A stretch of 64,000 nucleotides of DNA from a virus: positions 31,506 through 95,505 of the IMG/VR virus record IMGVR_UViG_3300032323_000939; one strand, written 5' to 3'. Positions within the stretch are counted from its first letter, which is position 1; each line of letters begins with the position of its first letter. The position numbers and the translations under genes are program-made. Under the pieces are notes generated by a model. It saw only the letters and a list, made by a program, of their open reading frames with translations. It did no database searches and was not told the origin of the DNA. This document shows, in pieces, positions 1 through 64,000 of this stretch.

Positions 1-70
1 AACGGGTCAGCAACCGCAACTGCTAAATCTACCCATTCTGAGCCAGTGTAAACTTGTGCTGACTTGTAGG

Positions 71-724
71 TCATACTGCGCCTCCCATAAGAATTAATAT
101 TGGGTCTACCTCTGGAACGTAAGGACTTACCCAAGCAGTATCATAATCACTGCTAGAACTCTTTGCTAGTAATTGACCAGATTCTCCACCTGATGGAAGA
201 CCTGATGAAGTTGTTAGTTGTGCGACATTTGATGTTGAATCAACCCAGATAGTTCCTGCTGGAACAGACGATGGTTGAGATGATGCGTAAACAATTGGAA
301 CTAATTTCTTATCACTTGTGTAGATTTCGCCAGCAGCATCTACCTTGGATATTACAGTTCCTGCTGAAGTTTGAAATTCAACTAGGTTTGCTGTTTGACT
401 AGATGCGCCCTTTACAATTAATCCCTTTATTGCGGCGCCAGAGGCCACAATACTTGAGCCACCACTGCGTGACACATAGTCATCATAGACATCTTTAATG
501 CCATACTCCATATTTGCAAGACGATCTTTTAAGGTGTTCCAGTTTGTAGTGACTACATCAAAAACACCAACCCAACCAGAGCCAGTCTTGATAAATGTTC
601 CTAGGTTTGCCTGTAAGGAGTTAACCTCTTCTTGAAGGCTATTTACGTGTTCGGCAAGTACAGTGTCAGTAAAGTCGACCTTTGTAGTAAAGGACTTTAC
701 CGATGCGGGATATGATGCTGTCAC
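71..724 (-). CDS. virion structural / tail-fibre-associated protein
   Basis: 217 aa, downstream of baseplate genes; C-terminal 'LPSGGESGQLLAKSSSSDYDTAW' motif typical of phage fibre proteins. Confidence 0.55.
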   Translation of the reverse strand: MTASYPASVKSFTTKVDFTDTVLAEHVNSLQEEVNSLQANLGTFIKTGSGWVGVFDVVTTNWNTLKDRLANMEYGIKDVYDDYVSRSGGSSIVASGAAIKGLIVKGASSQTANLVEFQTSAGTVISKVDAAGEIYTSDKKLVPIVYASSQPSSVPAGTIWVDSTSNVAQLTTSSGLPSGGESGQLLAKSSSSDYDTAWVSPYVPEVDPILILMGGAV

Positions 725-789
725 TTAACTTCCTCTCAGACCTATCGGTCTATTTTCTCTTGTTTGCCCCTTATTTACTTCCTGAACTC

Positions 790-1491
790 CTATGCGATCT
801 GATTAACCGTCAAAATAATAGATGGGATTCCTGGTCTAGTTGGGCTAGTTTGAGCGCCCTCTGCGTAAAGTCTCATGTCTGTATCTGCGGAGGACCAGTT
901 TATTTGAAAATAATCTTTAGCCTTTGCCTTAACGAACCAGTTCCAAGCAGCAACCATTTTCATATTGTTTTTATCAAGTTCAATTCTAGTATTTGAATTT
1001 GGAACATTTGTTCCATTTTTAGAGATCCAAACATCAGCATTGTCATTTCCAGAGTCGGTCTTATCAAATTGAGCAGAAAATTGAATGTTATAGGTTCCAG
1101 AAAATTCAAGAGTTATTCTTGAAGAACTAACTATAGAGACACCCTGGGTTATATCAGTGTTGTTAAATGTCATTATATTTCTAGAGGTAGCACCAGCGTT
1201 AGTCTGTATCTGTGTGCTGTAAAAAGAACCATGAGAAAACATTCCTTGAGGAGTGCCACCAAATTCCCCAATCCATACTGGATAATCTGGGTCCCCACCA
1301 ATATAAAATACGTAGACTCCAGAACCTACTTTTGGCGGTCTTTTTGTAGAGAGTACAGGCCAAATCCAATCAGTTGTTTCTGTATCAGTAATTTGATTTA
1401 TAGAAACTTTAATTCTACGTAAATTTTGTGGGTCTTTTATGTTTTTTACAACAGCCCTATAAATTCCGTAATAACGTTTTACGGGGTCCAT
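790..1491 (-). CDS. baseplate spike protein (gp5/gpV-like OB-fold N-terminus, C1q-like C-terminus)
   Basis: 'YRAVVKNIKDPQNLRRIKV...W.WP...P.VG..VYV.YIGGDPDYPVWIG' gp5 OB signature. Confidence 0.75.
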   Translation of the reverse strand: MDPVKRYYGIYRAVVKNIKDPQNLRRIKVSINQITDTETTDWIWPVLSTKRPPKVGSGVYVFYIGGDPDYPVWIGEFGGTPQGMFSHGSFYSTQIQTNAGATSRNIMTFNNTDITQGVSIVSSSRITLEFSGTYNIQFSAQFDKTDSGNDNADVWISKNGTNVPNSNTRIELDKNNMKMVAAWNWFVKAKAKDYFQINWSSADTDMRLYAEGAQTSPTRPGIPSIILTVNQIA

Positions 1492-3047
1492 TACGCCTCA
1501 CTAAGGTTTATGTTCTCTTCTTTAATGCGGAAAATTTCTCCAGCACTTCCAGTTAGAGTTGTAAGCCCACTGTCACCCTCTTCATGCAAGGCAGTAACAT
1601 TAACGGTTTTTACTCCTGGTGCCTGTTGAAGAACAAACTCAATATCTACTGGATAGATTGTGTCTTGAAATTGCATTCCGTTATATCCAAATCCAGTAAG
1701 CAATGCTATTTTTAAGTTTTCCTCAACTTCAGCAACTGTGTACTGATCTAATTTTACGTATGAAAAAGTAATTACAACATCTACATAGGTAGGTGGTTGA
1801 ATGGTAACTGTTGTTCCAATTAAAACCTTATCAGACAGTGTTTCCTCTACTTCTTCTTTTATTCTTTCATATTCAGCGGTAGGGTCTCCATTATCATCTA
1901 ACCCAGGAGCCAGGTCGGTATCTAACGCAGTCCTACTTGGGGCAATATAGACAGTAACTGATGTCCAGACAGCCGCTGTCGCATTTGCTTTCCCTACCCC
2001 ACTTGCTGATAGAGATAGATCTGAAAAATCTTTTAATGTTACCGCTCTATTTCCAGAGCGCAAAGAGGCAGGAGCAGCAATTCTAATTTGTTGATCGCTC
2101 TCTGGATCAGATCCTCCAACACCAGTTGTAGCATTTGTAACTGTTACAGAACCTTGTAATGCTGTAAGTTGTGCCTCTGATAGCCCGTCAACATAGGTAA
2201 TAGTATCTATGACACTTGCTACAATATTTCCAACAGTTCCTCCACCAATAATATATTTTGCTCTTATCTCTGAGAATGAAGTTGGAATAACTCCAGATAC
2301 TCCATCACCAAAATTTATTGTGACGACGTTGTTTTCATCAACAAAGACCGTGTACACAAGATCAGTTGAACTGTAATCAATTAGATGCTGTACCTCAGTC
2401 CACTTAGAGTATATGTCGCCATCTTGAATGTAGATCTCAATTGATCCGTCTACCACTGGGGTTTCCCCTAATTCAAAAGACATATTAGGAGAACCATTAG
2501 ATGTGCCAATTAACTCTCCGTATGCATTTGTTCCCTCAGCAATTAGTGTCACTGATTGTCCATGAGAAGCACTGACCGTGTCTTCTCCAGGAACCTCATC
2601 TACAGCAGCAGGAATAGTTGCTTCTACGTTAGTTGTAAAGTAAAGGGTTTCAACAGTGTCGGCAGTCCTGACATCTCCAGCCACAACACTGCCTGCAGGT
2701 ATTGTTACGGTTGCGTCAGATGCGTTAAAGAAAGTTACATCAACTGTTGCTTGTCTATAGCCAGCAGGAACATATCCATATGTCTGGGCAATATTTAAAA
2801 GGCTGTCTCTTTGCGTAGCGGTTTCAATAAACGCTTCATTTGCTGTTCTATCAATATAGAAAGAAACCATGTCTCCTAGATATGCAAACGCTTCAACTAG
2901 AGCAACACCAAAGTCTGCTGGATCTGCTGCTGTCCAGTTTGGTACTCTCTCTTGGATACGAGTAATTAAGACCTCACGTAAAGAGTAATAATCTCTTCCT
3001 GTGTAATCAATAGAGATAGGGATATTTGATACAGGCGTTACTGTCAT
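1491..3047 (-). CDS. baseplate wedge protein (baseplate J / gp6-like)
   Basis: 'IDYTGRDYYSLR', 'DFGVALVEAFAY', 'FGDGVSG', 'GGSDPES...RAVTLKDF' motifs. Confidence 0.9.
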   Translation of the reverse strand: MTVTPVSNIPISIDYTGRDYYSLREVLITRIQERVPNWTAADPADFGVALVEAFAYLGDMVSFYIDRTANEAFIETATQRDSLLNIAQTYGYVPAGYRQATVDVTFFNASDATVTIPAGSVVAGDVRTADTVETLYFTTNVEATIPAAVDEVPGEDTVSASHGQSVTLIAEGTNAYGELIGTSNGSPNMSFELGETPVVDGSIEIYIQDGDIYSKWTEVQHLIDYSSTDLVYTVFVDENNVVTINFGDGVSGVIPTSFSEIRAKYIIGGGTVGNIVASVIDTITYVDGLSEAQLTALQGSVTVTNATTGVGGSDPESDQQIRIAAPASLRSGNRAVTLKDFSDLSLSASGVGKANATAAVWTSVTVYIAPSRTALDTDLAPGLDDNGDPTAEYERIKEEVEETLSDKVLIGTTVTIQPPTYVDVVITFSYVKLDQYTVAEVEENLKIALLTGFGYNGMQFQDTIYPVDIEFVLQQAPGVKTVNVTALHEEGDSGLTTLTGSAGEIFRIKEENINLSEA

Positions 3048-3445
3048 AACAACTCCTCATAAATTGGTTTAGCACCGTCAATAAGAACCAAACCAACTAT
3101 GGTGCTAACTACTTCGTTGTTTGGCAATCCGTATACGACCTCTATGTTCAAAACATTAGTGTACTCATCTGACGTTACATTAACTTTTTCTAGAGTAAGG
3201 AGTTGAAGTTGCTCTCCAAATGCCTTGTTAACTTCAGCCCTAATTTCTGCAACCGCAGACTCCTCAGAGTTAAATAGTGAGAATGGAATAATTGTGCCTA
3301 GAGTTGGGCGCATTACTCTCTCTCTTAAAGTTGTGCCTAAAACAGAACGAACTCTGTCAGCCCACAACTTAGATTGCTCTGTAGTAACTCCAACAGATCC
3401 ATATGGATCAATAGAGAAAGGTAATGAGATAGAGGCTTCAGCCAT
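3044..3445 (-). CDS. baseplate gp25/GPW-like protein
   Basis: 'VLGTTLRERVMRPTLG' gp25 motif; lies before baseplate J. Confidence 0.85.
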   Translation of the reverse strand: MAEASISLPFSIDPYGSVGVTTEQSKLWADRVRSVLGTTLRERVMRPTLGTIIPFSLFNSEESAVAEIRAEVNKAFGEQLQLLTLEKVNVTSDEYTNVLNIEVVYGLPNNEVVSTIVGLVLIDGAKPIYEELL

Positions 3446-4701
3446 TATTTACCCTTCCATGTTCTTGGTGTTACTTTATACCCAACAATATTTTGACTAA
3501 CAATAGTTGTAGGAGCACTTAGTTTAGTCGAGGTTGGCTTCCTTTTGTTGGCGGTAACTAACTCTTTCTTTACATTCCTAACAGGAATTGAGCCAGCGGT
3601 TGAGGGCCTGTACGCACTCGGCTTATTTTTTCCAACGCCATCTGTTGCACAGGTAAATTCCACCTGATATCTACCATCAATATGGAGGAAGTGTTCAACT
3701 TGCTTTATAATCCAAAAGCCATCACTTGTATCTCCAGTGCCTCTAACCTCAATAGTTCTCCAAGGAGCAATTCTTGGGTCTCCTTGTCCAATTCCCTTTG
3801 CTGGTATAGATAGCCTTGCCATCTGTGCTCTCGCTTCAGATAGATACTTAGACATATCCTTACTTGCAATAACTGTAGATGTTTCAATACTAGAAAATAA
3901 TGGTGCCTTTGTATTTTCTCTGAAGTTCTTTCCCACCGTATTAGGAGAAGAACTAGATTTATAGACTTTTCCAGAGATTGGGTCTACACCTCCAACAGTA
4001 TTACCTGTTCTAGAGTAGTCATTGGTCTCAATATAGTCTCCAATTTTAGGCTCAAACATATCTAGGGTTGGTGCATTGTAGACGCTCATAGGACTCTGTA
4101 GTGGGTTCTTAAAAGACATTACTGGGATAGTTGTCATAAATAAATTTACCATTTCATCTATTGGATGAAAGTGAAGTTCAGTTCCTATTACTTGAACACC
4201 GTATCCGATGCGATTGGCTAACTCATTTAACTTTTCCCAATATGAATGACCAGCCAATGATTGTTGAGTAAACCGTATTGGACTAGGTGTTACGAACGGC
4301 TTTAGTTTTACTCTTTTAGCAATGTCTAATGCAATATCAGATGCGGTTTTATTTATCCAGATCTTAGAGGTTCTTTCTTTTAAGGGATATGAAGCACCAA
4401 TAACCGTAACCTTGATTCCCCGCTCAATCTTTTGAACTGTTGGATAAGAAACATCAACAGCATACCCATAAAACTTCTCAGACATTTTGTCATTACTCCA
4501 AAGAATTTCTACAGGAACTCCTGTTTTCAAACCTCTAATGATGGCTGAACTAATTCTTGAATAGTATAATTCAACTATATCGTGTTTCCCTATTTCTTGA
4601 TTTATAGTAATACTACGGACAGGTAGGTTTACTCCAGGAAAATCTGGATAAGTTACTTTAAAAGAACTTCCAAATCTATTTTGACGTAAAGGATCACGCA
4701 T
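3445..4701 (-). CDS. baseplate hub protein (late control D / gp27-like)
   Basis: 418 aa; 'TASDIALDIAK', 'QQSLAGHSYWEKLNELANRIG', 'GDPRIAP...GFWIIKQVEH'; synteny. Confidence 0.75.
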   Translation of the reverse strand: MRDPLRQNRFGSSFKVTYPDFPGVNLPVRSITINQEIGKHDIVELYYSRISSAIIRGLKTGVPVEILWSNDKMSEKFYGYAVDVSYPTVQKIERGIKVTVIGASYPLKERTSKIWINKTASDIALDIAKRVKLKPFVTPSPIRFTQQSLAGHSYWEKLNELANRIGYGVQVIGTELHFHPIDEMVNLFMTTIPVMSFKNPLQSPMSVYNAPTLDMFEPKIGDYIETNDYSRTGNTVGGVDPISGKVYKSSSSPNTVGKNFRENTKAPLFSSIETSTVIASKDMSKYLSEARAQMARLSIPAKGIGQGDPRIAPWRTIEVRGTGDTSDGFWIIKQVEHFLHIDGRYQVEFTCATDGVGKNKPSAYRPSTAGSIPVRNVKKELVTANKRKPTSTKLSAPTTIVSQNIVGYKVTPRTWKGK

Positions 4702-4969
4702 CTGGAATTCTTAACTGTGTGCCAGCAGGAATACTGGTTGGATCTAGTATCTCTGGATTAATGTCTAATATTTCCCACCACATCGACGGATCACCCAGGT
4801 ATCTTGATGCTAGGTTATCTAGCCGATCTGTTTCTGTAAATTCATATATAAAGAAAGACTGGACATAAGTTGGTTGCTCTCTAAATACGGATAAGTCATA
4901 CTGTCTTTTACGAGCATTCCACGCCTTAAAGATACGGCCATCTGCATAACGACTGTCTAAAAATATCAT
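4694..4969 (-). CDS. LysM/gpX-like baseplate protein
   Basis: 'DRLDNLASRYLGDPSMWWEILDINPEILDP..IPAGTQLRIP'. Confidence 0.85.
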   Translation of the reverse strand: MIFLDSRYADGRIFKAWNARKRQYDLSVFREQPTYVQSFFIYEFTETDRLDNLASRYLGDPSMWWEILDINPEILDPTSIPAGTQLRIPDA

Positions 4970-4976
4970 TGTCTAG

Positions 4977-6332
4977 TTACTCCTCTGTCGCTGAATCGTA
5001 GAATCGGTGGCACGTTATATCCACAGAAGAAATAATTGGAACCATTCTGTCGTTGAATATTAAGTGCTTAACTTCTAAAGAACCAATTCTTACTAAGTAT
5101 CTAAGGCCATCTCCTAAATGAAGTTCTATAGGCAATCCGTTTAACCAACCCTTATCTGCTGTCCTACCATTTAATCCAGAATCATATGTAGAGTTTAATC
5201 CCATAAGTGTTTTGAACAGGTACTCCATGTCGTACATGGTTCCTCTTCTATAGATTTCCTGTAAGTCACTAGTAGCAACAGTAAACGGATATGGGTCTTT
5301 AACTCCCGCTATTAACCCATTTGAGTTTAAGTAAGACATATCATTTGTTCTATTTAAAAGCACAGTAAAAGAGATAGTGCTGTTTAATAAACCTAAACTT
5401 ACTGGAGTAGATTTGTCTAGTCCGCTTTGCACAACTTCCCAGTTAACACCAGTTGCAATACCCCAAGTCATACCAACTTCTTTAGGGTTGTATAAAAATT
5501 TAAAGCCGTATAACTGGTCATCGTAATCTGCTTGTCTTCCAGTAGTAGATCCGTACAAACTTGTTAAAAATGCTCTACTCATTTGAATAGTGCCTTTTGC
5601 GCCAGTAACTCCCTTCCAAGCATTTTCTGCTCTCTCGTAATTACCTGGATCAGAAATTGTTCTTAAAGTATTTTGTTGTTGTGGGCTTGCATTAACTACA
5701 GATGTACCATCTGCATTGGTTACTGTAATGCCAGGAGTTAGATACGAAGTTCTAGTCATTGGAGCGTTGTACTTATATACAACTGGTGCAGGCGCAGCGT
5801 TCTTTACTACAGGTGAACCAGACGGCTTCTTTGTTGTTTTTTTAGTGGTTTTAGTTTCTTTACTAACCTTTACTTGATCTTTAGCATCTTTTGTAGCGCC
5901 CTCAATAATTGTTTTTTGAATTGATAGTCTTGTATTGTAAGCATTTGTGTATGCGGTAGTTAATGAGTTTACTTGAGCCTGTAATGGAGATACGTTTAAT
6001 CCAAAATAAGCATTGATAGCGTTCTGTTCACCTACAGTAATGGTGGTGCCTCCAGGAGATCCTGGTTGTATAGCAGCAACCTTTAAATTATCAAGTTCTG
6101 TTTTTGCTGTTGCTAAAAGTTTTTCTGCAGAAAGTTTCTGTGCTTTAAAAGAGTTCTCAACTTGTACAATATACTGAAGTCGTTGCTGAGTTTTTGCTCG
6201 TGCCGCTGCGGCAGCCTTTACTTCTTTTTCTTTTGCTCTTGCATTTGCTTGAGCCTCAAGTTGAGCCGCATAGGCTGCGCCAATGTTTGCTGGTCTAGAA
6301 AATGCATTAGGATTTCCGTGTTCGCCAGCCAT
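4977..6332 (-). CDS. tail/baseplate protein (tube-initiator-like C-terminal domain)
   Basis: between tape measure and LysM protein; 'FKFLYNPKEV...FNDRMVPIIS.V.I' C-terminal domain. Confidence 0.55.
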   Translation of the reverse strand: MAGEHGNPNAFSRPANIGAAYAAQLEAQANARAKEKEVKAAAAARAKTQQRLQYIVQVENSFKAQKLSAEKLLATAKTELDNLKVAAIQPGSPGGTTITVGEQNAINAYFGLNVSPLQAQVNSLTTAYTNAYNTRLSIQKTIIEGATKDAKDQVKVSKETKTTKKTTKKPSGSPVVKNAAPAPVVYKYNAPMTRTSYLTPGITVTNADGTSVVNASPQQQNTLRTISDPGNYERAENAWKGVTGAKGTIQMSRAFLTSLYGSTTGRQADYDDQLYGFKFLYNPKEVGMTWGIATGVNWEVVQSGLDKSTPVSLGLLNSTISFTVLLNRTNDMSYLNSNGLIAGVKDPYPFTVATSDLQEIYRRGTMYDMEYLFKTLMGLNSTYDSGLNGRTADKGWLNGLPIELHLGDGLRYLVRIGSLEVKHLIFNDRMVPIISSVDITCHRFYDSATEE

Positions 6333-8410
6333 TATTTACTCCCAACTGTATTAAGTGCTCTATCTTTTAACAGGATGTCTCTTACTCTCTTTGCAAAGGC
6401 AATTGCTTCTGCATCAGATGCCTTATCAATTGTTAAAGTAATGTTCACTGTTTGTCCGCTACCCATTGGTGCATTACTACCAGTGTTATTAGCACTATAA
6501 CCTGGGATAGTTGTTCCCCAAGGAGAAGCGTTTACTGCGCCAAGGACTGCGGCAGTACTTGTTCCTTGTTTTAATGCTGCAAGGATATTACTGTATCTTC
6601 CATTTTGCAGCGTTTGAACAGTTGCAGATAATCCAGCATCATAACTTGCGTATTTTTGTACGCCAACAGAGTTCATACTTCCAGTTGAACCGCTTGTCCT
6701 TAACGTAGTGTTTAATGGATTAAACATCGCACTGTTTATACCAAGACCAGTTGACTTACCGCCACCGCCACCTTCAAACTTCATCCAAGTAGTCATAGCA
6801 GCAATATTGCTATCGGTTATTGGCGCATTAATTCTAGATAATAAATCAGTTGCAAATTGTGTCTCTGTTGCATTTCCACTTATTACTGGTGCATTCTTTG
6901 TTGAGGTCATTGATTGAACTGCTTTTGTTCCAAGATAACCTAGACCTGTAAGAACTCCACCAGCAATTGCACCTGGTACAGCACCAACACCACCAGCAAA
7001 TGAACCAGCAATACCACCAGCAGCAGCGCCAATACCAACACTACTTAAGAATCCCTGACCACTAGCAGCACCTACAACGCCTCCAACAATAGGTACGGCT
7101 CTTCCAAGAGCCATTGCACCACCTCTAACAGCAACACCTCCCGCTGTTTGTGCAGCAGTCTGTGCAACTGTTGTAGCAGCCACTTGTCCAGCACCTCTAG
7201 CCGCCATTGCGATCCCTGCTTTAGCCAACGCTGCACGAGCACCAGCAGCAACGGCAATTGTGCCTGCTGCTCCAGCAATACCGCCAAGCACTCCGCTTAC
7301 ACCAGCGCCAGGACCTGAACTTGAGAATGCTTGTAACGCACCTTTTAATTCAAAAAATTTATCAGGCAATCCCTCTAATGATTTATTTAATTTTGTTATT
7401 AAATCTGCTGCGCCACCAAGACCACGCAGTTGTGCCTCTGTTCCACGTTCCATTAAAGATGTTGCCGAAGTATTCATCTGGTAAATACCCATACTTGGGT
7501 TATCAGCACCAGACATGTTTGCTAAATCAAAGCCCTGTCCTTGACTAAAGGCGGTGAATGCCCTAACCATTAATTCTTTTTGATTTGTATCAAATCCTAG
7601 GTTTGTAAGTTCAGCACCAGCAAAGCCCTCTCGAACTGAGACCGCAATATCTCTCGCAGTTAATCCTTGTTGATTTCTAAATAAACGTCTGTAAAGTTGT
7701 CTAGCAATATCTTCAGTACTTCTAATTTCTCCAGTCTTTGTATTGATTGTACTTATACCTAATTGATAAAGATTCCCACCCATTGCTCCAGTGTGTAATC
7801 CACCAATTGCTGCAGCCGCAGTTGCATTAGGCATATTAAATCCACGAGCAGCGCCACCAACTTCTCCCATAGCCTGAGTGAATGACGCTGTTCCAGGAAG
7901 TATGTTGTAACCCTGAGCAAGCATTGCAGCGGCTGCTGCATCTTCTCCCATGCCAGTAATGCCACCCCTAAGAGCACCAAATGTTGCTGCTGCTAAGCCA
8001 GCACGAGTCATTCCTGGTGCACGAGTGGCTGCTCCATAGAAACCAGAAGCACGAGATACAGTCATTCCTAAATCTGGAAGTGCGGCATAAGCACCGCCTG
8101 CAAGACCTAAGCCAAGTTGAATACCACCAATAGTCGCTGCGCCAGTTTTAGAGTATGCCCAAGGCATAGCATTTTGAGCACCACCAGTAGTTGAGGAGAA
8201 GGTGGCATTACTTGTTCCCAAGTTCATGCCAGGGCTTTGTCCCATGTTCATACCTAGGACCTGTTTTACACTGCCAAGAGTTGTACCAGCAAGGCCAGTT
8301 ACTTTTTTTAAACCTTCGACAAGTTTATCTACTTGAGAGTTTAAACCCTTTAAACCTTTTTCAACATTGGAAATAGAACTAACGGGATCGTTATTGCCAA
8401 TACTAACCAT
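6332..8410 (-). CDS. tape measure protein with C-terminal lysozyme-like domain
   Basis: Ala/Gly-rich helical protein after the tail chaperones; 'W...EGG...FNPLNTT...GVQKYAS..GL.ATV.TL.NGRY' hydrolase-like tail; start moved to ATG 8410 behind an AAGGAG RBS. Confidence 0.8.
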   Translation of the reverse strand: MVSIGNNDPVSSISNVEKGLKGLNSQVDKLVEGLKKVTGLAGTTLGSVKQVLGMNMGQSPGMNLGTSNATFSSTTGGAQNAMPWAYSKTGAATIGGIQLGLGLAGGAYAALPDLGMTVSRASGFYGAATRAPGMTRAGLAAATFGALRGGITGMGEDAAAAAMLAQGYNILPGTASFTQAMGEVGGAARGFNMPNATAAAAIGGLHTGAMGGNLYQLGISTINTKTGEIRSTEDIARQLYRRLFRNQQGLTARDIAVSVREGFAGAELTNLGFDTNQKELMVRAFTAFSQGQGFDLANMSGADNPSMGIYQMNTSATSLMERGTEAQLRGLGGAADLITKLNKSLEGLPDKFFELKGALQAFSSSGPGAGVSGVLGGIAGAAGTIAVAAGARAALAKAGIAMAARGAGQVAATTVAQTAAQTAGGVAVRGGAMALGRAVPIVGGVVGAASGQGFLSSVGIGAAAGGIAGSFAGGVGAVPGAIAGGVLTGLGYLGTKAVQSMTSTKNAPVISGNATETQFATDLLSRINAPITDSNIAAMTTWMKFEGGGGGKSTGLGINSAMFNPLNTTLRTSGSTGSMNSVGVQKYASYDAGLSATVQTLQNGRYSNILAALKQGTSTAAVLGAVNASPWGTTIPGYSANNTGSNAPMGSGQTVNITLTIDKASDAEAIAFAKRVRDILLKDRALNTVGSK

Positions 8411-8546
8411 CAGTACTCCTTCCATATCTATTCTTGGCTATCTCTAACCAGTTATTTCTTTCTCTTTTAGACAAAATCTTTATGTCTTCTAGAGTCCAAC
8501 CTTCGTACAAGTGCGTTAATGCTGCCCACTCAGAGAATAGGCGCAT
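8403..8546 (-). CDS. tail assembly chaperone, downstream (GT/E'-like) segment, 47 aa
   Basis: translated by hand: MRLFSEWAALTHLYEGWTLEDIKILSKRERNNWLEIAKNRYGRSTDG; GW..E/D I..L...ER..W pattern; +1 frame relative to the upstream chaperone. Confidence 0.7.
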   Translation of the reverse strand: MRLFSEWAALTHLYEGWTLEDIKILSKRERNNWLEIAKNRYGRSTDG

Positions 8547-8559
8547 GTAGTGCGTTACG

Positions 8560-9369
8560 CTAGAACCGAAATAATGATCCTAAATTAATAGGAACCAGTA
8601 CCTCACTTTCACAATTTGGACATGTAACAGTGACGTCGTCAAATTGTGGACCTGGCGCTCTGTGGTTTATTTCATCGATAATTGCTCTGCGATCTGAAAC
8701 ACTAAGTGTTTGAACCTGTGCCTTGCTAAACACTGGAGACTCGCCAATTCTAACAACGGTATTTTCTAAAATAATTGTGCTTAATTCGGCAGATGTCTTT
8801 TCCATATTATTAATCATTTCTTTTTGAACAACTCCATTTGGCAGTTTTACAACGTACTCAACAGACTTGCCCTTTACAGTAAAGACACGATCATTAACTG
8901 GATCAGTTAATACCTTAAACTTTATATCTGTATCAATATCTACCTGAACAATCTTTTGATCAGAGCAGCCATTACAGTAAGCAGGTACTTCAACCTTTTG
9001 ACCAAATGTATTCTTTAAAATCCCAAGTAAAATTGCATCTCTATCACCAATTAATAACTGGTCTAGTAGGCGTTCATCCGCTTGTTCATCTCCAACCTTG
9101 ACCGTTCCACGGTTAAGAATTGTCATGATTGCTTTTCCTAAATTTGTTGCTTTTGATATTGCCTCTTCATCTCTACCGTTAAGTTCACGAACTTCAACAG
9201 TTTTGATAACCTCCCCAGCGGCGTTTATATAGCCACCAGGAAGGTTTACAGTTGTGTCCGAAGGAAGGACAATATCTGGAGCAAGTTCCTTTGGCTCTTC
9301 TTTTAGAGCCTTTGTTAAGAGTTCGTTTGCCAATGCGGGATTAGCCGCTGCATTAATTGTGTTCGACAT
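8560..9369 (-). CDS. tail assembly chaperone / T4 gp26-like hub assembly protein
   Basis: 'VRELNGRDEE', 'LLIGDRDAILL', two CxxC pairs; between tube and tape measure. Confidence 0.75.
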   Translation of the reverse strand: MSNTINAAANPALANELLTKALKEEPKELAPDIVLPSDTTVNLPGGYINAAGEVIKTVEVRELNGRDEEAISKATNLGKAIMTILNRGTVKVGDEQADERLLDQLLIGDRDAILLGILKNTFGQKVEVPAYCNGCSDQKIVQVDIDTDIKFKVLTDPVNDRVFTVKGKSVEYVVKLPNGVVQKEMINNMEKTSAELSTIILENTVVRIGESPVFSKAQVQTLSVSDRRAIIDEINHRAPGPQFDDVTVTCPNCESEVLVPINLGSLFRF

Positions 9370-9386
9370 TATTTTCCTTTGTTAGA

Positions 9387-10016
9387 TTATGCTGGGAATG
9401 CTGCTGCTGAAGTAGTTAAGTTTGTTGCCCAGTTAACATCAAAGCCCTCATGGACTAGTGTCATTTGTTCAACAAACAGAGCGTTGTCTCCAGCATTTAG
9501 ATCAGAGTATGCCACAGAAGTTGGCCAGCAGTTATACACGTTAAAGCGCATCGCTACGTGGTCTGTGTCTGCTGGAGTATTACTGTCTGGAGTAGAACCT
9601 GGAATTGGGTGAGACAAAACTGCAATCTCTAGTTCGCAACGGAAATTCTCACCACGAGCACGGGTTGAACCTCCACCTTGAACTGTTGCAAACAAGTTTC
9701 TCATCCACTCCCAGTTTTGATTTGTTCCAAGAATTACACCACGTTGCAGTGTGATAGGAGCAAATGTAGTTTGTCCTGGAATCTGGTGAACGGTTGTGTT
9801 GTATCCACCTTCACGGTAAGGAATAGAGTCTGTTGTAACAGCCATTCCTGATATAGATGTAAAGCCTAGAGTTGCAGTTCCCAAGTTCTTTGTTGCAGTA
9901 CTTGTAGCCGCAGCACCAGTTGCTGTACTTGTTAATGGTTTAAACGTAACTAAAAATCTAAAGTTACGTAATGGATCGGTAATTAATGATGACCGATTGT
10001 TAATGATTGTAGGCAT
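9387..10016 (-). CDS. tail tube protein (T4 gp19-like)
   Basis: 'DPLRNFRFLV', 'IPYREGG...HQIPG...PITLQRGV', 'NCWPT...SDLNA...VEQMTLVHEG'. Confidence 0.93.
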   Translation of the reverse strand: MPTIINNRSSLITDPLRNFRFLVTFKPLTSTATGAAATSTATKNLGTATLGFTSISGMAVTTDSIPYREGGYNTTVHQIPGQTTFAPITLQRGVILGTNQNWEWMRNLFATVQGGGSTRARGENFRCELEIAVLSHPIPGSTPDSNTPADTDHVAMRFNVYNCWPTSVAYSDLNAGDNALFVEQMTLVHEGFDVNWATNLTTSAAAFPA

Positions 10017-10036
10017 TTATTTATTTCTCCTTCGGA

Positions 10037-11539
10037 TTAGTTCAAAGTCTTTTGACTTAGATCGATGACAATGAACTCTGCTGGGTATTGAAGAGCAACA
10101 CCAACCTCTATGTGTACTTCTCCATTTGCAATTTGTTGTGCGTTATTGTTTTCATTATCGCACTTTACAAAGTAAGCCTGTGAAGCAGTTGCTCCACGAA
10201 GACCGCCTTGATTACGGTATTCATTTAAGAATGAACCAAGACTTGTACGAATCTGTGCCCATAGACGCTCATCGTTATTTTCAAAGATTGCGAATTCAGT
10301 AAGATTCTGTAGTTGCTTACGGATGTAGATTAATGAACGACGCATGTTTACATACTTGTTAGCAGTTCCATCTTGCTTCAAAGTACGAGCACCCATCACT
10401 GAAAGACCAGCACCAGGAATCTGGCGAATTGGGTTTACTGGTGATGTGCTTGCGTTCATTGTGTCTAACTCAGTAGATGTGAATGACTTCTCAACTGCAA
10501 CAACTCCTAGTAATGAGGTTGTAATACCAGCAGGGGCTTTGAATACGCCTCTGTTAGCATCAGTTGTTAAGTACAAGCCAGTTACTGCACCTGCTGGGCC
10601 AATCTTACGAAGAGCGCCAGTTCCACGGCCAATTGGATCAGCAATGAAAACAGGTGGGTAGTAGACAGCGGCATGACTTGAGTCAGTTAAACTTCCCGCA
10701 AATGAAACAGCGTTAGCCACTGTTAAATCTGGATCAGTGTCAATAACTACAAATCCTTCATTGCTTTCAGCCCAAGATGTAGCAGCGTCAAATACTGAAA
10801 CTGTTCCAGAGGCTAGTGCGTTTGCTGCTGGTATAAACAGAACTAGTGCACGGTTTAAAGAGGATAGTCTTTCAAATACAGAAGAAGCAGTTCCCTTGTA
10901 AGCAGTGTAGTCAGTAGATGCTGTTGCAGTTCCATTAGATCCACCAGTTAGTGGATAGGTTGCTGAAACAATTGTTCCTGAAGTAGACGCACTGATAGAG
11001 ATGTTTGGTGAAACTAAGTTAATAACAGTCTCAGCAAAATCACTTGATGTTGGATCGTTAAATACAACATTCTCATAACGCTCCAGAAGAACGTCATCAG
11101 TAATATCATTAGCAACACCTGACTCTTTGTAAAGAGTGAGTGTGTATGTGCTTGCAACACTACCTGCAGACACAACAACACGAAGGGTGTTGCCATCTGT
11201 TCCTGCATTCTTTGAGGTTACAGTTGCAACTACTGCGCTTCCAGAAGTTAATAGATCTACTGAAGCAGCATCTGCATCACTTGCTAGTAGGCGTTGAACA
11301 TATAGTTCACGTCCGCCATTAGCAAAGAAAGAGCCAACTTGGAAGGTGGCTGGATAGGAAGCGTTGTAGCCTCCAAAATTCTTAGTAAATTCATACCAAG
11401 ATGTAACAAGCGTTACTGATTCTGGGCCTTGTGCAAAAGGTGCAACAACTGCGCCAGCAGCATTTGCAGTAACTCCTGTTGGGAGTACTGCGGGTAGAAG
11501 GCGTTCACTGATGTAAACACCTGGACGGCTGTAAGCCAT
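10037..11539 (-). CDS. tail sheath protein
   Basis: 'YSRPGVYISE', 'FFANGG', 'RGVFKAPAG', 'GARTL...YVNMRR', 'FENNDERLW', 'PAEFIVI'. Confidence 0.95.
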   Translation of the reverse strand: MAYSRPGVYISERLLPAVLPTGVTANAAGAVVAPFAQGPESVTLVTSWYEFTKNFGGYNASYPATFQVGSFFANGGRELYVQRLLASDADAASVDLLTSGSAVVATVTSKNAGTDGNTLRVVVSAGSVASTYTLTLYKESGVANDITDDVLLERYENVVFNDPTSSDFAETVINLVSPNISISASTSGTIVSATYPLTGGSNGTATASTDYTAYKGTASSVFERLSSLNRALVLFIPAANALASGTVSVFDAATSWAESNEGFVVIDTDPDLTVANAVSFAGSLTDSSHAAVYYPPVFIADPIGRGTGALRKIGPAGAVTGLYLTTDANRGVFKAPAGITTSLLGVVAVEKSFTSTELDTMNASTSPVNPIRQIPGAGLSVMGARTLKQDGTANKYVNMRRSLIYIRKQLQNLTEFAIFENNDERLWAQIRTSLGSFLNEYRNQGGLRGATASQAYFVKCDNENNNAQQIANGEVHIEVGVALQYPAEFIVIDLSQKTLN

Positions 11540-11570
11540 GATTTCTCCTAACTAGATTGGTATGGGTTCC

Positions 11571-12230
11571 TTATTGTTCTACGATGAATGATTCGATAGC
11601 GGTAAAATCTGAACGACCAATTACTTGGCTTCCAGTTGTACCAGTGACGTTAATTTGTAGCGCTTTGTATACTTGGTTGTAGGTTTCTGGTGCAATCTCA
11701 CTTGAGACACGCACCGTTATTGCGTTTACGAATAAACGCTTTCCTTGCTCCGTGATATCTCTCTTAGAAATATCAAGGACATCTAGACGCCGAGTTGTAC
11801 CGTACACGGTATTCGGACCTGTTTCTAATACAGCAAATCGTAATGGAATTTTTGTGTAAAGAAGTTGTGACAGCAATTGACGATCATGCCTTGGTTGACG
11901 AGCATAGGTTGTAATTTGATAATCGATGTTTACTGGAATTGGCCAGTTAATATCCCAGTTTTCTGTTTCTGAATTATACCCACTAGTTGGATCTTGAAGA
12001 TATGCAGGCTTTACTCTTCCACGCATAGCACGAGGAATATCCTCAGAGATATCGATCATATCAATTGTTATGTATGGGTATGACTGATTACGAATTTCTT
12101 GATCAGGTTGACCAAACCATACGCCAACTGATCTGTTGGATACGTTATCAGTTACTGACTTTTGATCAGTCACATACATGTTTTTTAATAGATTTCTAAG
12201 TGCTTCATCTTCATCTAATAGGAATGACAT
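11571..12230 (-). CDS. tail terminator / sheath stabiliser-like protein
   Basis: 219 aa upstream of sheath; 'YPYITID', 'IDYQITTYARQPRHDRQL'. Confidence 0.6.
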   Translation of the reverse strand: MSFLLDEDEALRNLLKNMYVTDQKSVTDNVSNRSVGVWFGQPDQEIRNQSYPYITIDMIDISEDIPRAMRGRVKPAYLQDPTSGYNSETENWDINWPIPVNIDYQITTYARQPRHDRQLLSQLLYTKIPLRFAVLETGPNTVYGTTRRLDVLDISKRDITEQGKRLFVNAITVRVSSEIAPETYNQVYKALQINVTGTTGSQVIGRSDFTAIESFIVEQ

Positions 12231-12547
12231 TATCGGTTACCTAAATGTTTGGATGTTCGGCCAATTAAAAACTTTTCAGTTTCTTGTTGACGATTTTTAA
12301 ACCGTCTAATGGCAGCGGTAGGTTGGGTGCTTGGAGTTCCGTACTCAAGGTCCATAGCCTCAGCACGATGACTCTTGTGCACGTTAACTGAGAAGGAGCC
12401 CTTGTTATGAGTCACATTTAATCCTCTTACAATATGAGATGGCCATCCAGAAGCCTGTGCTTCAGAACGAAGGTGGGCAGACATCATCCGTGTTGTTTCA
12501 ACACTGGCTTTGTTTAGAGACTCTTTAAAGTTGTTTAGGTAGTTCAC
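12230..12547 (-). CDS. neck/tail completion protein
   Basis: 'AMDLEYGTPSTQP' resembles the HK97 gp10-like EYGT motif; synteny. Confidence 0.5.
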   Translation of the reverse strand: MNYLNNFKESLNKASVETTRMMSAHLRSEAQASGWPSHIVRGLNVTHNKGSFSVNVHKSHRAEAMDLEYGTPSTQPTAAIRRFKNRQQETEKFLIGRTSKHLGNR

Positions 12548-12738
12548 TTCTTTTTCTTCGCCTTCGACACAACCCTTGCTGCACCTAACGCATAGGCGGC
12601 AGTAGTACCAAGTATTAAGGCTGCGACGGCAGGACGCTTTTCTTTAGGGCGGAAACCAAACACACCCTTTATAAACTCTTCACGTTCATTCTGGTTGTTC
12701 ATTTCAGCAACTTGCTGATACCAAGGCTTATAAGCCAT
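12544..12738 (-). CDS. small hypothetical protein with C-terminal hydrophobic helix
   Basis: 64 aa ORF overlapping the next gene. Confidence 0.55.
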   Translation of the reverse strand: MAYKPWYQQVAEMNNQNEREEFIKGVFGFRPKEKRPAVAALILGTTAAYALGAARVVSKAKKKK

Positions 12739-12817
12739 AATAAATAACCCCTTTTTCGCAACCTGTGGGACAGTAGTCAGGCACCGCAGCGGTGTTCTGA
12801 TACAGCAATGATAAATG

Positions 12818-12841
12818 AAAAAGCCCCCTAGTTGGGGGCTT
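12818..12841 (-). terminator. rho-independent terminator after the basic micro-ORF chain
   Basis: minus strand AAGCCCCC-AACTA-GGGGGCTT followed by TTT. Confidence 0.75.
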
Positions 12842-12849
12842 AGTCATTA

Positions 12850-13098
12850 CTACTTTTTAAACTTCTTTTCTCTTTTGTCTTCAGCCTTCTCGCCCTTCTT
12901 ACCTTCTTTGGCTTCGTGCTTCTTAGACATAGATTTAATCTTTTTTACGTTAGCAACATCCATCTTGCGGTCATCCTCTTGGGACTTAGGCTTGCGATGC
13001 TTCTTATCCATCTTTTCAAACTTAGCCTTTTCCTCTTTGTCAAGACCTTTAGTGGTCTTGGCATCCTGCTTCTTGTCGGAGGCCTTGGTGTACTTCAT
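12850..13098 (-). CDS. small Lys-rich protein
   Basis: 82 aa, very K/D/E-rich, TAATG-coupled to upstream ORF. Confidence 0.7.
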   Translation of the reverse strand: MKYTKASDKKQDAKTTKGLDKEEKAKFEKMDKKHRKPKSQEDDRKMDVANVKKIKSMSKKHEAKEGKKGEKAEDKREKKFKK

Positions 13099-13235
13099 TA
13101 CATGCCCTTCTTACGAGGAAGCATGTTTTTGGTTTTACCCTTTTTTAAGGCTTTAAAATCAGCGCCAGTAATTTTATTTGTTGGCTTTGCAGCACTAGCA
13201 ATCTTCATCTGCTTAGGTGTAAGGTCTTTCTTCAT
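13098..13235 (-). CDS. small basic protein, 45 aa
   Basis: MKKDLTPKQMKIASAAKPTNKITGADFKALKKGKTKNMLPRKKGM; TAATG overlaps at both ends. Confidence 0.7.
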   Translation of the reverse strand: MKKDLTPKQMKIASAAKPTNKITGADFKALKKGKTKNMLPRKKGM

Positions 13236-13300
13236 TATTTACCTTTCTGGCAAGTAGGGCACTTGCACTTGCAGTTCTTCATAGTGCATTTAAGGGCCAT
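13235..13300 (-). CDS. Cys-rich micropeptide, 21 aa
   Basis: MALKCTMKNCKCKCPTCQKGK; TAATG overlaps at both ends. Confidence 0.6.
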   Translation of the reverse strand: MALKCTMKNCKCKCPTCQKGK

Positions 13301-13416
13301 TATTTTTTGTCCTTTTTCTTATCTGTCTTCTTTTTAGCATACTTTTTGTTAGCAGCGGCTAGAGTCTTTTCTCCGTGTTTATCTTTTGGCTTCATACAGC
13401 CACAGGTAGCGCACAT
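13300..13416 (-). CDS. MCATCGC-type Cys/Lys-rich micropeptide, 38 aa
   Basis: MCATCGCMKPKDKHGEKTLAAANKKYAKKKTDKKKDKK; TAATG coupled. Confidence 0.65.
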   Translation of the reverse strand: MCATCGCMKPKDKHGEKTLAAANKKYAKKKTDKKKDKK

Positions 13417-13505
13417 TATTTACCCTTTGGCTTTGGTTTGGCTTTTGGACCCTTACCGAATCCTGGTTGACCTTTTTTCTTACCGCATCCACATGTTGCA
13501 CACAT
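13416..13505 (-). CDS. MCATCGC-type Cys/Lys-rich micropeptide, 29 aa
   Basis: MCATCGCGKKKGQPGFGKGPKAKPKPKGK; AGGA RBS upstream, TAATG coupled downstream. Confidence 0.65.
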   Translation of the reverse strand: MCATCGCGKKKGQPGFGKGPKAKPKPKGK

Positions 13506-13514
13506 TGGCTTTTC

Positions 13515-13751
13515 CTATCTATGTCTTGCCGTTTTTTTGGCAATTGATTTGGGTTGTTTTACAAACTGCTTTCCCTTGCTATTGCCTTCTGCTTTAGCAC
13601 GGTTGGTCGCAGCCTTTTCTGAAGGAGTAAGAGTATCCCACGCTTTGTCTGGTAGGTAACGCTTTTTACCTTTAGATTCTTTGCCATCTGAAGTGCGCCA
13701 TTTTTCATTGCCCCACTTCTTTAGGGATTGTTGTGATTTAGCAAGAGCCAT
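13515..13751 (-). CDS. small basic protein (DUF5872-like, C-terminal half)
   Basis: 'QQSLKKW..EKWRTSDGK.SKGKKRYLPD.AW..L...EKAATNRAK...GKQFVKQPK'. Confidence 0.75.
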   Translation of the reverse strand: MALAKSQQSLKKWGNEKWRTSDGKESKGKKRYLPDKAWDTLTPSEKAATNRAKAEGNSKGKQFVKQPKSIAKKTARHR

Positions 13752-13948
13752 TACTTGTACCCTCCGCCTGCTTTCTTATATTCAGAAGCAAGAAGTTGAG
13801 CCTTACGAGCAGACCACTCTCCTGGATCTCCGCCTTTAGTTCCAGCCTTTATCTTCTTAAATAAACTCTTACGCATTCCAGGCTTGGTGTAATTACCAGC
13901 CTCATTTACTTTTGACTTTGGTTTTGCTGCTGCTTTTTTTGCTGCCAC
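13751..13948 (-). CDS. small basic protein (DUF5872-like, N-terminal half)
   Basis: 'NYTKPGMRK.LF.KIKAG.KGG.PGEWSARKAQLLA.EYKKAGGGYK'; GTG start at 13948 behind AAGGAG. Confidence 0.75.
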   Translation of the reverse strand: MAAKKAAAKPKSKVNEAGNYTKPGMRKSLFKKIKAGTKGGDPGEWSARKAQLLASEYKKAGGGYK

Positions 13949-14042
13949 TTTTTGCTCCTTTCGATGCTGGTACACAGTTAGGCACTCTCTTGCCATTCTT
14001 TATCTTAAAACCTTTTTGAACGTAACCTTCCCAACATGCCAT
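13902..14042 (-). CDS. small basic protein with CWxGY...VPNCV motif, 46 aa
   Basis: MACWEGYVQKGFKIKNGKRVPNCVPASKGAKSG...; TAATG-coupled start. Confidence 0.65.
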   Translation of the reverse strand: MACWEGYVQKGFKIKNGKRVPNCVPASKGAKSGSKKSSSKTKVKSK

Positions 14043-14272
14043 TACTTTTCCTTACCTTTATGGGGGTTGTTCTTGTGCCAATCCTTAACTGCTTTAACGC
14101 CCTGCTTAACTGTTTTAGATCCACCCTTTTTAGTTAGGTTTATCTTATCCCACTTACCTTGATCACCAGCGTGATCCACAATTACATCGCCTCTTTTATT
14201 CTTTTTAACAGTGTGCTTAGTGCCACCAGCCTTTAAAGTTTTTGGCTTCTCATCTTTCTTTTTGTTAACCAT
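14042..14272 (-). CDS. small basic protein
   Basis: 76 aa Lys-rich, coupled to neighbours. Confidence 0.7.
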   Translation of the reverse strand: MVNKKKDEKPKTLKAGGTKHTVKKNKRGDVIVDHAGDQGKWDKINLTKKGGSKTVKQGVKAVKDWHKNNPHKGKEK

Positions 14273-14454
14273 CAGGCTACCGACTTCTTATGTTTGTAAC
14301 GCATTGGGGCCTTTGGTCTTCTAATTACGCCACCTTTTTTTCGCTTTGGTTTAGCGCCACCAGACTCATATCTACTTTCAGCAATGTTTGTTTCAACATT
14401 CTTCTGAGGCTGTTTACCAGCCCTTGCACCAATTCCTGAACGACGTTTCTTCAT
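14272..14454 (-). CDS. small basic protein
   Basis: 60 aa Lys/Arg-rich, coupled to neighbours. Confidence 0.65.
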   Translation of the reverse strand: MKKRRSGIGARAGKQPQKNVETNIAESRYESGGAKPKRKKGGVIRRPKAPMRYKHKKSVA

Positions 14455-14630
14455 TACTTACTCTTCTTTTTCTTAGACATTCCCGCTTCGCTCATTGCAA
14501 TAGCAATTGCTTGTTTCTTTGATTTAACTACTGGGCCTTTTTTAGAGCCGCTATGAAGTTTTCCTTCTTTGTACTCTTTCATAACCTTCTCTACCTTACC
14601 CTTTTTAACAGCACTTGCTTTCTTAGCCAT
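14454..14630 (-). CDS. small basic protein (DUF6496-like), 58 aa
   Basis: MAKKASAVKKGKVEKVMKEYKEGKLHSGSKKGPVVKSKKQAIAIAMSEAGMSKKKKSK. Confidence 0.75.
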   Translation of the reverse strand: MAKKASAVKKGKVEKVMKEYKEGKLHSGSKKGPVVKSKKQAIAIAMSEAGMSKKKKSK

Positions 14631-14749
14631 TATTCCTCTTCCTCTTCGAACTCTTCATCAAAGGCATGATCATCATACTCTTTGTCATAGAATAGTATCT
14701 CATCTTCTTCAAAGAGATCTGGATCTAATTCAGACTCAAAATCTTCCAC
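14630..14749 (-). CDS. highly acidic peptide, 39 aa
   Basis: GTG start; MEDFESELDPDLFEEDEILFYDKEYDDHAFDEEFEEEEE (22/39 D+E); stop overlaps next ATG. Confidence 0.6.
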   Translation of the reverse strand: MEDFESELDPDLFEEDEILFYDKEYDDHAFDEEFEEEEE

Positions 14750-14755
14750 AATTTA

Positions 14756-15958
14756 TTACACTGGAAACACTAGACTAGAAAGCCAAGCAGAGGTTGAGTC
14801 AGGGGTAACATTCCCATTAGTGTAAACAGTGATGTGCGTTAACTCAGAGGTGCCAAATTTTTGAGCAGGAATTACAACATCTACAGTTGGTCTATACTCA
14901 ACTGGCAAATTAAACGCTGTAGAATTAGCAGTTCCACCAGATACATTTCCTCGTAAATAAACTACTCCATCTATTTTTTTATATGCTGGTGAGTTACCTC
15001 CTGTATAACTATTGCTAAAAGAAGAAATTGAAATCCAACCAGAATCTGTAGTTGCACCAGAAGGACCCTGTGTGCCTTGAGTGCCCTGTGCACCAGTTCC
15101 ACTAGCACCTTGTATACCGACTGTGCCTTGAATACCCTGTACTCCCTGAACGCCTTGTGCACCTTGTGCTACTGCGGAACCACTAAGTCCTTGAGCACCA
15201 TTAAATCCTTGGACTCCTTGAGAGCCATCTCTACCCTGAACTCCTTGAGCGCCTAATGTTCCTTGAGTTCCTTGTAATCCTTGTACACCAATGTTTCCTC
15301 TTGTACCTTGAACTCCTTGTGCAGCAAATGCACCGTCTAATCCTTGAGTTCCTAGGGCACCTTGCACACCTTGAGTACCACGAGTTCCTTGTGTACCTTG
15401 AATTCCATCATTACCAACGGTGCCCTGAATACCTTGTGCACCTTGTGCACCAACAGTTCCAGTTCTACCTTGAACACCCTGCGTCCCTTGGGAACCAGTT
15501 GCACCTTGAGCGCCAGTTAATCCCTGTGCACCACGGGTGCCTTGCACACCTTGAGTTCCTGTAGCACCTTGTGTACCAGTATCGCCCTTAGTTCCTTGTA
15601 CGCCTTGAGCGCCAGTAGATCCCTGCGTACCAAGTGCTCCTTGAGATCCAAGTGTGCCCTGTGCGCCAACAGTTCCTTGCGTGCCCTGTGAACCAGTCGC
15701 ACCAGTAGATCCCTGTGTTCCTAACAATCCCTGTGTACCTTGTGATCCTGCAGTACCTGCAGTGCCTTGTGTACCTGCCCCAGTTGCACCACGAGAACCT
15801 TGTACACCAGTTCTACCTTGCACACCTTGCGGTCCTTGAATGCCTTGAAGAGTTGCGTCTGTTTCAATTCCTTGAACTCTTGTATTTAAATTATCTAATG
15901 CAGCATTTAAAGTAACATCCCAATTATTTGCACCTCTAACTGGCTTAACAAATGTCAT
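14756..15958 (-). CDS. collagen-like fibre protein (Gly-X-Gln repeats)
   Basis: long (GxQ)n run; C-terminal 'AYKKIDGVVYLRG...FNLP.EYRP' fibre domain. Confidence 0.85.
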   Translation of the reverse strand: MTFVKPVRGANNWDVTLNAALDNLNTRVQGIETDATLQGIQGPQGVQGRTGVQGSRGATGAGTQGTAGTAGSQGTQGLLGTQGSTGATGSQGTQGTVGAQGTLGSQGALGTQGSTGAQGVQGTKGDTGTQGATGTQGVQGTRGAQGLTGAQGATGSQGTQGVQGRTGTVGAQGAQGIQGTVGNDGIQGTQGTRGTQGVQGALGTQGLDGAFAAQGVQGTRGNIGVQGLQGTQGTLGAQGVQGRDGSQGVQGFNGAQGLSGSAVAQGAQGVQGVQGIQGTVGIQGASGTGAQGTQGTQGPSGATTDSGWISISSFSNSYTGGNSPAYKKIDGVVYLRGNVSGGTANSTAFNLPVEYRPTVDVVIPAQKFGTSELTHITVYTNGNVTPDSTSAWLSSLVFPV

Positions 15959-15970
15959 TAGATACCTTTC

Positions 15971-16564
15971 CTAAACTCCATAAGTTTCACTACCAAATTC
16001 GCCCTCACCAAATCCATCATTAACTGTAAGTGGAGAGTACTCACCGTTAAACTGTGGATCATTAACCAATTCTTCTGGGTTAACTTGATTACAGTCAATA
16101 GTTACTACCGCATAATTCTCAGCGTAATGACCACGAGGAAGGACACGAGTAGGAACAAAGACTATATCTTGATAAACAATTCTATCTTTTATATGGTCAT
16201 TTGGATTGGTAAGCATGCTAGGCACTAACCTGTTTAAATCCGCAACGCTAATAACTAAACGCAAGGTATCGACGGTGTAGAAACCTCGTTCGTTCATGAC
16301 GTTGGTACCACGAATAACCTGAGCCAGAATTACAGGCATCTTAAATGAATCGTTCCATCGGCGGCCCTTGCCATCTGTCTGATTTGATACATCGTAAATT
16401 GGGTCTACGTAGTTGTCGTAATCAGCGACTAATGCGGCATCGTCCCAAACCCACCAGTCAACCTCAGTACCAACGGGATCACGAAGTTCGTCAACGATGC
16501 CTTCATCAATTGACTTGTTCTCAAAGGGGATCTTAAATCTTCCCTGAACTTTAGTTCCACGCAT
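15971..16564 (-). CDS. head-tail joining / head closure protein
   Basis: 197 aa in structural operon; 'DPIYDV...GRRW', 'NERGFYTVDTL', 'KDRIVY...F.PTRV'. Confidence 0.55.
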   Translation of the reverse strand: MRGTKVQGRFKIPFENKSIDEGIVDELRDPVGTEVDWWVWDDAALVADYDNYVDPIYDVSNQTDGKGRRWNDSFKMPVILAQVIRGTNVMNERGFYTVDTLRLVISVADLNRLVPSMLTNPNDHIKDRIVYQDIVFVPTRVLPRGHYAENYAVVTIDCNQVNPEELVNDPQFNGEYSPLTVNDGFGEGEFGSETYGV

Positions 16565-16608
16565 AGAGGGTATTGTCCCTTATGAAGGCTAGGAATAAAG
16601 GATAAAAA

Positions 16609-17304
16609 TTAAGCCTTGCTATTCCAGTATAGGTTGTAGTAATCGGCGTTTAATTGGAACCTTTTTATGTGGGTTGCAATCGCTCCAGTATGGGCATGCA
16701 AAGGAATTCCTACTTTTTTTAACTTTCTAAAAAAGGACACATCTTCACTTATAAACTCGTCCCCTACACCTACTTGTTCAGCAAACAACGATTCATTCGG
16801 GTACTTATTTTTTAGTTTTTCAATAATTGATTTATGCATTAATACCAGTCCCATTCCAGCAGAATCGCATCTAATAACTTGGTTTTGTGGTAGTGGGTGA
16901 ATAAACTCTACTTGAAAAGTATTTTCTTCAACATCGTTAAAAACAACTGGGTAAGGAACCATTAACGATCCATCTAATTCTTTTGATACAAAATAAACAC
17001 CAGTTATAACTGGATGCGTATCTTTGTCTGCAACATCCCAAAGTTTTTGTAGTACATCAATTGTTACACAGATATCCGAGTCTACCCACAGTAACCAATC
17101 ACTCTTTAAAGTATTTGACCAATAATCAAAAAGAACTTGACGTTGCCTTCCTATTTGGTTTCCTTCAACACGAACTGAAGATGAAATATGTATTCCATTT
17201 TTAGGACCAGAAACTAGAGCACCTACAATTCCATCTGTAAATCTACCATCAGTTGTCCCATTATCGCACCAACCAATAGAGACTTTTTCATTGTTTTCTA
17301 TCAT
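16609..17304 (-). CDS. glycosyltransferase (GT-A / GT2-like)
   Basis: 'WLLWVDSD' DxD motif, 'SAGMGLVLMHKS', 'ISEDVSFF', 'HTGAIATH'; start at ATG 17304 behind AAGGAG. Confidence 0.75.
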   Translation of the reverse strand: MIENNEKVSIGWCDNGTTDGRFTDGIVGALVSGPKNGIHISSSVRVEGNQIGRQRQVLFDYWSNTLKSDWLLWVDSDICVTIDVLQKLWDVADKDTHPVITGVYFVSKELDGSLMVPYPVVFNDVEENTFQVEFIHPLPQNQVIRCDSAGMGLVLMHKSIIEKLKNKYPNESLFAEQVGVGDEFISEDVSFFRKLKKVGIPLHAHTGAIATHIKRFQLNADYYNLYWNSKA

Positions 17305-17305
17305 T

Positions 17306-17986
17306 TTAGTTGAACTCCTTACGAGTCCAAAACATTGTTTTATATTTATCAAAAAATTTTGTAACTAATATACTAGTTACTTTATTCTGTTCTTTTATTT
17401 CTTTTTCAAATCCTAGTTTTATTTGCCATTTGTCTCTTTTAAAAGGTATAACTTGTGCTATTGGAGTTCCTTTTGGAATGAGTCCTTCAAAGTTAGGATC
17501 ATTAACAATAAAAGGAAAATTAACTGGAGCAGTATAAGTATCCGTATCTACAATTCCTGGAAGAATAGTAAATACTGCTTCTCTGTGCATTGGTTGGGTA
17601 AATAAAGTTGAATATCCTTTAGGAGTTTTAACAGCCCAAGGGTTCATCCATTTAGGATAAGCGTGTTGATTACGTGCTGGATGGTTAGGCGCTTGTTCAA
17701 TTGGGTGGAAACTTATAAGCCCCAAAGAAGACCATTCAAAAAATTGAATACTTTCTTTAAGACTTACGTATACATCAGCAGGTGAAGTAATGATATACCC
17801 AGCAGTTATAGCATCAAATACTGGTATACAACGTTTTATTGTAGCATCAGTAGCGCCTGCACCAGTTGGTTTTTTAATGTTGCCAATATAAGATTTAGTG
17901 TCTTTGTACCAATCTGGTGTAAATTTGGAAGCAGGTTGTGGCTGTTCTATGTCCACACCAGATGTGTTAGTAAATGTGATCTCCAT
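17306..17986 (-). CDS. conserved phage protein (DUF6065-like)
   Basis: 'PDWYK', 'TIKRCIPVFDAITAGYI', 'KTPKGYSTLF', 'PGIVDTD', 'KGTPIAQVIPFKR'. Confidence 0.6.
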   Translation of the reverse strand: MEITFTNTSGVDIEQPQPASKFTPDWYKDTKSYIGNIKKPTGAGATDATIKRCIPVFDAITAGYIITSPADVYVSLKESIQFFEWSSLGLISFHPIEQAPNHPARNQHAYPKWMNPWAVKTPKGYSTLFTQPMHREAVFTILPGIVDTDTYTAPVNFPFIVNDPNFEGLIPKGTPIAQVIPFKRDKWQIKLGFEKEIKEQNKVTSILVTKFFDKYKTMFWTRKEFN

Positions 17987-18076
17987 GTTACGCCTCGTTA
18001 CTAATTGATGATTGTTGTATCTTATAACATCAAAAAGAATTTTGGCAAACTTTTATATGCGTTACTTTTAAATTGG

Positions 18077-18424
18077 TTATTCTATTTCTTTCCAATTTAC
18101 GTCTTCTTCTGACCAATCATATCTTTTTCCATCAGTAGGGTAACTAATAGGTGGCACCCAATTACATGTTGTTTCATCTAATACTGATGATGGATAAGGT
18201 TTTGGTCCAATAAACGCATCTCTTTCTTCATCGTACGTAAAACCAATTCCAGCATAATTTTTACGAAACCCATTAGTTGCGGCATTGTAGGATGTTTTTA
18301 CCCACCTGCCACCAAGATTATTGACTAACCAGGAGTAACCCTCATCACCAGCAGGGTCATTGTTATCCCCAACAAGAACTCGGATAACTTTGTTATCAGC
18401 GTCTAATTCAGCCCAATGTGACAT
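18077..18424 (-). CDS. fibre-associated hypothetical protein
   Basis: 'HWAELD..NKVIRV.V', 'W.KTSYN...FRKNYAGIG.TYD..RDAFI.PKPYPS'; type usually next to Gly-rich fibre genes. Confidence 0.65.
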   Translation of the reverse strand: MSHWAELDADNKVIRVLVGDNNDPAGDEGYSWLVNNLGGRWVKTSYNAATNGFRKNYAGIGFTYDEERDAFIGPKPYPSSVLDETTCNWVPPISYPTDGKRYDWSEEDVNWKEIE

Positions 18425-18445
18425 TTTATCTCTTTTCTCTCTGTG

Positions 18446-19162
18446 TTATTCAAACCAAGTAACAAAACATACGCCAGACCCACCAGCACCACCATTACCA
18501 CCACTACCATCACTAGAGCCACCACCGCCGCCTCCGCCACCAACGTTTACAGATCCTGACGCAGCATTTTCACCCTCTCCACCATCTCCCCCACCAGCGG
18601 CACCAGGAGTTAATCTTCTTCCAACGCTATTGGTTCCGTACCAACCCCCTACACCACCACCGCCACCAAACCCAAAACCTCCAGGTTGACCAGGAGTTGG
18701 ATCAAAAGAATAACTAAGGTTACCAGTTTGCGCAGTTGAGTCTGATACTCCACCTCTTCCAGAACCTTCAGGAACAGAAAGAGTTCCACCTTGGATTGTC
18801 CCACCTTCTGAAGTTAGCAAGTTACCAAAACTAGAAGCACCACCTGAATTTGGTGCAGATCCGCCACCTCTAACACCACCAGTACCACCAGCACCAATTG
18901 TCACAGTTACATTTCCAGATGCAATTTCAAAACTTCTATTTTTAACTGCTCCACCAGAACCGCCAGAAGCGCCTTGCGATTGACTAAAGTTTGCTTGTCT
19001 ACCACCAGCACCGCCACCTACTAATAATACTTCAACACTTCCACCGTAATTAGATACAGTTGGTACAGCGAATGTTCCACTGGCATTAAAGACCTGCTGT
19101 TTTTTTGAACGCACTCCACCACCACCACCTGCTGATGGAATTGGAAATACTGAAAGTCCCAT
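18446..19162 (-). CDS. glycine-rich fibre/receptor-binding protein, paralog 2
   Basis: 'F..SGTF..P...VEVLLVGGGAGG...GG.GGSGVC.VTWFE'. Confidence 0.75.
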   Translation of the reverse strand: MGLSVFPIPSAGGGGGVRSKKQQVFNASGTFAVPTVSNYGGSVEVLLVGGGAGGRQANFSQSQGASGGSGGAVKNRSFEIASGNVTVTIGAGGTGGVRGGGSAPNSGGASSFGNLLTSEGGTIQGGTLSVPEGSGRGGVSDSTAQTGNLSYSFDPTPGQPGGFGFGGGGGVGGWYGTNSVGRRLTPGAAGGGDGGEGENAASGSVNVGGGGGGGGSSDGSGGNGGAGGSGVCFVTWFE

Positions 19163-19180
19163 AATGTGTTTTATCCTTTT

Positions 19181-19891
19181 CTATTCAAACCAAGTAACAA
19201 GACATACGCCAGACCCACCAGCACCACCAGAGCCACCGCTAGAGTTGTCTGAACTTCCGCCGCCGCCACCACCGCCAGCATTCACAGATCCTGACGCAGC
19301 AGTACCAGGTCCTTCACCACCATCTCCACCACCAGCGCCGCCAACAGATCTTCTTCTACCAAGGTTTGTATGAGCACCAGCACCGCCGCCGCCAGAGAAA
19401 CCAAAAGTTCCAGGTTGACCAGGAATTTCAGTCCATGAAACTTCAGTATTTCCATTGCTGCCAAAACTTGTTTGTATTCCACCTCTTCCAGAACCTTCAG
19501 GATTAGAAATAGTTCCACCTGAGATTGCTCCACCTTCTGAAGTTAGCAAGTTACCAAAACTAGAAGCACCACCTGCACTTGGTGCGGCTCCAAAGTTTGC
19601 AACACCACCATTACCACCAGCACCTACTGTTACAGTTACAGATGCGCCAGATGTTACTGCAAGAACTCTACGCTTTACTGCTCCGCCAGAACCACCTGCT
19701 CCAGATGCGCCAGGATGATTTGCTTGTCTACCACCAGCGCCGCCACCTACTAATAGTACTTCAACATTGCCACCGTAATTAGATACGGTTGGCGCAGTAA
19801 AAGTTCCAGTAGAATTAAATGTCTGTTGTCTCTGCTTAGTTATTGCAGCGCCACCACCGCTAGATGGAGTTGGAAATACTGATATTCCCAT
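19181..19891 (-). CDS. glycine-rich fibre/receptor-binding protein, paralog 1
   Basis: colinear paralog of 18446..19162. Confidence 0.75.
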   Translation of the reverse strand: MGISVFPTPSSGGGAAITKQRQQTFNSTGTFTAPTVSNYGGNVEVLLVGGGAGGRQANHPGASGAGGSGGAVKRRVLAVTSGASVTVTVGAGGNGGVANFGAAPSAGGASSFGNLLTSEGGAISGGTISNPEGSGRGGIQTSFGSNGNTEVSWTEIPGQPGTFGFSGGGGAGAHTNLGRRRSVGGAGGGDGGEGPGTAASGSVNAGGGGGGGSSDNSSGGSGGAGGSGVCLVTWFE

Positions 19892-20205
19892 TAAACTATC
19901 TCCACTCCTGAAATGTGAAAATTCACTGTTGTTGCCGAGGCAGACCCTGTAATTGTTTTAGGAGTTGCATTTGCTGGGATAACTTGTTTTAAATCAAAGT
20001 AAGCAGTTGAGTTTGCAGCAAGTGATGAGCCAGACTGAATTGCAACACTGTCAATATTTATTGTAAAAGTTGCAGCAGAAGTTGCTGTATTTGTTACGGC
20101 AATATTGGTTACTACAGTTGTTGTAGAAGTGTTGGGAACTGTGTATAGAGTTGTGTTTGAGGTCGCTGCAGCAGTTCTTGCTAGGACCTTTGAGGTTACA
20201 GCCAT
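19891..20205 (-). CDS. small virion protein
   Basis: 'TTLYTVP...TVVTNIAVTN...FHISGVEI' beta-rich protein. Confidence 0.6.
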   Translation of the reverse strand: MAVTSKVLARTAAATSNTTLYTVPNTSTTTVVTNIAVTNTATSAATFTINIDSVAIQSGSSLAANSTAYFDLKQVIPANATPKTITGSASATTVNFHISGVEIV

Positions 20206-20292
20206 GAGTTACTGTCCTTTCGGGAGGTTATGAGGTATAGATTAAAGGTTAGTTTTAGGCTGTGTGTGCTAAACATATGCTAATGTTTGGGC

Positions 20293-21294
20293 ATGAATTT
20301 GGTACAAAAATCGGTATCTATGGGCGGAAAATTAGCACCCATAATTCTCCCTGGTAATGAGACCTCTGGCATGGGCTTAATGAACCCCTCCGTCTACATA
20401 GACAAAGATGGCGATATCCTTTTAAATTTGCGCCACGTTAACTACACCTTGTATCACTCAGAGAATGATCAGAAGTTCCCATGTCCATGGGGCCCACTCT
20501 CTTACCTTCACCCAGAAAAAGATCAGAGATTAGTAACGACTAATTTCTTATGTCTTTTAGATAAAGACTTAAATCTTGTTAAACACACCAAGGTAGATTA
20601 CTCAAAGTTTGATGTTAAGCCTCTCTGGGAGTTTGTTGGCGAAGAAGATTGCCGAGTAGTCCAATGGGATGATGAGTACTACCTAATTGGTGTACGAAGA
20701 GATACAACTCCTAATGGCCAGGGCCGAATGGAGTACAGCAAGGTTGAGATTGATAAAGAGGCTTGGACGGTTAAAGAGGTCTCTAGATTAAGAATCCCAC
20801 CCCCAATAGATCCTAACTCTTACTGTGAAAAGAACTGGATGCCTATTATTGACATGCCGTTTCACTTTGTTAAGTGGGCTATGCCTACAGAGGTTGTTTG
20901 GGCTAATCCAGAAAAGCAAGAGACTAAACAAGTTATTGTAAAAGATACTCCACGCCCAAAGATTGATCAACGAGGTGGCTCTCACGTTGTTAGGTGGGGT
21001 GAGTACTACATAACAGTTACTCATGAGGTAAGACTTTGGAAAAATTATTTAAACCAGAAGGACTCCGTATATCGTCATAGAGTAATCGTTTGGGATAAAG
21101 AGTTTAATTATTTGGGGTTAAGTAATGAGTTTTCCTTTTTAGATACTCCAATTGAATTCTGCGTAGGTGCGGCAATACAGGGTGAAGACTTGCTACTAAG
21201 TTTTGGCGTCCAAGACAATGCTGCATTTGTTCTTAGAACTCCTGCGGCAGTTGTTAACGGACTTATATCGGAGGCATTAAAGAATGCAAATTGA
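20293..21294 (+). CDS. GH130/GH43-like beta-propeller protein
   Basis: 'MNPSV', 'GEEDCRV', 'CEKNWMP', 'RGGS', 'YRHR', 'IEFCVGAA...SFGVQDN'; leaderless ATG 6 nt after TGC-TAATGT. Confidence 0.7.
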   Translation: MNLVQKSVSMGGKLAPIILPGNETSGMGLMNPSVYIDKDGDILLNLRHVNYTLYHSENDQKFPCPWGPLSYLHPEKDQRLVTTNFLCLLDKDLNLVKHTKVDYSKFDVKPLWEFVGEEDCRVVQWDDEYYLIGVRRDTTPNGQGRMEYSKVEIDKEAWTVKEVSRLRIPPPIDPNSYCEKNWMPIIDMPFHFVKWAMPTEVVWANPEKQETKQVIVKDTPRPKIDQRGGSHVVRWGEYYITVTHEVRLWKNYLNQKDSVYRHRVIVWDKEFNYLGLSNEFSFLDTPIEFCVGAAIQGEDLLLSFGVQDNAAFVLRTPAAVVNGLISEALKNAN

Positions 21295-21847
21295 ACAATT
21301 AACTATTGAGTTGTCTGCAGATTCGTTTAATGCCGAAAAGAATTTTGCATTAGCACTAGAGTATGAGCGTCTTGGGCAGTTAGCCTCAGCAGCAGGCTTC
21401 TACTTAAGGGCCGCAGAGTTTGGCTATAAAACAAATCCAATTATTGCTTATACCTCCCTCTTAAAGATGGCTTTGTGTTTTGATAAGCAACAGGATAGAG
21501 GTGGCACAGTAATAACTAATCTACTTGAGGCTATCGCATTCTTACCTGGTAGACCAGAGGCATACTTCCTACTATCTCGCATATATGAAAAGAACAAGAA
21601 GTGGCATGAGTGCTACACATTTGCAGAGTTAGGTCTTACTGCATCAGCGGCTTCAGTTAACTTTCCATTGCCAGCATCTGTTGATTATCATGGCTCATAC
21701 TGCTTAAAGTTTGAGAAGGCTGTGAGTGGCTGGTGGATAGGTCGCAAGGATGAGAGCAAGGCGTTGTTTATTTACCTACTTGATGAATATCGAATGGCTC
21801 CTGAGTATGTGAGTGGCTGTGTAAATAACTTAAGGCTGTTTGAATGA
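21284..21847 (+). CDS. TPR-repeat protein
   Basis: helical repeats, 'AIAFLPGRPEAYFLLSRIYE'. Confidence 0.75.
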   Translation: MQIEQLTIELSADSFNAEKNFALALEYERLGQLASAAGFYLRAAEFGYKTNPIIAYTSLLKMALCFDKQQDRGGTVITNLLEAIAFLPGRPEAYFLLSRIYEKNKKWHECYTFAELGLTASAASVNFPLPASVDYHGSYCLKFEKAVSGWWIGRKDESKALFIYLLDEYRMAPEYVSGCVNNLRLFE

Positions 21848-22380
21848 AATTTCCAAACTGGTTTAAAAGCGTAGAAGGATACTTTCGCCACGTACCCAAT
21901 GAGCCACTACGGGCTCTACAAATTGGTACATATACAGGGGATGCTACCGCTTGGCTACTAGCCAATAGAGAAGTAGAGATGCTATACGACGTGGACACTT
22001 GGCAAGGTAGCGATGAGCAAGCACACGACTCTTTAGACTTTTCCTCAATAGAAAAATACTACGACTTTAGATTTACAGATAATAAAAATATTACAAAGTG
22101 CAAGATGACTAGTGATGAATTCTTTAGTAAGACTACGCATACCTTTAACTTTATCTACATTGATGGAGACCACACAGCATTACAAACCGCTCTTGATGGA
22201 TTAAATGCATTTAAGGTTCTTGAGCCAGGTGGAGTAATGGCCTTTGATGATTACGAATGGTATTACGGTGGTAAGAAGTTCTTAGAACCTAAACGTGGTG
22301 TTGACGCATTCCTGTCAGTGTGTGAAGGTGAATACAAGATTATTGAAACTGGTTATCAGGTGTGGATTAAGAAGTGCTAG
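21844..22380 (+). CDS. class I SAM-dependent methyltransferase (Methyltransf_24-like)
   Basis: 'LQIGTYTG', 'VDTWQGS', 'FIYIDGDH', 'L.PGGVMAFDDY'. Confidence 0.85.
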   Translation: MKFPNWFKSVEGYFRHVPNEPLRALQIGTYTGDATAWLLANREVEMLYDVDTWQGSDEQAHDSLDFSSIEKYYDFRFTDNKNITKCKMTSDEFFSKTTHTFNFIYIDGDHTALQTALDGLNAFKVLEPGGVMAFDDYEWYYGGKKFLEPKRGVDAFLSVCEGEYKIIETGYQVWIKKC

Positions 22381-23105
22381 ATAAGTGTACCTTTGAAGTA
22401 TTTCATACCGATACGGGTAACTCACTTCGTAATCAATCTTACAATAATATCCTAGAGACAATGGCTGAGGTACCTAGACTTGGATCTCCTACCTATTACT
22501 TAAACACAAAAGAAAAAGCAGAACAATACCTATCTCAAGAAGATGCAGTAAAAATAAACGTAGTTGAAGATTATGCCCAACCAGGGGAGACCTTCCCTCC
22601 TAGTTCTGGAGTAGTTGGAGTATGGGCTAGTAACTATGAGGCGTATAAAGCCTTCTTAGAGACTGATAAAGAGTACCTAATTATTTTTGAAGACGATGTA
22701 GTACTTAGCAAGAATTTCTTGACGGTATTAGAAACTTATGTAAAGGAATTGCCATATGACTGGGATTTCTTTTCTTTCTTTGTTCCTGATGATTCTTTAT
22801 TTGCATACACTCAAGAACATAATATTGGGCAATTATTTGTGTGTAGGTCATATCAGCAGTGGTCATGCGCTGGCTATATAGTCAGTAGGCAGGGTGCTGA
22901 GAATGTCTTACGTAAGGTAAGGAACCAAGGAGCCAGTGCCCCAATAGATTGGTTTATATTTAATTTTAGAATGAAGAAAGAGGATAACCAGCCAGTATTT
23001 GAGACCTACACTTTAAAGCCGCATGTGTATAAGCCAATTAAGTTTTTATTAGGCGCAGCACAGTACAGTCAAATACATAATGGCAGTACAGAAGTTATTG
23101 TTTAG
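22374..23105 (+). CDS. glycosyltransferase family 25-like
   Basis: 'GVWASNY..YK.F', 'IIFEDD', '[10 protein letters not shown]', 'PIDW'. Confidence 0.8.
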
Positions 23106-24388
23106 TAAATACCCATAACTATTTCTTCTGCAGTTACTGTACCTGTTGGAGCAGTTCCTGCTGTTCCTTGAGCACCCAAAGTTCCTTGTGTACCTTGCGA
23201 ACCAATAGTTCCTTGAGTTCCAACACCAAGTGTTCCTTGCGTACCCTGTGCACCTGTAGCGCCTTGAGAACCTAATGCACCCTGAGAACCAACAGTTCCT
23301 TGAGCACCTGTGTTACCTAATGTTCCCTGTACTCCTTGGGTTCCTTGAGTACCCTGAACTCCTTGAGCGCCTAGTGTTCCTTGAACTCCTTGAGATCCAA
23401 CAGTTCCTTGTGAACCTTGTGCACCAGTTAATCCTTGAAGGCCTGTTGTAAAGAGAATTAATTCAATAGCATTATTGTTAGCAAATGAGTTATTTCCAGC
23501 GCCACCATCACCTGTTCTTGTTACTGGAATCTTTACATAACTATTTGTTACAACAGTTACAGCGCCAGTTACTTCATAAGTAATGTAGATATTTGAATCG
23601 GCTTTTTCTTGGATAATGATGTTGTCGTACTGCTTAACAAGTCCTAGATAGACGTCAATATCAACAGCACTGTCATTGATGTGGTCTACGTAGAGGAAGG
23701 TTGCAGATGTCTGCGTTGTGTTATTCCAACGAAGTTTTCCTGCACCTGGACGAGCATCTGCTGTTGTTGTATCAGCCTTGTAGTTAAAGTTAGAGGTAGA
23801 ACCACCATTTAAACCAGCAGTACCTTGAACACCCTGTGCACCGTCTACGCCCTGTGTACCTTGAACGCCTTGAACTCCTTGTGTTCCTTGTATACCTTGA
23901 ACGCCTTGAGTACCATCAGTTCCTTGTGTGCCCTGAGTTCCCTGAGTTCCCTGAGTACCCTGAGTACCTTGAGTTCCTTGAATAGAAAGACTCTGTACAC
24001 CTTGGGTTCCTTGGATGCCTTGAGTTCCTTGTGTACCTTGGGTGCCCTGTACTCCTTGTGCACCGTCTACACCTTGAGTGCCCTGTGTACCTTGGGTTCC
24101 TTGAGAACCAGTTTCTCCCTGTACACCTTGTAAACCCTGTACTCCTTGAACGCCCTGTAATCCTTGAACACCCTGCAAACCTTGAACGCCTTGAACTCCT
24201 TGAACTCCTTGAACTCCCTGAATACCCTGTAATCCACCATAGGCTAAACCAGCCCAGTCAGATGTTCCGTTACCAACTTTAAATTTACCAGTGTCTGTCT
24301 CTGTTCCTACTTCACCAGCAGCAAGCGTTGGATTATTAGCAGTCCATTGAGCCGCAGTACCACGACGTAGTTTGATTGTTACTGACAT
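23102..24388 (-). CDS. collagen-like tail fibre with MTD/hyaluronidase-type N-terminal attachment domain
   Basis: '[37 protein letters not shown]' plus (GxQ)n repeats. Confidence 0.85.
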
Positions 24389-24669
24389 TAAATTACTCCT
24401 CCACCATCATAGGAACTTGTATACGTATCACTGCCGCCTGCTTCGTCTCCTCCATCGGCTACACCTGTTACAGTGTCAGAACCACCAACTTCATCTCCAC
24501 CCTCAACTATATCTGCAGAAACGTTTGTTGTAATTTCAAGCCACTGCACTCCGTCAAATACATACACATTACGTGCATCTGTATTGTAGTAGATGTCACC
24601 TACATACCTGCCAGTAGGCTCTGTGCCTACGGCAAGTACGTTGATAGGTACGAGGGCTCTTTTACTCAT
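24388..24669 (-). CDS. small fibre-associated protein
   Basis: 'GDIYYNT...YVFDG.QW' fibre repeat; C-terminal DGG repeats. Confidence 0.65.
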
Positions 24670-24674
24670 AGTAG

Positions 24675-27593
24675 TTAGGCTTTAACTACTACTCTATAGG
24701 TCTCACCTGATGCAGGAGCAACTGCGAATCCAATTGCAACTCGGTTAACAGTTGATTTTGTAACATCGGTTACTACCTCTTGAGCAGTTGCGATATCCCA
24801 GACAGTTACAAGAATATCTGTGGTGTTTAAGTTGTGATCGATATTAAAGGATGTTGCAGAGTATGGACTTACTGGAGTAATGGTCTCTGCGTAAGATCCA
24901 AGTTGACCAGAGATACCTTGAGCACCCTCTGTTCCTTGGGCGCCAGTAGTTCCTTGAGTACCTTCCGTACCTTGGGCTCCAGTTGTACCTTGTACACCAG
25001 TAGCACCATCTAGGTTGATAGACCAAACAGCGTATGTTCCAGAACCTCTAACGTCATTGACGTTTACAACGAGTGTGTTAGTTCCTGATGTGTAACTGAC
25101 TACAGTTGCAGACATGTTGTTGTTTACATCGTAAGCAACTACTACATCTTGACCTACTGAGTATGAAAGATTTGGATCAGCCAGTACAAAACTTACGTTG
25201 TTTGCTACTGCAATTGAACGTGATGTTGTAGAGGTTGTCTTGTAGCGATCAGATAGTCCTTCTGTACCTTGAGCACCCTCTGTACCTTGGACGCCTTGAG
25301 TACCGTTTGTACCCTGAGTTCCTTGTGATCCTTCAGTTCCTTGTGATCCTTCAGTTCCTTGTGATCCTTCAGTTCCTTGGGCACCGACAGTACCTTGAGT
25401 ACCTTCAGTTCCTTGAGAACCTAAAGTACCTTGTACGCCTTGTGCAGCAAGTAATGTCCAGAATGTTCCTTCTGAAGGAGTATCTCCAACATTTCCACCA
25501 TTAGCATTTTTGCGGTACCAAGTCTGTCCTTGGTAAGTTGCTACATCGCCAACTGCATATGGTAGTCCTGGGTTATAAGCGCCAGTAAAGTTCCAAAGTG
25601 CCGCTGTACCTTGAGTACCTTGCGTTCCTTCAGTACCCTGAGATCCAACTGTTCCCTGGGCTCCTTCAGTACCTTGCGCTCCTTCAGAACCTTGTACGCC
25701 CTGCGTACCTTGGGTTCCTTGAACTCCCTGTGTACCTTCAACACCCTGTACTCCTTGAGTACCCTGTGTGCCTTGGGCTCCAAGTGTTCCCTGTGTACCT
25801 TGAGAACCAACGGTACCTTGTACACCCTGTGCACCAGTTGTACCTTGAGCACCAGTATCACCCTTGTCACCGACTCGTGCAAAAGTTAAGTAGGTGTTGT
25901 CATTGTTATCAAGTGCTAGTGGTCCCGATACGTATGCAACTGGAACTGTAAAGTAAGCACCAGCATTTTCATTATGAGTTCCAATAATCTGGAAGAATGC
26001 ATAGTTAAGAGGATCAGTAATATCTGTTACTTTAATTGTTCCCTTGATGCCTGATGTTGAGTCATCAATAGTTTGAAGGAATGATGTAATGTTAACTGCA
26101 TTTGCATCGATATTATCAATGTAAAGTTCAGTTACAGATGAAAATGTTGTAGAGTCAAACTTGTAGTTACCTGCAGTTGGATCTGTATCTGCGGTATTAG
26201 TTAGGTAATTGTACTCAAATGTTTCTCCACCAAATGTACCTGTAGCACCTTGTGTACCTTCAGTACCCTGGGTACCTTCTGCACCCTGAGTTCCTTGAGT
26301 ACCTTGGGCTCCTTCAGATCCTTGTAGACCTTGAGTACCTTGGGTTCCTTGAGTACCTTGAGCACCGAGAGTTCCTTGTACGCCCTGTGTTCCCTGTGTA
26401 CCTTGGACTCCTTGAGTTCCTTCGGTTCCTTGTGTTCCTTGAGCGCCTTCGGTTCCCTGGGCACCTTCAGTTCCTTGTGTACCATCAGTACCTTGCGTAC
26501 CTTCTGTACCTTGAGATCCTACTGTGCCTTGAGTACCTTGTGCTCCTTCTACGCCTTGTACACCCTGTGTTCCCTGAGTTCCCTGTGCGCCAAGAGTTCC
26601 TTGTGTTCCCTGTGAACCAACGGTTCCCTGTACGCCCTGGGCTCCTTCAGTACCTTGTGTACCTTGAGCACCAACATCACCTGTACGTGCAAATGTAAAG
26701 AGTAAATCATCTCCATCAGTAAATGTTCCATTACCAGAAACATAAGCAACTTCTACATCAAACCAATTTGGTGCTGTGTCTGTAACACCAGCAATTGTGT
26801 AAAGTGCAAAAGTAGCGGTATCAAATTTCTTAGATACCTTTACGTGACCCTTGATAGTAGAAGTTGAATCATCAATTGTCTGTAAGAAGTTAGAGACGTC
26901 ATAGTTACCATCAGCAGGATTATCATCTAATGCAATGCGTGTAACTAGAGTTAAATTGGCATTATTTAGACGAGCATTGTTGTCGCCTGGATCTGCCATT
27001 GTAGTAGTGTCATCATAAATATACGCAACTGTGATACCACCAAAGTTACCTTCAGCACCCTGAACACCTTGCGATCCTTCAAGACCTTGAGCACCAATTG
27101 TGCCTTGTGTGCCTTGCGCTCCTTCTGCTCCTTGAGTTCCTTGAGTTCCTTCGGAACCTTGTACGCCTTGCGCTCCTTCAGAACCCTGTACTCCTTGAGT
27201 ACCTTCGGTTCCCTGCGTTCCTTCGGTTCCCTGTGTACCGTTAGATCCATCAAGACCCTGAGCACCATCAAGTCCTTGTGCTCCAGCAGTTCCCTGAGTT
27301 CCTTGAGAACCAAGTGTGCCTTGAGTGCCTTGTGAACCTACAGTTCCTTGTACTCCTTGTACTCCTTGTGCACCAGTAGTACCTTGGGTACCCTGTGCTC
27401 CAGTAGTTCCTTGTGCACCAGTGCTGCTATTAATCCATGCAGAGCCGTTCCAAGTGCGTAGAAAACCTAGTACTGTGTCAAAATAGATTTGGCCAACAAC
27501 AGGAGATCCTGGGGCCTCGGCTAAATTTTGTATTCTTGCATTTAGTAATTCTAATTTAGTTAAATCAATCGGGGTTAAAAACTTACGTGCCAT
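24675..27593 (-). CDS. large collagen-like fibre protein with two repeated globular domains and a CBM5/12-like module
   Basis: 972 aa; (GTQ/GAQ)n; duplicated '[12 protein letters not shown]...TFAR.GD.G' domain; '[20 protein letters not shown]'. Confidence 0.85.
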
Positions 27594-27606
27594 TTACGTT
27601 ATCTCC

Positions 27607-27924
27607 TTAAGATAAGTATGCTTTGCCTGAAAAGGCTTGAGAGAACGAGACCGTAAGTGAGTTCAAATTAGTGTACGTTATTTCACCCTCGTAGATTGTA
27701 CCAGCAGAGTCTACAACTGTGACGTTAGGCTTAAAGCCTAAATTATGAGTTATTACCCAGGAGTTACTGACTGCTCCTTGGGTGTGCTCGTAGGCTAGAA
27801 CCTGTGGCACAAATGTGGTTCCATCTGTTGTTCCAAAATTTTGCGTACCTGATGGGGTAGTAATAAGAATTACATCATTTACTACAACTGGAACAGTTGT
27901 CCCTGGTCTTACATACTGGCTCAT
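27607..27924 (-). CDS. small virion protein
   Basis: 'WVITHNLGFKPNVTVVD...FSGKAYLS'. Confidence 0.65.
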   Translation of the reverse strand: MSQYVRPGTTVPVVVNDVILITTPSGTQNFGTTDGTTFVPQVLAYEHTQGAVSNSWVITHNLGFKPNVTVVDSAGTIYEGEITYTNLNSLTVSFSQAFSGKAYLS

Positions 27925-28982
27925 TGGGTTACCTCGCTTGTCGTAAAAATACCTCCAGAAACGTATGTCTTTGTAACTCCATCTGGGCTCGTCATTTGTA
28001 CATCGTAGTAGGACGTTCCAGGAAGTAAACGTGTCTGTTCTTCAGTTAAAGATAATTTTAAGGTACGAAGCCCATCTCCGTCTGCAGAACCTACATTTGG
28101 TTTTGTAATTGTAAACTCGGTCAGTAGTTGTGCTGCTCCTGGAAGTACACGTATCTGGGCTACTGCCTCGTAATTCGTAATTTCAATATCAAGAAGAATA
28201 CTCCACTCAAAGTCATCTCCCTCGTATACATAGAGGTCTTGAACGATGGTAGTTACTGGTGGATCAGTATCCCCATAAGTTGGGATAGGAATGCGGATTC
28301 TATTAGCAACAGTCCTATCATCAATCTCTTTAGGTCTAAAGATTGGTACATAACGATTTGTTGTCTTTGAAATTCTGCGGAAACTAAATACATCAATTTT
28401 GTATAGACCAATACCAAGTTGAGAACACAACTCTTTGTATTGTTGTTTTCTACTTTCAATCATTTGCATTAGTTGTTGGTAACGCTCAGAGCGTGGGATA
28501 GTCACACCATCTGGAGCAAAGACGTTAATATCAAAAGCAGCATCATTCGCTAGAGTGTATAAAGCCAATGTTGATGCGTACAAAATAACTGGGTACTCTT
28601 CAAGCGTTGGAAGGTTTTGAATAGAGACGTCTCTACCATAGGCATCTGTGTGATATGCGGAATGTTGTAAAAAGGCCGTGCTTATATACTGTTGTGTCTC
28701 AGTAGTTGTAAAGTATCTAAAGTAGTTACCAGCAACAATTATTGAGTCACCTTCGTCTGGAACCGTATCAAATACAAGATATCCAGTTTGTTCCTCTACC
28801 TCTACATCTGAAGAGACATCATTATTATTTTGATTAATTACTAAGTTTGCACCATCTAGGGGGGAGTATGGAACTAAGAATCTATTTGTAGTTCCATCTG
28901 CTGTAAATTGATACACAAAGGATTTTGGAATATCACCAAGTTCAGACCGTAATCGATCTGCTAGAGTTGCAATTGTAGCCAC
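27921..28982 (-). CDS. head-tail adaptor with C-terminal BppU-like domain
   Basis: 'DRLRSELGD', 'APDGVTIPRSERYQQL', 'LSLT.EQT..L...YYDVQM'. Confidence 0.6.
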   Translation of the reverse strand: MATIATLADRLRSELGDIPKSFVYQFTADGTTNRFLVPYSPLDGANLVINQNNNDVSSDVEVEEQTGYLVFDTVPDEGDSIIVAGNYFRYFTTTETQQYISTAFLQHSAYHTDAYGRDVSIQNLPTLEEYPVILYASTLALYTLANDAAFDINVFAPDGVTIPRSERYQQLMQMIESRKQQYKELCSQLGIGLYKIDVFSFRRISKTTNRYVPIFRPKEIDDRTVANRIRIPIPTYGDTDPPVTTIVQDLYVYEGDDFEWSILLDIEITNYEAVAQIRVLPGAAQLLTEFTITKPNVGSADGDGLRTLKLSLTEEQTRLLPGTSYYDVQMTSPDGVTKTYVSGGIFTTSEVTQ

Positions 28983-29040
28983 AAAACCTCCGTAAAAGTA
29001 CGGTGATAATCATCTCGTGTTATCACAATTTAATCAGCGC

Positions 29041-29100
29041 AAAATAAAAAGGTCCAACCCCCAACTGGGAGGAGGGCGGGAACCAGTTGAGGATCGGACT
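29041..29100 (-). terminator. long-stem terminator after the capsid genes
   Basis: GTCCGATCCTCAACTGG...CCAGTTGGGGGTTGGAC followed by TTTTTATTTT on the minus strand. Confidence 0.7.
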
Positions 29101-29115
29101 ATTTGCGACGGCTGT

Positions 29116-29487
29116 TTAGTTTGGCCGCCAAATGTATCCAAGTTGCTCTAGATAACTGGCAAGACCTGATGGAACACGGTACTTAACACCTTGTTTAAAT
29201 GTGTAAGTATTTCCGACCCCGTAAGTCATCTCTTCGATATCGGTAATTGTTCTAATGATTACGTAGTCATTAGCAGTAGAAACTCCGATGTTTTCAATTT
29301 CATCTAGGACTAGAGGAGCATCTGGCTTCTTAGGATCAAAAACATCCTTTTCCAAACTCTCTGCCTCAACCTGATTAGCAATAGAAATTTCTTCTTTACG
29401 CTTTTTTAATGCTTCTGCATTCTTCTTTGATGCTTGTTCCGCTGCACGCCCTGTTGCGTCTAACGGACTTGTCTGTGAATTTGCCAC
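29116..29487 (-). CDS. hypothetical head-region protein
   Basis: 123 aa directly after the major capsid gene; AGGAG RBS. Confidence 0.7.
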   Translation of the reverse strand: MANSQTSPLDATGRAAEQASKKNAEALKKRKEEISIANQVEAESLEKDVFDPKKPDAPLVLDEIENIGVSTANDYVIIRTITDIEEMTYGVGNTYTFKQGVKYRVPSGLASYLEQLGYIWRPN

Positions 29488-29573
29488 GGTGTTTATTCTC
29501 CTAAGTTAGTTTGTTGTTGATGGCTGTGGGCCAAAGAAGGAGTATGACCCACAGACATCGGGTAATGATTGTC

Positions 29574-30701
29574 TTAGTTTGTGTAAACCTTGACGATTGC
29601 TTGGTCTGTAATTACACCAAGACCCCAGATTGCGTACCATGCAAGAGCATGCTCACGACCGAAGTCAAGAACACCACCATCACGTAGTTCAACTGGTAGA
29701 GAGATTGCGTGACCAAAAGCGTTGTCACCAATCATGATAGATTCGTAAACTTCAGCACCGTTACCAGTTGCTGATGTTAAGTAACCTGCTTCTGCTGTGA
29801 AGTTAGCAGACTCTGGGTTACCACCGCTTCCTGGGGCTGTGTTAGCCTTAACAGGAGCATTCCAATAATCAGTTGGTACACCAACAGATGTTGAAGTTGT
29901 GTAAGAAGCGTTAATTGCTAACTTCTTAACCTGAGTTGTTTCGATGAATACTACGTCGTATAGACGACCGATTTCACCTAGCATGAAGTTACCTGGAGCA
30001 GCGTACTTCGTAACTTCGATGAACTCTGGGTTCGAACGAATATCACGAGATTGCTTTGGATGTACGAATTGTACGTATGTCTCACCTAAGCGAGGAATGT
30101 TCTTTCCTGCAAGAGTAAGAGCAGCATCCTTTACAGCACCAGTTGATAACTTGAAGTTACCATCTAGATCTGAAATTTGTGTTGCTTTTGTACCTTCGTT
30201 GTACCAGTCGTTAACACCTTGTACTGATGAACGGTCATAACCGAACACTGCAGAAGTTGCTGCAGACAGTGTGTTACGTGCTTGTAGATCTAGGTATTGC
30301 GCCATGTGGCGACCTAGAAGACGTGACGCAGATGCCATAACGTCATCAAATGATGCGTTAAGTAATAGTTCAGAAACTGCTACTGCGTAGCCGTGCTCTG
30401 CAACTGTAATTGCAATCTGCTCTGCTGTTAATGCAGAAGTTGTCATACGAACACCCTCTGTAAGAGGTGTTGGATCGACAGCGAAGTTCTTGTAGCGTAG
30501 GAAGTTAACACGGAGACCAGGTGCTACACCTAGTTCTGTCTTCTTAACTGCAAATTGTTCGAATCGAAGAATTGGCATTGCCTGGAACAAAATTTCTTTT
30601 GACCAGATTGTTTGAATCGCTTGATTCAGGCTTGAGTTCGAGCCTGAGTAAGCGGTTGGGGCGGAAGCGAGTTGCCCTGTACCTGTAATTGCACTTGCCA
30701 T
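29574..30701 (-). CDS. major capsid protein (N4 gp56-like family)
   Basis: 'F.AMPILRFEQFA', 'LTEGV', 'VHPKQ..D', 'GEIGRLYDVVFIET', 'DFGR...AWY'. Confidence 0.92.
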   Translation of the reverse strand: MASAITGTGQLASAPTAYSGSNSSLNQAIQTIWSKEILFQAMPILRFEQFAVKKTELGVAPGLRVNFLRYKNFAVDPTPLTEGVRMTTSALTAEQIAITVAEHGYAVAVSELLLNASFDDVMASASRLLGRHMAQYLDLQARNTLSAATSAVFGYDRSSVQGVNDWYNEGTKATQISDLDGNFKLSTGAVKDAALTLAGKNIPRLGETYVQFVHPKQSRDIRSNPEFIEVTKYAAPGNFMLGEIGRLYDVVFIETTQVKKLAINASYTTSTSVGVPTDYWNAPVKANTAPGSGGNPESANFTAEAGYLTSATGNGAEVYESIMIGDNAFGHAISLPVELRDGGVLDFGREHALAWYAIWGLGVITDQAIVKVYTN

Positions 30702-30735
30702 TTAGGTCAAGTCCTTTCTTAGTAGTTGTTTGGGA

Positions 30736-31512
30736 TTAACCGAACAGTCCCTGACCACGATTGCTTGCTGCAGTGCCAAGTAACTTGGCTCTTTGTTTCG
30801 CATAGTCCGCCAATGACATTTCCCTGATTGAATCAGGCGTGTACGATTTTTGTTCCGAGTCATTATCGAGGGGTCCTGCGGCAGGATTAGTAATTCTAGT
30901 TCCTGCCATTTGTTGTCTTGCGCTTTGCATCGCTTGTTGAGCGGATGACAAAATTCGAGCAGATTTTTCTTTTAACATTGCGATGCTCTGCTCAACCTCA
31001 TCAGCATTGTTTCCATCAACTAGATCAAGAAGTTCAGGAACAATATTTTCCCGTTCTTGCTCAATACGTTGTTGACGATAATTCATAACTTCTTGGAACT
31101 TACGTTCTTGATCTAGGAGCGCAAAAGCACGTTCTCTTTCAAGACGTTCAGTATCTAATAGAGCCTGAAATTCTTGCTCCTTCTTTAGGAGGAGTTCTTT
31201 AGCAGAAAGTTCAGATTCTTCTTGTTCTTTCTGCAGTGCTGTTTTACGGGCTTCTTCTTCAGCAATACGTTTTTCACGTTCTGCTTCTTTAGTTGCTTGA
31301 TCTTCACGAGCCTTCTTCAAAGATGCAAGTTCTTCTTTCATCTTTTCCATCTGTGGGTACAATTTTGCTTTCTCTTGTTCACGAGCCTTAGCAATATCGT
31401 CTGCGCTATACACAGAATTTACCTCACTTGTGTTTTCTACTGCTGGAATTGCCGCCAGAATTTCTGGAGACAATAGGTCAGCATTCTCTACGGTATTTTC
31501 CATAGTAATCAC
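30736..31512 (-). CDS. capsid scaffolding protein
   Basis: coiled-coil E/K-rich protein between portal and capsid; C-terminal 'IREMSLADYAKQR..LLG'. Confidence 0.8.
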   Translation of the reverse strand: MITMENTVENADLLSPEILAAIPAVENTSEVNSVYSADDIAKAREQEKAKLYPQMEKMKEELASLKKAREDQATKEAEREKRIAEEEARKTALQKEQEESELSAKELLLKKEQEFQALLDTERLERERAFALLDQERKFQEVMNYRQQRIEQERENIVPELLDLVDGNNADEVEQSIAMLKEKSARILSSAQQAMQSARQQMAGTRITNPAAGPLDNDSEQKSYTPDSIREMSLADYAKQRAKLLGTAASNRGQGLFG

Positions 31513-31633
31513 CTATTTTTCTTGGGTCGTTGTCCGTATGCCTTTCGGCGTATCACTGGGTTTAGTACAAGACAATTTCATTACAAAATGTGTGAAATGT
31601 CTCGCTATATCTGATTTTTTTATCAGAATTCTT

Positions 31634-33370
31634 TTATCCCTTGTCTACTGTTCTCCTTTGTGGAATCTTTGTTCCATAGGCATCAGTGACAAGTTTATTT
31701 CGGATCTCTGACTCTGCAGATTTTTCAATACCCATTAACTCTTGGTTTTCTGGAGTTGCTGCATTTTCAGGGGTCTCAGGACCAGACATTCCATCTCCTA
31801 AGATATCCCCATCACCCATTGGTTGAGGTTGCATTGGGATAGCACTGCTTCCATCAGGACCAGGCATCATTCCAGTCATATCCATAATTTGTTTTTGAAT
31901 TTGAATTTTAACAAGTTGTAGAGCACCATCAGCCTCAGCATCAGCCATAAGTTCTTGACGAATCTCTTGTAGTTTCTCTTCTGGAAACTCTTCTCCAAGT
32001 TGACGTAATGCGCCTTCTTTAGACTCTAATCCCATTCCAAGTTTAGTTTGAATTTCATTTAATACAATTAACTTATCTAATGGGAGAGGTTGTGGGAACT
32101 GTGCGTAGTTTATGTAGGTAATTGGATCATTAGGATCTAGTTGAGTTACTTGGCCATCTTTGATTGGACCATCTTCTTCTGGGTTGTATAAGAACGATTC
32201 AGGTTCTTTAATAGCAAGAGTCTTTATAACTAACTCATTAATCTTTTCTAAACCTTTTCCATACTGTGCAACTTTTTGTGAATAACGATTCATCAATGGC
32301 TGGTATTGAATGGACAGCGCCACACCAGATGTGTTTGAAATTGGTTGAACTTGTCCCAGTGCGGTTTCTGGAATGTTCATGATCTCATGCATTGAGCGCT
32401 TTAATAGTTCTAGGTACTTCAAGGCTCCGTCAATACCTTGTGCACCGCCTTCTAAGTTGAAGACTTGAGCATCTTTTGGAAGACCGCCCCAAACCTTCTT
32501 AGCACCTTTTTCTAAGTTAGAGGCTTTAGCACCCACGATTACCGTTACTGGTGATGCGTGGTAGTTAATGATGTCAGCGACATCAGTGCTAATTTCGTTG
32601 TATGCACGGTTTATAGTGATGATGTCGTGTGCGTCGGAGAGACCCCACGGCGATCCTGAAACAGGAACATTAGGTATGTGAACTACAGGGACTATGCCAA
32701 GAGGATTTGGACGTGAGTCAATTAGTTCATCGTTGACATATTCTTCAATCATGTCATCAGTAAGAATTTCAGTGTATGTAAATACTTGACGAGTACCTTC
32801 TAGAGATGTTCCCCAAAAACGATACTTTTGTTTAAAACGTAGTAAGCGTGTGCGGTCATGTGGGTGGAACTCAGGAAAACAAAATGAAGAGTTCATAGGA
32901 AGAATACGAACACGACCTGGATGCAGTAATCCTGCAGTATCTGTCCATGGCTCTTCGTAAGCAACCTTTACAAAACAATCTCCAGTAATACCACCTTGTT
33001 GTCCCATTTCAAGAAGTACACGCATCTTGTCATTGTCTATTTCCCAAACACGCTCCAAGCGGTCAGGAATAATGGCCTCAGTCGCTTTCGGTGAACGATA
33101 ATGAACACCACGGCCAAAAGTAAAACGAGAAAGATAATCATTAAAAGCACGGTAATAGTTAACAGCAATCTGCATTTCGCCTTGCTCACGGCGATACCCC
33201 CAGTGATGTCCTAGATACATCGCCCAGTTTAAAGAGTAACGGTTTAGGCGAGGACCGTGGACTTCAAATTCTTCATCAGCAAGTTCTACTAATCCAAGAG
33301 GAGAAATAGAGATAGTTAAGTCGGAAGACGCCGCTCTATACGATGGCGGACTAAAGTCCAAAAATGACAT
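31634..33370 (-). CDS. portal protein (SPP1 gp6-like)
   Basis: 'GDCFVKV', 'NPLGIVPVVHIPN...WGLSD', 'SGVALSIQYQPL'. Confidence 0.9.
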   Translation of the reverse strand: MSFLDFSPPSYRAASSDLTISISPLGLVELADEEFEVHGPRLNRYSLNWAMYLGHHWGYRREQGEMQIAVNYYRAFNDYLSRFTFGRGVHYRSPKATEAIIPDRLERVWEIDNDKMRVLLEMGQQGGITGDCFVKVAYEEPWTDTAGLLHPGRVRILPMNSSFCFPEFHPHDRTRLLRFKQKYRFWGTSLEGTRQVFTYTEILTDDMIEEYVNDELIDSRPNPLGIVPVVHIPNVPVSGSPWGLSDAHDIITINRAYNEISTDVADIINYHASPVTVIVGAKASNLEKGAKKVWGGLPKDAQVFNLEGGAQGIDGALKYLELLKRSMHEIMNIPETALGQVQPISNTSGVALSIQYQPLMNRYSQKVAQYGKGLEKINELVIKTLAIKEPESFLYNPEEDGPIKDGQVTQLDPNDPITYINYAQFPQPLPLDKLIVLNEIQTKLGMGLESKEGALRQLGEEFPEEKLQEIRQELMADAEADGALQLVKIQIQKQIMDMTGMMPGPDGSSAIPMQPQPMGDGDILGDGMSGPETPENAATPENQELMGIEKSAESEIRNKLVTDAYGTKIPQRRTVDKG

Positions 33371-33633
33371 TACTTATTGCCTTTATCTTTTTCTTTTTTA
33401 GAGTTCTTTACTTCTTTTTTACTTTCACGTTCTTTGCTTTTAGCATTCTCTTGTTTTTTCTTTGCCATATTTGCACGACGTGTTGCTTCAGTAGTTTCAA
33501 CATACTGACCACCTGCTTGTTGATACTTCTTACTTACCCATGCACTTGCTCCAGGATTTGGATAGTTAGAATACTTTGCTCGTGCTTGTGCAACAAACAT
33601 CGCATAAAGTTTTGGGTTAGCAGGTTTACGCAT
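33370..33633 (-). CDS. small basic protein
   Basis: 'PANPKLY...A.AKY..YP..AS.WV.KKY...GG.Y', related in style to 13751..13948. Confidence 0.65.
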   Translation of the reverse strand: MRKPANPKLYAMFVAQARAKYSNYPNPGASAWVSKKYQQAGGQYVETTEATRRANMAKKKQENAKSKERESKKEVKNSKKEKDKGNK

Positions 33634-33704
33634 TTACGTCTCCTCCGTAGATGACCAATCTCCGCCCATACCCTATAGCATGGACGGAGTTAGGTGTTAA
33701 TTAC

Positions 33705-34100
33705 TTAGTCGTTTATGACTGTTGGCGACATACGTTGTGTACGTCCACCTGAACGGGCTACTGTCTCAATCTGTGCTGCTGAGTAGTCGTTCATTGTTCC
33801 GTGTGCAAATTCACCAAGGAACGTTGGTGCTTCAGCCCATGAAGCAGAGCCTACGTGAGCACGCTCTGATAATGTCTCTGCAGCAGATTTTGTATGAACT
33901 GGTGCATTACGGTTTGGGCGACCTGCTGCAACAGCAGATCCTTGTTGCATTCCTAATGAAAAATCGTTTGGCACATCAGTGTCAGTTGCGATTCCTTCTT
34001 CGAAACGAAGTGGTCCACGACGTACTGAGTTATCAGCGCCTTTACGTTCGTAAACCTGTGGGGCACGCTCTGGGAATCGAGGTGCTGGTGATATTGTCAT
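33705..34100 (-). CDS. conserved hypothetical protein between terminase and portal
   Basis: 'RRGPLRFEEGIATDTDVPNDF'; AAGGAG RBS. Confidence 0.7.
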   Translation of the reverse strand: MTISPAPRFPERAPQVYERKGADNSVRRGPLRFEEGIATDTDVPNDFSLGMQQGSAVAAGRPNRNAPVHTKSAAETLSERAHVGSASWAEAPTFLGEFAHGTMNDYSAAQIETVARSGGRTQRMSPTVIND

Positions 34101-34178
34101 GTATGACTCCTTAAGGATATTTGTGGAAGGCCTTTCCAGGTAATAGTTTCCACCCTTTTTGCCTTGTTGTGTGGCTAA

Positions 34179-35768
34179 TTAGAAAAAAGGATTACTAGAG
34201 GCTACAACTTCTGGCATTACTAAATCTTGAGTTAAAGAACAAGCAATAGATAAACTATCAACAAAATCGTCATGTGCGTAGGATTCATCGGGCGCAGCCA
34301 CTAAAAAGTTGGGTCCTTTATACTGAACTTCGGCATCGACCATCTGTTGGTAGAAACGTTTCCAGGTACGAAGGCGCCTAGTTTTTGCGTGAGAAGGCCA
34401 AGAAATCATCTTTCGTTGAATTAGTGCCTGCAGGTGTTTCCATCTCTTTGATTGTTCAGATGGACTGGATGTTAAAGACATCACCTCTGCTCTAGGAAGA
34501 AGTAGTTTTAATCGTTGCGCTACTGCATCCCCAACACCGTTTGCATCTACCCCAACTGCAAGGACATCGTAGTTACTTAAGAAGTTTACAATTTGAAAGT
34601 ATTGTTCTTCCCAATCATCGCCCTGCATCTCTAACCAATTTAAAACTCTATGATCAAAATAACCAAACTCGTCAGGGCGATCCCAATCAACCCAAACAAT
34701 AGTAACAACTGTACTGTCAGTTTTACGAGCGGGGTCAATACCGACAACAACTGGGGTCTTGTGCCATACCTTAACAAGTTCTTGAGAAGTGTCACCCAAG
34801 TCATCCATAATCGTAGAAGTAACAAACATTCCTCTTTCTAGTAGCCATTTGCAGTTATAAGACATTTGAAATTCGTCAGAGTCCTCTCCAATACGAAGCA
34901 TCTCTTTACGAATAAACTTTTCATAGTTAGCATTAAATTTTGCTACATCTTTCCAGTCCCATTGAAAATGATTTTGTCTATTTCCTTTGGTTGTTTGACG
35001 CCTACGGTTTAATTGAATAGAACGATAAAAATTATTCTTACTTGTTGTTGGAGTACCAGTCTTAACCATTGTTCCTGCATAGTAAGCCAACATAGGGGAT
35101 ATAGACTTAGATACAACAAAGTCATCAGCCTCTTGACACTCATCAATAACAATCAAATGAAAAGACTTAGACTCAATCTTTGCACGAGGGTTAGCGGTCA
35201 TCATAGTAATCGTTGACCCAGATTTCTTTAGTTTAATCTGACGAGTAACTCCGCCTACACGAGCAGTAGCATCATCAATCTCAGGATCACCCATAATGTC
35301 TAATGCTCTTTCAGAGGTTAAACGGCTTACAGCACGACCAAACAATGTCTCAACCTGAGATTCAGTAGGAGCAAATAATCCGACCCATAATCCATCTTTA
35401 AATTTTCCTAATAAATCAGGGTATAACTTTGCAAGACGTGGAAGTAGAACCATAAGTGTTGCTACTGTGTCGGCAACAGTTTCTGATTTTCCTGACTGAC
35501 GTGAAGCCAGCGCAGTTACTTCTTCACCATCGTTAATAATTACAGATTCAATAATACGACGGGCTAAAGGTTTTTGATAAGGGTGCAGGTCATGTCCTAC
35601 TAGGACCTTTAAAAAGTCCATAATTTTATCAATTAATTTTTCAACAAATTGTTGCGACAACTCATCCAGTTGTTCATCGGCTGGACCGTCATCCGTAGGT
35701 TTTTCATCTTGTTGATAAAACTCTGGATTAATTTCTTCAAACTTGTCTTCGTCGTGTTCGGATTCCAT
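34179..35768 (-). CDS. terL: terminase large subunit
   Basis: Walker A 'SRQSGKSE', Walker B 'LIVIDECQ', 'TGTP', nuclease 'GIDPAR' and 'HDDFVDS'. Confidence 0.93.
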   Translation of the reverse strand: MESEHDEDKFEEINPEFYQQDEKPTDDGPADEQLDELSQQFVEKLIDKIMDFLKVLVGHDLHPYQKPLARRIIESVIINDGEEVTALASRQSGKSETVADTVATLMVLLPRLAKLYPDLLGKFKDGLWVGLFAPTESQVETLFGRAVSRLTSERALDIMGDPEIDDATARVGGVTRQIKLKKSGSTITMMTANPRAKIESKSFHLIVIDECQEADDFVVSKSISPMLAYYAGTMVKTGTPTTSKNNFYRSIQLNRRRQTTKGNRQNHFQWDWKDVAKFNANYEKFIRKEMLRIGEDSDEFQMSYNCKWLLERGMFVTSTIMDDLGDTSQELVKVWHKTPVVVGIDPARKTDSTVVTIVWVDWDRPDEFGYFDHRVLNWLEMQGDDWEEQYFQIVNFLSNYDVLAVGVDANGVGDAVAQRLKLLLPRAEVMSLTSSPSEQSKRWKHLQALIQRKMISWPSHAKTRRLRTWKRFYQQMVDAEVQYKGPNFLVAAPDESYAHDDFVDSLSIACSLTQDLVMPEVVASSNPFF

Positions 35769-35845
35769 AGTGTCCTTATTAAATAGCGAAACCCACCACT
35801 AGGATGGGTTAACGCTTGACCTGTAAGAGAGGGTAAGACAGTTAA

Positions 35846-36088
35846 TCATAGCACAGATTGTGATCGCCTCTTTAACTCCTTAGCAATTGCGTGGAAAACT
35901 TCAGCACCAGTAAGGATCTCTTCAAGATCTGCCTGACTCTGTTGCCTTTGCCAAATCGTAATATGACGACCAATTACGAACATTGACTGCTCCATCCATG
36001 TAATCAAATCTGGACTCGAGATTGTCGCTACTCGCTTCTCGATCCGAGTCTGGGGCTGGTGTCCATCCTTTTTCTTCCGTAAAATCAT
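35846..36088 (-). CDS. hypothetical protein (overlaps next ORF)
   Basis: 80 aa helical ORF upstream of terminase. Confidence 0.5.
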   Translation of the reverse strand: MILRKKKDGHQPQTRIEKRVATISSPDLITWMEQSMFVIGRHITIWQRQQSQADLEEILTGAEVFHAIAKELKRRSQSVL

Positions 36089-36332
36089 CGTAAGTCACAT
36101 CCCGCCTTTCTAGTGCTAGATTTAATGCTTCTTCTTCAGTTTTATTTCCAGTCCATTTGCCCATAACAAATGCTTTATAGAATGGTAATCGTACTATAAG
36201 TGGGGTAGATGTCCTAAATGGCTCGTTTATTTCCTGAGTCCAACCACGGACTACAAATTTCTTTCCCCATTTAAAGGGGAAGTTAGTGAACTGCACAAAT
36301 CGTTCTGATCCGATGTCGTGTACCTTTGGCAC
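35922..36332 (-). CDS. hypothetical protein
   Basis: 136 aa, coupled to the upstream gene. Confidence 0.55.
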   Translation of the reverse strand: MPKVHDIGSERFVQFTNFPFKWGKKFVVRGWTQEINEPFRTSTPLIVRLPFYKAFVMGKWTGNKTEEEALNLALERRDVTYDDFTEEKGWTPAPDSDREASSDNLESRFDYMDGAVNVRNWSSYYDLAKATESGRS

Positions 36333-37033
36333 TACTTTCTCCTTTGTTTTCCCCCGCTTTTTAATTGATTTAGTCTTGCCAAGCCATAGAGAGTCCTTCT
36401 TGCGCCTGCTGGGACAGAGTTAACATTAGCAGGTCCACGAGGTTTAAAATCTAAGTTCTCATAAATATAACGGCCTTTTGAAACACGGCGTTTAAAATCT
36501 TGCCACTCAGTTGGACGAACCTCGTAGTAGTTGTAGAAGGTTCCATCACGAAATACTACCGTTAGAACTTCTCTAACCTTGTCGTAACCAGCCGCAACTG
36601 TACGTGGGCGATCAGGATTAGAACTTGAAGTAGGAATTACAGATAAAGGAGCGGCGGCATTAGACTCGCCCTCTTGTGGTCCTTTAAGACCAGGAATAAC
36701 AAGTTCGCCATCTTCTTCATCATAAAATTTACGACCTGCAGAGCGGTCAACAAAATTTCCATTTGCATCTACATAAAAGGTAGAAAAGTCATCAGAGCCA
36801 ACTGCTTGTCCTGCTTGGTTTCTACGAGAAGCCTCTTTGTAAGATTGAGGATCGTAATACTTGTTAGTTGTTATGCTGATTGCTTCAAAAAACTCTCCAT
36901 AAGAAGCGGAGGTTGGTAGACCAGCAAAATTAGATGTGCTACTAATTACAGGTGAAAGAATATTTAATAACTCTTGACCAGATGGCAAAACCGCCCGTTG
37001 TGTACGGGCGGCTTTACCTGATATACGTGCCAT
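36332..37033 (-). CDS. KTSC-domain protein
   Basis: 'AAGYD....LTVVFRDGTFYNYYEV....W..F....SKGRYI'. Confidence 0.75.
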   Translation of the reverse strand: MARISGKAARTQRAVLPSGQELLNILSPVISSTSNFAGLPTSASYGEFFEAISITTNKYYDPQSYKEASRRNQAGQAVGSDDFSTFYVDANGNFVDRSAGRKFYDEEDGELVIPGLKGPQEGESNAAAPLSVIPTSSSNPDRPRTVAAGYDKVREVLTVVFRDGTFYNYYEVRPTEWQDFKRRVSKGRYIYENLDFKPRGPANVNSVPAGARRTLYGLARLNQLKSGGKQRRK

Positions 37034-37055
37034 TAGGCTAGTCTAATCTAAAAGA

Positions 37056-37745
37056 TTAAGACGCTGCTGCCCAAGGAGTAATTGTTACTGCTGCTCCTGG
37101 TGCTACGTTGTTTGCACCTGCTGCAACTGATTGAACTCTAATTGTTCCTGGTACACCAATGATTGAGCCTGTACCTGATGTAAGCACTGTGCTTGCATTT
37201 GAGGTAAAGCGAATCTTGTTGGTGCTTGTGTTACCTGTAACAGTCCATGTACCGTCAACAGATCCTGTTGAAGCAACTGTAATCTTTGTACCTACTGGGT
37301 ACGCTGCTGTGAAACCAGTACCTGTAAGTTCAACAGTTGTTGAACCAGCAGTACGGTCAATGTCTGTAATGCTTCCTGCTGCGTTTGTTGCTGCTGTTGC
37401 AGTTGTAGGAACTAGTGATGCATCCTTCATTGCGTCAGTTGCAAGTGCTGTTGTAAGACCAAGTACTGAAGGAACAAGTACGTAGTCAGTGTCTCCTGCT
37501 ACATCTTCTCCTGCACTATTTTCTACAAATAGTGGATACCCGCCCCATCCTGAAAGAGCGATGATGTGGTTGTCTAGTGCTGGGTCTAAGCGTCCTGCAG
37601 TTCTAACATAACTATCTACGGTGTAGGTAGCGCCTGCTGAATCTGGACGGACGTCGTTTGGTTGCATAGGAAGATTTCCCCACACAAAATCAATTGCGAC
37701 TTCACCTGAAGAATCTAGAAGATTCCCGTTGTTATTCGTAGCCAT
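37056..37745 (-). CDS. probable virion protein with PASTA-like domain
   Basis: 'VLVPSVLGLT...A..AM..A.L' ... 'GTI.VQSVAAG...APGAAVTIT'. Confidence 0.5.
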   Translation of the reverse strand: MATNNNGNLLDSSGEVAIDFVWGNLPMQPNDVRPDSAGATYTVDSYVRTAGRLDPALDNHIIALSGWGGYPLFVENSAGEDVAGDTDYVLVPSVLGLTTALATDAMKDASLVPTTATAATNAAGSITDIDRTAGSTTVELTGTGFTAAYPVGTKITVASTGSVDGTWTVTGNTSTNKIRFTSNASTVLTSGTGSIIGVPGTIRVQSVAAGANNVAPGAAVTITPWAAAS

Positions 37746-37977
37746 TTATTTCCTCACAATCATGATTGGTTAGTTCAGTCTCTAAAAGTACTTCTTCGCA
37801 AGCCCTGCATTTGAAGAAGCGTATGTCATCTAATCCAACGTGTAAGGAATCCGAGTGTTGATCGCCAAAATCTGTCTGAGGTTGGGCTAAAACTTCAGGC
37901 GGAAATGGTCCTCTAGGACTGTGCGTCTGTAATGGTACAGCATGACCTTGTATTGCGAACTTGCGAATTAACTTCAT
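37732..37977 (-). CDS. small Zn-finger-like protein
   Basis: 'FKCRACEEVL......HDC'. Confidence 0.6.
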   Translation of the reverse strand: MKLIRKFAIQGHAVPLQTHSPRGPFPPEVLAQPQTDFGDQHSDSLHVGLDDIRFFKCRACEEVLLETELTNHDCEEINGYE

Positions 37978-38244
37978 TTATTTTGCCGACTTTTTAGTGG
38001 TTGCTTTCTTTTTAGGAGCGGCAGGTTCTTCAATTACCTCTGGAATAGGAGTAGCAACTAAAGCCAACGCCTCTTTTTCCGCTTCTTGATACTTCTCAGT
38101 AATAGTTAATAATCCTGCTTTTTTACGGCCTTCTAAAAATGAAGGCAAGTGCTTACCGCAATAGAGTTGAGAAATTTGCTTTGTTATTCGATACTCATAC
38201 ATTGCATCGGAAGTGCAGTTAACGCAGGTCATTAGCAATCCCAT
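37978..38244 (-). CDS. small Zn-binding protein
   Basis: 'CVNC...A.Y...YCGKHLP'. Confidence 0.6.
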   Translation of the reverse strand: MGLLMTCVNCTSDAMYEYRITKQISQLYCGKHLPSFLEGRKKAGLLTITEKYQEAEKEALALVATPIPEVIEEPAAPKKKATTKKSAK

Positions 38245-38498
38245 TTACGTAATGCTAAAGCCTTACGAGTTGGTCTACCTTTTTCATCTTTCATAGGTCC
38301 TGGCATTCCACCCATACGTGCACAGAAAGATTTACGACGTGCTGCTTTCTTTGGAGACTTCTTTGCTTCTTTAGAAGATACTGGTGGCTTTAAATTGTGA
38401 CCTTCTTTTTTTGCAGAGGCACGACCCTTAGCGTTTAATCCACCTTCTGGGTTCTTACCTTCTTTACGTTGCCATGCTGGTGACTTAGCCACTACCAC
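38232..38498 (-). CDS. basic protein (DUF6321-like)
   Basis: 'AWQRKEGKNP.GGLNAKGRAS...RRKSFCARM.G...LRKWDC'. Confidence 0.75.
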   Translation of the reverse strand: MVVAKSPAWQRKEGKNPEGGLNAKGRASAKKEGHNLKPPVSSKEAKKSPKKAARRKSFCARMGGMPGPMKDEKGRPTRKALALRKWDC

Positions 38499-38842
38499 TC
38501 CAATCCATGAGAAAACTTTTTACTATCAGTCTTTATTGGTGCTCCACCACCCATTGGTCCTGGGCGTGATGGTTCTGGGAATACCTTAGAGAGTTGATCC
38601 TTAGTCCGTGGGTCAATCTCTGGATGACTTGAAAGATTCTGTGCTCTTGTCCAAAATTCAGGCGGGTACATACCAAAGTTACGAAGAATCTGCCCATGAG
38701 TTTTTACCGATGGATTGTTAGAAATTTTTCCAGCAAAATTTAATATCTTTTTATCTATAGCAGATAACGGATTTACACGAGAGTTGTAACCCTCATTGAA
38801 ATGAGAGTATGACTTATGTCCTCTATCTACTGAGCCAGCCAT
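38492..38842 (-). CDS. DUF3263-like protein
   Basis: 'LSAIDKKILNF...K...ILRNFGM.P.EFW' resembles the actinobacterial DUF3263 pattern. Confidence 0.45.
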   Translation of the reverse strand: MAGSVDRGHKSYSHFNEGYNSRVNPLSAIDKKILNFAGKISNNPSVKTHGQILRNFGMYPPEFWTRAQNLSSHPEIDPRTKDQLSKVFPEPSRPGPMGGGAPIKTDSKKFSHGLEW

Positions 38843-39240
38843 TATTGAACTTTCTTTCCGCCTCTAACCTTCTTAACAGGAACTCTTCCTGGCTTTGGCG
38901 CAGCGGCAGGAGTTGGCATCTTTGATGTATAACTAGCGGAGATATCACCGTGCTTCATAGATACTGGTGCTCCAGGTTGTGCGTAGTTATGCACAACGCC
39001 TAAAAATTCAGTTGCTCTTCCTGCTCTTCTTCTTTCTGATCTTTCTGCAAGGTTTGCTTGTTGGGCAGTTTGTGCTTTTGTTGCTTCGTATTGAGCAGAG
39101 TGCATTGCTAAAGTAGATTGAGTAAGATGCATTTGTTCAGTGTCTCGTGCTGCACGAGCACCTTCTCTATATTTTTGGTCGATGAAACGTCCTACTATTG
39201 TAAATGGGTTCGGACCACCAGATAGGTTTTGCATACTCAT
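38842..39240 (-). CDS. hypothetical protein
   Basis: 132 aa, leaderless start after GCGATAAT. Confidence 0.65.
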   Translation of the reverse strand: MSMQNLSGGPNPFTIVGRFIDQKYREGARAARDTEQMHLTQSTLAMHSAQYEATKAQTAQQANLAERSERRRAGRATEFLGVVHNYAQPGAPVSMKHGDISASYTSKMPTPAAAPKPGRVPVKKVRGGKKVQ

Positions 39241-39254
39241 ATACTCATTATCGC

Positions 39255-39626
39255 TTAGTTTGTCTCCTCAGACTTGTTAACTGATAGGCATTCTTCAATT
39301 GCAATTAATCTTTCGCCCATCTCTACAAAGGCTTCCATAAGTACGCCTTGGTTCTCATAAAGTTTATTTACTACATCTTTAGTTGATTTTCCGCCATTAC
39401 TAGATAGTTCACCATCTAAACGGTTTAATCTCTCCATAACCCCTGGAGTACGGTCACGGCCTGGAGACTCCTCTTCTCCAGACCAGTCCCGCTTAAAGTC
39501 TTCAAACCAATCAATCATAGAGTCAAGCCTATTTTTGTAAGGCTCAAGAAGTTGACGTAGACCTAACAAGGCCGCTGTCACAACTCCAATCGTTGCAAAA
39601 ATAGTTATGATCATGTTATCGGTCAT
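39255..39626 (-). CDS. membrane protein (lysis-cassette type)
   Basis: N-terminal TM helix; 'PGVMERL..LD.ELSSNGG.S.KD'. Confidence 0.65.
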   Translation of the reverse strand: MTDNMIITIFATIGVVTAALLGLRQLLEPYKNRLDSMIDWFEDFKRDWSGEEESPGRDRTPGVMERLNRLDGELSSNGGKSTKDVVNKLYENQGVLMEAFVEMGERLIAIEECLSVNKSEETN

Positions 39627-39650
39627 TTGACTTATGTTTTTTTCGTAAGG

Positions 39651-39845
39651 TTACTTTTTAGCGCCGAATCCGTATGACGGATCTTTAGGGTTTAACATTT
39701 TGGCTAATGGACCAAGAAGACCTGCAATAAATGCATTTGCTAAAGTCTTTGGGTCTGTAATGCCGCTCATATACAAAGCGGCAACTGCAGCGGCGGCTGC
39801 ACGTAGGTACGTACCTGCTGCTGCTTCTAGTGCTTTCTTATCCAT
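39651..39845 (-). CDS. holin-like protein
   Basis: 64 aa, two hydrophobic helices, 'LNPKD.SYG' tail. Confidence 0.65.
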   Translation of the reverse strand: MDKKALEAAAGTYLRAAAAAVAALYMSGITDPKTLANAFIAGLLGPLAKMLNPKDPSYGFGAKK

Positions 39846-39887
39846 ACTTCTCCTAACAGAGTGCCCAACCTCAGAGTAAATGATCTC

Positions 39888-40052
39888 TTACTCTTCTCGG
39901 TTACGCAGTGGATACGTAATTAGCCATGCAAACAAAGTACCCAAAATTGCATATCCAACTACAGTTTTTGCACTTCCGTCTAACACTACCCAAGCAATAA
40001 ACATGCCTAGTAGTGTCCAGAGTTGATCCACCATATCCTTTAGTATTTTCAC
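39888..40052 (-). CDS. two-TM small membrane protein, 54 aa
   Basis: MKILKDMVDQLWTLLGMFIAWVVLDGSAKTVVGYAILGTLFAWLITYPLRNREE; GTGA overlap with upstream stop. Confidence 0.65.
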   Translation of the reverse strand: MKILKDMVDQLWTLLGMFIAWVVLDGSAKTVVGYAILGTLFAWLITYPLRNREE

Positions 40053-41602
40053 AGAGTTTCCCTTCGTCTTGCTGCGTTGTTGTTTCCGCCACTACTTCCT
40101 CCAGTAGATGAACTGCTTGTGGTTGTTGCAGCAGCAACGGCTGCGGCTTGGATTGCTGCACCTCCAGCAATTACCGTTGCAATTACAGCCTTTGTTGATT
40201 CTTCACGTTCTTCTTCGCTCATGTCTGCGCCAAGGCTTCCTAATGCAAGTAAAGCCATTGCAGGATCAGTAAATATTGCGCCAATTAATTCAGCAGGATT
40301 TTCAACCAATATAAGAGCGTCAGCAACTTCTGCAGTAATAATAACTTGATTTCCATTTTCATCAGTTCTAACTTCTACTGGTGTTTCTGGAGGAAGATCT
40401 GCATATGTAAGTCCTGCATTTTCCATGTCTTCAGCAGTAACTGCTAACCCATTCTCAAGTGCATCAGCAATAAGAATTTCGGCAATTAATTCTTTTTCAG
40501 ACTCTGTTAAAGTACCATCTGCCATAGCATCATCTACTAAATCATCTACAGAAGGAGACTCAGGTGCAGGAACAGGTTCAATTTCAGGCTCAGGCTCAGG
40601 CTCTAATTCTACTTCTGGAAGAGGCTCAGGAACAGGCTCTGGTTCAGGCTCAGGCTCAGGTTCAATTTCTGGGTCTTCTGGTTGCACAGGTGCGGGCTCT
40701 TCTTCAGGCTCTAGCGAAGGAGGAATTGGAACAGGGTCCACTATCACTGGTGGAGTTGGAGCAACAGGTTGAGGTCCTGGAGCCGTCGATGTATCAGTCT
40801 GAGAAGTTTGAGTATCCACAGTTGCAGAACCACTATCGACAGTCGATGTCGAAGTATCAACAGTAGAAGTTGAAGTATCGGTTGTTGTAGTTGAGGTATC
40901 GGTTGTTGATGTTGAAGTATCAACAGTTAGGGTTGCCGTATCTACTGGCGTAGCAGTTAATACTGGAGCAACTGTAACTTGAGTTACGCCGTATTCTGCT
41001 AACGTAACTACATCACCATTTACTAATCGAACACCAGTACGTGTTTGATTTTCATAAGTAGGTCCTGTTACTAGATACGACATTGCTACAGTTCCATCCG
41101 TATTTATTGCAGCAGTAATAACAATGTTTGTTGGAGTCGTTGTTCCTTGCAACCAAATAGGACGTGCTGAAATATCTACTTGAAATCCACCATCACTTGA
41201 TTGAATAATTAAGTGTTCATCTGAACGCCATTGTGGGTATACAACCCAGTCCATACTGTATAAGGAAATAGAGGGAGTGCTTGGGTAAGTCCAATAAGTA
41301 CCATCTGGAGCACCAAAAGTAATTACCGAGTTAGTTGTAGCATAAACACGGTCGTATTGAACTCCATCAAAAGTAACAGTTGCAGTTATAGGGACTTGGT
41401 AAGAGACGTCATCTCCACCGCAAGTCTGTAGTGTAGTTACAGTAGGAGTTTCGCCAACAGCAGTAGGTTCTGCAGCAGCAGCAATGGTTGCGGCTTGAGC
41501 AGTGTTTATGCACGTTGCATAGGCTGGTGTTGCAACTATTAAAGGAAGTAGAGAAAAAGATGATGCGACAGATAGTGCTGCGAATATACGCAGTTTTTTC
41601 AA
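40049..41602 (-). CDS. exported/membrane-anchored protein with Thr-rich and (PE)n linkers
   Basis: N-terminal signal peptide, beta domain, DTST and PEPE repeats, C-terminal hydrophobic segment. Confidence 0.75.
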   Translation of the reverse strand: MKKLRIFAALSVASSFSLLPLIVATPAYATCINTAQAATIAAAAEPTAVGETPTVTTLQTCGGDDVSYQVPITATVTFDGVQYDRVYATTNSVITFGAPDGTYWTYPSTPSISLYSMDWVVYPQWRSDEHLIIQSSDGGFQVDISARPIWLQGTTTPTNIVITAAINTDGTVAMSYLVTGPTYENQTRTGVRLVNGDVVTLAEYGVTQVTVAPVLTATPVDTATLTVDTSTSTTDTSTTTTDTSTSTVDTSTSTVDSGSATVDTQTSQTDTSTAPGPQPVAPTPPVIVDPVPIPPSLEPEEEPAPVQPEDPEIEPEPEPEPEPVPEPLPEVELEPEPEPEIEPVPAPESPSVDDLVDDAMADGTLTESEKELIAEILIADALENGLAVTAEDMENAGLTYADLPPETPVEVRTDENGNQVIITAEVADALILVENPAELIGAIFTDPAMALLALGSLGADMSEEEREESTKAVIATVIAGGAAIQAAAVAAATTTSSSSTGGSSGGNNNAARRRETL

Positions 41603-41646
41603 GTATTCCCCTCGGAATTCTTAATGCCCTCTTCGTGACTAGTTAA

Positions 41647-41880
41647 TTATACTGGTTTCCAATTTTTATTTATAATAAACTTTGATGCGTTGTTCTGTGA
41701 GTTTACTGACTCTCCTTGCACACCCTTACCACGAGATGCCCAAGAAACTACGCTAGGTTCTGCTTTTGATTTATAACCTAAGTTAGTATTAAATACAAAC
41801 TCTTGTTTTCTTGTAGTACGGTTTGGATTAACCGCTAATCTTTTTCTATCTAATTTTTTAGAACCAAATACAGAATCCAT
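41647..41880 (-). CDS. hypothetical basic protein
   Basis: 77 aa, TAATG coupled. Confidence 0.6.
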   Translation of the reverse strand: MDSVFGSKKLDRKRLAVNPNRTTRKQEFVFNTNLGYKSKAEPSVVSWASRGKGVQGESVNSQNNASKFIINKNWKPV

Positions 41881-42245
41881 TAACTAACACCGCCATTTGA
41901 ACCATTAAACGTAACTCCACCTATACCCATGGTGTCTCTTGTAGATGCGGTCTTACCTTTACTTATTGGTTTTTTACGTTCTTTCATGCTTCCTTCACGA
42001 GGATCTGTACCTGCTGACATAGCGCCAACCATGTTAGGATAATTAGAAAAATGATAGCCGTTACCCACAAACCCAGATTCACGTTTACGTTTAAACCTAC
42101 GTCGCTGAGTGTTCTCTACAGACTCTGACTTTTGAAATTGATTAGATAAGTTACTTGCCATTTGACTTACTCCATACCTTCCGTATGTACCACCTGGTCC
42201 GCCATACATTCCTTTTCCAGTATTGTAAAAATCACTTCCTGCCAT
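41880..42245 (-). CDS. hypothetical low-complexity protein (internal NLSNQF)
   Basis: 121 aa Gly-rich. Confidence 0.6.
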   Translation of the reverse strand: MAGSDFYNTGKGMYGGPGGTYGRYGVSQMASNLSNQFQKSESVENTQRRRFKRKRESGFVGNGYHFSNYPNMVGAMSAGTDPREGSMKERKKPISKGKTASTRDTMGIGGVTFNGSNGGVS

Positions 42246-42438
42246 AAGTTAAAACTCCTTCAGGATCAAATACAACTAAAGATTGAAGAACCAATTTGTT
42301 CCCCGTACCTCTAGCGTGATGTCCACAGAAGTAAAGTTCTCCACTTGCTAAAGTTGCACGAACCATTGCCTGTGCATTGCATTTGTCACATCGTTCTGTA
42401 ATTAAAATTGCTCTGTGCGTGTCTAGCGCCGTAGACAT
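42232..42438 (-). CDS. small Zn-ribbon protein
   Basis: 'RCDKC.AQA.VR......LYFCGHH'. Confidence 0.7.
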   Translation of the reverse strand: MSTALDTHRAILITERCDKCNAQAMVRATLASGELYFCGHHARGTGNKLVLQSLVVFDPEGVLTYGRK

Positions 42439-42614
42439 TAGAAAAATCCTGGCTTTGCTATTTGTTGGTTGGCTCCTGGAGCATACTTGTTTTGAACTGA
42501 AGATATCTTTAAAGGCTGTGGATCATCAAACTTTAAGTTTTTTGGCATAGCACCCATCTTAGTCATACTACTGGTGTTTAGACTAAATTGACCCTTTGAC
42601 AAGTTCTGATTCAT
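42438..42614 (-). CDS. small protein with N-terminal NLSKGQF tag, 58 aa
   Basis: MNQNLSKGQFSLNTSSMTKMGAMPKNLKFDDPQ...; TAATG coupled downstream. Confidence 0.6.
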   Translation of the reverse strand: MNQNLSKGQFSLNTSSMTKMGAMPKNLKFDDPQPLKISSVQNKYAPGANQQIAKPGFF

Positions 42615-42674
42615 GTATTAATTTTGCCCTCTTTATCGTGTACTGTACGCTTATACAAAAGGAGGATAGACCCT

Positions 42675-42815
42675 ATGAAATTATGGGAAGTAATAAAAGC
42701 ATTTTGGTGCAAACATGGAGAAGTTGTAAACTCATCATGTCCATTTACTGAGAAAACCTATGAGGTATGTGTGGATTGTGGTGTAACTGTTTCGGTGATT
42801 AGAACTCACTCGTAA
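42675..42815 (+). CDS. small Cys-containing protein, 46 aa
   Basis: MKLWEVIKAFWCKH...CVDCG; AGGAGG RBS. Confidence 0.6.
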   Translation: MKLWEVIKAFWCKHGEVVNSSCPFTEKTYEVCVDCGVTVSVIRTHS

Positions 42816-42994
42816 TGCCAATTTACACATATGCGTGCATGTCTTGTGATACGGATTATGAAAAAGAGCGTAGCATAAACGATGCAGAACCAAAATACAT
42901 CTGCGAAAGTTGTGGCTACGCTCTAATTCGAACTTATACTCCAGTTACCGCCGTGTTTAAAGGCGGAGGGTTTTACAAAACGGATAACCGTTAG
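42815..42994 (+). CDS. FmdB-family zinc-ribbon protein, 59 aa
   Basis: MPIYTYACMSC...CESCG...FKGGGFYKTD. Confidence 0.85.
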   Translation: MPIYTYACMSCDTDYEKERSINDAEPKYICESCGYALIRTYTPVTAVFKGGGFYKTDNR

Positions 42995-43314
42995 TTATAG
43001 TTAGGGTCAATTTTTGCTTGCTTGTCAGCAGCCTGACGATTTTCTACCTCTGTATCGGCAACAGTCTTTGCGCCTCTATCTACAGTTGAAAATGCAGCAT
43101 TGATTTCATCTAGAGACAGTTTGCCATCATCCATAAATGCACGGGCTAACTTTTCTACTACTGCTGCGACCGCTGTAAGACCAGCAACTGTTACTGCAGT
43201 AATTGTATCTACGCCAGCAATAGCACCAGCACCAATCACAGACAGACCAGATGCTGCAAAGACAGCAACAATACGCATTAATACATTTTTAAGTGATGCC
43301 ATAGTGTTCTTCAT
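42991..43314 (-). CDS. membrane protein (holin-like)
   Basis: two TM helices then 'DDGKLSLDEINAAF'. Confidence 0.65.
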   Translation of the reverse strand: MKNTMASLKNVLMRIVAVFAASGLSVIGAGAIAGVDTITAVTVAGLTAVAAVVEKLARAFMDDGKLSLDEINAAFSTVDRGAKTVADTEVENRQAADKQAKIDPNYN

Positions 43315-43351
43315 ACCGTTCTCGATTCCCCCTCGGATTGAAGTACTATTA

Positions 43352-43615
43352 TCAGTCTTGTTGGATTCCCATACGTTCTAAATACTTCTCTTTTTCACTC
43401 ATAAGGTATTCTTCAATCCTTTTATACTGAATTTGAACCTGTTCTGAGGTTGCTTCTATTTGTTCTGCTGTCATTTCTTTATTTAAATCCTTAAATGTCT
43501 CTACTGCCAAATCTAGTTCAGTTTTGGCTAGTGCTGCTTTTAATTGTGCGTCTTTCCATAAAAATTCTGCGTGTTCTTCTTTTCTTTGTTTTCTTTTATC
43601 CTGTGTCTTAGACAT
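43352..43615 (-). CDS. hypothetical coiled-coil protein
   Basis: 87 aa, GGAGG RBS. Confidence 0.65.
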   Translation of the reverse strand: MSKTQDKRKQRKEEHAEFLWKDAQLKAALAKTELDLAVETFKDLNKEMTAEQIEATSEQVQIQYKRIEEYLMSEKEKYLERMGIQQD

Positions 43616-43652
43616 ATAGATCCTCCGTATATTTAGCCTATCAGAATGTTAG

Positions 43653-43698
43653 GAGCAGTTTATGCGGGCTCATGCTCAGGAGCCACATATTCAGTTGT
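43653..43698 (-). ncRNA. candidate H-type pseudoknot RNA element
   Basis: ACAACUGAAUAUGUGGCUC-CUGAGCAU-GAGCC-CGCAUAAAC-UGCUC: P1 GGCUC/GAGCC, P2 GAGCA/UGCUC. Confidence 0.45.
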
Positions 43699-43742
43699 TA
43701 GCGCAGTGTAACTTCACATGCATGTGATGCACACCACAAATG

Positions 43743-44288
43743 TTACTTATATTGTTCAATCTCCTGATATGGTCCAGATGTAAAGGCTGTTATCTTAGAT
43801 GCCGCTTCCATGGCTTCCATAGGTGTAGCACCAACCCATAGAGCGCCCAAGGCGTAGGTTCCACCAGAACCAATGGTGTAAAAACCCTCTACAGTTCTAA
43901 TTACAGATAGATCTTGGTCAATATCAAATAGTTCCCCACCAACAGCCATAATGAACTGAAATCTTAATCCATCTTTAGATTTATCGTGGTCTTCACTAAA
44001 GTCATATCCATTATCAACTAGACACTTACGCAAAGAAGGCATGGCCTTAGAAATCATAAAGTGATAGACATCTTTTGCATCTTTAGCAGTTAACTTTGGC
44101 GGAGTCCATATGTGTTGGGCAATATCGCATGGAGACACCTCACCAGCACCAGCAATTAAGAAGTCACCACGTTCTGCAATCTTCTTCATTTGTTCGTGAC
44201 GATATACTCGTCCGTTATCATCCGTTACTTGATTGTCTGCAAGTAATACACAATGATCTTCATACTGTACCCCAATGATTGTGGTCAT
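43743..44288 (-). CDS. proteasome-beta/HslV-like Ntn threonine peptidase
   Basis: N-terminal MTTIIGV...LLADNQVT, K at expected position, 'IGSGGTYALGAL'. Confidence 0.8.
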   Translation of the reverse strand: MTTIIGVQYEDHCVLLADNQVTDDNGRVYRHEQMKKIAERGDFLIAGAGEVSPCDIAQHIWTPPKLTAKDAKDVYHFMISKAMPSLRKCLVDNGYDFSEDHDKSKDGLRFQFIMAVGGELFDIDQDLSVIRTVEGFYTIGSGGTYALGALWVGATPMEAMEAASKITAFTSGPYQEIEQYK

Positions 44289-44365
44289 CGACATCCCCTT
44301 TCAGTAGAAAGCCCCCCTAGGATACCAGAAGCATCCAGGAGGGCTATAGGGTTAATATGTCCGAT

Positions 44366-45106
44366 TTATAGGAGTTTGACCAGTTCTGCCCAGGTCTTAG
44401 GTCCAATGATGCCATTAGAGTCTAAGTTCTTATGGTTGTCTTGGAAAGCAATTACCTTGGCTCTTGTCTTTGGGCCATAGTTTCCATCAGCAATTAGGCT
44501 AAGTGCTCTCTGGATTATCTTTACACCTTCGCTCTTATCTCCAGGTTTAATAGTGCCTGGGAAAGCAGGAGCCTCTGGTGCAGGAATCTTTGCTGTAACT
44601 TCGTTACCAGAATAGTTTGGACGACCAAACCCAACAATAGAAACCATAACTTTCTTTTTATTGGCAATATAGCCACGAGTCTTAACTGCGACCTCTCCAC
44701 CATTACGTTGATCTCCTTTAGGATTGCCAGCAGTATTACCTTCAATACAAGTAACTGTTCCATCTCCGTTGTTCTCAACTACGATACCTACGTGGGAGAT
44801 TCTATCTACACCATCTCCAGGAAAATCAAAATAAGCAATATCGCCAGGTTGTGGTGATGCAGACTTTGCGTCTGTCCAAGTTCCCATCTTCTTGAAGGCA
44901 GCGGCACCTGCTACGGTTGATACCGTATTAGGGACCTTTACTCCTGCTTCTTTAGCGCACCACATAACAAATGATCCGCACCAAGGTAAGAAATTTGCTT
45001 TAGTAAAGGCACCGTACTTGGTTTCATTGTCTTTTGGACCTTCAATAGTTCCTACTTCTTTTTTTGCTACCGCAATTAGAGCGGCTGCCGTGTTCTTGTC
45101 TGCCAT
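44366..45106 (-). CDS. endolysin: CHAP domain plus peptidoglycan-binding domain
   Basis: 'PWCGSFV.W', 'PQPGDI..F', 'SHVGIV', 'IEGNT'; 'V..IQ.AL...DG.YGPKT...FQ...GIIGPKTW'. Confidence 0.9.
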   Translation of the reverse strand: MADKNTAAALIAVAKKEVGTIEGPKDNETKYGAFTKANFLPWCGSFVMWCAKEAGVKVPNTVSTVAGAAAFKKMGTWTDAKSASPQPGDIAYFDFPGDGVDRISHVGIVVENNGDGTVTCIEGNTAGNPKGDQRNGGEVAVKTRGYIANKKKVMVSIVGFGRPNYSGNEVTAKIPAPEAPAFPGTIKPGDKSEGVKIIQRALSLIADGNYGPKTRAKVIAFQDNHKNLDSNGIIGPKTWAELVKLL

Positions 45107-45155
45107 AGGGCTCCCTTCGTAAAAGACTATTGTTGCAGTATGGTAGGTTTAGCAC

Positions 45156-45683
45156 ATGGCTAAAATTGTTGAGTTATCTAAAGATGAAGTAAGAATCTGT
45201 GCCCAATTAGGTATGGAGCGATGGTTAGCAAAATTTGGATCAACTGACCGTCCCAACTACGCACTAGGAAAAGCCAACGGCACCCTAGAGCGAGAGTTAC
45301 AAGCAAATGTCCGTGCAAATGTCGCTGAGTATGCGGTGGCTAAGTTGTACAGGATGCCTTGGACTGTCCCATGGTATCCAAATGAAGAACATCCGTATCG
45401 TATGGATCATCCTGATGTTGGTACAAATATTGAAGTGCGTTGCATTAGAACTAGAGACGCAATACCTGTATGGAAGAAAGATGTAAATAAAGGCGCAATA
45501 ATTGTTGGTGCCTATGTTGAAGATCAAGAGTATTTCTCTTCAGTAAAGGTATTTGGTTACTTACCAGTAGAGGAATGCCAGAAAGATGAATGGTGGACTC
45601 CATATGAGAACTCATGGCGAGTTCCTACGTCAGAGTTTATTGACGAGATTCCATCCTACTCATCAACACCTTTGCACGTTTAG
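45156..45683 (+). CDS. hypothetical protein, possible PD-(D/E)xK nuclease-like fold
   Basis: 'AEYAVAK...PDVG.NIEVR'; leaderless after TGG-TAGGTT. Confidence 0.55.
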   Translation: MAKIVELSKDEVRICAQLGMERWLAKFGSTDRPNYALGKANGTLERELQANVRANVAEYAVAKLYRMPWTVPWYPNEEHPYRMDHPDVGTNIEVRCIRTRDAIPVWKKDVNKGAIIVGAYVEDQEYFSSVKVFGYLPVEECQKDEWWTPYENSWRVPTSEFIDEIPSYSSTPLHV

Positions 45684-45993
45684 AAGGCTCTTTAGTTAAG
45701 AAGCCTCTTCCCTTGGCTTTTTCATAAGGAACTGGAGTTTTAAATTGGTCTGCTGTTGGATCAACCACATCTCCTGATTTATGTTTTAAAAACCAGTGAC
45801 TAGTTCCTTCATGTTTAATTTGCATTGGAGTGTAACCAGCAGCCTTACCACCTAGAGAGTGGTACACCGCTTCACTTGCTACATAGCAATGCCCAGTAGT
45901 TTTGCATTCGTGTCCACGAAACTCTGGACTACGCAAATCATCACTGAGATGCTCTCTAACATTAGTAACTATCTGGTGATCGTAGTTATTCAT
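45637..45993 (-). CDS. papain/transglutaminase-like protein (C-H-D)
   Basis: 'GHCYVASEA', 'SHWFL', 'VVDPTADQF'. Confidence 0.55.
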   Translation of the reverse strand: MNNYDHQIVTNVREHLSDDLRSPEFRGHECKTTGHCYVASEAVYHSLGGKAAGYTPMQIKHEGTSHWFLKHKSGDVVDPTADQFKTPVPYEKAKGRGFLTKEPSKRAKVLMSRMESRQ

Positions 45994-46496
45994 TGAAACT
46001 GCCTAAAGTGTCCAGGATGAATATTGGTAGGAACATATTCTTTGCCCATCTTCTCATCGTAACTTCCTTTATCGGTAAAGTTAGTAGTCATTGCTAAGTG
46101 ACCGCCTAAGAAGTTTTCTTTTCTTTCACCTAATCCTGGTTGACGAAACACTGTTACTGGCACATGAGATACGCCTTCTGCCATTGCTGCTTCTAATCTG
46201 TGGTGGCCTTCTCCAACAACTCCCCACTTATTAGCATGATCATATGCAATCATAATTGGATTGTTAATGCCTTTACCTTTTTGAATATCTCCTCTAATTC
46301 CAGCAATAGTCTTTTCACTAGAAGGCTGTGCATCAGCGCCTCTGCGTCTGTGTTCCATTAAAGGAATTAAACGCTCAGTTCTAACCATGCCAGTAGCACT
46401 CTCTGTTGGATCTCCTTCAAGATGACCCTTGCCACCTGCTTTTCGTTGTTGCACATAATCAGGAACAGGAACATTAAATTGTTTTTGGTTTAACAT
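45990..46496 (-). CDS. ParB/Srx-like domain protein with N-terminal LNQKQF tag
   Basis: 'GINNPIMI...VGEGHHRLEAA...GVSHVPV'. Confidence 0.75.
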   Translation of the reverse strand: MLNQKQFNVPVPDYVQQRKAGGKGHLEGDPTESATGMVRTERLIPLMEHRRRGADAQPSSEKTIAGIRGDIQKGKGINNPIMIAYDHANKWGVVGEGHHRLEAAMAEGVSHVPVTVFRQPGLGERKENFLGGHLAMTTNFTDKGSYDEKMGKEYVPTNIHPGHFRQFQ

Positions 46497-46957
46497 TATG
46501 CTGTCATCTCTTTAGGAGTTTTATATGTGCGTCTTCTTGCTGGACGTTTACTGTCTTTACTCGCTACCCAAGAAGAAAAAGTGGGTGACTCATTTCTTCT
46601 TAGCCCATTCCAATTACCTGTAACAGGATCTGCTTCAGGTCCAGAGATACCAGTAACTTTTACTTTTGCTCCAGGTTTAACTGGAACTTCTTTTTCTGGA
46701 CTTTTAATATCTTTATCATTTAGATCAACTTGGGCACGGCTTAGTTTACGACTATTTGTCTCTACTGCACTGATAGGTACTTCTGCATGCATTACGGTGC
46801 CAAATGATCCAGCAAATCTTCTTGCTACTTTAGGGTCTGCTGACCAATGCATTCCAAGAGGTACGTCTTTTCTAAACTTACGAGTTACACCACGATGTAC
46901 TTGAAAAGTTAATTCTGGTTGATTCCACTGTCTTCCTAAGTTATTTTCAGCAGCCAT
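46496..46957 (-). CDS. ADP-ribosyltransferase-like protein with N-terminal NNLGRQW tag
   Basis: 'VHRGV', 'LGMHWSADPKVARRFA', 'EKEVPV'; start at ATG 46957 (TAATG). Confidence 0.55.
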   Translation of the reverse strand: MAAENNLGRQWNQPELTFQVHRGVTRKFRKDVPLGMHWSADPKVARRFAGSFGTVMHAEVPISAVETNSRKLSRAQVDLNDKDIKSPEKEVPVKPGAKVKVTGISGPEADPVTGNWNGLRRNESPTFSSWVASKDSKRPARRRTYKTPKEMTA

Positions 46958-47310
46958 TATGCTTTCCACTTTCTTGGTGGAGTGTATGTGCGTGTGCGGT
47001 CTCTTTTGTCACTTAATTTAGTGACAGCAGTTACGTGCACGGTGCTACCTTTCTTAACAGGAATCTCATTCTCCCAATACTCGTCATAGACTTGATTCTT
47101 CTTTAAGACGTCAGGGCGAGTCTCACGACTCTTCTTAGCCACTTGACCTTCAATAACAACACCTGGTCCTCGCCGAATAGGATTTCTTGCAAAACCTACC
47201 GCTCTCTCTGGATCTTCTGTCCAGTGCATGCCAAGAGGCTTCTTAACATCTGTAGTAGAACTTAATCCACGATACAGAGTATGAAACTGAGTAGAAGATA
47301 AATTACTCAT
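46957..47310 (-). CDS. ADP-ribosyltransferase-like protein with N-terminal NLSSTQF tag
   Basis: 'LYRGL', 'LGMHWTEDPERAVGFA', 'ENEIPV'; paralog of 46496..46957. Confidence 0.55.
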   Translation of the reverse strand: MSNLSSTQFHTLYRGLSSTTDVKKPLGMHWTEDPERAVGFARNPIRRGPGVVIEGQVAKKSRETRPDVLKKNQVYDEYWENEIPVKKGSTVHVTAVTKLSDKRDRTRTYTPPRKWKA

Positions 47311-47554
47311 GTTCTTCCCTTGGTTCAGAGGTTTGACGCTTCTTTACGTTATAGCCAACCCTTGGACCTTGCATTAAATCTTTAATTCCCTCAGCACTAG
47401 ACATCTGTGTCTTATTTAAGTTGTTGTTTACCCATGCAGATATGTACTCAGATCCGCCTTCGTAATCTACGCTCTTAACTTTAAATCTTTCCTGGACGGA
47501 ATCCTTTCCGTAGCCAGTTTGAGAGTAACCTGTAAACTTAGACTTCTTCTTCAT
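47303..47554 (-). CDS. hypothetical basic protein
   Basis: 83 aa, overlapping neighbours. Confidence 0.6.
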   Translation of the reverse strand: MKKKSKFTGYSQTGYGKDSVQERFKVKSVDYEGGSEYISAWVNNNLNKTQMSSAEGIKDLMQGPRVGYNVKKRQTSEPREEHE

Positions 47555-47811
47555 AAGTAATCTTTACCGTAGTTCTCTCCATGCACCTTCTTTTGGACTG
47601 CTGGTACGAAGTGCTTGTGTGGAGTAGTTCCTGCAACTCTGTCACCTGCTTTATCGTGTTCGGCTTTATGCGCCTTCTCATCTATACCTGTGCGAGACCA
47701 TCCACCTTTTGGAGTAATGCCATGTTCTTTACGCAAATGTTCGGCAACAGACATATTAAATTTAATAGGAGTAAATTTAAACTGCTTACCTAAGTTATCG
47801 GATGCAGCCAT
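47551..47811 (-). CDS. His-rich small protein with N-terminal DNLGKQF tag
   Basis: MAASDNLGKQF...EHLRKEHG...H.AEH...HKH. Confidence 0.65.
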   Translation of the reverse strand: MAASDNLGKQFKFTPIKFNMSVAEHLRKEHGITPKGGWSRTGIDEKAHKAEHDKAGDRVAGTTPHKHFVPAVQKKVHGENYGKDYL

Positions 47812-47943
47812 TTACTTACTGACCTTTGGCTTGTATGGCTCAATGCGAGATTTAATTGTTCCATCTTTACGCATAATTACAATCCAACCATCTTTAATTA
47901 CTTTCTTGTTAAATGGTTCGTTGCGTGTGTATTTAGCACTCAT
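47812..47943 (-). CDS. small basic protein, 43 aa
   Basis: MSAKYTRNEPFNKKVIKDGWIVIMRKDGTIKSRIEPYKPKVSK. Confidence 0.55.
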   Translation of the reverse strand: MSAKYTRNEPFNKKVIKDGWIVIMRKDGTIKSRIEPYKPKVSK

Positions 47944-48257
47944 TTGTGTTCTCCTGTAATCATAAAGCCATGAGGTGAGGAATAGAACCTCTCACCCTCT
48001 ATGTTCCCAGATTCTTCTTTAACTTCTTTGCTAACTGGCTCTACTTTATAGACCTTCACTGGATTCTTCTCAAAACCTTTTGGCATCTTAGTCTCGCCAA
48101 AGAATCTTGCTTGCCCTGGATCACTTGTTGCCCAGGCACGAGCCATGCGGCCTTCACCCTCAGTAACAGCAGGAAATATAAAGCCACCACTTACATCTGC
48201 ACGAGTGCCGTGGTACATATCAGGAAACTGCTTAGGAGATAAGTTACGGCTACTCAT
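47940..48257 (-). CDS. Arr/ART-like protein with N-terminal NLSPKQF tag
   Basis: 'MYHGTRAD...AWATSD...A..F...VYKVEP' resembles the rifampin ADP-ribosyltransferase (Arr) layout. Confidence 0.55.
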   Translation of the reverse strand: MSSRNLSPKQFPDMYHGTRADVSGGFIFPAVTEGEGRMARAWATSDPGQARFFGETKMPKGFEKNPVKVYKVEPVSKEVKEESGNIEGERFYSSPHGFMITGEHK

Positions 48258-48385
48258 GCCTTGGTGCTACTTGCTGTATTAGATGCCTTAGATTTAGGGA
48301 CTATCTGCATAGCGACATTTACGTATTTATCTTTTGGCATGATCTTAACGCCAAATTGTTTAGGCGATATGTTCTTAGAACTCAT
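48254..48385 (-). CDS. small protein with N-terminal NISPKQF tag, 43 aa
   Basis: MSSKNISPKQFGVKIMPKDKYVNVAMQIVPKSKASNTASSTKA; ATGA overlaps at both ends. Confidence 0.6.
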   Translation of the reverse strand: MSSKNISPKQFGVKIMPKDKYVNVAMQIVPKSKASNTASSTKA

Positions 48386-48483
48386 TCTTTCACCTCACGA
48401 GAGTCAGTCTCACAGATGCACTTGCATGTGTCTACTGTGCAGACGCCGTAACTAATTTGATGAGTACATAATTTACAGGTCAT
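48382..48483 (-). CDS. Cys-rich micropeptide, 33 aa
   Basis: MTCKLCTHQISYGVCTVDTCKCICETDSREVKE. Confidence 0.55.
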   Translation of the reverse strand: MTCKLCTHQISYGVCTVDTCKCICETDSREVKE

Positions 48484-48485
48484 AA

Positions 48486-49001
48486 TTAGAACAACTTATA
48501 CTTTATTGAATCTGGCTTCTCTTCTCTTAACTTCTTAGACATGTGTAGCGTCTGATCAGATGCTGCCTTGCCCACATTTAAGATAGATCCTTTAGGAGTC
48601 GTCTTGTGCATATAGTTAAACATCTGACGCCCAATGCCGCCGCCCTGGTATTTTTCGTGCACACGCATGTAACCAATATTTGTATCAGCAATTACTTTTG
48701 GCTTTGATCTTACTTCATTGCCCTTCTCATCCTTGGTAACGAATGAGATTCCACTTGACCTTGGTTCTTCACGATAGAAGTCTGAGTAACCAACTAGACC
48801 AGGCTCACCCTTTGGATTCTCTCTCACGCCGCCGCCTTTTGGGTCGACTGTTCTTGGTGTTGTGTCTTTGGTGTCATAGACAGATAGACGTCGAGGCTCA
48901 CCAAATGAACTAATGGGATGCTTGTACGCCATCTCTTCTGGCATATCGTGCTCTACGTAATGACGACCTGCTGCGTCTTGGAACTCTGCGTATCTAGGCA
49001 T
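48486..49001 (-). CDS. GNAT-family acetyltransferase
   Basis: 'IGYMRVHEKYQGGGIGRQMF' acetyl-CoA motif A; leaderless ATG 49001. Confidence 0.75.
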   Translation of the reverse strand: MPRYAEFQDAAGRHYVEHDMPEEMAYKHPISSFGEPRRLSVYDTKDTTPRTVDPKGGGVRENPKGEPGLVGYSDFYREEPRSSGISFVTKDEKGNEVRSKPKVIADTNIGYMRVHEKYQGGGIGRQMFNYMHKTTPKGSILNVGKAASDQTLHMSKKLREEKPDSIKYKLF

Positions 49002-49033
49002 GAGCACATTGTCGCACTCACGGCCCGCTATTT

Positions 49034-49753
49034 TTACTCTAAAAGGTTTTCTTTTATTAACTTCAAGATTCGTTTGTGCCTATTACTTTCAATAAATCTC
49101 TCATAACGATAGGAGAGAGGCTTAACTTTTAAAAACTCACTACTTTTTACTACTTGGTTTGAGATATCAAGCAGTTCATCGGTAGCCTCAAAATGTTTTA
49201 GAACTACCTGCTTATCTGTTAAGAACTCAATGTAGAGGGCTGGCTCACCCTCTGTTACTGAGATGGAGTTGTTACCCTCCCACAGTATGTACGATAATCT
49301 TACAGGCCTGAACCAATTGCTAATATTAAAGACGCCACTTGCTACAAACCCCGTCTTACTATCTGAGGTATTGTGCAGGTACGCTGGCGTTGCCTTAATC
49401 TTTAGAGACTCTTCAGAAAAGAATAGCCAGCCAAAATCAAGGTCTATTGAATAGCATCCCTTTAACGGAGAGATTCTAGGTTGCCAAATATGCTCTTTAT
49501 CAACCTCTGCCATCGGATTATCTAACTCACCACTTAATGTAGCGGTTGAACTAAATGCATGGGTTAAGGTATAAGTGTTCTTTAATAAATCTGGCAATGC
49601 ACTGCACTGTCTGTAATTTCCAATATTTGATCCGTTGCCTGGAGGTAAGGTGGATGCCAGTGGTACTGGCTTATTAAGAAGTAGGTTTATATAGGTCTGA
49701 CGGTCTTTACCAGTATGAACTGCCCAATAGACTGTGACTGTCTCTTTACTCAT
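49034..49753 (-). CDS. conserved phage protein, distant relative of 17306..17986
   Basis: 'C.A..D.LKNTY', 'FFSEESL', 'SG.FNISNWFRP', 'GEP..YIEF'. Confidence 0.6.
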   Translation of the reverse strand: MSKETVTVYWAVHTGKDRQTYINLLLNKPVPLASTLPPGNGSNIGNYRQCSALPDLLKNTYTLTHAFSSTATLSGELDNPMAEVDKEHIWQPRISPLKGCYSIDLDFGWLFFSEESLKIKATPAYLHNTSDSKTGFVASGVFNISNWFRPVRLSYILWEGNNSISVTEGEPALYIEFLTDKQVVLKHFEATDELLDISNQVVKSSEFLKVKPLSYRYERFIESNRHKRILKLIKENLLE

Positions 49754-49901
49754 CTAACCACCCTAATGTATAAATTCTTTGGCACTGCTATCTTAACCCA
49801 CATTGCACGTTCGCCGCACCTAGCCATCTGATAGGGCCGAATAATTTACTCATTAGCCATCTGGCTACTGCCTAGATTGCTGGGTGTAAAAATCTTATCT
49901 G

Positions 49902-50075
49902 CTACTTGAGACTGAGGTATAGGCCCAGTGCCATTAGCCATATCATGGCAATTACTCCCAGGAGTATCTTTACATAAATGTAAACTGGCGATTTTAGTCT
50001 TCTGGCATCCCAGGCGACGTACAGGGCTACAGCGGTGACTATGATCATGGCTAGGTAATCTGTTCTTAATAGCAT
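49902..50075 (-). CDS. small two-TM membrane protein, 57 aa
   Basis: MLLRTDYLAMIIVTAVALYVAWDARR...VKILLGVIAMIWLMALGLYLSLK. Confidence 0.5.
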   Translation of the reverse strand: MLLRTDYLAMIIVTAVALYVAWDARRLKSPVYIYVKILLGVIAMIWLMALGLYLSLK

Positions 50076-50343
50076 CTGGTAATCCTACTCTCTATATATA
50101 CCGTAAAAGAGTACAAGAAAATAAATACTATGGCGAATTAGATACTCCACCAGACTGCAGGGGCGCCCTCTGGATGCTCTCTGACCCATTTGGCATGCAT
50201 GATATTGACAAATGTCCAGTCGATATCGTGATTTTCTCGCTTACGCTCCTGCTCAACGAGCATATCCCACAGTTCTTCACTCATAGGGCCCATTCTACGA
50301 CCCTTTCGGCTACTGCTTAAGGCCAAACCCCTCAACCATGCCT

Positions 50344-50353
50344 CTCACCTGGC
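50344..50353 (+). repeat. CTCACCTGGC direct repeat, left copy
   Basis: identical 10-mer at 62431..62440; both sit at the edges of the site-depleted block. Confidence 0.55.
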
Positions 50354-50765
50354 CGTTCCTTCTGTGATTTTGACTTAAGGGTGGGGGGGTTTCCAAATAA
50401 TTATGGTGTTAACACCTTGCCCCTGACTATTAATCAGGTGCGAACTGGTTAACATGAGCGTAATTACCAAGTGTTCCACTTTGCTTGATGACGAATTGAT
50501 GACGAGATACTTTGCGAGTTCGGCTACTGCTGGAATTGCTGGCAATCTTGTGCGACCACAACCAGCCCACCAGCCAACTCTCCGAGTTGTTATCAGGTCA
50601 TTGTGTAATTACTAGCCATGTATCAAAACAATATGAACATATCAATCAGCCACAGGTATATCTATCTCTTATATCTATCTATATATAAATGATAGTAATG
50701 ATCTATTTTTAATATATCTAAGGGGTGCTACGCCCCCCTTTGAAACCCCCCAACTAATAAAGGGG

Positions 50766-51137
50766 CTATTCCTTTTCTAAATACTCAACCGCTTTGCGTA
50801 ATACATTCGGGTCATCTCTCAACATTCCAATCGCCCTATTACAGTTGTGGCATAACCAGCCACGCACCTTGCCAGTTCGGTGATCGTGGTCAATCGCTAA
50901 TCCCTTTGTGGTGTCGTGGTCATTCACTCCGCAGATCGCACACTTGTAATCTTGGTTCTCTTTCAATATCAATAACTCTTGGAATGGCACTCCATAAATC
51001 TTTGCCAATCTTTGTGGTCGCTTCTTTTTTTGCCGACAAGCACCGCAGGTATTTCGTAGATAGCCATAACCAGTTAATTCAAAAAGAGTTAACTCCTTTT
51101 CAAACTGGCACTCATTACAAATTTTGGTTTCGGACAT
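50766..51137 (-). CDS. endonuclease VII-type HNH nuclease
   Basis: 'QDYKCAICG...LAIDHDH.TGKVRGWLCHNCN.AIG...DD...L.KA.EYL'. Confidence 0.88.
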   Translation of the reverse strand: MSETKICNECQFEKELTLFELTGYGYLRNTCGACRQKKKRPQRLAKIYGVPFQELLILKENQDYKCAICGVNDHDTTKGLAIDHDHRTGKVRGWLCHNCNRAIGMLRDDPNVLRKAVEYLEKE

Positions 51138-51179
51138 AACCGCTAAATCTAATTGGCTTTTAATACTTAGGCGAATTGC

Positions 51180-51477
51180 TGGACTAACTCGACAGCGAAC
51201 TAACTAACTTAGTTCGACAGCGACAGCGAGAGTTCCGAGTTAGTTGCGAACTAACTATCTATTCATTCCAAGAGTTAGTTCCCCACTAACTCGCATCTAC
51301 CACCGCCACCGCCACCAATAGTTAGTTCCAAGCCCCCAGCCCCAGTTCGACCCCCCACGCTCAGGCTCTCACGCTCAGACCCCCCAAATCGGGCTTCTAA
51401 GCCCCCTCTCAGGCTCTTACCCCCATTCTTGGGGCAATCACCCCAGCCCAGCCCCGATCAGCCAGCCCAGCCCCAGC
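51180..51477. repeat. AACTAACT/AGTTAGTT boxes and C-rich low-complexity tract
   Basis: palindrome AGTTAGTT-GCG-AACTAACT at 51238..51256, repeated CGACAG, CACCGC, CCCAG units. Confidence 0.7.
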
Positions 51478-51682
51478 GTGGAACACGCTCAATCGGGCAA
51501 ATCGGACATTCTTGCCACTATAAGCAGGTGGTCATGGTCAACTGGATTTTCTGCTACGATCAGCCTTGTTCCGATCAATTCATAGGTCATCAGACCGCCT
51601 CTTGTTTTGAGAAGTTGATTAGCGAACTTGTAATTTTAAAACTACATACGGACTAAAAAAATCTCGATCAAACGATCAGTTA

Positions 51683-52089
51683 TGGCAATTAGTTATTGCC
51701 GTTCAATTAAAAATGGTTTGCGTGTAGCAACCTTGAACTATCTGATTAGTAATTAAATCTGATGAGATCACTTGGAGTGGCGATAACCAGTTTATTTAAC
51801 TAAATAAATTGCGAGCGTTCTACAAAACATCAGACTAACAATTAAGAAATTAATTGTGTATAGAGATTAGTTTTAGGCAACTATTCTTGGAAATAAAAAA
51901 TAACTAACTATGGATTGTTCTCTACTAGTGAGATGCCGACAGTATCCAATCTGATCTAAGCACAATGAAATTAGTTATCTAGTAATTAGAGAATGGCTTA
52001 TGTGTTTTTTGCGATCACTAATAACTACTTGCGCCTTAGCAACGCTACTTATTAGTGATCGTGATGAATACATAAATAAATGTATTCAA
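51683..52089 (+). ncRNA. candidate large structured RNA / leader
   Basis: ORF-free region with at least five hairpins, including a 14-bp stem and a GAAA tetraloop stem. Confidence 0.4.
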
Positions 52090-52183
52090 TACAACTTAAT
52101 ACAGTTCAACTTGATTATCTATTAACAATTAAATATCAATCTATCTATCAATTCCTTCCCCCCTACATAAAAGGAATACAAAA

Positions 52184-52372
52184 ATGAAAACACAAACATT
52201 CGCCAATACAAAGGGCGAAATTGTCGCAACTGGAACTATCAAACCAAATCTAATTGACTTGGTGCTATCTGACGGAACTCGTTTCTTTTCAACTCGTTCT
52301 GATAATTACTCGCTTGATGTTTTGCGAAACTTAAACATCTCCAAAATAGTTAAGGATATAAATGGAAAATAA
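52184..52372 (+). CDS. hypothetical protein
   Basis: 62 aa, AAAGGA RBS. Confidence 0.65.
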   Translation: MKTQTFANTKGEIVATGTIKPNLIDLVLSDGTRFFSTRSDNYSLDVLRNLNISKIVKDINGK

Positions 52373-52649
52373 AAAACTAGTCGTTGACGATCTAACTTTT
52401 GATGAAGTTGGTTTGCTCTATACATCAATGAAAGTGATGATCGCAAAAATGAACGAACTGGAAGTTCCTGAGGAAATGATTGAAATGGCAATTCCAGTAT
52501 TTAAGAAACTAGAAATTGTGTTTGAAAACAAACATAATGAACGAGATCAATTCATTGAATTAATAAATGAACTTGATCTTGATGATCTACAAATCGCATC
52601 AGCGATTATTGCTAAAAATCCTGATGCTGAAATACCTGAATACAAATAA
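52362..52649 (+). CDS. hypothetical acidic protein
   Basis: 95 aa, TAAGGA RBS. Confidence 0.7.
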   Translation: MENKKLVVDDLTFDEVGLLYTSMKVMIAKMNELEVPEEMIEMAIPVFKKLEIVFENKHNERDQFIELINELDLDDLQIASAIIAKNPDAEIPEYK

Positions 52650-52745
52650 ATAAGTTTGTGTTAGTGGTTATTAATGGCTACCACTAACACAATTCAATTC
52701 CCCAGTAATACAAACCCAAACAACAAATAGAAAAGGAAAATAAAA

Positions 52746-53612
52746 ATGACTACATCAACAACTAAATCCTTGTTCGTTCCAACATTGGAACAAACAGGTC
52801 ATTACATTGAGCGCACCTTTGCTGGTGGCATTAACGAAACTCAGATGTATGACTTCGCATTAGAAAACAAAATGAATGTTTTGTTAAGTGGTGATGCTGG
52901 AACTGGTAAAACAACTTCTAGCATGGCTTACGCATCAAAGCGCAGAATGAACTTCTTTGCCGTTCCTTCTAACAACGCCATTGATTTCACACAATTAGTT
53001 GGTGGCTTGTTCCCTGATGAGAATGGAAAACTAAAGTGGATTGACGGCGCAATCACAAAGATTGTTCGTGAAGGTGGTTTGTTATTAATTAACGAATTAA
53101 ATAACGCACCTAAAAACTTATCGCAATACTTGATGAGTTTGTTAGATGATCGCCGATCAATTACTTTAATGAGCCACGATAACGAAGTTATACATGCTCA
53201 CCCTGATCTATTAGTTGTTGCTGATATGAACCCAAATTATCGTGGCACACAATTACTAAACGAAGCATGGAAAGATCGCTTCGAGATCAAACTAACTTAC
53301 TCATACGATACGAAAATTGAAAAGCAAATTATCAAATCCAGTTCATTACTGGAACTTGCGAATGGTATGCGTTCAACATCTCGTATTGATGAGGGCTCAT
53401 CATCACCTTCAACAATCTTTGAAACACCAGTATCAACTCGTATCTTAAAAACATTCGAGAAACTTGCTAAGGGTCTTTCTTATGATTTTGCTAGTGATGT
53501 TTTCGTTAACAACTTCTCTGATGACGAAAAGCCAGCAGTTCGTATGTTGCTAGAAGGCAACGACTTCAACATCAAATCCGATCTCGGATTACTTGAAACA
53601 ACAAACGCTTAG
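52746..53612 (+). CDS. MoxR-type AAA+ ATPase (CbbQ/NorQ/CobS-like)
   Basis: Walker A 'GDAGTGKT', Walker B variant 'LLINE', 'MNPNYRGT..LNEA.KDRF'. Confidence 0.88.
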   Translation: MTTSTTKSLFVPTLEQTGHYIERTFAGGINETQMYDFALENKMNVLLSGDAGTGKTTSSMAYASKRRMNFFAVPSNNAIDFTQLVGGLFPDENGKLKWIDGAITKIVREGGLLLINELNNAPKNLSQYLMSLLDDRRSITLMSHDNEVIHAHPDLLVVADMNPNYRGTQLLNEAWKDRFEIKLTYSYDTKIEKQIIKSSSLLELANGMRSTSRIDEGSSSPSTIFETPVSTRILKTFEKLAKGLSYDFASDVFVNNFSDDEKPAVRMLLEGNDFNIKSDLGLLETTNA

Positions 53613-53626
53613 TTAGGAATAAACAA

Positions 53627-55492
53627 ATGGATTATCCATTCATAGATGTAGGTGTCGCATTAGCGCAATCTGATCTAAAGAAAAAACAAGAAACAGAAGC
53701 GGAATTAAAACGCCAGCGAATTGAACGCTTTGCTCAGTTCTTTGGTCGAGTTAATTCAGCACTAACACTTCGCAAGGTGCGTGTAAAAGTTGAGAACTCA
53801 ACTATTGGCGCACCTGCTTGGTCAGGTGCTAGTGAAGTTGTTTTCAATTCACGATTACTTGGCAATCTAAATACGGCAAAAGAAATTGCTGGACTTCGTG
53901 GTTTAGATTTACACGAAGTTAGCCACATTCTTTATACACCAAGAGAAGGTTCTGAAATCTTTGAATGGTGTCGTGATAATGATGTTCTATTTGCTTACAA
54001 CGCATTAGACGATCAACGAATTGAAACTTTATTTACAACTCGTTATCCGTCAACGATTGATTGGTTCACATCAACAATTCTTATTCACTTTGTTGATGAC
54101 CCAAAAGCGTTTGAAACTTCTTATGGTTTATTGCGTGGTCGGCAATATCTACCAACTGAATTGTTGGCACGATCACGCAACGCATATAAGTTCCAAGATC
54201 AATTAGATGAAATCTGCGACATTGTTGACCAGTATCGGTTATTAACTTTTCCTGCTGATACTGAAATCGCAAAAGATTTAATTCGCAGATTTGATGCGTT
54301 GATGCCAAAACAAAATATGCCCCAAGAAGGATTAGCGGATTGGGAAAAAGATTTAATTGGTAAAGAAGGCAACAAAGTTGTTGTCGCAATTAAATCTCCA
54401 TTCGGTCATGGTGAGCGACCACATGAAGGTATCGAGAGTTCAGCAGTATCTCGACCAGTTGCGCCAATTCAACAGAAGCGTGATCTTGAAAGAGTTAAAT
54501 CTCAACCAGTAAAAGATGATGCGAAATTAGCAGAGCAACTTAAATCAGAACCAGTTATTGAAATTGATTTAACTGGTGATGAAGGTAGCGGTGTTGGTAA
54601 TGCTTCATCAGATCAAAACACTAGGGCTCTTAACGATATGTTGAGCGACATTCTTAGCGATCAAAAAATTGCTAACGAAATCAACGACATCATCAGACAA
54701 ATTGGTGGCTTACCTTCTCTTGCTACCAATAATTCTAAAGAGCCAAGAAAATCACGATACGAATTACAAACTCCTGATGCTAAAACTTTTCAAGCATCTT
54801 TATCTTTCGGTAGAGAGTTGGAAAGATTAAAAGCAACATTCGAACCTGCTTGGGATAAATACCAATCACAAGGTCGTTTGAAAGCGGAGAGATATTTGCG
54901 TGGTGATGATCTTGATGTTGTGTTCGATCAATGGTCAGAAGGCAAAGATGATGCTACTGAAATTGAATGTGTGATCTTGTTAGATAACTCAGGTTCAATG
55001 AGTGGTCGTAAAGAAATCTCTGCTTATCGTGCCATGTATGCGATTAAAAAAGCATTAGATCGCATTAACGCTAATACAACAGTTCTTACCTTTAACACAT
55101 CTACGAATGTTTTGTATCGTGCTGATGAAAGAGCAAACAATTCAATTCGTAATGCTGGTAGCACAGGTGGAACTGACCCACAGGAAGCAATCGAATACGC
55201 CACAAAACTTCTTGCTGAAACTGAGAAGCCAGTTCGTATTTTCTTTGTAATTACTGACGGAGAATGGAGTGGTGATTTAACAATTCAACATGATGCCATT
55301 AAAAAAATGGCTAACGCTGGAGTGCTAACTTCATTCGCTTACATAGCAGATGATAATGAGAGCGTTCAGTTAACACCTGAAAAATCTCATTACTGCGAAA
55401 TTAGTGCGGTTGTAAATAACCCACTTAATTTAATTGGTATGTCTAAATCAATCGTTAAGTATGCGATTGGTCGCAGACTAGTTAATAACTAA
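53627..55492 (+). CDS. vWA-domain protein (CobT-like MoxR partner) with N-terminal HExxH
   Basis: 'HEVSH', 'NALDDQRIE', MIDAS 'LLDNSGSM', 'GGT', 'ITDG'. Confidence 0.85.
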   Translation: MDYPFIDVGVALAQSDLKKKQETEAELKRQRIERFAQFFGRVNSALTLRKVRVKVENSTIGAPAWSGASEVVFNSRLLGNLNTAKEIAGLRGLDLHEVSHILYTPREGSEIFEWCRDNDVLFAYNALDDQRIETLFTTRYPSTIDWFTSTILIHFVDDPKAFETSYGLLRGRQYLPTELLARSRNAYKFQDQLDEICDIVDQYRLLTFPADTEIAKDLIRRFDALMPKQNMPQEGLADWEKDLIGKEGNKVVVAIKSPFGHGERPHEGIESSAVSRPVAPIQQKRDLERVKSQPVKDDAKLAEQLKSEPVIEIDLTGDEGSGVGNASSDQNTRALNDMLSDILSDQKIANEINDIIRQIGGLPSLATNNSKEPRKSRYELQTPDAKTFQASLSFGRELERLKATFEPAWDKYQSQGRLKAERYLRGDDLDVVFDQWSEGKDDATEIECVILLDNSGSMSGRKEISAYRAMYAIKKALDRINANTTVLTFNTSTNVLYRADERANNSIRNAGSTGGTDPQEAIEYATKLLAETEKPVRIFFVITDGEWSGDLTIQHDAIKKMANAGVLTSFAYIADDNESVQLTPEKSHYCEISAVVNNPLNLIGMSKSIVKYAIGRRLVNN

Positions 55493-55559
55493 CAAACAAA
55501 TGTGGTGGAACATGATCGGGGGGTTATGTTCCACCCTTCTAACTAAGGAGAATAAATAA

Positions 55560-56180
55560 ATGAAATCAACCGACTTAAAAACTGGTGTTGAATACGCAGT
55601 AATTCCAGCATGGGATTATTCATCACAAGATAAGAAAAATCCTGATCGTGTTCAACGCAACCATGTTGCTAGAGCAAAGTTAGCATCACTTGATAAATAT
55701 GAATACAAAGTTTATCGAGCCAATAGCGCAACAGATACAAACTTCGCACCAGCAAAACAAGGTTCACGAAACATTGGTTATCTTGTTAGTTCAGATGACT
55801 TTATGAACGCTGGACAAACTCCCTCAACTTTATTTTGGTTGGCTCGACCACAAGATATTGTTGCTTCTTATTCTGATCTTGAACCCAAATGGGCGCAACG
55901 AGAACTTGATGAAAAACTCGCAAGAGAAAAACATGAGGCAGAGCAACAAGAGCGTGAACGCAAACAGAGAGAAGCAAGGGAATACACCGAAAGAGTTTCG
56001 GCTTCTTTACTGGCATCTCTTAAATCAATTCTTGGTGATCGTGCTAATAGCATTAGCGTTGATACAAGAAGTCGCAGAGTAGGTGATAACTATATTGAAA
56101 TTGCCGAAATGAATATAGATTTAAAAACAATGGGAATACTTATCGAGAAAGTTCTCGAAGCAAAGGACTTGGTGGGGTAA
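55560..56180 (+). CDS. hypothetical protein
   Basis: 206 aa, TAAGGAG RBS. Confidence 0.75.
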   Translation: MKSTDLKTGVEYAVIPAWDYSSQDKKNPDRVQRNHVARAKLASLDKYEYKVYRANSATDTNFAPAKQGSRNIGYLVSSDDFMNAGQTPSTLFWLARPQDIVASYSDLEPKWAQRELDEKLAREKHEAEQQERERKQREAREYTERVSASLLASLKSILGDRANSISVDTRSRRVGDNYIEIAEMNIDLKTMGILIEKVLEAKDLVG

Positions 56181-56911
56181 TGACTACACAGACAAAAGAT
56201 AGTTTTTACTTGGAACGCTTAAAGCGTTTCTATGAAACCAATAATCACTACCGATCAACAGTTGGTGATAGCCATAACAGTATTTGGGGTTTGTCTAGCA
56301 GGACAAAACTTGAACACTATTGTTATTTTGAAGTTAAAGATATTGTGTTTCACGAACAAGAATATAAAGGGTTTCAATTAATAGTAAAAGAAACTCAATT
56401 CATAGTGAAAACAATTCTTGATAAGAATGGTTTGCCTTGTAAAGAGGCTTGGCTAGATGTAAAAGATATTGGTGGTTATATTGACCAGCAAGATCAATCC
56501 ACCTTTGTTGCGTTCGCATGGGAGATTGGTGGTAATTACGACACCTTTGCTAATTTAAACTGGGTTGGAATGGGCGCAATTATCAATCAATTAGGCACTA
56601 GTAATTCATTAAAGAAAACTACTAAAACTGCTCAAAAGAAACTGGACATTCTTGCCCAAGTTAACGCAGTTAAAGATACTTTAATTCAAATTGCTGATGA
56701 ACGCCTTAATTACAATGAAGCAGTAAATCCATTCAATGTAATTGTGGGCGATCAGGTGTGGATTGAGGCTCATGGGCGCAAGAGAAAAGGTGTTATTACT
56801 TCAACCACAGGTAGCAGATTTAATGTTGCCTATTTAACACCTTCTAACCATGACGATCTCAAATATAAAACACTTGGGATACCACACTTGTTTGTAAAGG
56901 AGAGCCCGTAA
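56180..56911 (+). CDS. hypothetical protein, SH3/KOW-like C-terminus
   Basis: 243 aa; 'VGDQVWIEAHGRKRKGVI'. Confidence 0.7.
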   Translation: MTTQTKDSFYLERLKRFYETNNHYRSTVGDSHNSIWGLSSRTKLEHYCYFEVKDIVFHEQEYKGFQLIVKETQFIVKTILDKNGLPCKEAWLDVKDIGGYIDQQDQSTFVAFAWEIGGNYDTFANLNWVGMGAIINQLGTSNSLKKTTKTAQKKLDILAQVNAVKDTLIQIADERLNYNEAVNPFNVIVGDQVWIEAHGRKRKGVITSTTGSRFNVAYLTPSNHDDLKYKTLGIPHLFVKESP

Positions 56912-57318
56912 TAAAAACATGTAGCACTTGTGGGATTGAAAAACCAGTAGATCAATTCCAAAAACACCCGACAGGTAAGGGCGGTATTCATCATAAATGC
57001 CACCCTTGTTTGTTGGAATACAAACGCAACCAATATAAAAACGCTAAATTAGATATTAAGAATTGGATTTACGATTACTTATTAATTAATTCATGCGTTG
57101 ATTGCGGTGAAACTAATCCTATGAAACTGGAGTTCGATCATAGAAGCGACAAATCTTTTCATATTGGAAAGTCATTCATAGGTAAATCTAAAGATATTGA
57201 AGTGATTAAATCCGAGATCGCAAAGTGTGATGTTCGGTGCGCTTCATGCCACAGGGTAAAAACTCACAAGGAACAAAACACTTGGAAATATCTAATACAT
57301 AAAGAACGGAATACATAA
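56911..57318 (+). CDS. HNH endonuclease-like protein (non-canonical or mutated start)
   Basis: 'KTCSTCG.EK....F', 'CVDCGE...LEFDH', 'EIAKCDVRCASCHR'; frame open back to ATA at 56911. Confidence 0.65.
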   Translation: MKTCSTCGIEKPVDQFQKHPTGKGGIHHKCHPCLLEYKRNQYKNAKLDIKNWIYDYLLINSCVDCGETNPMKLEFDHRSDKSFHIGKSFIGKSKDIEVIKSEIAKCDVRCASCHRVKTHKEQNTWKYLIHKERNT

Positions 57319-57477
57319 ATGAAATCAAAAACTTATTACAAAGTTCGAACTGCGGTGCGTATTCTTTTTTGGAGTTCGTTAGCCGTTGGAATTTATTATT
57401 TAGCAACTCACATCAACTGGGTGGGCGATCACTATTGCTGGGGAACTATTGAACAATGTTTCTTAGGGGGTAAGTAA
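57319..57477 (+). CDS. small membrane protein, 52 aa
   Basis: MKSKTYYKVRTAVRILFWSSLAVGIYYLATHINW... Confidence 0.6.
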   Translation: MKSKTYYKVRTAVRILFWSSLAVGIYYLATHINWVGDHYCWGTIEQCFLGGK

Positions 57478-57651
57478 ATGGGTTATGTAGAGATTGTTAG
57501 ACGAGTTCAAGATCACGAACTAGATACTTGCGATCAATGCGGTCAAAAGGGCGTTCGAGATAATGGAAAAACAATTACTGATAACTATTCGCAGGACATT
57601 CTTTGGTTCTGCTATAACTGCGTTCAATCACAAAAGAGATCGTTCGCATAA
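57478..57651 (+). CDS. small Zn-finger protein, 57 aa
   Basis: CDQC ... WFCYNC. Confidence 0.6.
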   Translation: MGYVEIVRRVQDHELDTCDQCGQKGVRDNGKTITDNYSQDILWFCYNCVQSQKRSFA

Positions 57652-57663
57652 ATAAATAAATTT

Positions 57664-57801
57664 GTTGAATAGGCGTTAACGCAGGGTTATGTGGGTTTCT
57701 TTCATTCCCCACTCCTTACCTGCGAAGGGCGGTCAAGACTTCCCTTGTTGGTTCACATTCCTTTTGAACAATGGAACGAGCCGTATCTGCGCCTATTCAA
57801 C
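57664..57801 (+). ncRNA. candidate multi-stem small RNA
   Basis: perfect 12-bp closing stem GTTGAATAGGCG/CGCCTATTCAAC enclosing three hairpins. Confidence 0.55.
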
Positions 57802-57826
57802 TTCCTAATTAGAACTGGAGTTAGTT

Positions 57827-57988
57827 ATGGAACGAGATCAAAAAATAGTTGTAATGCGCTTAATGGGTTTCAACTTAAAACAAGTTGCTCAATTTTTTGG
57901 GTTAACTAGATTAGAAGTTCGCAAAATTGAAAGTAATTGGCTACAAAATAAAGCCACTAAATCAGAAATAGGAGTAAAAGATGTATGA
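57827..57988 (+). CDS. sigma70 region-4-like HTH protein, 53 aa
   Basis: MERDQKIVVMRLMGFNLKQVAQFFGLTRLEVRKIE...; GGAG RBS. Confidence 0.6.
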   Translation: MERDQKIVVMRLMGFNLKQVAQFFGLTRLEVRKIESNWLQNKATKSEIGVKDV

Positions 57989-58187
57989 CGAAGTGCTTGA
58001 TGAAAGTTTATTCGATCAAACATTCGACACCGACCCACTATGTAATTGTGAGTGCGGTTGTGAAGTTCCAGTATCAGGACAATGTGTTGATTGCTCAGAA
58101 AACAACGGACATCAAAATAACAATGGGTTTCCAAAATACGATCAACTTAACGAAGCAACTATCAAATACTTAAAGGGGAAAAAATGA
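57981..58187 (+). CDS. small Cys-rich protein
   Basis: 'CNCECGC......CVDC'. Confidence 0.6.
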   Translation: MYDEVLDESLFDQTFDTDPLCNCECGCEVPVSGQCVDCSENNGHQNNNGFPKYDQLNEATIKYLKGKK

Positions 58188-58516
58188 GCGACAACTTAAA
58201 CCAAGATCAAAAAGATTTAATTAATTCGGTTAAATTCGCAACTGAGTTTTTAAAGATTATTCGTGGATTTAAAGTAGATCAACAACGCACCGATAGCCTT
58301 CCAGTTGAGGTTAAAGAATATATAGCGAATGAGCATCTAAATACTTTAATTGCCGATCATGGATTAGAGCCTGAGATGTTAGTTTGGGGATTAGTTCACA
58401 TAATTGAAGTCTTATTACGAACAAGTGAAATAAGTCCTGATGATCTTGTAATAATTATGGAACAGTATGTAGATTTTGTTAAAGATAGACCCGATTATTT
58501 TGGAGAGGATAAATGA
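58184..58516 (+). CDS. hypothetical protein
   Basis: 110 aa, ATGA coupled. Confidence 0.7.
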   Translation: MSDNLNQDQKDLINSVKFATEFLKIIRGFKVDQQRTDSLPVEVKEYIANEHLNTLIADHGLEPEMLVWGLVHIIEVLLRTSEISPDDLVIIMEQYVDFVKDRPDYFGEDK

Positions 58517-58806
58517 GCCAATCAGCACGATTAACAAACAAAGCAATATCTTTATCTATGCCTACACCAAGAAAAATTGATGAAGCACCATGCCAATCAA
58601 CTGACCCTGAAACATTCTTTACTGACCCAACAGAAACAGAAAAGATTGTTTTAGCAAAAACATTTTGCGATAGATGCCAACCAGTAAATAAACATGCTTG
58701 TTTATCTTTCGCATTAAATAACAAAGTTAAATACGGAATTTGGGGTGGACTAACTCCTGATGAAAGACAAACTTTAATTCGCAGACAGAGTAGGAGTAAA
58801 AAATGA
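58513..58806 (+). CDS. whiB: WhiB-family Fe-S transcription factor
   Basis: four Cys 'C...DPETFF...AK.FC.RC.....CL..AL' and 'GIWGGLTPDER'. Confidence 0.92.
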   Translation: MSQSARLTNKAISLSMPTPRKIDEAPCQSTDPETFFTDPTETEKIVLAKTFCDRCQPVNKHACLSFALNNKVKYGIWGGLTPDERQTLIRRQSRSKK

Positions 58807-59041
58807 GATGTAAAGAGTGCGGTGCGATTATTGACTATTCGGGAAGTAATGACGGCATCTACTGGGCTTGCCAAGATTGCGGTGCTAACACAGATAGGGA
58901 ACTTGATTAATGAACTTACCTTACGCAAAAAACCAAGTTGTAATTGAAGTTAGTGGCGGTGTAGCAGAGTTAGTGCGTTGCCCTGACGGAATTGAAGTTG
59001 TAATTATCGATCACGATAACGAAATGAATGGAGAATAATTA

Positions 59042-59524
59042 ATGGTTAATACATTCGTTCCTTATTCAGATTTTGTTAAATCTGCTAAGGCTCTTGATTA
59101 CAGGCGATTAGGTAAACAAAGAGTTGAGGCGTGGCAAATACTTCGAGCCTTGCTTGGATTAACTAAGGGCTGGGTTAATCACCCAGCATCAGTTATGTGG
59201 CGTGGGCATGAGAAGGCTCTATGTGAATATGGAATTGCGATCTGCCAAGAATGGATAGGTCGTGGCTATAAAGACACCATGTTGCCTAATTTTGTGGCTA
59301 TACATGCCACGCTACCTGATACTGGATTGCCGTTTTGGATTGGTAATTCGGAACTTCACAATTCGCATCAATCAAACTTAAAGCGCAAAGATGCTGAGTA
59401 TTACCAATTCAATGTGCCAACAGACATGCCCTATCTATGGGCAGATGCTCAAAATAAAACTACAAAGTGGGGAACTAAACCTGATGAAAATAAATCTAAA
59501 AAGAAAGTTAGGAAAAAACTATGA
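59042..59524 (+). CDS. pyrimidine-dimer DNA glycosylase/endonuclease V-like (MSMEG_6728-type)
   Basis: 'TFVPY.DF..SA..LD.RRLGKQRVEA.QI', 'HPA..MW.G', 'SHQSNL.RKD..YY'. Confidence 0.8.
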   Translation: MVNTFVPYSDFVKSAKALDYRRLGKQRVEAWQILRALLGLTKGWVNHPASVMWRGHEKALCEYGIAICQEWIGRGYKDTMLPNFVAIHATLPDTGLPFWIGNSELHNSHQSNLKRKDAEYYQFNVPTDMPYLWADAQNKTTKWGTKPDENKSKKKVRKKL

Positions 59525-59709
59525 GCGATTGGCTTACAAATACCGACATAGCAAAACTAACTGGATTAAAAATAGAAACTCTACATACCTATCGAAGTCG
59601 CAACACCCTTCCCAAACCCGACAAATACATGGGGAGAACTCCAGTTTGGAAACTGGAAACCATAAAGAGTTGGGTATCAGATCGAGAATTGGAGATAACT
59701 AATGACTAA
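59521..59709 (+). CDS. AlpA/excisionase-like HTH protein
   Basis: 'LT..DIA..TGL...TL..Y.....LPKPD...GRTPVW...TI..W'. Confidence 0.75.
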   Translation: MSDWLTNTDIAKLTGLKIETLHTYRSRNTLPKPDKYMGRTPVWKLETIKSWVSDRELEITND

Positions 59710-59724
59710 AAAGGAGATCAAGTA

Positions 59725-60249
59725 ATGGGGTTAGACATGTATCTATACGCAAATAAATACCTCAACAATGAAAATGTAGATCAGATTAAAAAACTAGCAG
59801 GAACTAATAATTTACCTAATCAAAATGGAACTGAAAGTATCTATATCCGACAATTAGTTGGTTATTGGCGCAAAGTTAATGCGGTTCATGGTTGGTTCAT
59901 TAATAAGATTGCTAGTGGCGTTGATGAGTGCCAAGAACTTTATATAAGCAGGGAACAACTAGAACAATTACGACAAGATTGTATTGTTGCGTTGGCTAAT
60001 CCTGAGCGTAATTATGAGATTGAAAATCAAAAAGTTTTTTATCAATTATGCGATTATTTAAACAAATTGGAAACTCCAGTTAATTTAGCAAATTACAATA
60101 ATCCAGTTCCACCAGTTGAAGGATTTTTCTTTGGTGGTAATGAATTAAGCGATTATTACTTTTCGCAACTGGAATACACGATTGATTTAATTACTAACTT
60201 GCTGGAATTAGATGATGATTTCAGTTTTCATTACCAAGCCAGTTGGTAG
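59725..60249 (+). CDS. conserved phage hypothetical protein
   Basis: 'MGLDMYLY', 'YWRK.NA.HGWF', 'GFFFG', 'YQASW'. Confidence 0.75.
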   Translation: MGLDMYLYANKYLNNENVDQIKKLAGTNNLPNQNGTESIYIRQLVGYWRKVNAVHGWFINKIASGVDECQELYISREQLEQLRQDCIVALANPERNYEIENQKVFYQLCDYLNKLETPVNLANYNNPVPPVEGFFFGGNELSDYYFSQLEYTIDLITNLLELDDDFSFHYQASW

Positions 60250-60252
60250 GAA

Positions 60253-60270
60253 CTAACTAACTAACTTTTC
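60253..60270 (+). repeat. 18-bp inverted repeat, left copy
   Basis: CTAACTAACTAACTTTTC is the reverse complement of 62447..62464. Confidence 0.7.
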
Positions 60271-60330
60271 TGGCGAATTCCAAAGTTAGTCCAAGCGCAT
60301 AAGCCAGCAGTTGCCTAGTCCGTATGTAAA

Positions 60331-60365
60331 GCCCCTAGCCCAATTCGGGTTAGGGGTTATTTTTT
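60331..60365 (+). terminator. rho-independent terminator
   Basis: GCCCCTAGCCC-AATTC-GGGTTAGGGGT followed by TATTTTTT. Confidence 0.75.
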
Positions 60366-60416
60366 GACCTGAAACCTACTGGTGAGTATACTCGCCAGTA
60401 GATTACTCGCCAGTAG
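60364..60416 (+). promoter_or_regulatory. sigma70-type promoter of the recombinase, overlapped by three 13-bp operator-like repeats
   Basis: TTGACC-N17-TATACT; TACTCRCCAGTAG at 60376-88 (inverted), 60389-401 and 60404-16. Confidence 0.7.
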
Positions 60417-60427
60417 GGGGGAAACTT

Positions 60428-61738
60428 ATGGCGTATGTATTGAAGCGTAATGGCAGATTTACTGGCTATTACAGGCATGGTAATAAGCGTTTATCCGTTG
60501 GCACATGGGCTAATAAGACCGAAGCCATGTATCACGCCATTCAAGCGGAGAAGCATGGCTCTATTGCCCCTTCAAAGGCTAATTTGAAGGTGGTTGATTT
60601 TGTAGATGATTGGCTGGCGGTTGCTGACCTCATGCCGATCACAAAAAAGGGCTATAAGTCGGTTTTAACTAGATTTGTAATTCCAGCCATAGGTGATCGG
60701 GAACTAACTTCGCTGAAGCCTTCAGAGTTAGTTAAGTTAATTGATGATCTGAAATTAAAGGGCGTGAAGCCAGCAACGCTTAATCAAGTTAAGGCATCTC
60801 TCGGCTCTATGTTTTCAAAGTTAGTTAGTGCTGGAAGGATTGAAGTTAATCCCACGCATGGAATTAAGATCAAGGTCAATCATGCCGACATCTCAAATGT
60901 GGTCGAACCTGATGAGTTCAAGGAGATAGTTAAGCACCTGCCGAATGAGGGGGCGCAGTTATTTGCTCAATTCCTAGTAGCAAGTGGTTGCCGATTTGGA
61001 GAAGCCACAGAAGTAAGAGCCAAAGACATAAATTTCAAAACTGGCGAAGTATTTATCCAAAGGCGAGTTAGTGAGATTGGCAGGGAATACAACAAGGGCA
61101 AGAGATTTCTAGTCGTAGATGCCACCAAATCAGGGCATAAGCGGTCAATAATGGTAAGTAAAGCCCTATTACAACAGGTAAAAGCGTATGTCCAAGCAAA
61201 AGGCATAGCAAAAGATGATTTGTTGTTTTCAAGGACATTGATAGCACCTAAGGCTATGGTTAAGGCAGATATTCGTGGCGCAAAGTCCTCTCGACCATTC
61301 GAGAAAGACGGAAAAAAGTTCCAGCATGGAACTCTCTACTCCTATACACATGGGGGTTGTCGGTGCGAAGGGTGTAGGCAAGCGGTAGGAAACCACCGCA
61401 AGGCACGAGCCCTAGCAGAAGGCATAGCAGAAGCAAAGCCATACCAAAAGGCGAAGCAGAAGCAGGTGAGTTTCATCAACCAAACGAGCCACTTGCCACG
61501 AAATGTCTGGAGAACTATCTGGAACAAAGCAATAGATAAGTCCGCAATCGGTTGGTTGCCTAGAACTCACGACTTACGACATGCCAACGCTACCCAGTTG
61601 TTAAAGAACGGGGTAGATGTCCATGAAGTAAAAGAGCGACTAGGACATCAATCGATCAAGACGACAGAGCGATACCTACATCGCCTTCGTTCACACCAGT
61701 CAAAGGCATCTGAAAGTGCCAACGACTATTTGGAGTGA
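60428..61738 (+). CDS. tyrosine recombinase/integrase
   Basis: 'SGCRFGE', 'TKS', 'HDLRH', 'LGHQSIKTTERY' catalytic residues. Confidence 0.92.
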   Translation: MAYVLKRNGRFTGYYRHGNKRLSVGTWANKTEAMYHAIQAEKHGSIAPSKANLKVVDFVDDWLAVADLMPITKKGYKSVLTRFVIPAIGDRELTSLKPSELVKLIDDLKLKGVKPATLNQVKASLGSMFSKLVSAGRIEVNPTHGIKIKVNHADISNVVEPDEFKEIVKHLPNEGAQLFAQFLVASGCRFGEATEVRAKDINFKTGEVFIQRRVSEIGREYNKGKRFLVVDATKSGHKRSIMVSKALLQQVKAYVQAKGIAKDDLLFSRTLIAPKAMVKADIRGAKSSRPFEKDGKKFQHGTLYSYTHGGCRCEGCRQAVGNHRKARALAEGIAEAKPYQKAKQKQVSFINQTSHLPRNVWRTIWNKAIDKSAIGWLPRTHDLRHANATQLLKNGVDVHEVKERLGHQSIKTTERYLHRLRSHQSKASESANDYLE

Positions 61739-62382
61739 TAATGAAAGCAAAAGCAAAGATAGAAAAAGCCGAAGCAGATGTTAAAGCACTAGCAAAAGCA
61801 TCAGCAAAGGTAATGGCAGAGCGTAAACGCTTAGCCAAAGCAAGAATAAAGGCACTAGGAATAGGTGGAGTTATTTTGGTTCTAGCAACTGGTTCATTGG
61901 CGTTTGGAACTTCCATAGCCTTTGCGCCAACTAAAGCCGAAGCAATATCCGCAGTTCACACAAAGAAAGAAGCAACTCTGTTGAAGTATCACAATGCCGA
62001 TACTTTGACTGACTTACATCTAGTTGAGTTGCTCTCTGCCGTAGGCTTCAAAGGTCAAGACCTTAAAGAAGCGTGGGCAGTTGTTATGAAAGAGTCAACT
62101 GGCAATCCTCTCAATCACAATGGAAATAGAAAGACAGGAGATAACTCCTACGGACTATTTCAAATTAATATGATTGATGGTTTAGGAGTAGCAAGACGGG
62201 AAAAATTTGGTTTAGAAAGTAATGCTGAATTGTTTAATCCTGTGGTCAATGCTCAGATTGCTTATCACATGAGTAATGGTGGTAAGAATTGGAGCGCATG
62301 GAAAGGAATGACGCCAAGAACTAAAGAGTGGTTGGCTAAGTTCCCAATAGACATGAAAGACAGAGTAGAAGCAAAATCATAA
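61735..62382 (+). CDS. membrane-anchored lysozyme-like / lytic transglycosylase
   Basis: TM segment, then 'AWAVVMKES.G', 'SYGLFQINM', 'NAQIAY.MS.GG.NWSAW'. Confidence 0.85.
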   Translation: MIMKAKAKIEKAEADVKALAKASAKVMAERKRLAKARIKALGIGGVILVLATGSLAFGTSIAFAPTKAEAISAVHTKKEATLLKYHNADTLTDLHLVELLSAVGFKGQDLKEAWAVVMKESTGNPLNHNGNRKTGDNSYGLFQINMIDGLGVARREKFGLESNAELFNPVVNAQIAYHMSNGGKNWSAWKGMTPRTKEWLAKFPIDMKDRVEAKS

Positions 62383-62430
62383 GCATAAGGAGAAGCCCTA
62401 TCAGAAGTGGTAGGGCTATCTCTGAACTAA

Positions 62431-62464
62431 CTCACCTGGCAGCCAGGAAAAGTTAGTTAGTTAG
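62431..62464 (+). repeat. CTCACCTGGC right copy plus 18-bp inverted repeat right copy
   Basis: CTCACCTGGC at 62431-40 inside CCTGGC-A-GCCAGG palindrome; GAAAAGTTAGTTAGTTAG at 62447-64. Confidence 0.65.
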
Positions 62465-62473
62465 GGGGCAGGT

Positions 62474-62839
62474 GTGGATAATCAACAATTCACTAACTTA
62501 TACGACCCTGTTCATCAGGGCTATCTAAAACATAAACAGAAGCAATACCAAGACTGGCATGATGATAGACCATATACAGAAGAATTATTTTGGAATACCT
62601 TAATTCACTTAGGTTGGCGTCAAAACCATAAAGAACAAAGACTTAAAGATGAGGTTAATCTTATTTTACAATTAATTTTAGAATGCCCTGATTGCAGTAA
62701 AGCAATCAAGACAGTTAATACCTCTAGCGTAGGTCAGGGTTCAAATACAGTAATGAATTTGTTAAAGGGCAATGAAGAGATAGAAAGACACCAGCAGTAC
62801 TATTGCGAAAGCAAAGCCATAGCAGAAGACAAGCAATAG
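62474..62839 (+). CDS. hypothetical protein
   Basis: 121 aa with CPDC. Confidence 0.55.
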   Translation: MDNQQFTNLYDPVHQGYLKHKQKQYQDWHDDRPYTEELFWNTLIHLGWRQNHKEQRLKDEVNLILQLILECPDCSKAIKTVNTSSVGQGSNTVMNLLKGNEEIERHQQYYCESKAIAEDKQ

Positions 62840-62857
62840 CAAAGCCATAGCAAAAGA

Positions 62858-64000
62858 CTATTGATTGTCTTTAATTAGCCTAACTTCACACGCATCAGTA
62901 GTGCAGTAAGCCTCACCAATAGCATCAGATGCCATACCAGCATACACACCAGCCAAATCAATTGGGAATAATTTCATTACTCCTTCGCTTTCATATTCTT
63001 CAGCAGTAATTTGTGTGTAAGGCATTTGAGGATAGGTAGCATTACCAGAAGGTAAGAAAGAAACCGTCTTTAGTTGACCATCGTACATATGCAAAGCCGT
63101 ACCAATAGCCGAAGCCTCTGTCTCTGGATTAAAAGAAATAGTTACAGACACAGAGTTGTCTGACCAGTATCTCTGAGCAGTAGCAGCAAGTGCCATCTTC
63201 TCATAGATGCTTACATCTTTTTCAGATCTCTTTGCTTTAGATTTAATAGGGAAGAATACAACTGAGGTAGTTTCAGGAGACTCAGATGCTGGTTCTACAC
63301 GATAGTTTGCCATCTTAAACAGTGGAAGCATTGGATCAGAGTTAGCAAAACGAATAGCACGATTAAAATACTCACCACCAACAGTCCAGTGAACTCCTGG
63401 ACTTTCACCAGCAAGGATAGAGACAGTTCCTGATGGCTTAACTGTGGTCATCTTAATTGATTCACGGATACCCAACCACTCTGAGTAGTTTGTATCGTAT
63501 TGTTTAATAGTTTGATATCCCTCATCCATCCATTGACGAAGAACTGGAAGACCCTTGTTATCAGCAAAGTTAGCCACACCCGATACTGAAGTACCAATGC
63601 GACGATTGCGTTGCATAATTGCGTTTGTCTCTTCCCAGTGAGTAGGAAGTAAAGTAACAGTTTTAGCGTATAGATAAGCAAACTTAAGTGTGCGTTTAAA
63701 ATCTTCAAGATTGTCATGACGATTTAAGTAAGTCTCTACCAAGGTGCAACACTCAAAAGACTCTAGTGATTGTTCAGCACATGGGTTGTATCCAGCAATA
63801 CGCCAATCTTTGTTATTAATTGGATCTGCAAGACGACCGTATTGTTTTGATATATCCATCCAAATAACCCCTGGCTCACCATTACGGGCAATGCCATCAA
63901 TTATGTTGTCTAAGTTATCTCCTACATTTACAGAGACAGAGTTGTTAGACATCCATGCCCAGCCTGGGTTTGATGGATCATACGAATTTCTATCAGGGAA
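62858..64000 (-). CDS. nrdJ: class II (adenosylcobalamin-dependent) ribonucleotide reductase, 5' part outside the window
   Basis: 'GEPG', 'NPCAEQ', 'RNRRIG', 'TTVKPSGTVS', C-terminal 'CTTDAC'. Confidence 0.9.
   Translation of the reverse strand, partial: FPDRNSYDPSNPGWAWMSNNSVSVNVGDNLDNIIDGIARNGEPGVIWMDISKQYGRLADPINNKDWRIAGYNPCAEQSLESFECCTLVETYLNRHDNLEDFKRTLKFAYLYAKTVTLLPTHWEETNAIMQRNRRIGTSVSGVANFADNKGLPVLRQWMDEGYQTIKQYDTNYSEWLGIRESIKMTTVKPSGTVSILAGESPGVHWTVGGEYFNRAIRFANSDPMLPLFKMANYRVEPASESPETTSVVFFPIKSKAKRSEKDVSIYEKMALAATAQRYWSDNSVSVTISFNPETEASAIGTALHMYDGQLKTVSFLPSGNATYPQMPYTQITAEEYESEGVMKLFPIDLAGVYAGMASDAIGEAYCTTDACEVRLIKDNQ

What the first reader, a model, noticed from the sequence alone, without database searches (positions are those of the whole stretch)
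42438..49001. Array of unrelated small enzymes sharing an N-terminal N-L-(S/G/N)-x(1-2)-Q-F tag: candidate capsid-loading signal for injected effectors
Seen: seven late-strand ORFs begin with the same short motif and then diverge. They are MNQNLSKGQF (42614), MLNQKQF (46496, ParB-like), MAAENNLGRQW (46957, ART-like), MSNLSSTQF (47310, ART-like), MAASDNLGKQF (47811), MSSRNLSPKQF (48257, Arr-like) and MSSKNISPKQF (48385). An internal MASNLSNQF occurs in 41880..42245. The codons differ synonymously between copies, so the motif is conserved as protein rather than as DNA. A papain-like and a GNAT gene without the tag sit in the same array. Established: T4 internal proteins are loaded into proheads via a ~10-aa N-terminal capsid targeting sequence, and T4 injects the ADP-ribosyltransferase Alt. 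Inference: this is a modular tag-plus-cargo system that packages host-modifying or anti-defence enzymes into the head for delivery at infection. I do not recognise this motif from any described system.
Basis: partly seen in the sequence, partly recalled or inferred. Interest (0 to 1): 0.85.

Follow-up and report, generated by a model that had tools for sequence, protein, structure and literature searches.

The report
Shared address tag on phage effectors
A 95-kb uncultured lake-water phage of actinobacteria, and its relatives, start dozens of unrelated small enzymes and peptides with the same short peptide (…N-L-S-x-x-Q-F); it behaves like a portable address label, most plausibly for loading host-modifying proteins into the virus head, but what reads it is still unknown.

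Summary
N-[LI]-[SGN]-x(1-2)-Q-[FW] occurs seven times on the minus strand at 42.1-48.4 kb, six of them 2-5 residues after an ATG. No other relaxed match in the 64-kb six-frame translation is N-terminal. The conservation is at protein level. In about 85 related viral contigs the tag heads at least 29 unrelated cargo families. Its full form is M-S-A-[EQ]-D-N-L-S-x-x-Q-F.

The cargo labels are largely right: Arr-like and R-S-E-type ART folds, ParB-like and GNAT. The "papain-like" gene is the CHAP endolysin.

The same ART domain occurs in giant multi-domain "polyvalent" proteins that lack the tag. The array is a hypervariable island in a clade whose capsid protein is 93-97% identical. The closest known parallel is the T-even internal-protein capsid-targeting sequence.

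Capsid loading remains untested:
- No prohead protease was recognised, so "cleavage after QF" is unsupported.
- One tag is truly internal.
- One tagged gene lies in a bacterial IS-rich island with no capsid genes nearby.
- The nearest cultured relative, Streptomyces phage BRock, lacks the tag.

The scan reported this tag before on other genomes of the lineage (e1-6073715, e1-6073702, e1-6055886 and others). I rate it a new variant of a known kind, interest about 0.65.

The parts
48254..48385 (-). 43-aa tagged peptide (MSSKNISPKQF...), basic (pI 10.3)
   Evidence: orthologues MSAQNLSPQQFGVKVMPK... in relatives
47940..48257 (-). Tagged Arr-like ADP-ribosyltransferase, 105 aa (MSSRNLSPKQF-PDMYHGTRAD...)
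   Evidence: AF2 pLDDT 86 with the tag as low-confidence coil; Foldseek best hits Arr 9iaf/2hw2, E 5e-4, TM 0.61; some homologues carry PF12120
47551..47811 (-). Tagged 86-aa His-rich protein (MAASDNLGKQF...), fold unknown
   Evidence: orthologues MSAEDNLSPKQFKWTP...
47303..47554 (-). Untagged 83-aa array gene with a degenerate internal motif (NNNLNKTQM at residue 43)
   Evidence: PSSM scan score 14.7; no homologue in G001/G002
46957..47310 (-). Tagged minimal ART-like protein, 117 aa (MSNLSSTQF-HTLYRG...ExE)
   Evidence: AF2 pLDDT 88, residues 1-8 low confidence, F9 opens strand 1; Foldseek prob 1.0 to Rhs ART toxins TreX/TreTu and to cholera and pertussis toxin A chains, E 0.03-0.2; family of 525 hits
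46496..46957 (-). Tagged ART-like paralogue, 153 aa from the ATG at 46957 (MAAENNLGRQW...VHRG...ExE)
   Evidence: alignment A1
45990..46496 (-). ParB-like protein, 168 aa, with an eroded tag (MLNQKQF)
   Evidence: phrog_26387 ParB-like nuclease, 1e-6; orthologues with the full tag
42438..42614 (-). Tagged 58-aa basic peptide (MNQNLSKGQF...), conserved in relatives
   Evidence: (51% identity in G001)
41880..42245 (-). 121-aa Gly-rich, very basic protein with the tag at residues 31-38, behind a conserved 28-aa extension
45637..51137 (-). Hypervariable island holding the array: most genes are absent or only 30-40% identical in sister genomes whose capsid protein is 96-97% identical
48486..49007 (-). 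Untagged weak GNAT-like gene, not conserved in sister genomes, so not the tag's reader
43743..44294 (-). HslV/proteasome-like Ntn peptidase, conserved in G001/G002; a candidate processing enzyme, with no tested link to the tag
   Evidence: PF00227 23.9 bits
44366..45106 (-).
30736..31512 (-). Coiled-coil scaffolding protein; candidate reader under the capsid-loading hypothesis
29574..30701 (-). Major capsid protein without a delta domain, 60-62% identical to Streptomyces phages BRock and LuckySocke
31634..33370 (-). Portal protein; candidate reader

Best explanation
The peptide (full form M-S-A-[EQ]-D-N-L-S-x-x-Q-F, short form M-S-N-L-S-x-x-Q-F) is a portable, flexible address tag. It is placed at the front of small, mostly basic accessory proteins of one clade of ~95-kb freshwater actinophages. 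These proteins include ADP-ribosyltransferases of two kinds, ParB-like proteins, GNATs, Zn-ribbons and tiny disordered peptides.

One conserved partner reads the tag, while the cargo genes turn over rapidly in a hypervariable island. The most likely partner is the assembling procapsid (scaffold, portal or inner capsid surface). On that reading the tagged proteins are packed into the head and delivered with the DNA to modify host targets or disarm defences, as T-even internal proteins and Alt are. Here this would happen without proteolytic removal of the tag.

Shown: the tag is real, N-terminal, selected as protein, modular and flexible, and the cargo folds are as stated. Inferred: that there is a single reader.
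For: - N-terminal enrichment and protein-level selection.
- At least 29 unrelated cargo families, and arrays of 3-8 tagged genes per locus in relatives.
- The tag is kept in cargo homologues of 28-40% identity.
- The same ART domain in 52 giant multi-domain proteins never carries the tag. Such polyvalent proteins are predicted to be packaged and injected (PMC5512222), so a standalone domain would need its own ticket.
- AF2 models show the tag as a low-confidence extension before strand 1.
- Tagged proteins are small (median 115 aa, maximum 181) and basic (median pI 9.2; all eight in the window have pI 8.0 or higher), more basic than other small proteins of the genome.
- The array is hypervariable while the head genes are 69-97% identical. 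T-even Ip loci show the same pattern: proteins there share nothing but the N-terminal packaging leader (PMC3012670; PMC12373910).
- Two tagged proteins (58 aa and 121 aa; Gly-rich, very basic) are conserved core genes just upstream of the packaging and head genes.
Against: - There are no virion data. The clade is uncultured, and no cultured phage carries the tag or the tagged families.
- No prohead protease was recognised, unlike in T4.
- BRock, with a 61% identical capsid protein and a homologous scaffold, has no tag. The head type therefore does not need it.
- One tag is internal behind a conserved extension. A few lie far from the N-terminus.
- A perfectly tagged 159-aa gene sits, in two copies, between transposases in a high-GC Actinomycetota genome. 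No capsid genes lie within 9 kb and no homologue of this capsid protein is found in that genome.
- Some tagged genes lie in the DNA-metabolism part of the genome.
- Expression timing is unknown; no shared promoter motif was found.
Confidence: 0.4

Rival explanations
1. The tag is a short linear docking motif for a conserved host (Actinomycetota) protein or machine, for example the transcription, translation or replication apparatus or a chaperone. It brings many different phage enzymes to one place in the infected cell, with no role in the virion.
For: - The motif is short, flexible and works at an internal position.
- It occurs on a gene in a bacterial IS-rich island without phage structural genes, and in a high-GC viral contig.
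- The nearest cultured phage with the same head type lacks it.
- Tagged genes also lie among DNA-metabolism genes.
Against: - Cargo activities are very diverse (ARTs, GNAT, ParB-like, peptides), so one common target is less obvious.
- The strong preference for the extreme N-terminus, and the conserved M-S-A start, are not required for a generic SLiM.
- There is no resemblance to known clamp-, SSB- or RNAP-binding motifs (from my knowledge, not tested).
- The bacterial case is effectively a single observation in a metagenome bin.
Confidence: 0.25
2. The tag is a processing or turnover signal. It is cut or recognised by a protease: the phage's conserved HslV-like peptidase next to the array, or host Clp or proteasome systems. 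Cutting before the invariant Phe/Trp, or before Leu, would expose a bacterial N-end-rule residue. That would time the destruction or activation of toxic effectors.
For: - An HslV/proteasome-like peptidase is conserved in all three complete genomes beside the array.
- The invariant residues are Leu and Phe/Trp, which are N-degron residues in bacteria (established knowledge).
- An upstream extension is tolerated.
Against: - HslV-like genes are common in many phages that lack the tag, including DSL-LC01.
- Co-occurrence within one clade carries no weight.
- There is no evidence of cleavage.
- In the ART-like model the Phe is the first residue of strand 1 and is probably needed for the fold.
Confidence: 0.12
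3. The tag is the recognition sequence of a modifying enzyme (acetylation, ADP-ribosylation or another mark), as in leader-peptide systems where one enzyme serves many substrates.
For: - GNAT and ART genes sit in the same arrays.
- Earlier notes of this scan found another phage tag linked to a radical-SAM enzyme (e1-127136, e1-126111). That is a lead only.
Against: No untagged enzyme is conserved next to the arrays in the sister genomes. The untagged GNAT-like gene, the 239-aa gene and the YunG-like gene are all absent from G001/G002. The ARTs and GNATs are themselves tagged cargo.
Confidence: 0.08
4. The motif has no addressing role. It is a structural N-terminal element of ART-fold proteins spread by descent, a recombination joint for cassette exchange, or a translation-start effect.
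For: - In the Arr-like and ART-like families the motif abuts strand 1 (..QLFHGT..ELFFEAHRG).
- Cellular Arr-2 has a vaguely similar DNYKQVQGPF before YHGT.
- Ser of the tag prefers TCT.
Against: - The tag heads many non-ART folds: GNAT confirmed by Pfam, ParB-like, Zn-ribbons and 43-58-aa peptides.
- It is absent from the ART domain in polyvalent proteins.
- There are 133 DNA versions with background-like codon use at four of five positions.
- Twenty-one bases with synonymous variation are too little for homologous exchange.
Confidence: 0.05

Closest known systems
Capsid targeting sequence (CTS) of T-even internal proteins Ip1-3 and their many relatives, and Alt (PMC3012670; PMC12373910; Repoila et al. 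1994 as cited there)
   Same: A 10-12-residue N-terminal leader is the only thing shared by otherwise unrelated small proteins. The genes sit in hypervariable loci that differ between close relatives. The cargo includes an ADP-ribosyltransferase and anti-defence proteins. New members can be recognised by the leader alone.
   Different: - There is no sequence similarity to MKTYQEFIAE.
- No T4-type prohead protease or L/I-x-E cleavage site is present, so any loading would be cleavage-independent.
- The head is of a different type (BRock-like, with a separate scaffold).
- The host is an actinobacterium.
- Packaging is not shown here.
Polyvalent proteins of phages and conjugative elements (Iyer, Burroughs, Anand, de Souza, Aravind 2017, PMC5512222)
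   Same: The domain repertoire is the same: ART (often multi-copy), ParB-like, acetyltransferase. The window's ART-like family is directly homologous to domains repeated 2-15 times in giant proteins of 727-3714 aa. phrog_3147 (575 aa) matches both the ParB-like and an ART-like gene.
   Different: Here every domain is a separate small gene with its own tag instead of being covalently linked. The giant proteins lack the tag.
Cargo-loading peptides of encapsulins and encapsulation peptides of bacterial microcompartments (from general knowledge)
   Same: Short terminal peptides direct unrelated enzymes into a protein shell; for encapsulins the shell has the HK97 fold.
   Different: This is a different motif in a different system (a virus, not an organelle). 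No binding data exist. It is an analogy only.
P22-type scaffold-dependent incorporation of ejection proteins (PMC8402733, abstract listed; remainder from general knowledge)
   Same: A protease-less procapsid with a separate scaffold takes up proteins that are later injected.
   Different: P22 ejection proteins share no common tag and are few, conserved and essential. Here the tagged set is large, variable and accessory.

Membership tests
T4-type CTS / internal-protein system | One short N-terminal leader shared by otherwise unrelated small proteins | tested here: met
T4-type CTS / internal-protein system | Genes lie in hyperplastic loci that differ between closely related phages | tested here: met
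   capsid protein 96-97% identical, array genes absent or 30-40% identical
T4-type CTS / internal-protein system | Leader homologous to MKTYQEFIAE and ending in a prohead-protease site (L/I-x-E) | tested here: not met
   The consensus MSA[EQ]DNLSxxQF has no similarity to it. The T4 sequence is quoted from my knowledge and from earlier notes.
T4-type CTS / internal-protein system | Prohead protease that removes the leader | tested here: not met
   No PHROG protease in the head module. No S78 or ClpP match in the complete genome. The S77 search was uninformative because its control did not ring. A novel protease cannot be excluded.
T4-type CTS / internal-protein system | Proteins present in virions and injected | not testable with these tools
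   The clade is uncultured and no proteome is available. No cultured relative carries the tag.
Polyvalent proteins | Two or more disparate effector domains in one polypeptide | tested here: not met
   All tagged proteins have a single domain and are at most 181 aa. One 525-aa tag-like protein in L061 was not analysed further.
Polyvalent proteins | Domains homologous to those of polyvalent proteins | tested here: met
Rifampin ADP-ribosyltransferase (Arr) fold, for 47940..48257 | Arr-like fold with HG[ST] in strand 1 | tested here: met
   Foldseek 9iaf/2hw2 E 5e-4, TM 0.61. H16 and G17 are invariant. PF12120 occurs on distant homologues. Pfam itself gives no hit on the window protein, so the substrate is unknown.
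R-S-E type ADP-ribosyltransferase fold, for 46957..47310 and 46496..46957 | ART fold with Arg in strand 1 and an ExE motif | tested here: met
   R14 and E82 are invariant and E80 nearly so. Foldseek prob 1.0 to TreX/TreTu and cholera toxin A, but E only 0.03-0.2. Activity was not tested.
ParB/Srx-like, for 45990..46496 | Profile match to ParB-like nuclease families | tested here: inconclusive
   PHROG 1e-6 to 5e-3; no Pfam hit; no fold prediction made

The most novel reading that the evidence does not exclude
The (D)NLSxxQF peptide is a cleavage-independent capsid-loading signal of a protease-less, scaffold-built phage head. The whole injected-effector repertoire of an abundant group of freshwater actinophages, dozens of enzyme families, could then be read directly from sequence. 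The tag could also be used to load foreign proteins into these capsids.
Probability: 0.35. Interest if true: 0.85.

Novelty: new variant of a known kind. Interest (0 to 1): 0.65.

Why it matters
If the tag is an address label, it marks a large and rapidly changing library of host-modifying and probably anti-defence proteins. The phages concerned infect some of the most abundant freshwater bacteria. These proteins could then be found by an eight-residue motif rather than by homology.

The case would also extend the "leader plus interchangeable cargo" principle beyond T-even phages. It would apply to a different head type that appears to lack a maturation protease. It suggests, too, that single-domain tagged genes and giant polyvalent proteins are two solutions to the same delivery problem.

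Either answer is directly testable with a peptide.

Tried and rejected
- **Nucleotide and protein searches of cultured phages.** Searches with the array, the ParB-like gene, the Arr-like gene and a distant ART-like member found no match.
- **Tag scans of cultured or named relatives.** Streptomyces phage BRock (whole record) and Actinomycetia phage DSL-LC01 have none.
- **HslV-like peptidase as a tag-specific partner.** The gene is widespread in phages without the tag, so co-occurrence is uninformative.
- **Untagged neighbours as reader.** The GNAT-like, 239-aa and YunG-like genes are not conserved in sister genomes.
- **Scaffold N-terminus as a tag look-alike.** ADLLSPEIL is conserved in about 60 of 75 relatives. 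It scores below -1 with a PSSM built from 90 tags and is not among the top 22 hits of the genome. I rejected it as evidence.
- **Shared promoter motif to time the array.** The sigma-70 scan gave fewer hits than shuffles, and a 9-mer enrichment over 20 intergenic regions found nothing useful.
- **N-glycosylation sequon (N-x-S/T).** Broken in the NLG and NLN variants.
- **Clamp-binding motif (QL[SD]LF).** The order and the invariant residue differ. This is from memory and was not tested.
- **Not possible here.** Co-folding of the tag with scaffold, capsid or portal: the tool predicts single chains only, and chimeras are not accepted.

Full report
**What the window is.** The window is bases 31506-95505 of a 95,505-bp contig whose ends overlap by 123 bases. 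It is therefore a complete, circularly assembled virus genome (classed as having direct terminal repeats and 100% complete). G+C is about 41%. The major capsid protein (29574..30701) is 60-62% identical to those of the Streptomyces myophages BRock, LuckySocke, Alone3 and GiJojo. Portal, large terminase and a coiled-coil scaffold are recognisable, and DUF7455, an actinobacterial family, is present. The phage is thus an uncultured, low-GC relative of a group of actinophages. Its contigs are common in IMG freshwater samples.

**The observation.** A regular-expression scan of all six frames finds the motif seven times on the minus strand between 42152 and 48373, six of them 2-5 residues after an ATG. 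The only four other relaxed matches in 64 kb are scattered and not N-terminal. The codons differ between copies. Across relatives I counted 133 distinct DNA versions of the tag. Codon usage at Asn, Leu, Gln and Phe resembles that of the rest of the same genes, and only Ser is biased, towards TCT. Selection is therefore on the peptide.

Two details of the finding need correction. First, the ParB-like gene (45990..46496) has an eroded tag here (MLNQKQF), whereas its orthologues have the full one. Second, the motif in 41880..42245 is really internal, because the 28 residues before it are conserved as protein in relatives. A PSSM built from 90 tags also recovers members outside the window (genome 6102, 9039, 9250) and weaker look-alikes, such as the N-terminus of a DUF7178 protein.

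**Modularity.** Forty-nine viral contigs carrying a 87-98% identical ART-like gene already show the tag on cargos absent from the window: a small GNAT, four further Arr-like types, a Zn-ribbon protein and others. Contigs reached through more distant ART-like proteins, or through the back-translated tag, show arrays of 3-8 tagged genes with many further cargos. After the tag was removed, the strictly tagged proteins fell into 29 families. The full consensus is M-S-A-[EQ]-D-N-L-S-x-x-Q-F, with a short form M-S-N-L-[SN]-x-x-Q-F. Over 1.09 Mb of these sequences the strict motif occurs 399 times against about 46 in shuffles. Of these, 307 have an ATG within eight codons upstream, and most of the rest follow GTG or TTG starts. 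These contigs are related, so the counts are not independent events.

**What the cargos are.**
- The 105-aa protein (47940..48257) folds with pLDDT 86. Its best structural matches are rifampin ADP-ribosyltransferases (E 5e-4, TM 0.61), and some distant homologues carry Pfam Arr.
- The 117-aa protein (46957..47310) folds with pLDDT 88. It matches Rhs ART toxins and the cholera and pertussis toxin A chains (probability 1.0, E 0.03-0.2), with Arg14 and Glu82 invariant and Glu80 nearly so.
- The ParB-like label rests on PHROG matches.
- A tagged GNAT in a relative passes Pfam's threshold.
- In both models the tag is a low-confidence extension. In the ART-like protein its Phe is the first residue of strand 1.

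**The tag is not part of the ART fold.** A profile search of 1.84 billion representatives with the ART-like family gave 525 hits. Among the best 150, 96 are small standalone proteins, and at least 55 of them carry the tag or close variants such as NLSNELFF. [quoted passage not shown] These are the polyvalent proteins of Iyer et al. 2017. In that study ARTs are the commonest enzymatic domain, and such proteins are predicted to be packaged and injected. Tagged single-domain genes thus look like an unlinked version of the same arsenal.

**Evolutionary setting.** Two complete sister genomes (94.7 and 96.3 kb) share a 96-97% identical capsid protein and a 69-80% identical scaffold. Yet most genes between 45.6 and 51 kb of the window have no counterpart, or only 30-40% identity, in them. 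Two further tag-bearing contigs have terminases 93% and 85% identical. All contigs I could place therefore belong to one clade, with a hypervariable effector island. [quoted passage not shown]

**What speaks for and against capsid loading.**

For:
- the T4 parallel;
- the cargo types;
- the small size and basic charge of tagged proteins (median 115 aa, pI 9.2);
- two conserved, very basic, Gly-rich tagged proteins just upstream of the packaging genes.

Against, or neutral:
- There are no virion data.
- No S78 or ClpP-type protease is present, and the capsid protein has no delta domain. The proposed cleavage after QF is therefore unsupported.
- BRock, with a homologous scaffold (28% identity over 226 residues), has no tag in its whole genome.
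- One tag is internal.
- The exact extended tag occurs in only one of 185,579 species genomes. There it heads a 159-aa gene present in two copies between transposases in a high-GC Actinomycetota bin. No capsid genes lie nearby and no homologue of this capsid protein is found in that genome.
- A high-GC viral contig also carries the tag.

**Candidate readers examined.** The untagged enzymes in the array are not conserved in the sister genomes. The HslV-like peptidase is conserved, but it is also common in phages without the tag. The scaffold N-terminus carries a conserved ADLLSPEIL that looks like the tag by eye but fails an objective PSSM test. No shared promoter motif could be found to time the array.

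**Literature and earlier notes.** No paper in the searchable library contains the motif. The scan has reported the same (D)NLSxxQF tag on other genomes of this lineage (e1-6073715, e1-6073702, e1-6055886, e1-6021350, e1-6013079, e1-6072195), with the same reading. My analysis reproduces their main points independently, but it is not independent evidence for the function.

**Verdict.** The modular tag is real, undescribed in print as far as I could search, and selected. Its reader is unknown. Capsid loading is the single most likely reading (about 0.4), followed by docking to a host factor (0.25), a processing or turnover signal (0.12), an enzyme recognition site (0.08), and no addressing role (0.05).

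Noticed in passing
L084:5665-6144 and L085:3055-3534 (Actinomycetota MAG, contigs of 199 and 385 kb): A 159-aa gene starting with the perfect tag MSAQDNLS[RK]AQF is present in two copies. Each sits next to a divergent 118-aa Cys-rich gene, between rve, DDE_3 and IS110 transposases and near housekeeping genes (G6PD, M50 peptidase). No phage structural genes lie within 9 kb.
   Followed up: partly
L091:2823-3368 (viral contig, G+C 0.60): A 181-aa ART-like protein, MSAQDNLSPQQFFHGT..., lies in a high-GC viral contig among structural-looking genes. The tag is therefore not confined to low-GC freshwater phages.
   Followed up: no
window 43743-44294 (-): A phage-encoded HslV/proteasome-like Ntn peptidase (MTTIIGV... 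start), with no HslU partner seen. It is conserved in the sister genomes, and related genes occur in about 97 cultured phage records, including the phAPEC8-like coliphages.
   Followed up: partly
window 30736-31512 (-), residues 9-16: The scaffold N-terminus carries ADL[LF]SP[EQ]I[LV] (or DANLSPIE), conserved in about 60 of 75 relatives. The homologous BRock scaffold has a Pro/Asn-rich N-terminus instead. It resembles the tag by eye but not by PSSM.
   Followed up: yes
L040-L042, L046 (e.g. L040:~1640-2075 +): A ~145-aa ParB-like ORF carries NLNPKQF 12 residues before its stop. It looks like a scar where the stop codon and the following tagged gene's body were lost.
   Followed up: no
G001 (L076) 48280-49083 (-) and L061:8737-10314 (+): A 267-aa protein has SQNLSRPQF at residue 247, near its C-terminus. 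A 525-aa protein starts MPLGKQF. Both are unusual positions or sizes for the tag.
   Followed up: no
window 42624-42994 (+) and 42232-42438 (-): A small plus-strand insert with a CxxC...CxxC Zn-ribbon protein (FmdB-like by eye) interrupts the minus-strand run. Next to it is a DUF7455 Zn-ribbon protein typical of actinobacteria.
   Followed up: no
window 58184-58516 (+): A plus-strand 110-aa gene starts MSDNLNQDQK, a partial tag lacking the final Q-F (PSSM score 11.3).
   Followed up: no
window 47303-47554 (-): An untagged 83-aa array gene has a tag-like NNNLNKTQM at residue 43. It may be a decayed tag from a fusion of two cassettes.
   Followed up: no

Follow-up and report, generated by a model that had tools for sequence, protein, structure and literature searches.

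A block of ~12.1 kb (50354..62434, + strand) in the 64,000-nt window analysed here lacks some 20 restriction-type words, as judged by word counts and a sliding control, and its best reading is a new and extreme case of the T5 first-step-transfer or leading-region type. The block is the early arm of an uncultured contractile-tailed freshwater actinophage and, on balance, we lean towards the view that this arm enters the host first and is exposed there before a block-encoded protection acts. The original prediction had proposed that first-injected DNA was purged on account of its exposure before protection is established; the family-wide comparison and the precedents of T5, BF23 and Murciavirus make this the best explanation, with an order of entry that we infer.

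Indeed, GTAC, TGCA, ACGT and GGCC are all absent from 50354-62430, against 56, 72, 34 and 11.5 copies, respectively, expected at the flank rate, and CCWGG and GCNGC have a zero count in the same interval, so that the loss of these words, first noticed on reading the sequence, stands. GAAGA is missing as well (0 versus 45 expected), GANTC is down to 1 copy, and zero counts were further obtained for GTNAC, GAGAC, ACSGT, CASTG, GGATG, TGACA, GGWCC, GGGAC, CGWCG and GGAGG; GGATC is also at zero, and GATC is enriched in the block. The asymmetric words are absent in both orientations, which points to recognition at the level of double-stranded DNA. When 12-kb windows were slid round the ~95.4-kb circle and scored for zero-count 4- and 5-mers with an expectation of at least 10, 28 such words were absent on the block, fewer in overlapping windows only, and 0 elsewhere in the circle. 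This sliding count had been proposed as a check, and the depletion is real, stronger and wider than first noted. The rest of the genome (~83 kb) keeps more than 2000 of the sites avoided in the block. AGCT, CCGG and CGCG have zero copies genome-wide, block included.

Both edges are sharp and lie at conserved non-coding elements. The only sites within 50344-62440 belong to the two 10-mers that flank the block (CCTGG at 50348, GGCC at 50351 and CCTGG at 62435). The nearest ones to the left are TGCA at 50196 and GGGCCC at ~50286; to the right, sites return as claimed, with the same CCTGG at 62435 followed by GCAGC at 62439, CCAGG at 62443, TGCA at 62693 and GTAC at 62797. The left 10-mer, CTCACCTGGC (50344-50353), lies within a conserved non-coding divergence region (50282..50602, from an alignment of 9 relatives) between the main arm (- strand) and the block (+ strand). 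The switch of coding strand expected at this edge was found: everything leftwards of 50335 is minus-strand, the block plus-strand. The divergence region also holds a G-run, two GTTAAC boxes and an operator-like palindrome at ~50432-50452, which reads CACCTGA-N7-TCAGGTG in the relatives, and the 17-mer CCTGACTATTAATCAGG of the relatives' divergence region is present in ~60 related contigs. The region is a candidate early promoter site and, by analogy, a candidate physical genome end.

At the right edge the block is closed by two conserved stem-loops (62390..62457, + strand), which sit exactly at its inner border. Hairpin 1 (62390-62422) has 2 compensatory pairs, and hairpin 2 (62426-62457, ACTAACT..CCTGG-CAG-CCAGG..AGTTAGT) contains the right 10-mer (62431-62440) together with the first returning CCWGG/GCNGC sites. 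This double hairpin is a candidate early terminator and/or transfer-stop signal. The first gene past the block (62474..62839, + strand, 121 aa) is variable among relatives and not purged, carrying the TGCA and GTAC mentioned above. In relatives spanning an edge, the purge likewise begins at the conserved CTCNNACCTGG region and stops at the hairpins behind the SLT gene. The 10-mer does occur at both edges and nowhere else in the ~95.5-kb genome (exactly 2 copies, starting at 50344 and 62431), but the pair is confined to this genome, the two edges of the relatives having only ACCTGG or CCTGG (5-6 nt) in common, and its right-hand member belongs to the conserved hairpin 2. No support was found for the 10-mers as marks of terminase cuts, nor for a recombinase circularising the genome.

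The gene content described initially (MoxR/vWA, WhiB, HTH, excisionase-like gene and tyrosine recombinase) was confirmed by Pfam and PHROG matches. Nearest the left edge, an Endonuclease VII / HNH-type gene (50766..51137, - strand; PF02945, E 6.5e-26) is strain-specific, with no DNA alignment in relatives over 50602-51318, yet it is site-free too. All the features that follow are on the + strand. The first two conserved genes of the block (52184..52649) encode a 62-aa protein and a 95-aa acidic helical protein; the latter is fast-evolving, has a pI of 4.3 and might, speculatively, be an anti-restriction candidate, and fold searches with it returned nothing informative. A MoxR-like AAA+ ATPase (AAA_5, 288 aa) and a VWA protein (621 aa) form a CobS/CobT-like pair (52746..55492; PF07728 E 2e-20, PF13519 E 2.3e-9, phrog_249). 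Two proteins of 206 and 243 aa (55560..56911) have no Pfam or PHROG match, and an Atlas search with them gave nothing informative; next come an HNH endonuclease (57010..57318; phrog_2255, E 2.2e-19) and a WhiB-family regulator (58513..58806; PF02467, E 7.3e-18), which marks the host as actinobacterial. A DenV-like pyrimidine-dimer glycosylase (160 aa) and an HTH_17 / excisionase-like protein (62 aa) are encoded at 59042..59709 (PF03013 E 1.9e-19; phrog_597 E 3e-14; phrog_66 E 8e-5). Directly upstream of int, a regulatory stretch conserved in relatives (60330..60424) comprises a strong terminator hairpin (60330-60358) and a promoter-like TTGACC-17-TATACT (60364-60392), with 2-3 operator-like CTACTSRCCAGTAG repeats just 5′ of int. 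The tyrosine integrase (436 aa, 60428..61738; PF00589 E 1.1e-24, phrog_1 E 2.5e-55) is kept in all relatives at 57-82% identity. No close homologue or prophage was found for it in 185,579 bacterial and archaeal species (1 genome each), where the best matches are distant and in the catalytic domain. The last block gene encodes an SLT_3 lysozyme-like protein (61735..62382; PF18896, E 2.8e-18). The DenV-like glycosylase, SLT_3, Endonuclease VII and HNH genes had not figured in the earlier list. A search of the genome for DNA methyltransferase, ArdA, Ocr, TGT/DpdA, QueC, ThyA-type and PurZ genes found none by which the rest of the genome might be shielded through a known route.

More than 40 related contigs show an unchanged gene order with unchanged flanks, at protein identities as low as ~35-43%; the most distant relative with the block in place has 43% (MoxR) and 34% (VWA). 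In every relative the homologous arm, unlike the flank, is without CCWGG, GCNGC, GGWCC, CASTG and GGATG, and GGGAC is also missing from the arm in nearly all of them. Onto this common core the block of each lineage adds its own avoided words: L032 retains TGCA, L014 shows strong depletion of TCGA, and L024 and L035 have lost ATAT and ACAGC from the arm. Such lineage-specific loss suggests an arms race that is still under way and is limited to the arm. The codon preferences of the block match those of the remaining genome, and the shifts that are seen agree with avoidance of the sites. Furthermore, 70 of the 209 sites of the relative L021 fall on codons whose encoded residues are all the same in the window, and these have thus been removed without amino-acid change. 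Since it is syntenic in every relative found, matches in codon usage and has lost its sites silently in orthologous genes, the block is native and no foreign insert. CpG suppression is seen outside the block (rho 0.63) and not within it (0.89), the ranges outside and within across all relatives being 0.63-0.77 and 0.89-1.07, respectively; in L024 and L155, CGCG is at zero in the 6-7 kb of flank and present in the block. The words avoided by the block thus do not always include all those avoided by the flank, which counts against the leading-arm reading. Both the CpG difference and the CGCG-tolerant blocks might have arisen secondarily through codon compensation.

Could the block nevertheless be a satellite or other integrative element that has inserted into the genome, with 10-bp att-like direct repeats at its ends and an integrase of its own? 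This second proposal of the original prediction has in its favour that CTCACCTGGC is found at the two edges only and that the block contains the integrase and an Xis-like HTH, but all relatives hold the block at the same place, to ~35-43% protein identity, and no empty site was found in the related contigs (more than 40), for which the left-flank gene also served as a search seed. Moreover, the relatives' edges share just the short motifs given above, the right copy lies in a structured element, the block follows the genome-wide AGCT/CCGG/CGCG avoidance and codon preferences, and bacterial genomes yielded no close homologue of the integrase. The contigs searched contained no reliable case of a 50343|62441 junction; one 49513>63611 joint was seen, in one run and with one side of just 21 nt. 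Conserved synteny, the lack of an empty site in these contigs, matching codons and silent site removal lead us to reject a satellite with a different host history, and we give it next to no chance. A T5-like direct terminal repeat of ~12 kb, collapsed in the assembly, would agree with the size of the T5 repeat (10,219 bp), with the circular genome assembly and with the 12.9-kb IMG/VR contig L034, which is essentially the block with short flanks. However, depth does not double over the block: in the source run (X1), a 16.7-kb Logan contig (44959-61687, two thirds block) has a depth of 15 versus 14.5-16.2 for non-block contigs, and in run X3 block contigs are at 67-109 and the left flank at ~100-150, all of these being contig-level depths from metagenomes of unknown size fraction, in which infected-cell DNA (concatemers) would also give 1x. 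Contigs pass through both edges, and the repeat of a TerL-related cultured phage measures 344 bp. The long terminal repeat thus finds no backing, and we consider it very improbable.

Two further explanations were weighed. If the arm were a module shuffled by recombination among family phages, it could carry the restriction history of other hosts, and entry order would be irrelevant. That close relatives differ in their avoided sets, that the block has its own dinucleotide signature (the CpG ranges above) in all relatives, and that some blocks tolerate CGCG while their flanks are without it all speak for shuffling. It gives no account, however, of why the stronger purge falls on the arm in every lineage and on the other 83 kb in none; the core words CCWGG, GCNGC, GGWCC, CASTG and GGATG are block-limited throughout the family, and block and rest have common codon preferences. 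We regard shuffling as rather improbable. The whole genome could also enter together, with the rest shielded in cis by co-injected DNA-coating proteins or by an unrecognised DNA modification and the early arm left bare for transcription, so that the arm alone would be under restriction pressure. Such a shield accounts equally well for a block-limited purge, needs no stepwise entry by a myovirus and has a precedent in the injected cis-protection by DarA/B of P1 (cited in PMC12455610). Set against this are the failure to find known modification or methylase genes and the fact that no precedent is known for a coat that would end a few bases from a conserved hairpin at one border and a promoter region at the other; we judge a cis shield unlikely.

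Under the favoured reading of the block as a leading early arm, the plus-strand operons would run from the divergence region (~50.3 kb) to the double hairpin (62.39-62.46 kb), and the packaged genome would have fixed ends in the divergence region, with the block as leading DNA. The block would arrive in the cell first, unmethylated and unprotected, and host type II restriction enzymes would select against their target words in it; its products would then neutralise most such enzymes. As an alternative to this last step, the remaining DNA might enter only later, in a T5-like two-step or a T7-like transcription-paced manner. Late or protected entry of the other 83 kb would explain why more than 2000 sites are tolerated there, and words outside the reach of the protection (AGCT, CCGG, CGCG) would be avoided over the whole genome. 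Where the termini lie, in which order the DNA enters, and whether a protective function exists and what it is are points that we infer; this function is hypothetical, as the genome has no T5 pre-early, Ocr or ArdA homologue. T5-like and T7-like phages have been shown to deliver their DNA in steps, but we know of no demonstration for a myovirus. Further points against this reading are that metagenome contigs cross the left edge freely, with ends that do not pile up at one base, and that the terminal arm of LuckySocke, a cultured relative treated below, is not purged. It is conceivable, if somewhat short of an even chance, that the whole family delivers its genome in two steps, sending in first a hairpin-delimited 12-kb pre-early segment that encodes a broad shield against at least a dozen type II specificities. 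If true, the list of words missing from the segment of a given lineage would directly reveal the restriction repertoire of its host population.

T5 and BF23 (Demerecviridae) withstand restriction of types I, II and III except where sites are present in their first-step-transfer DNA (PMC10644984; 10.1101/866236). As in these phages, the segment is of ~10-12 kb and presumably lies at one end of a ~100-kb genome, its early genes are mostly of unknown function and include HNH endonucleases, and a long non-coding stretch with inverted repeats marks its inner border. In T5 and BF23, sites matter only inside the segment, and how the rest is protected is unexplained (PMC10644984, 10.1101/866236); the same pattern, sites tolerated outside and counter-selected inside, is found here in the form of a compositional signature only. 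The T5 segment is a 10,219 bp terminal repeat annotated as first-step-transfer DNA, whereas depth is 1x here, and by the same test it has 0 absent 4/5-mers versus 28 here. A tblastn search of the genome with the complete set of 16 proteins from the T5 terminal repeat gave no match at E 0.1, so that homologues of the pre-early genes, among them A1 and A2, which T5 needs for the second transfer step, were not found, and the contractile tail, the actinobacterial host and the integrase in the arm are further differences.

Murciaviruses evade a type I system by loss of its motif from the first-injected region only (PMC12455610). As in these and in T7-like phages, restriction would here select on first-entering, early-transcribed DNA, with inward-reading genes and a terminator at the end of the region (PMC12455610). 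Those, however, are small podoviruses that lose one type I motif, whereas here the loss extends to ~20 short type II-like words across 12 kb, and this genome departs from the Ocr paradigm of T7-like phages in having neither Ocr nor ArdA. The leading regions of conjugative plasmids, first-entering DNA with anti-defence genes and depleted in targets (PMC12455610), follow the same logic in single-stranded plasmid transfer rather than in a phage. The nearest cultured relatives are the Streptomyces myoviruses BRock, LuckySocke, GiJojo and pSt2308 (terminase, portal, capsid, sheath, tube and baseplate at 35-61% identity), which have the same layout with an opposite-strand terminal arm whose genes are not homologous to those of the block. 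LuckySocke has fixed ends, with a 344-bp terminal repeat exactly between the main arm and the opposite-strand ~10-kb terminal arm; by synteny this repeat occupies the region equivalent to the divergence region described here. The terminal arm of LuckySocke displays a graded 3-5-fold word shift rather than a purge.

The block, a plus-strand stretch of early genes at about 50354-62430, is devoid of some 20 restriction-type words. Counts bear out all the particulars of the original prediction about missing words, and the purge is wider than claimed. With expectations derived from the rates in the rest of the genome, GTAC, TGCA, ACGT, GGCC, CCWGG and GCNGC are all at zero within 50354-62434, where 56, 72, 34, 11.5, 19 and about 35 copies, respectively, were expected. 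GAAGA is likewise absent (45 expected), as are GTNAC, GAGAC, ACSGT, CASTG, GGATG, TGACA, GGWCC, GGGAC, CGWCG and GGAGG; GGATC is missing despite the enrichment of GATC in the block, and a single GANTC is left. Asymmetric words are missing in both orientations, and therefore the constraint bears on double-stranded DNA and not on RNA. AGCT, CCGG and CGCG occur nowhere in the genome. As a control, we slid a 12-kb window round the circle and counted the 4- and 5-mers that did not occur at all and were expected at least 10 times. The depletion was confirmed, with 28 absent words on the block, fewer where the window overlapped it and none in all other positions. Applied in the same way to T5, with its first-step-transfer repeat (1-10219) set against the 40 kb that follow, the test gave no absent word. 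Two side observations concern composition. GGAGG/CCTCC is missing from the block where about 10 copies were expected, and the block genes therefore use ribosome-binding sequences (GGGG, AAGGA) unlike those found elsewhere in the genome. GATC occurs at 5.5 per kb in the block versus 3.0 per kb elsewhere in the window.

The main new result of this sequence comparison is the pattern found among relatives. CCWGG, GCNGC, GGWCC, CASTG and GGATG are missing from the homologous arm in every relative, however distant, and GGGAC in nearly all of them, while all are present in the flanks. In the clade of the window phage, the arm also lacks GTAC, ACGT, GGCC, GANTC, GTNAC, GAAGA, GAGAC, GGATC, CGWCG and TGACA, and TGCA is purged in some members and retained in others (related contig L032). 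TCGA is also strongly depleted in the arm of contig L014, with 4 sites, all near the right end, versus 12 in the shorter flank. The arms of L035 and L024 lack ATAT and ACAGC and retain GTAC or TGCA. GATC is avoided genome-wide, to total absence, in four relatives (L017, L018, L024 and L027), and reaches 15 per kb in the L035 block, where the 186 copies in 12 kb are about 4 times what composition predicts. In relatives spanning an edge, the purge begins at the conserved non-coding ...TCAACCATGTCTCNNACCTGG... and stops directly behind the SLT gene, a SLT_3 lysozyme-like gene that is the last of the block. A family-wide core combined with lineage-specific words thus points to a single arm on which restriction pressure has been stronger, and has shifted quickly, for the whole of the family's history.

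It had been proposed that the block could be an integrated satellite-like element. Judged from its relatives, it is not foreign, and we rejected this reading. More than 40 relatives (IMG/VR and JGI contigs) all carry the same genes between the same flanks, with small genes to the left and the reductase to the right, and no credible deletion junction across the block was found in Logan contigs. Starting from a left-flank gene, a search that was able to reveal genomes without the block again gave adjoining MoxR and VWA genes, including on a 99.8-kb contig with 43% and 34% protein identity. Codon usage in the block otherwise agrees with that of the remaining genome; the block does show some codon shifts (GTA, AGA and TCT are less used, CGA more), and these are due to the missing words. 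Relatives retain some of the words lost from the block of the window, and about one third of each relative's sites in orthologous genes fall on codons for which all amino acids are unchanged in the window (70 of the 209 sites for the distant relative L021); their loss was therefore silent at the protein level. Two further leads were discarded: a 49513>63611 joint in one metagenome run (X7) was too weak, consisting of one contig with a side of 21 nt, and a locus on a 302-kb contig, considered as a prophage, has no other similarity to the window.

The edges are themselves structured. The left one lies where the two arms diverge, in about 320 bp of conserved non-coding DNA. This region contains a G-run, two GTTAAC boxes and a palindrome resembling an operator, and is followed by about 1.8 kb of mostly non-coding DNA rich in repeats and hairpins. 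A strain-specific insertion, 50602-51318, which contains an Endonuclease VII gene (50766-51137, minus strand), is not found in relatives, yet it too contains none of the purged words; it is also where many contigs from metagenomes break. The right edge consists of two conserved stem-loops, the first with two compensatory pairs and the second of the form ACTAACT..CCTGG-CAG-CCAGG..AGTTAGT. The 10-mer CTCACCTGGC reported at both edges is real, and those two copies are the only ones in this genome. The edges of relatives have only ACCTGG or CCTGG in common, such a word is absent at the right edge of the distant L021, and the right copy of the 10-mer is part of the second stem-loop. Since this copy belongs to a stem-loop and the pair is not conserved, we read the 10-mers neither as att sites nor as terminase cuts, and the proposal that they mark the latter was dropped. 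The words AACTAACT/AGTTAGTT have 19 of their 30 genome copies in the block, where they form local hairpins in intergenic regions (51198-51330, 60251-60290 and 62425-62462). The tyrosine integrase and SLT genes are enclosed by a perfect inverted repeat of 18 nt, (CTAA)n/(TTAG)n, which was considered as an invertible switch and rejected, as the AACTAACT/AGTTAGTT motif forms these local hairpins at several places and varies in orientation among relatives.

The IMG/VR record is 95,505 bp long (CheckV 100%), and the window is its final 64 kb. An identical stretch of 123 bases is found at its start (genome 1-123) and its end (window 63878-64000), inside the ribonucleotide reductase gene. The assembly is therefore circular, with 95,382 bp, and what the record labels 'direct terminal repeat' is an assembly overlap and not a virion end. 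The genome has a GC content of 41%. Nearly all genes lie on the minus strand, from window 50335 leftwards (small genes, terminase at 34179-35768, portal, capsid, sheath, tube, baseplate, replication, reductase), the sole exception being the plus-strand arm at about 50.35-62.84 kb, which includes a WhiB gene. Terminase, portal, capsid, sheath, tube and baseplate J proteins are 35-61% identical to those of Streptomyces myoviruses (BRock, LuckySocke), the closest cultured relatives. The runs containing the phage DNA are lake or freshwater metagenomes, which, with the WhiB gene, fits a freshwater actinophage. A near-identity DNA search of the block against 50,697 phage records gave no match, and tRNA and Rfam scans of it were empty.

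Where are the genome ends? The block had been suggested to be a long terminal repeat of about 12 kb, and this was dropped. Depth was taken at the contig level from the Logan contigs of 22 runs. In the source run, a contig of 16,729 bp, of which 5.4 kb is left flank and 11.3 kb is block, has a mean depth of 15, versus 14.5-16.2 for contigs outside the block, where a twofold block would give about 25; in an independent 2016 run, depth is 67-109 on block contigs and about 100-150 on the left flank. Contigs pass through both edges, and LuckySocke, with 52% terminase identity, has a terminal repeat of 344 bp. Flat depth, uninterrupted contigs and this short repeat together render a 12-kb repeat unlikely, although intracellular concatemers would also give single coverage. 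The LuckySocke repeat lies exactly in the non-coding divergence of its main arm and a terminal arm of about 10 kb on the opposite strand, and the gene order of the window phage is collinear with that of LuckySocke when the circle is opened at 50.3 kb. By analogy, the termini would lie within 50.28-50.7 kb and the block would be a terminal arm, transcribed inward from the genome end. The LuckySocke terminal repeat has no similarity to the window edges, nor do the block genes have homology to the LuckySocke arm. Contig ends were also taken to stand in for termini: in about 60 related contigs carrying the operator 17-mer (many other 17-mer matches were chance), they showed no pile-up at one base and lay 75-500 bp right of the motif in a hypervariable stretch. 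In the LuckySocke terminal region (OR725497.1, about 99-114.5 kb, including the opposite-strand arm), words that contain GAAG, GCAG or CAGCAG are 3-5-fold rarer than elsewhere in that genome, a graded shift unlike the purge of the block.

T5, BF23 and Murciavirus are restricted only via sites in their first-entering DNA, and early products, in T5 still unidentified, render the remaining DNA insensitive (PMC10644984; 10.1101/866236; PMC12455610). The same rule is the most economical reading here, and it retains, as a probable mechanism, the part of the original prediction that took the block as first-exposed DNA. The leading 12 kb would arrive naked, and the early unit would finish at the conserved double hairpin, acting as terminator and/or transfer stop. 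Most type II enzymes, though not those cutting AGCT, CCGG or CGCG, would next be covered by a function encoded in the block. Several points do not fit. The tail is contractile, and stepwise entry is not known from phages with such a tail. CpG is not suppressed in the block (observed/expected 0.89) and is suppressed in the 83-kb remainder (about 0.63), a split found in all six relatives compared. In two distant relatives (L024 and L155), CGCG is missing from the sampled flank and present in the block, so that the set avoided by the block is not always a superset of that of the flank. Codon compensation may explain part of this mismatch.

The finding is an unusually extreme avoidance of restriction sites in what is probably a leading region, family-wide in uncultured lake actinophages, for which first exposure would be the cause. 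In T5 the rule was shown for single enzymes, and the protection of its remaining DNA is unexplained after 45 years; here the same logic has apparently left a very large, sharply bounded footprint, readable from sequence alone across a family of abundant, never-cultured lake phages. If this is true, first-transferred regions and their exact extent become predictable from metagenomes, and the search for a broad anti-restriction function narrows to 12 kb and about 20 genes. The missing-word lists (GTAC, TGCA, ACGT, GGCC, CCWGG, GCNGC, GANTC, GAAGA, GTNAC, GGATC, GAGAC, GGATG and others) could then reflect the restriction repertoire of uncultured freshwater actinobacteria, comparable between lakes and strains.

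The genome contains no DNA methylase, ArdA, Ocr, deazaguanine, hydroxymethylase or PurZ gene and no homologues of T5 pre-early genes; any shield must therefore be a new one. Candidates for it are a fast-evolving acidic protein, the MoxR-VWA pair, and proteins of 206 and 243 aa to which an Atlas search assigned no function. The acidic protein (52362-52649, 95 aa, pI 4.3), at the start of the arm, has 30-61% identity among relatives versus about 75-82% for its neighbours. Its AlphaFold model (pLDDT 84) predicts a helical hairpin or bundle, for which Foldseek against PDB and BFVD returned a generic helical hairpin only and no DNA-mimic match. A further poor fit is the integrase (436 aa), which is preceded by a terminator and is equipped with a promoter of its own and operator-like repeats. 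It is conserved across the whole family, and no close homologue was found in one genome each of 185,579 bacterial and archaeal species; it may serve lysogeny, resolution or circularisation. Directly upstream of it, at 60364-60424, two to three palindromic CTACTSRCCAGTAG units, conserved in relatives, overlap a promoter-like site and could be operator or recombinase-binding sites.
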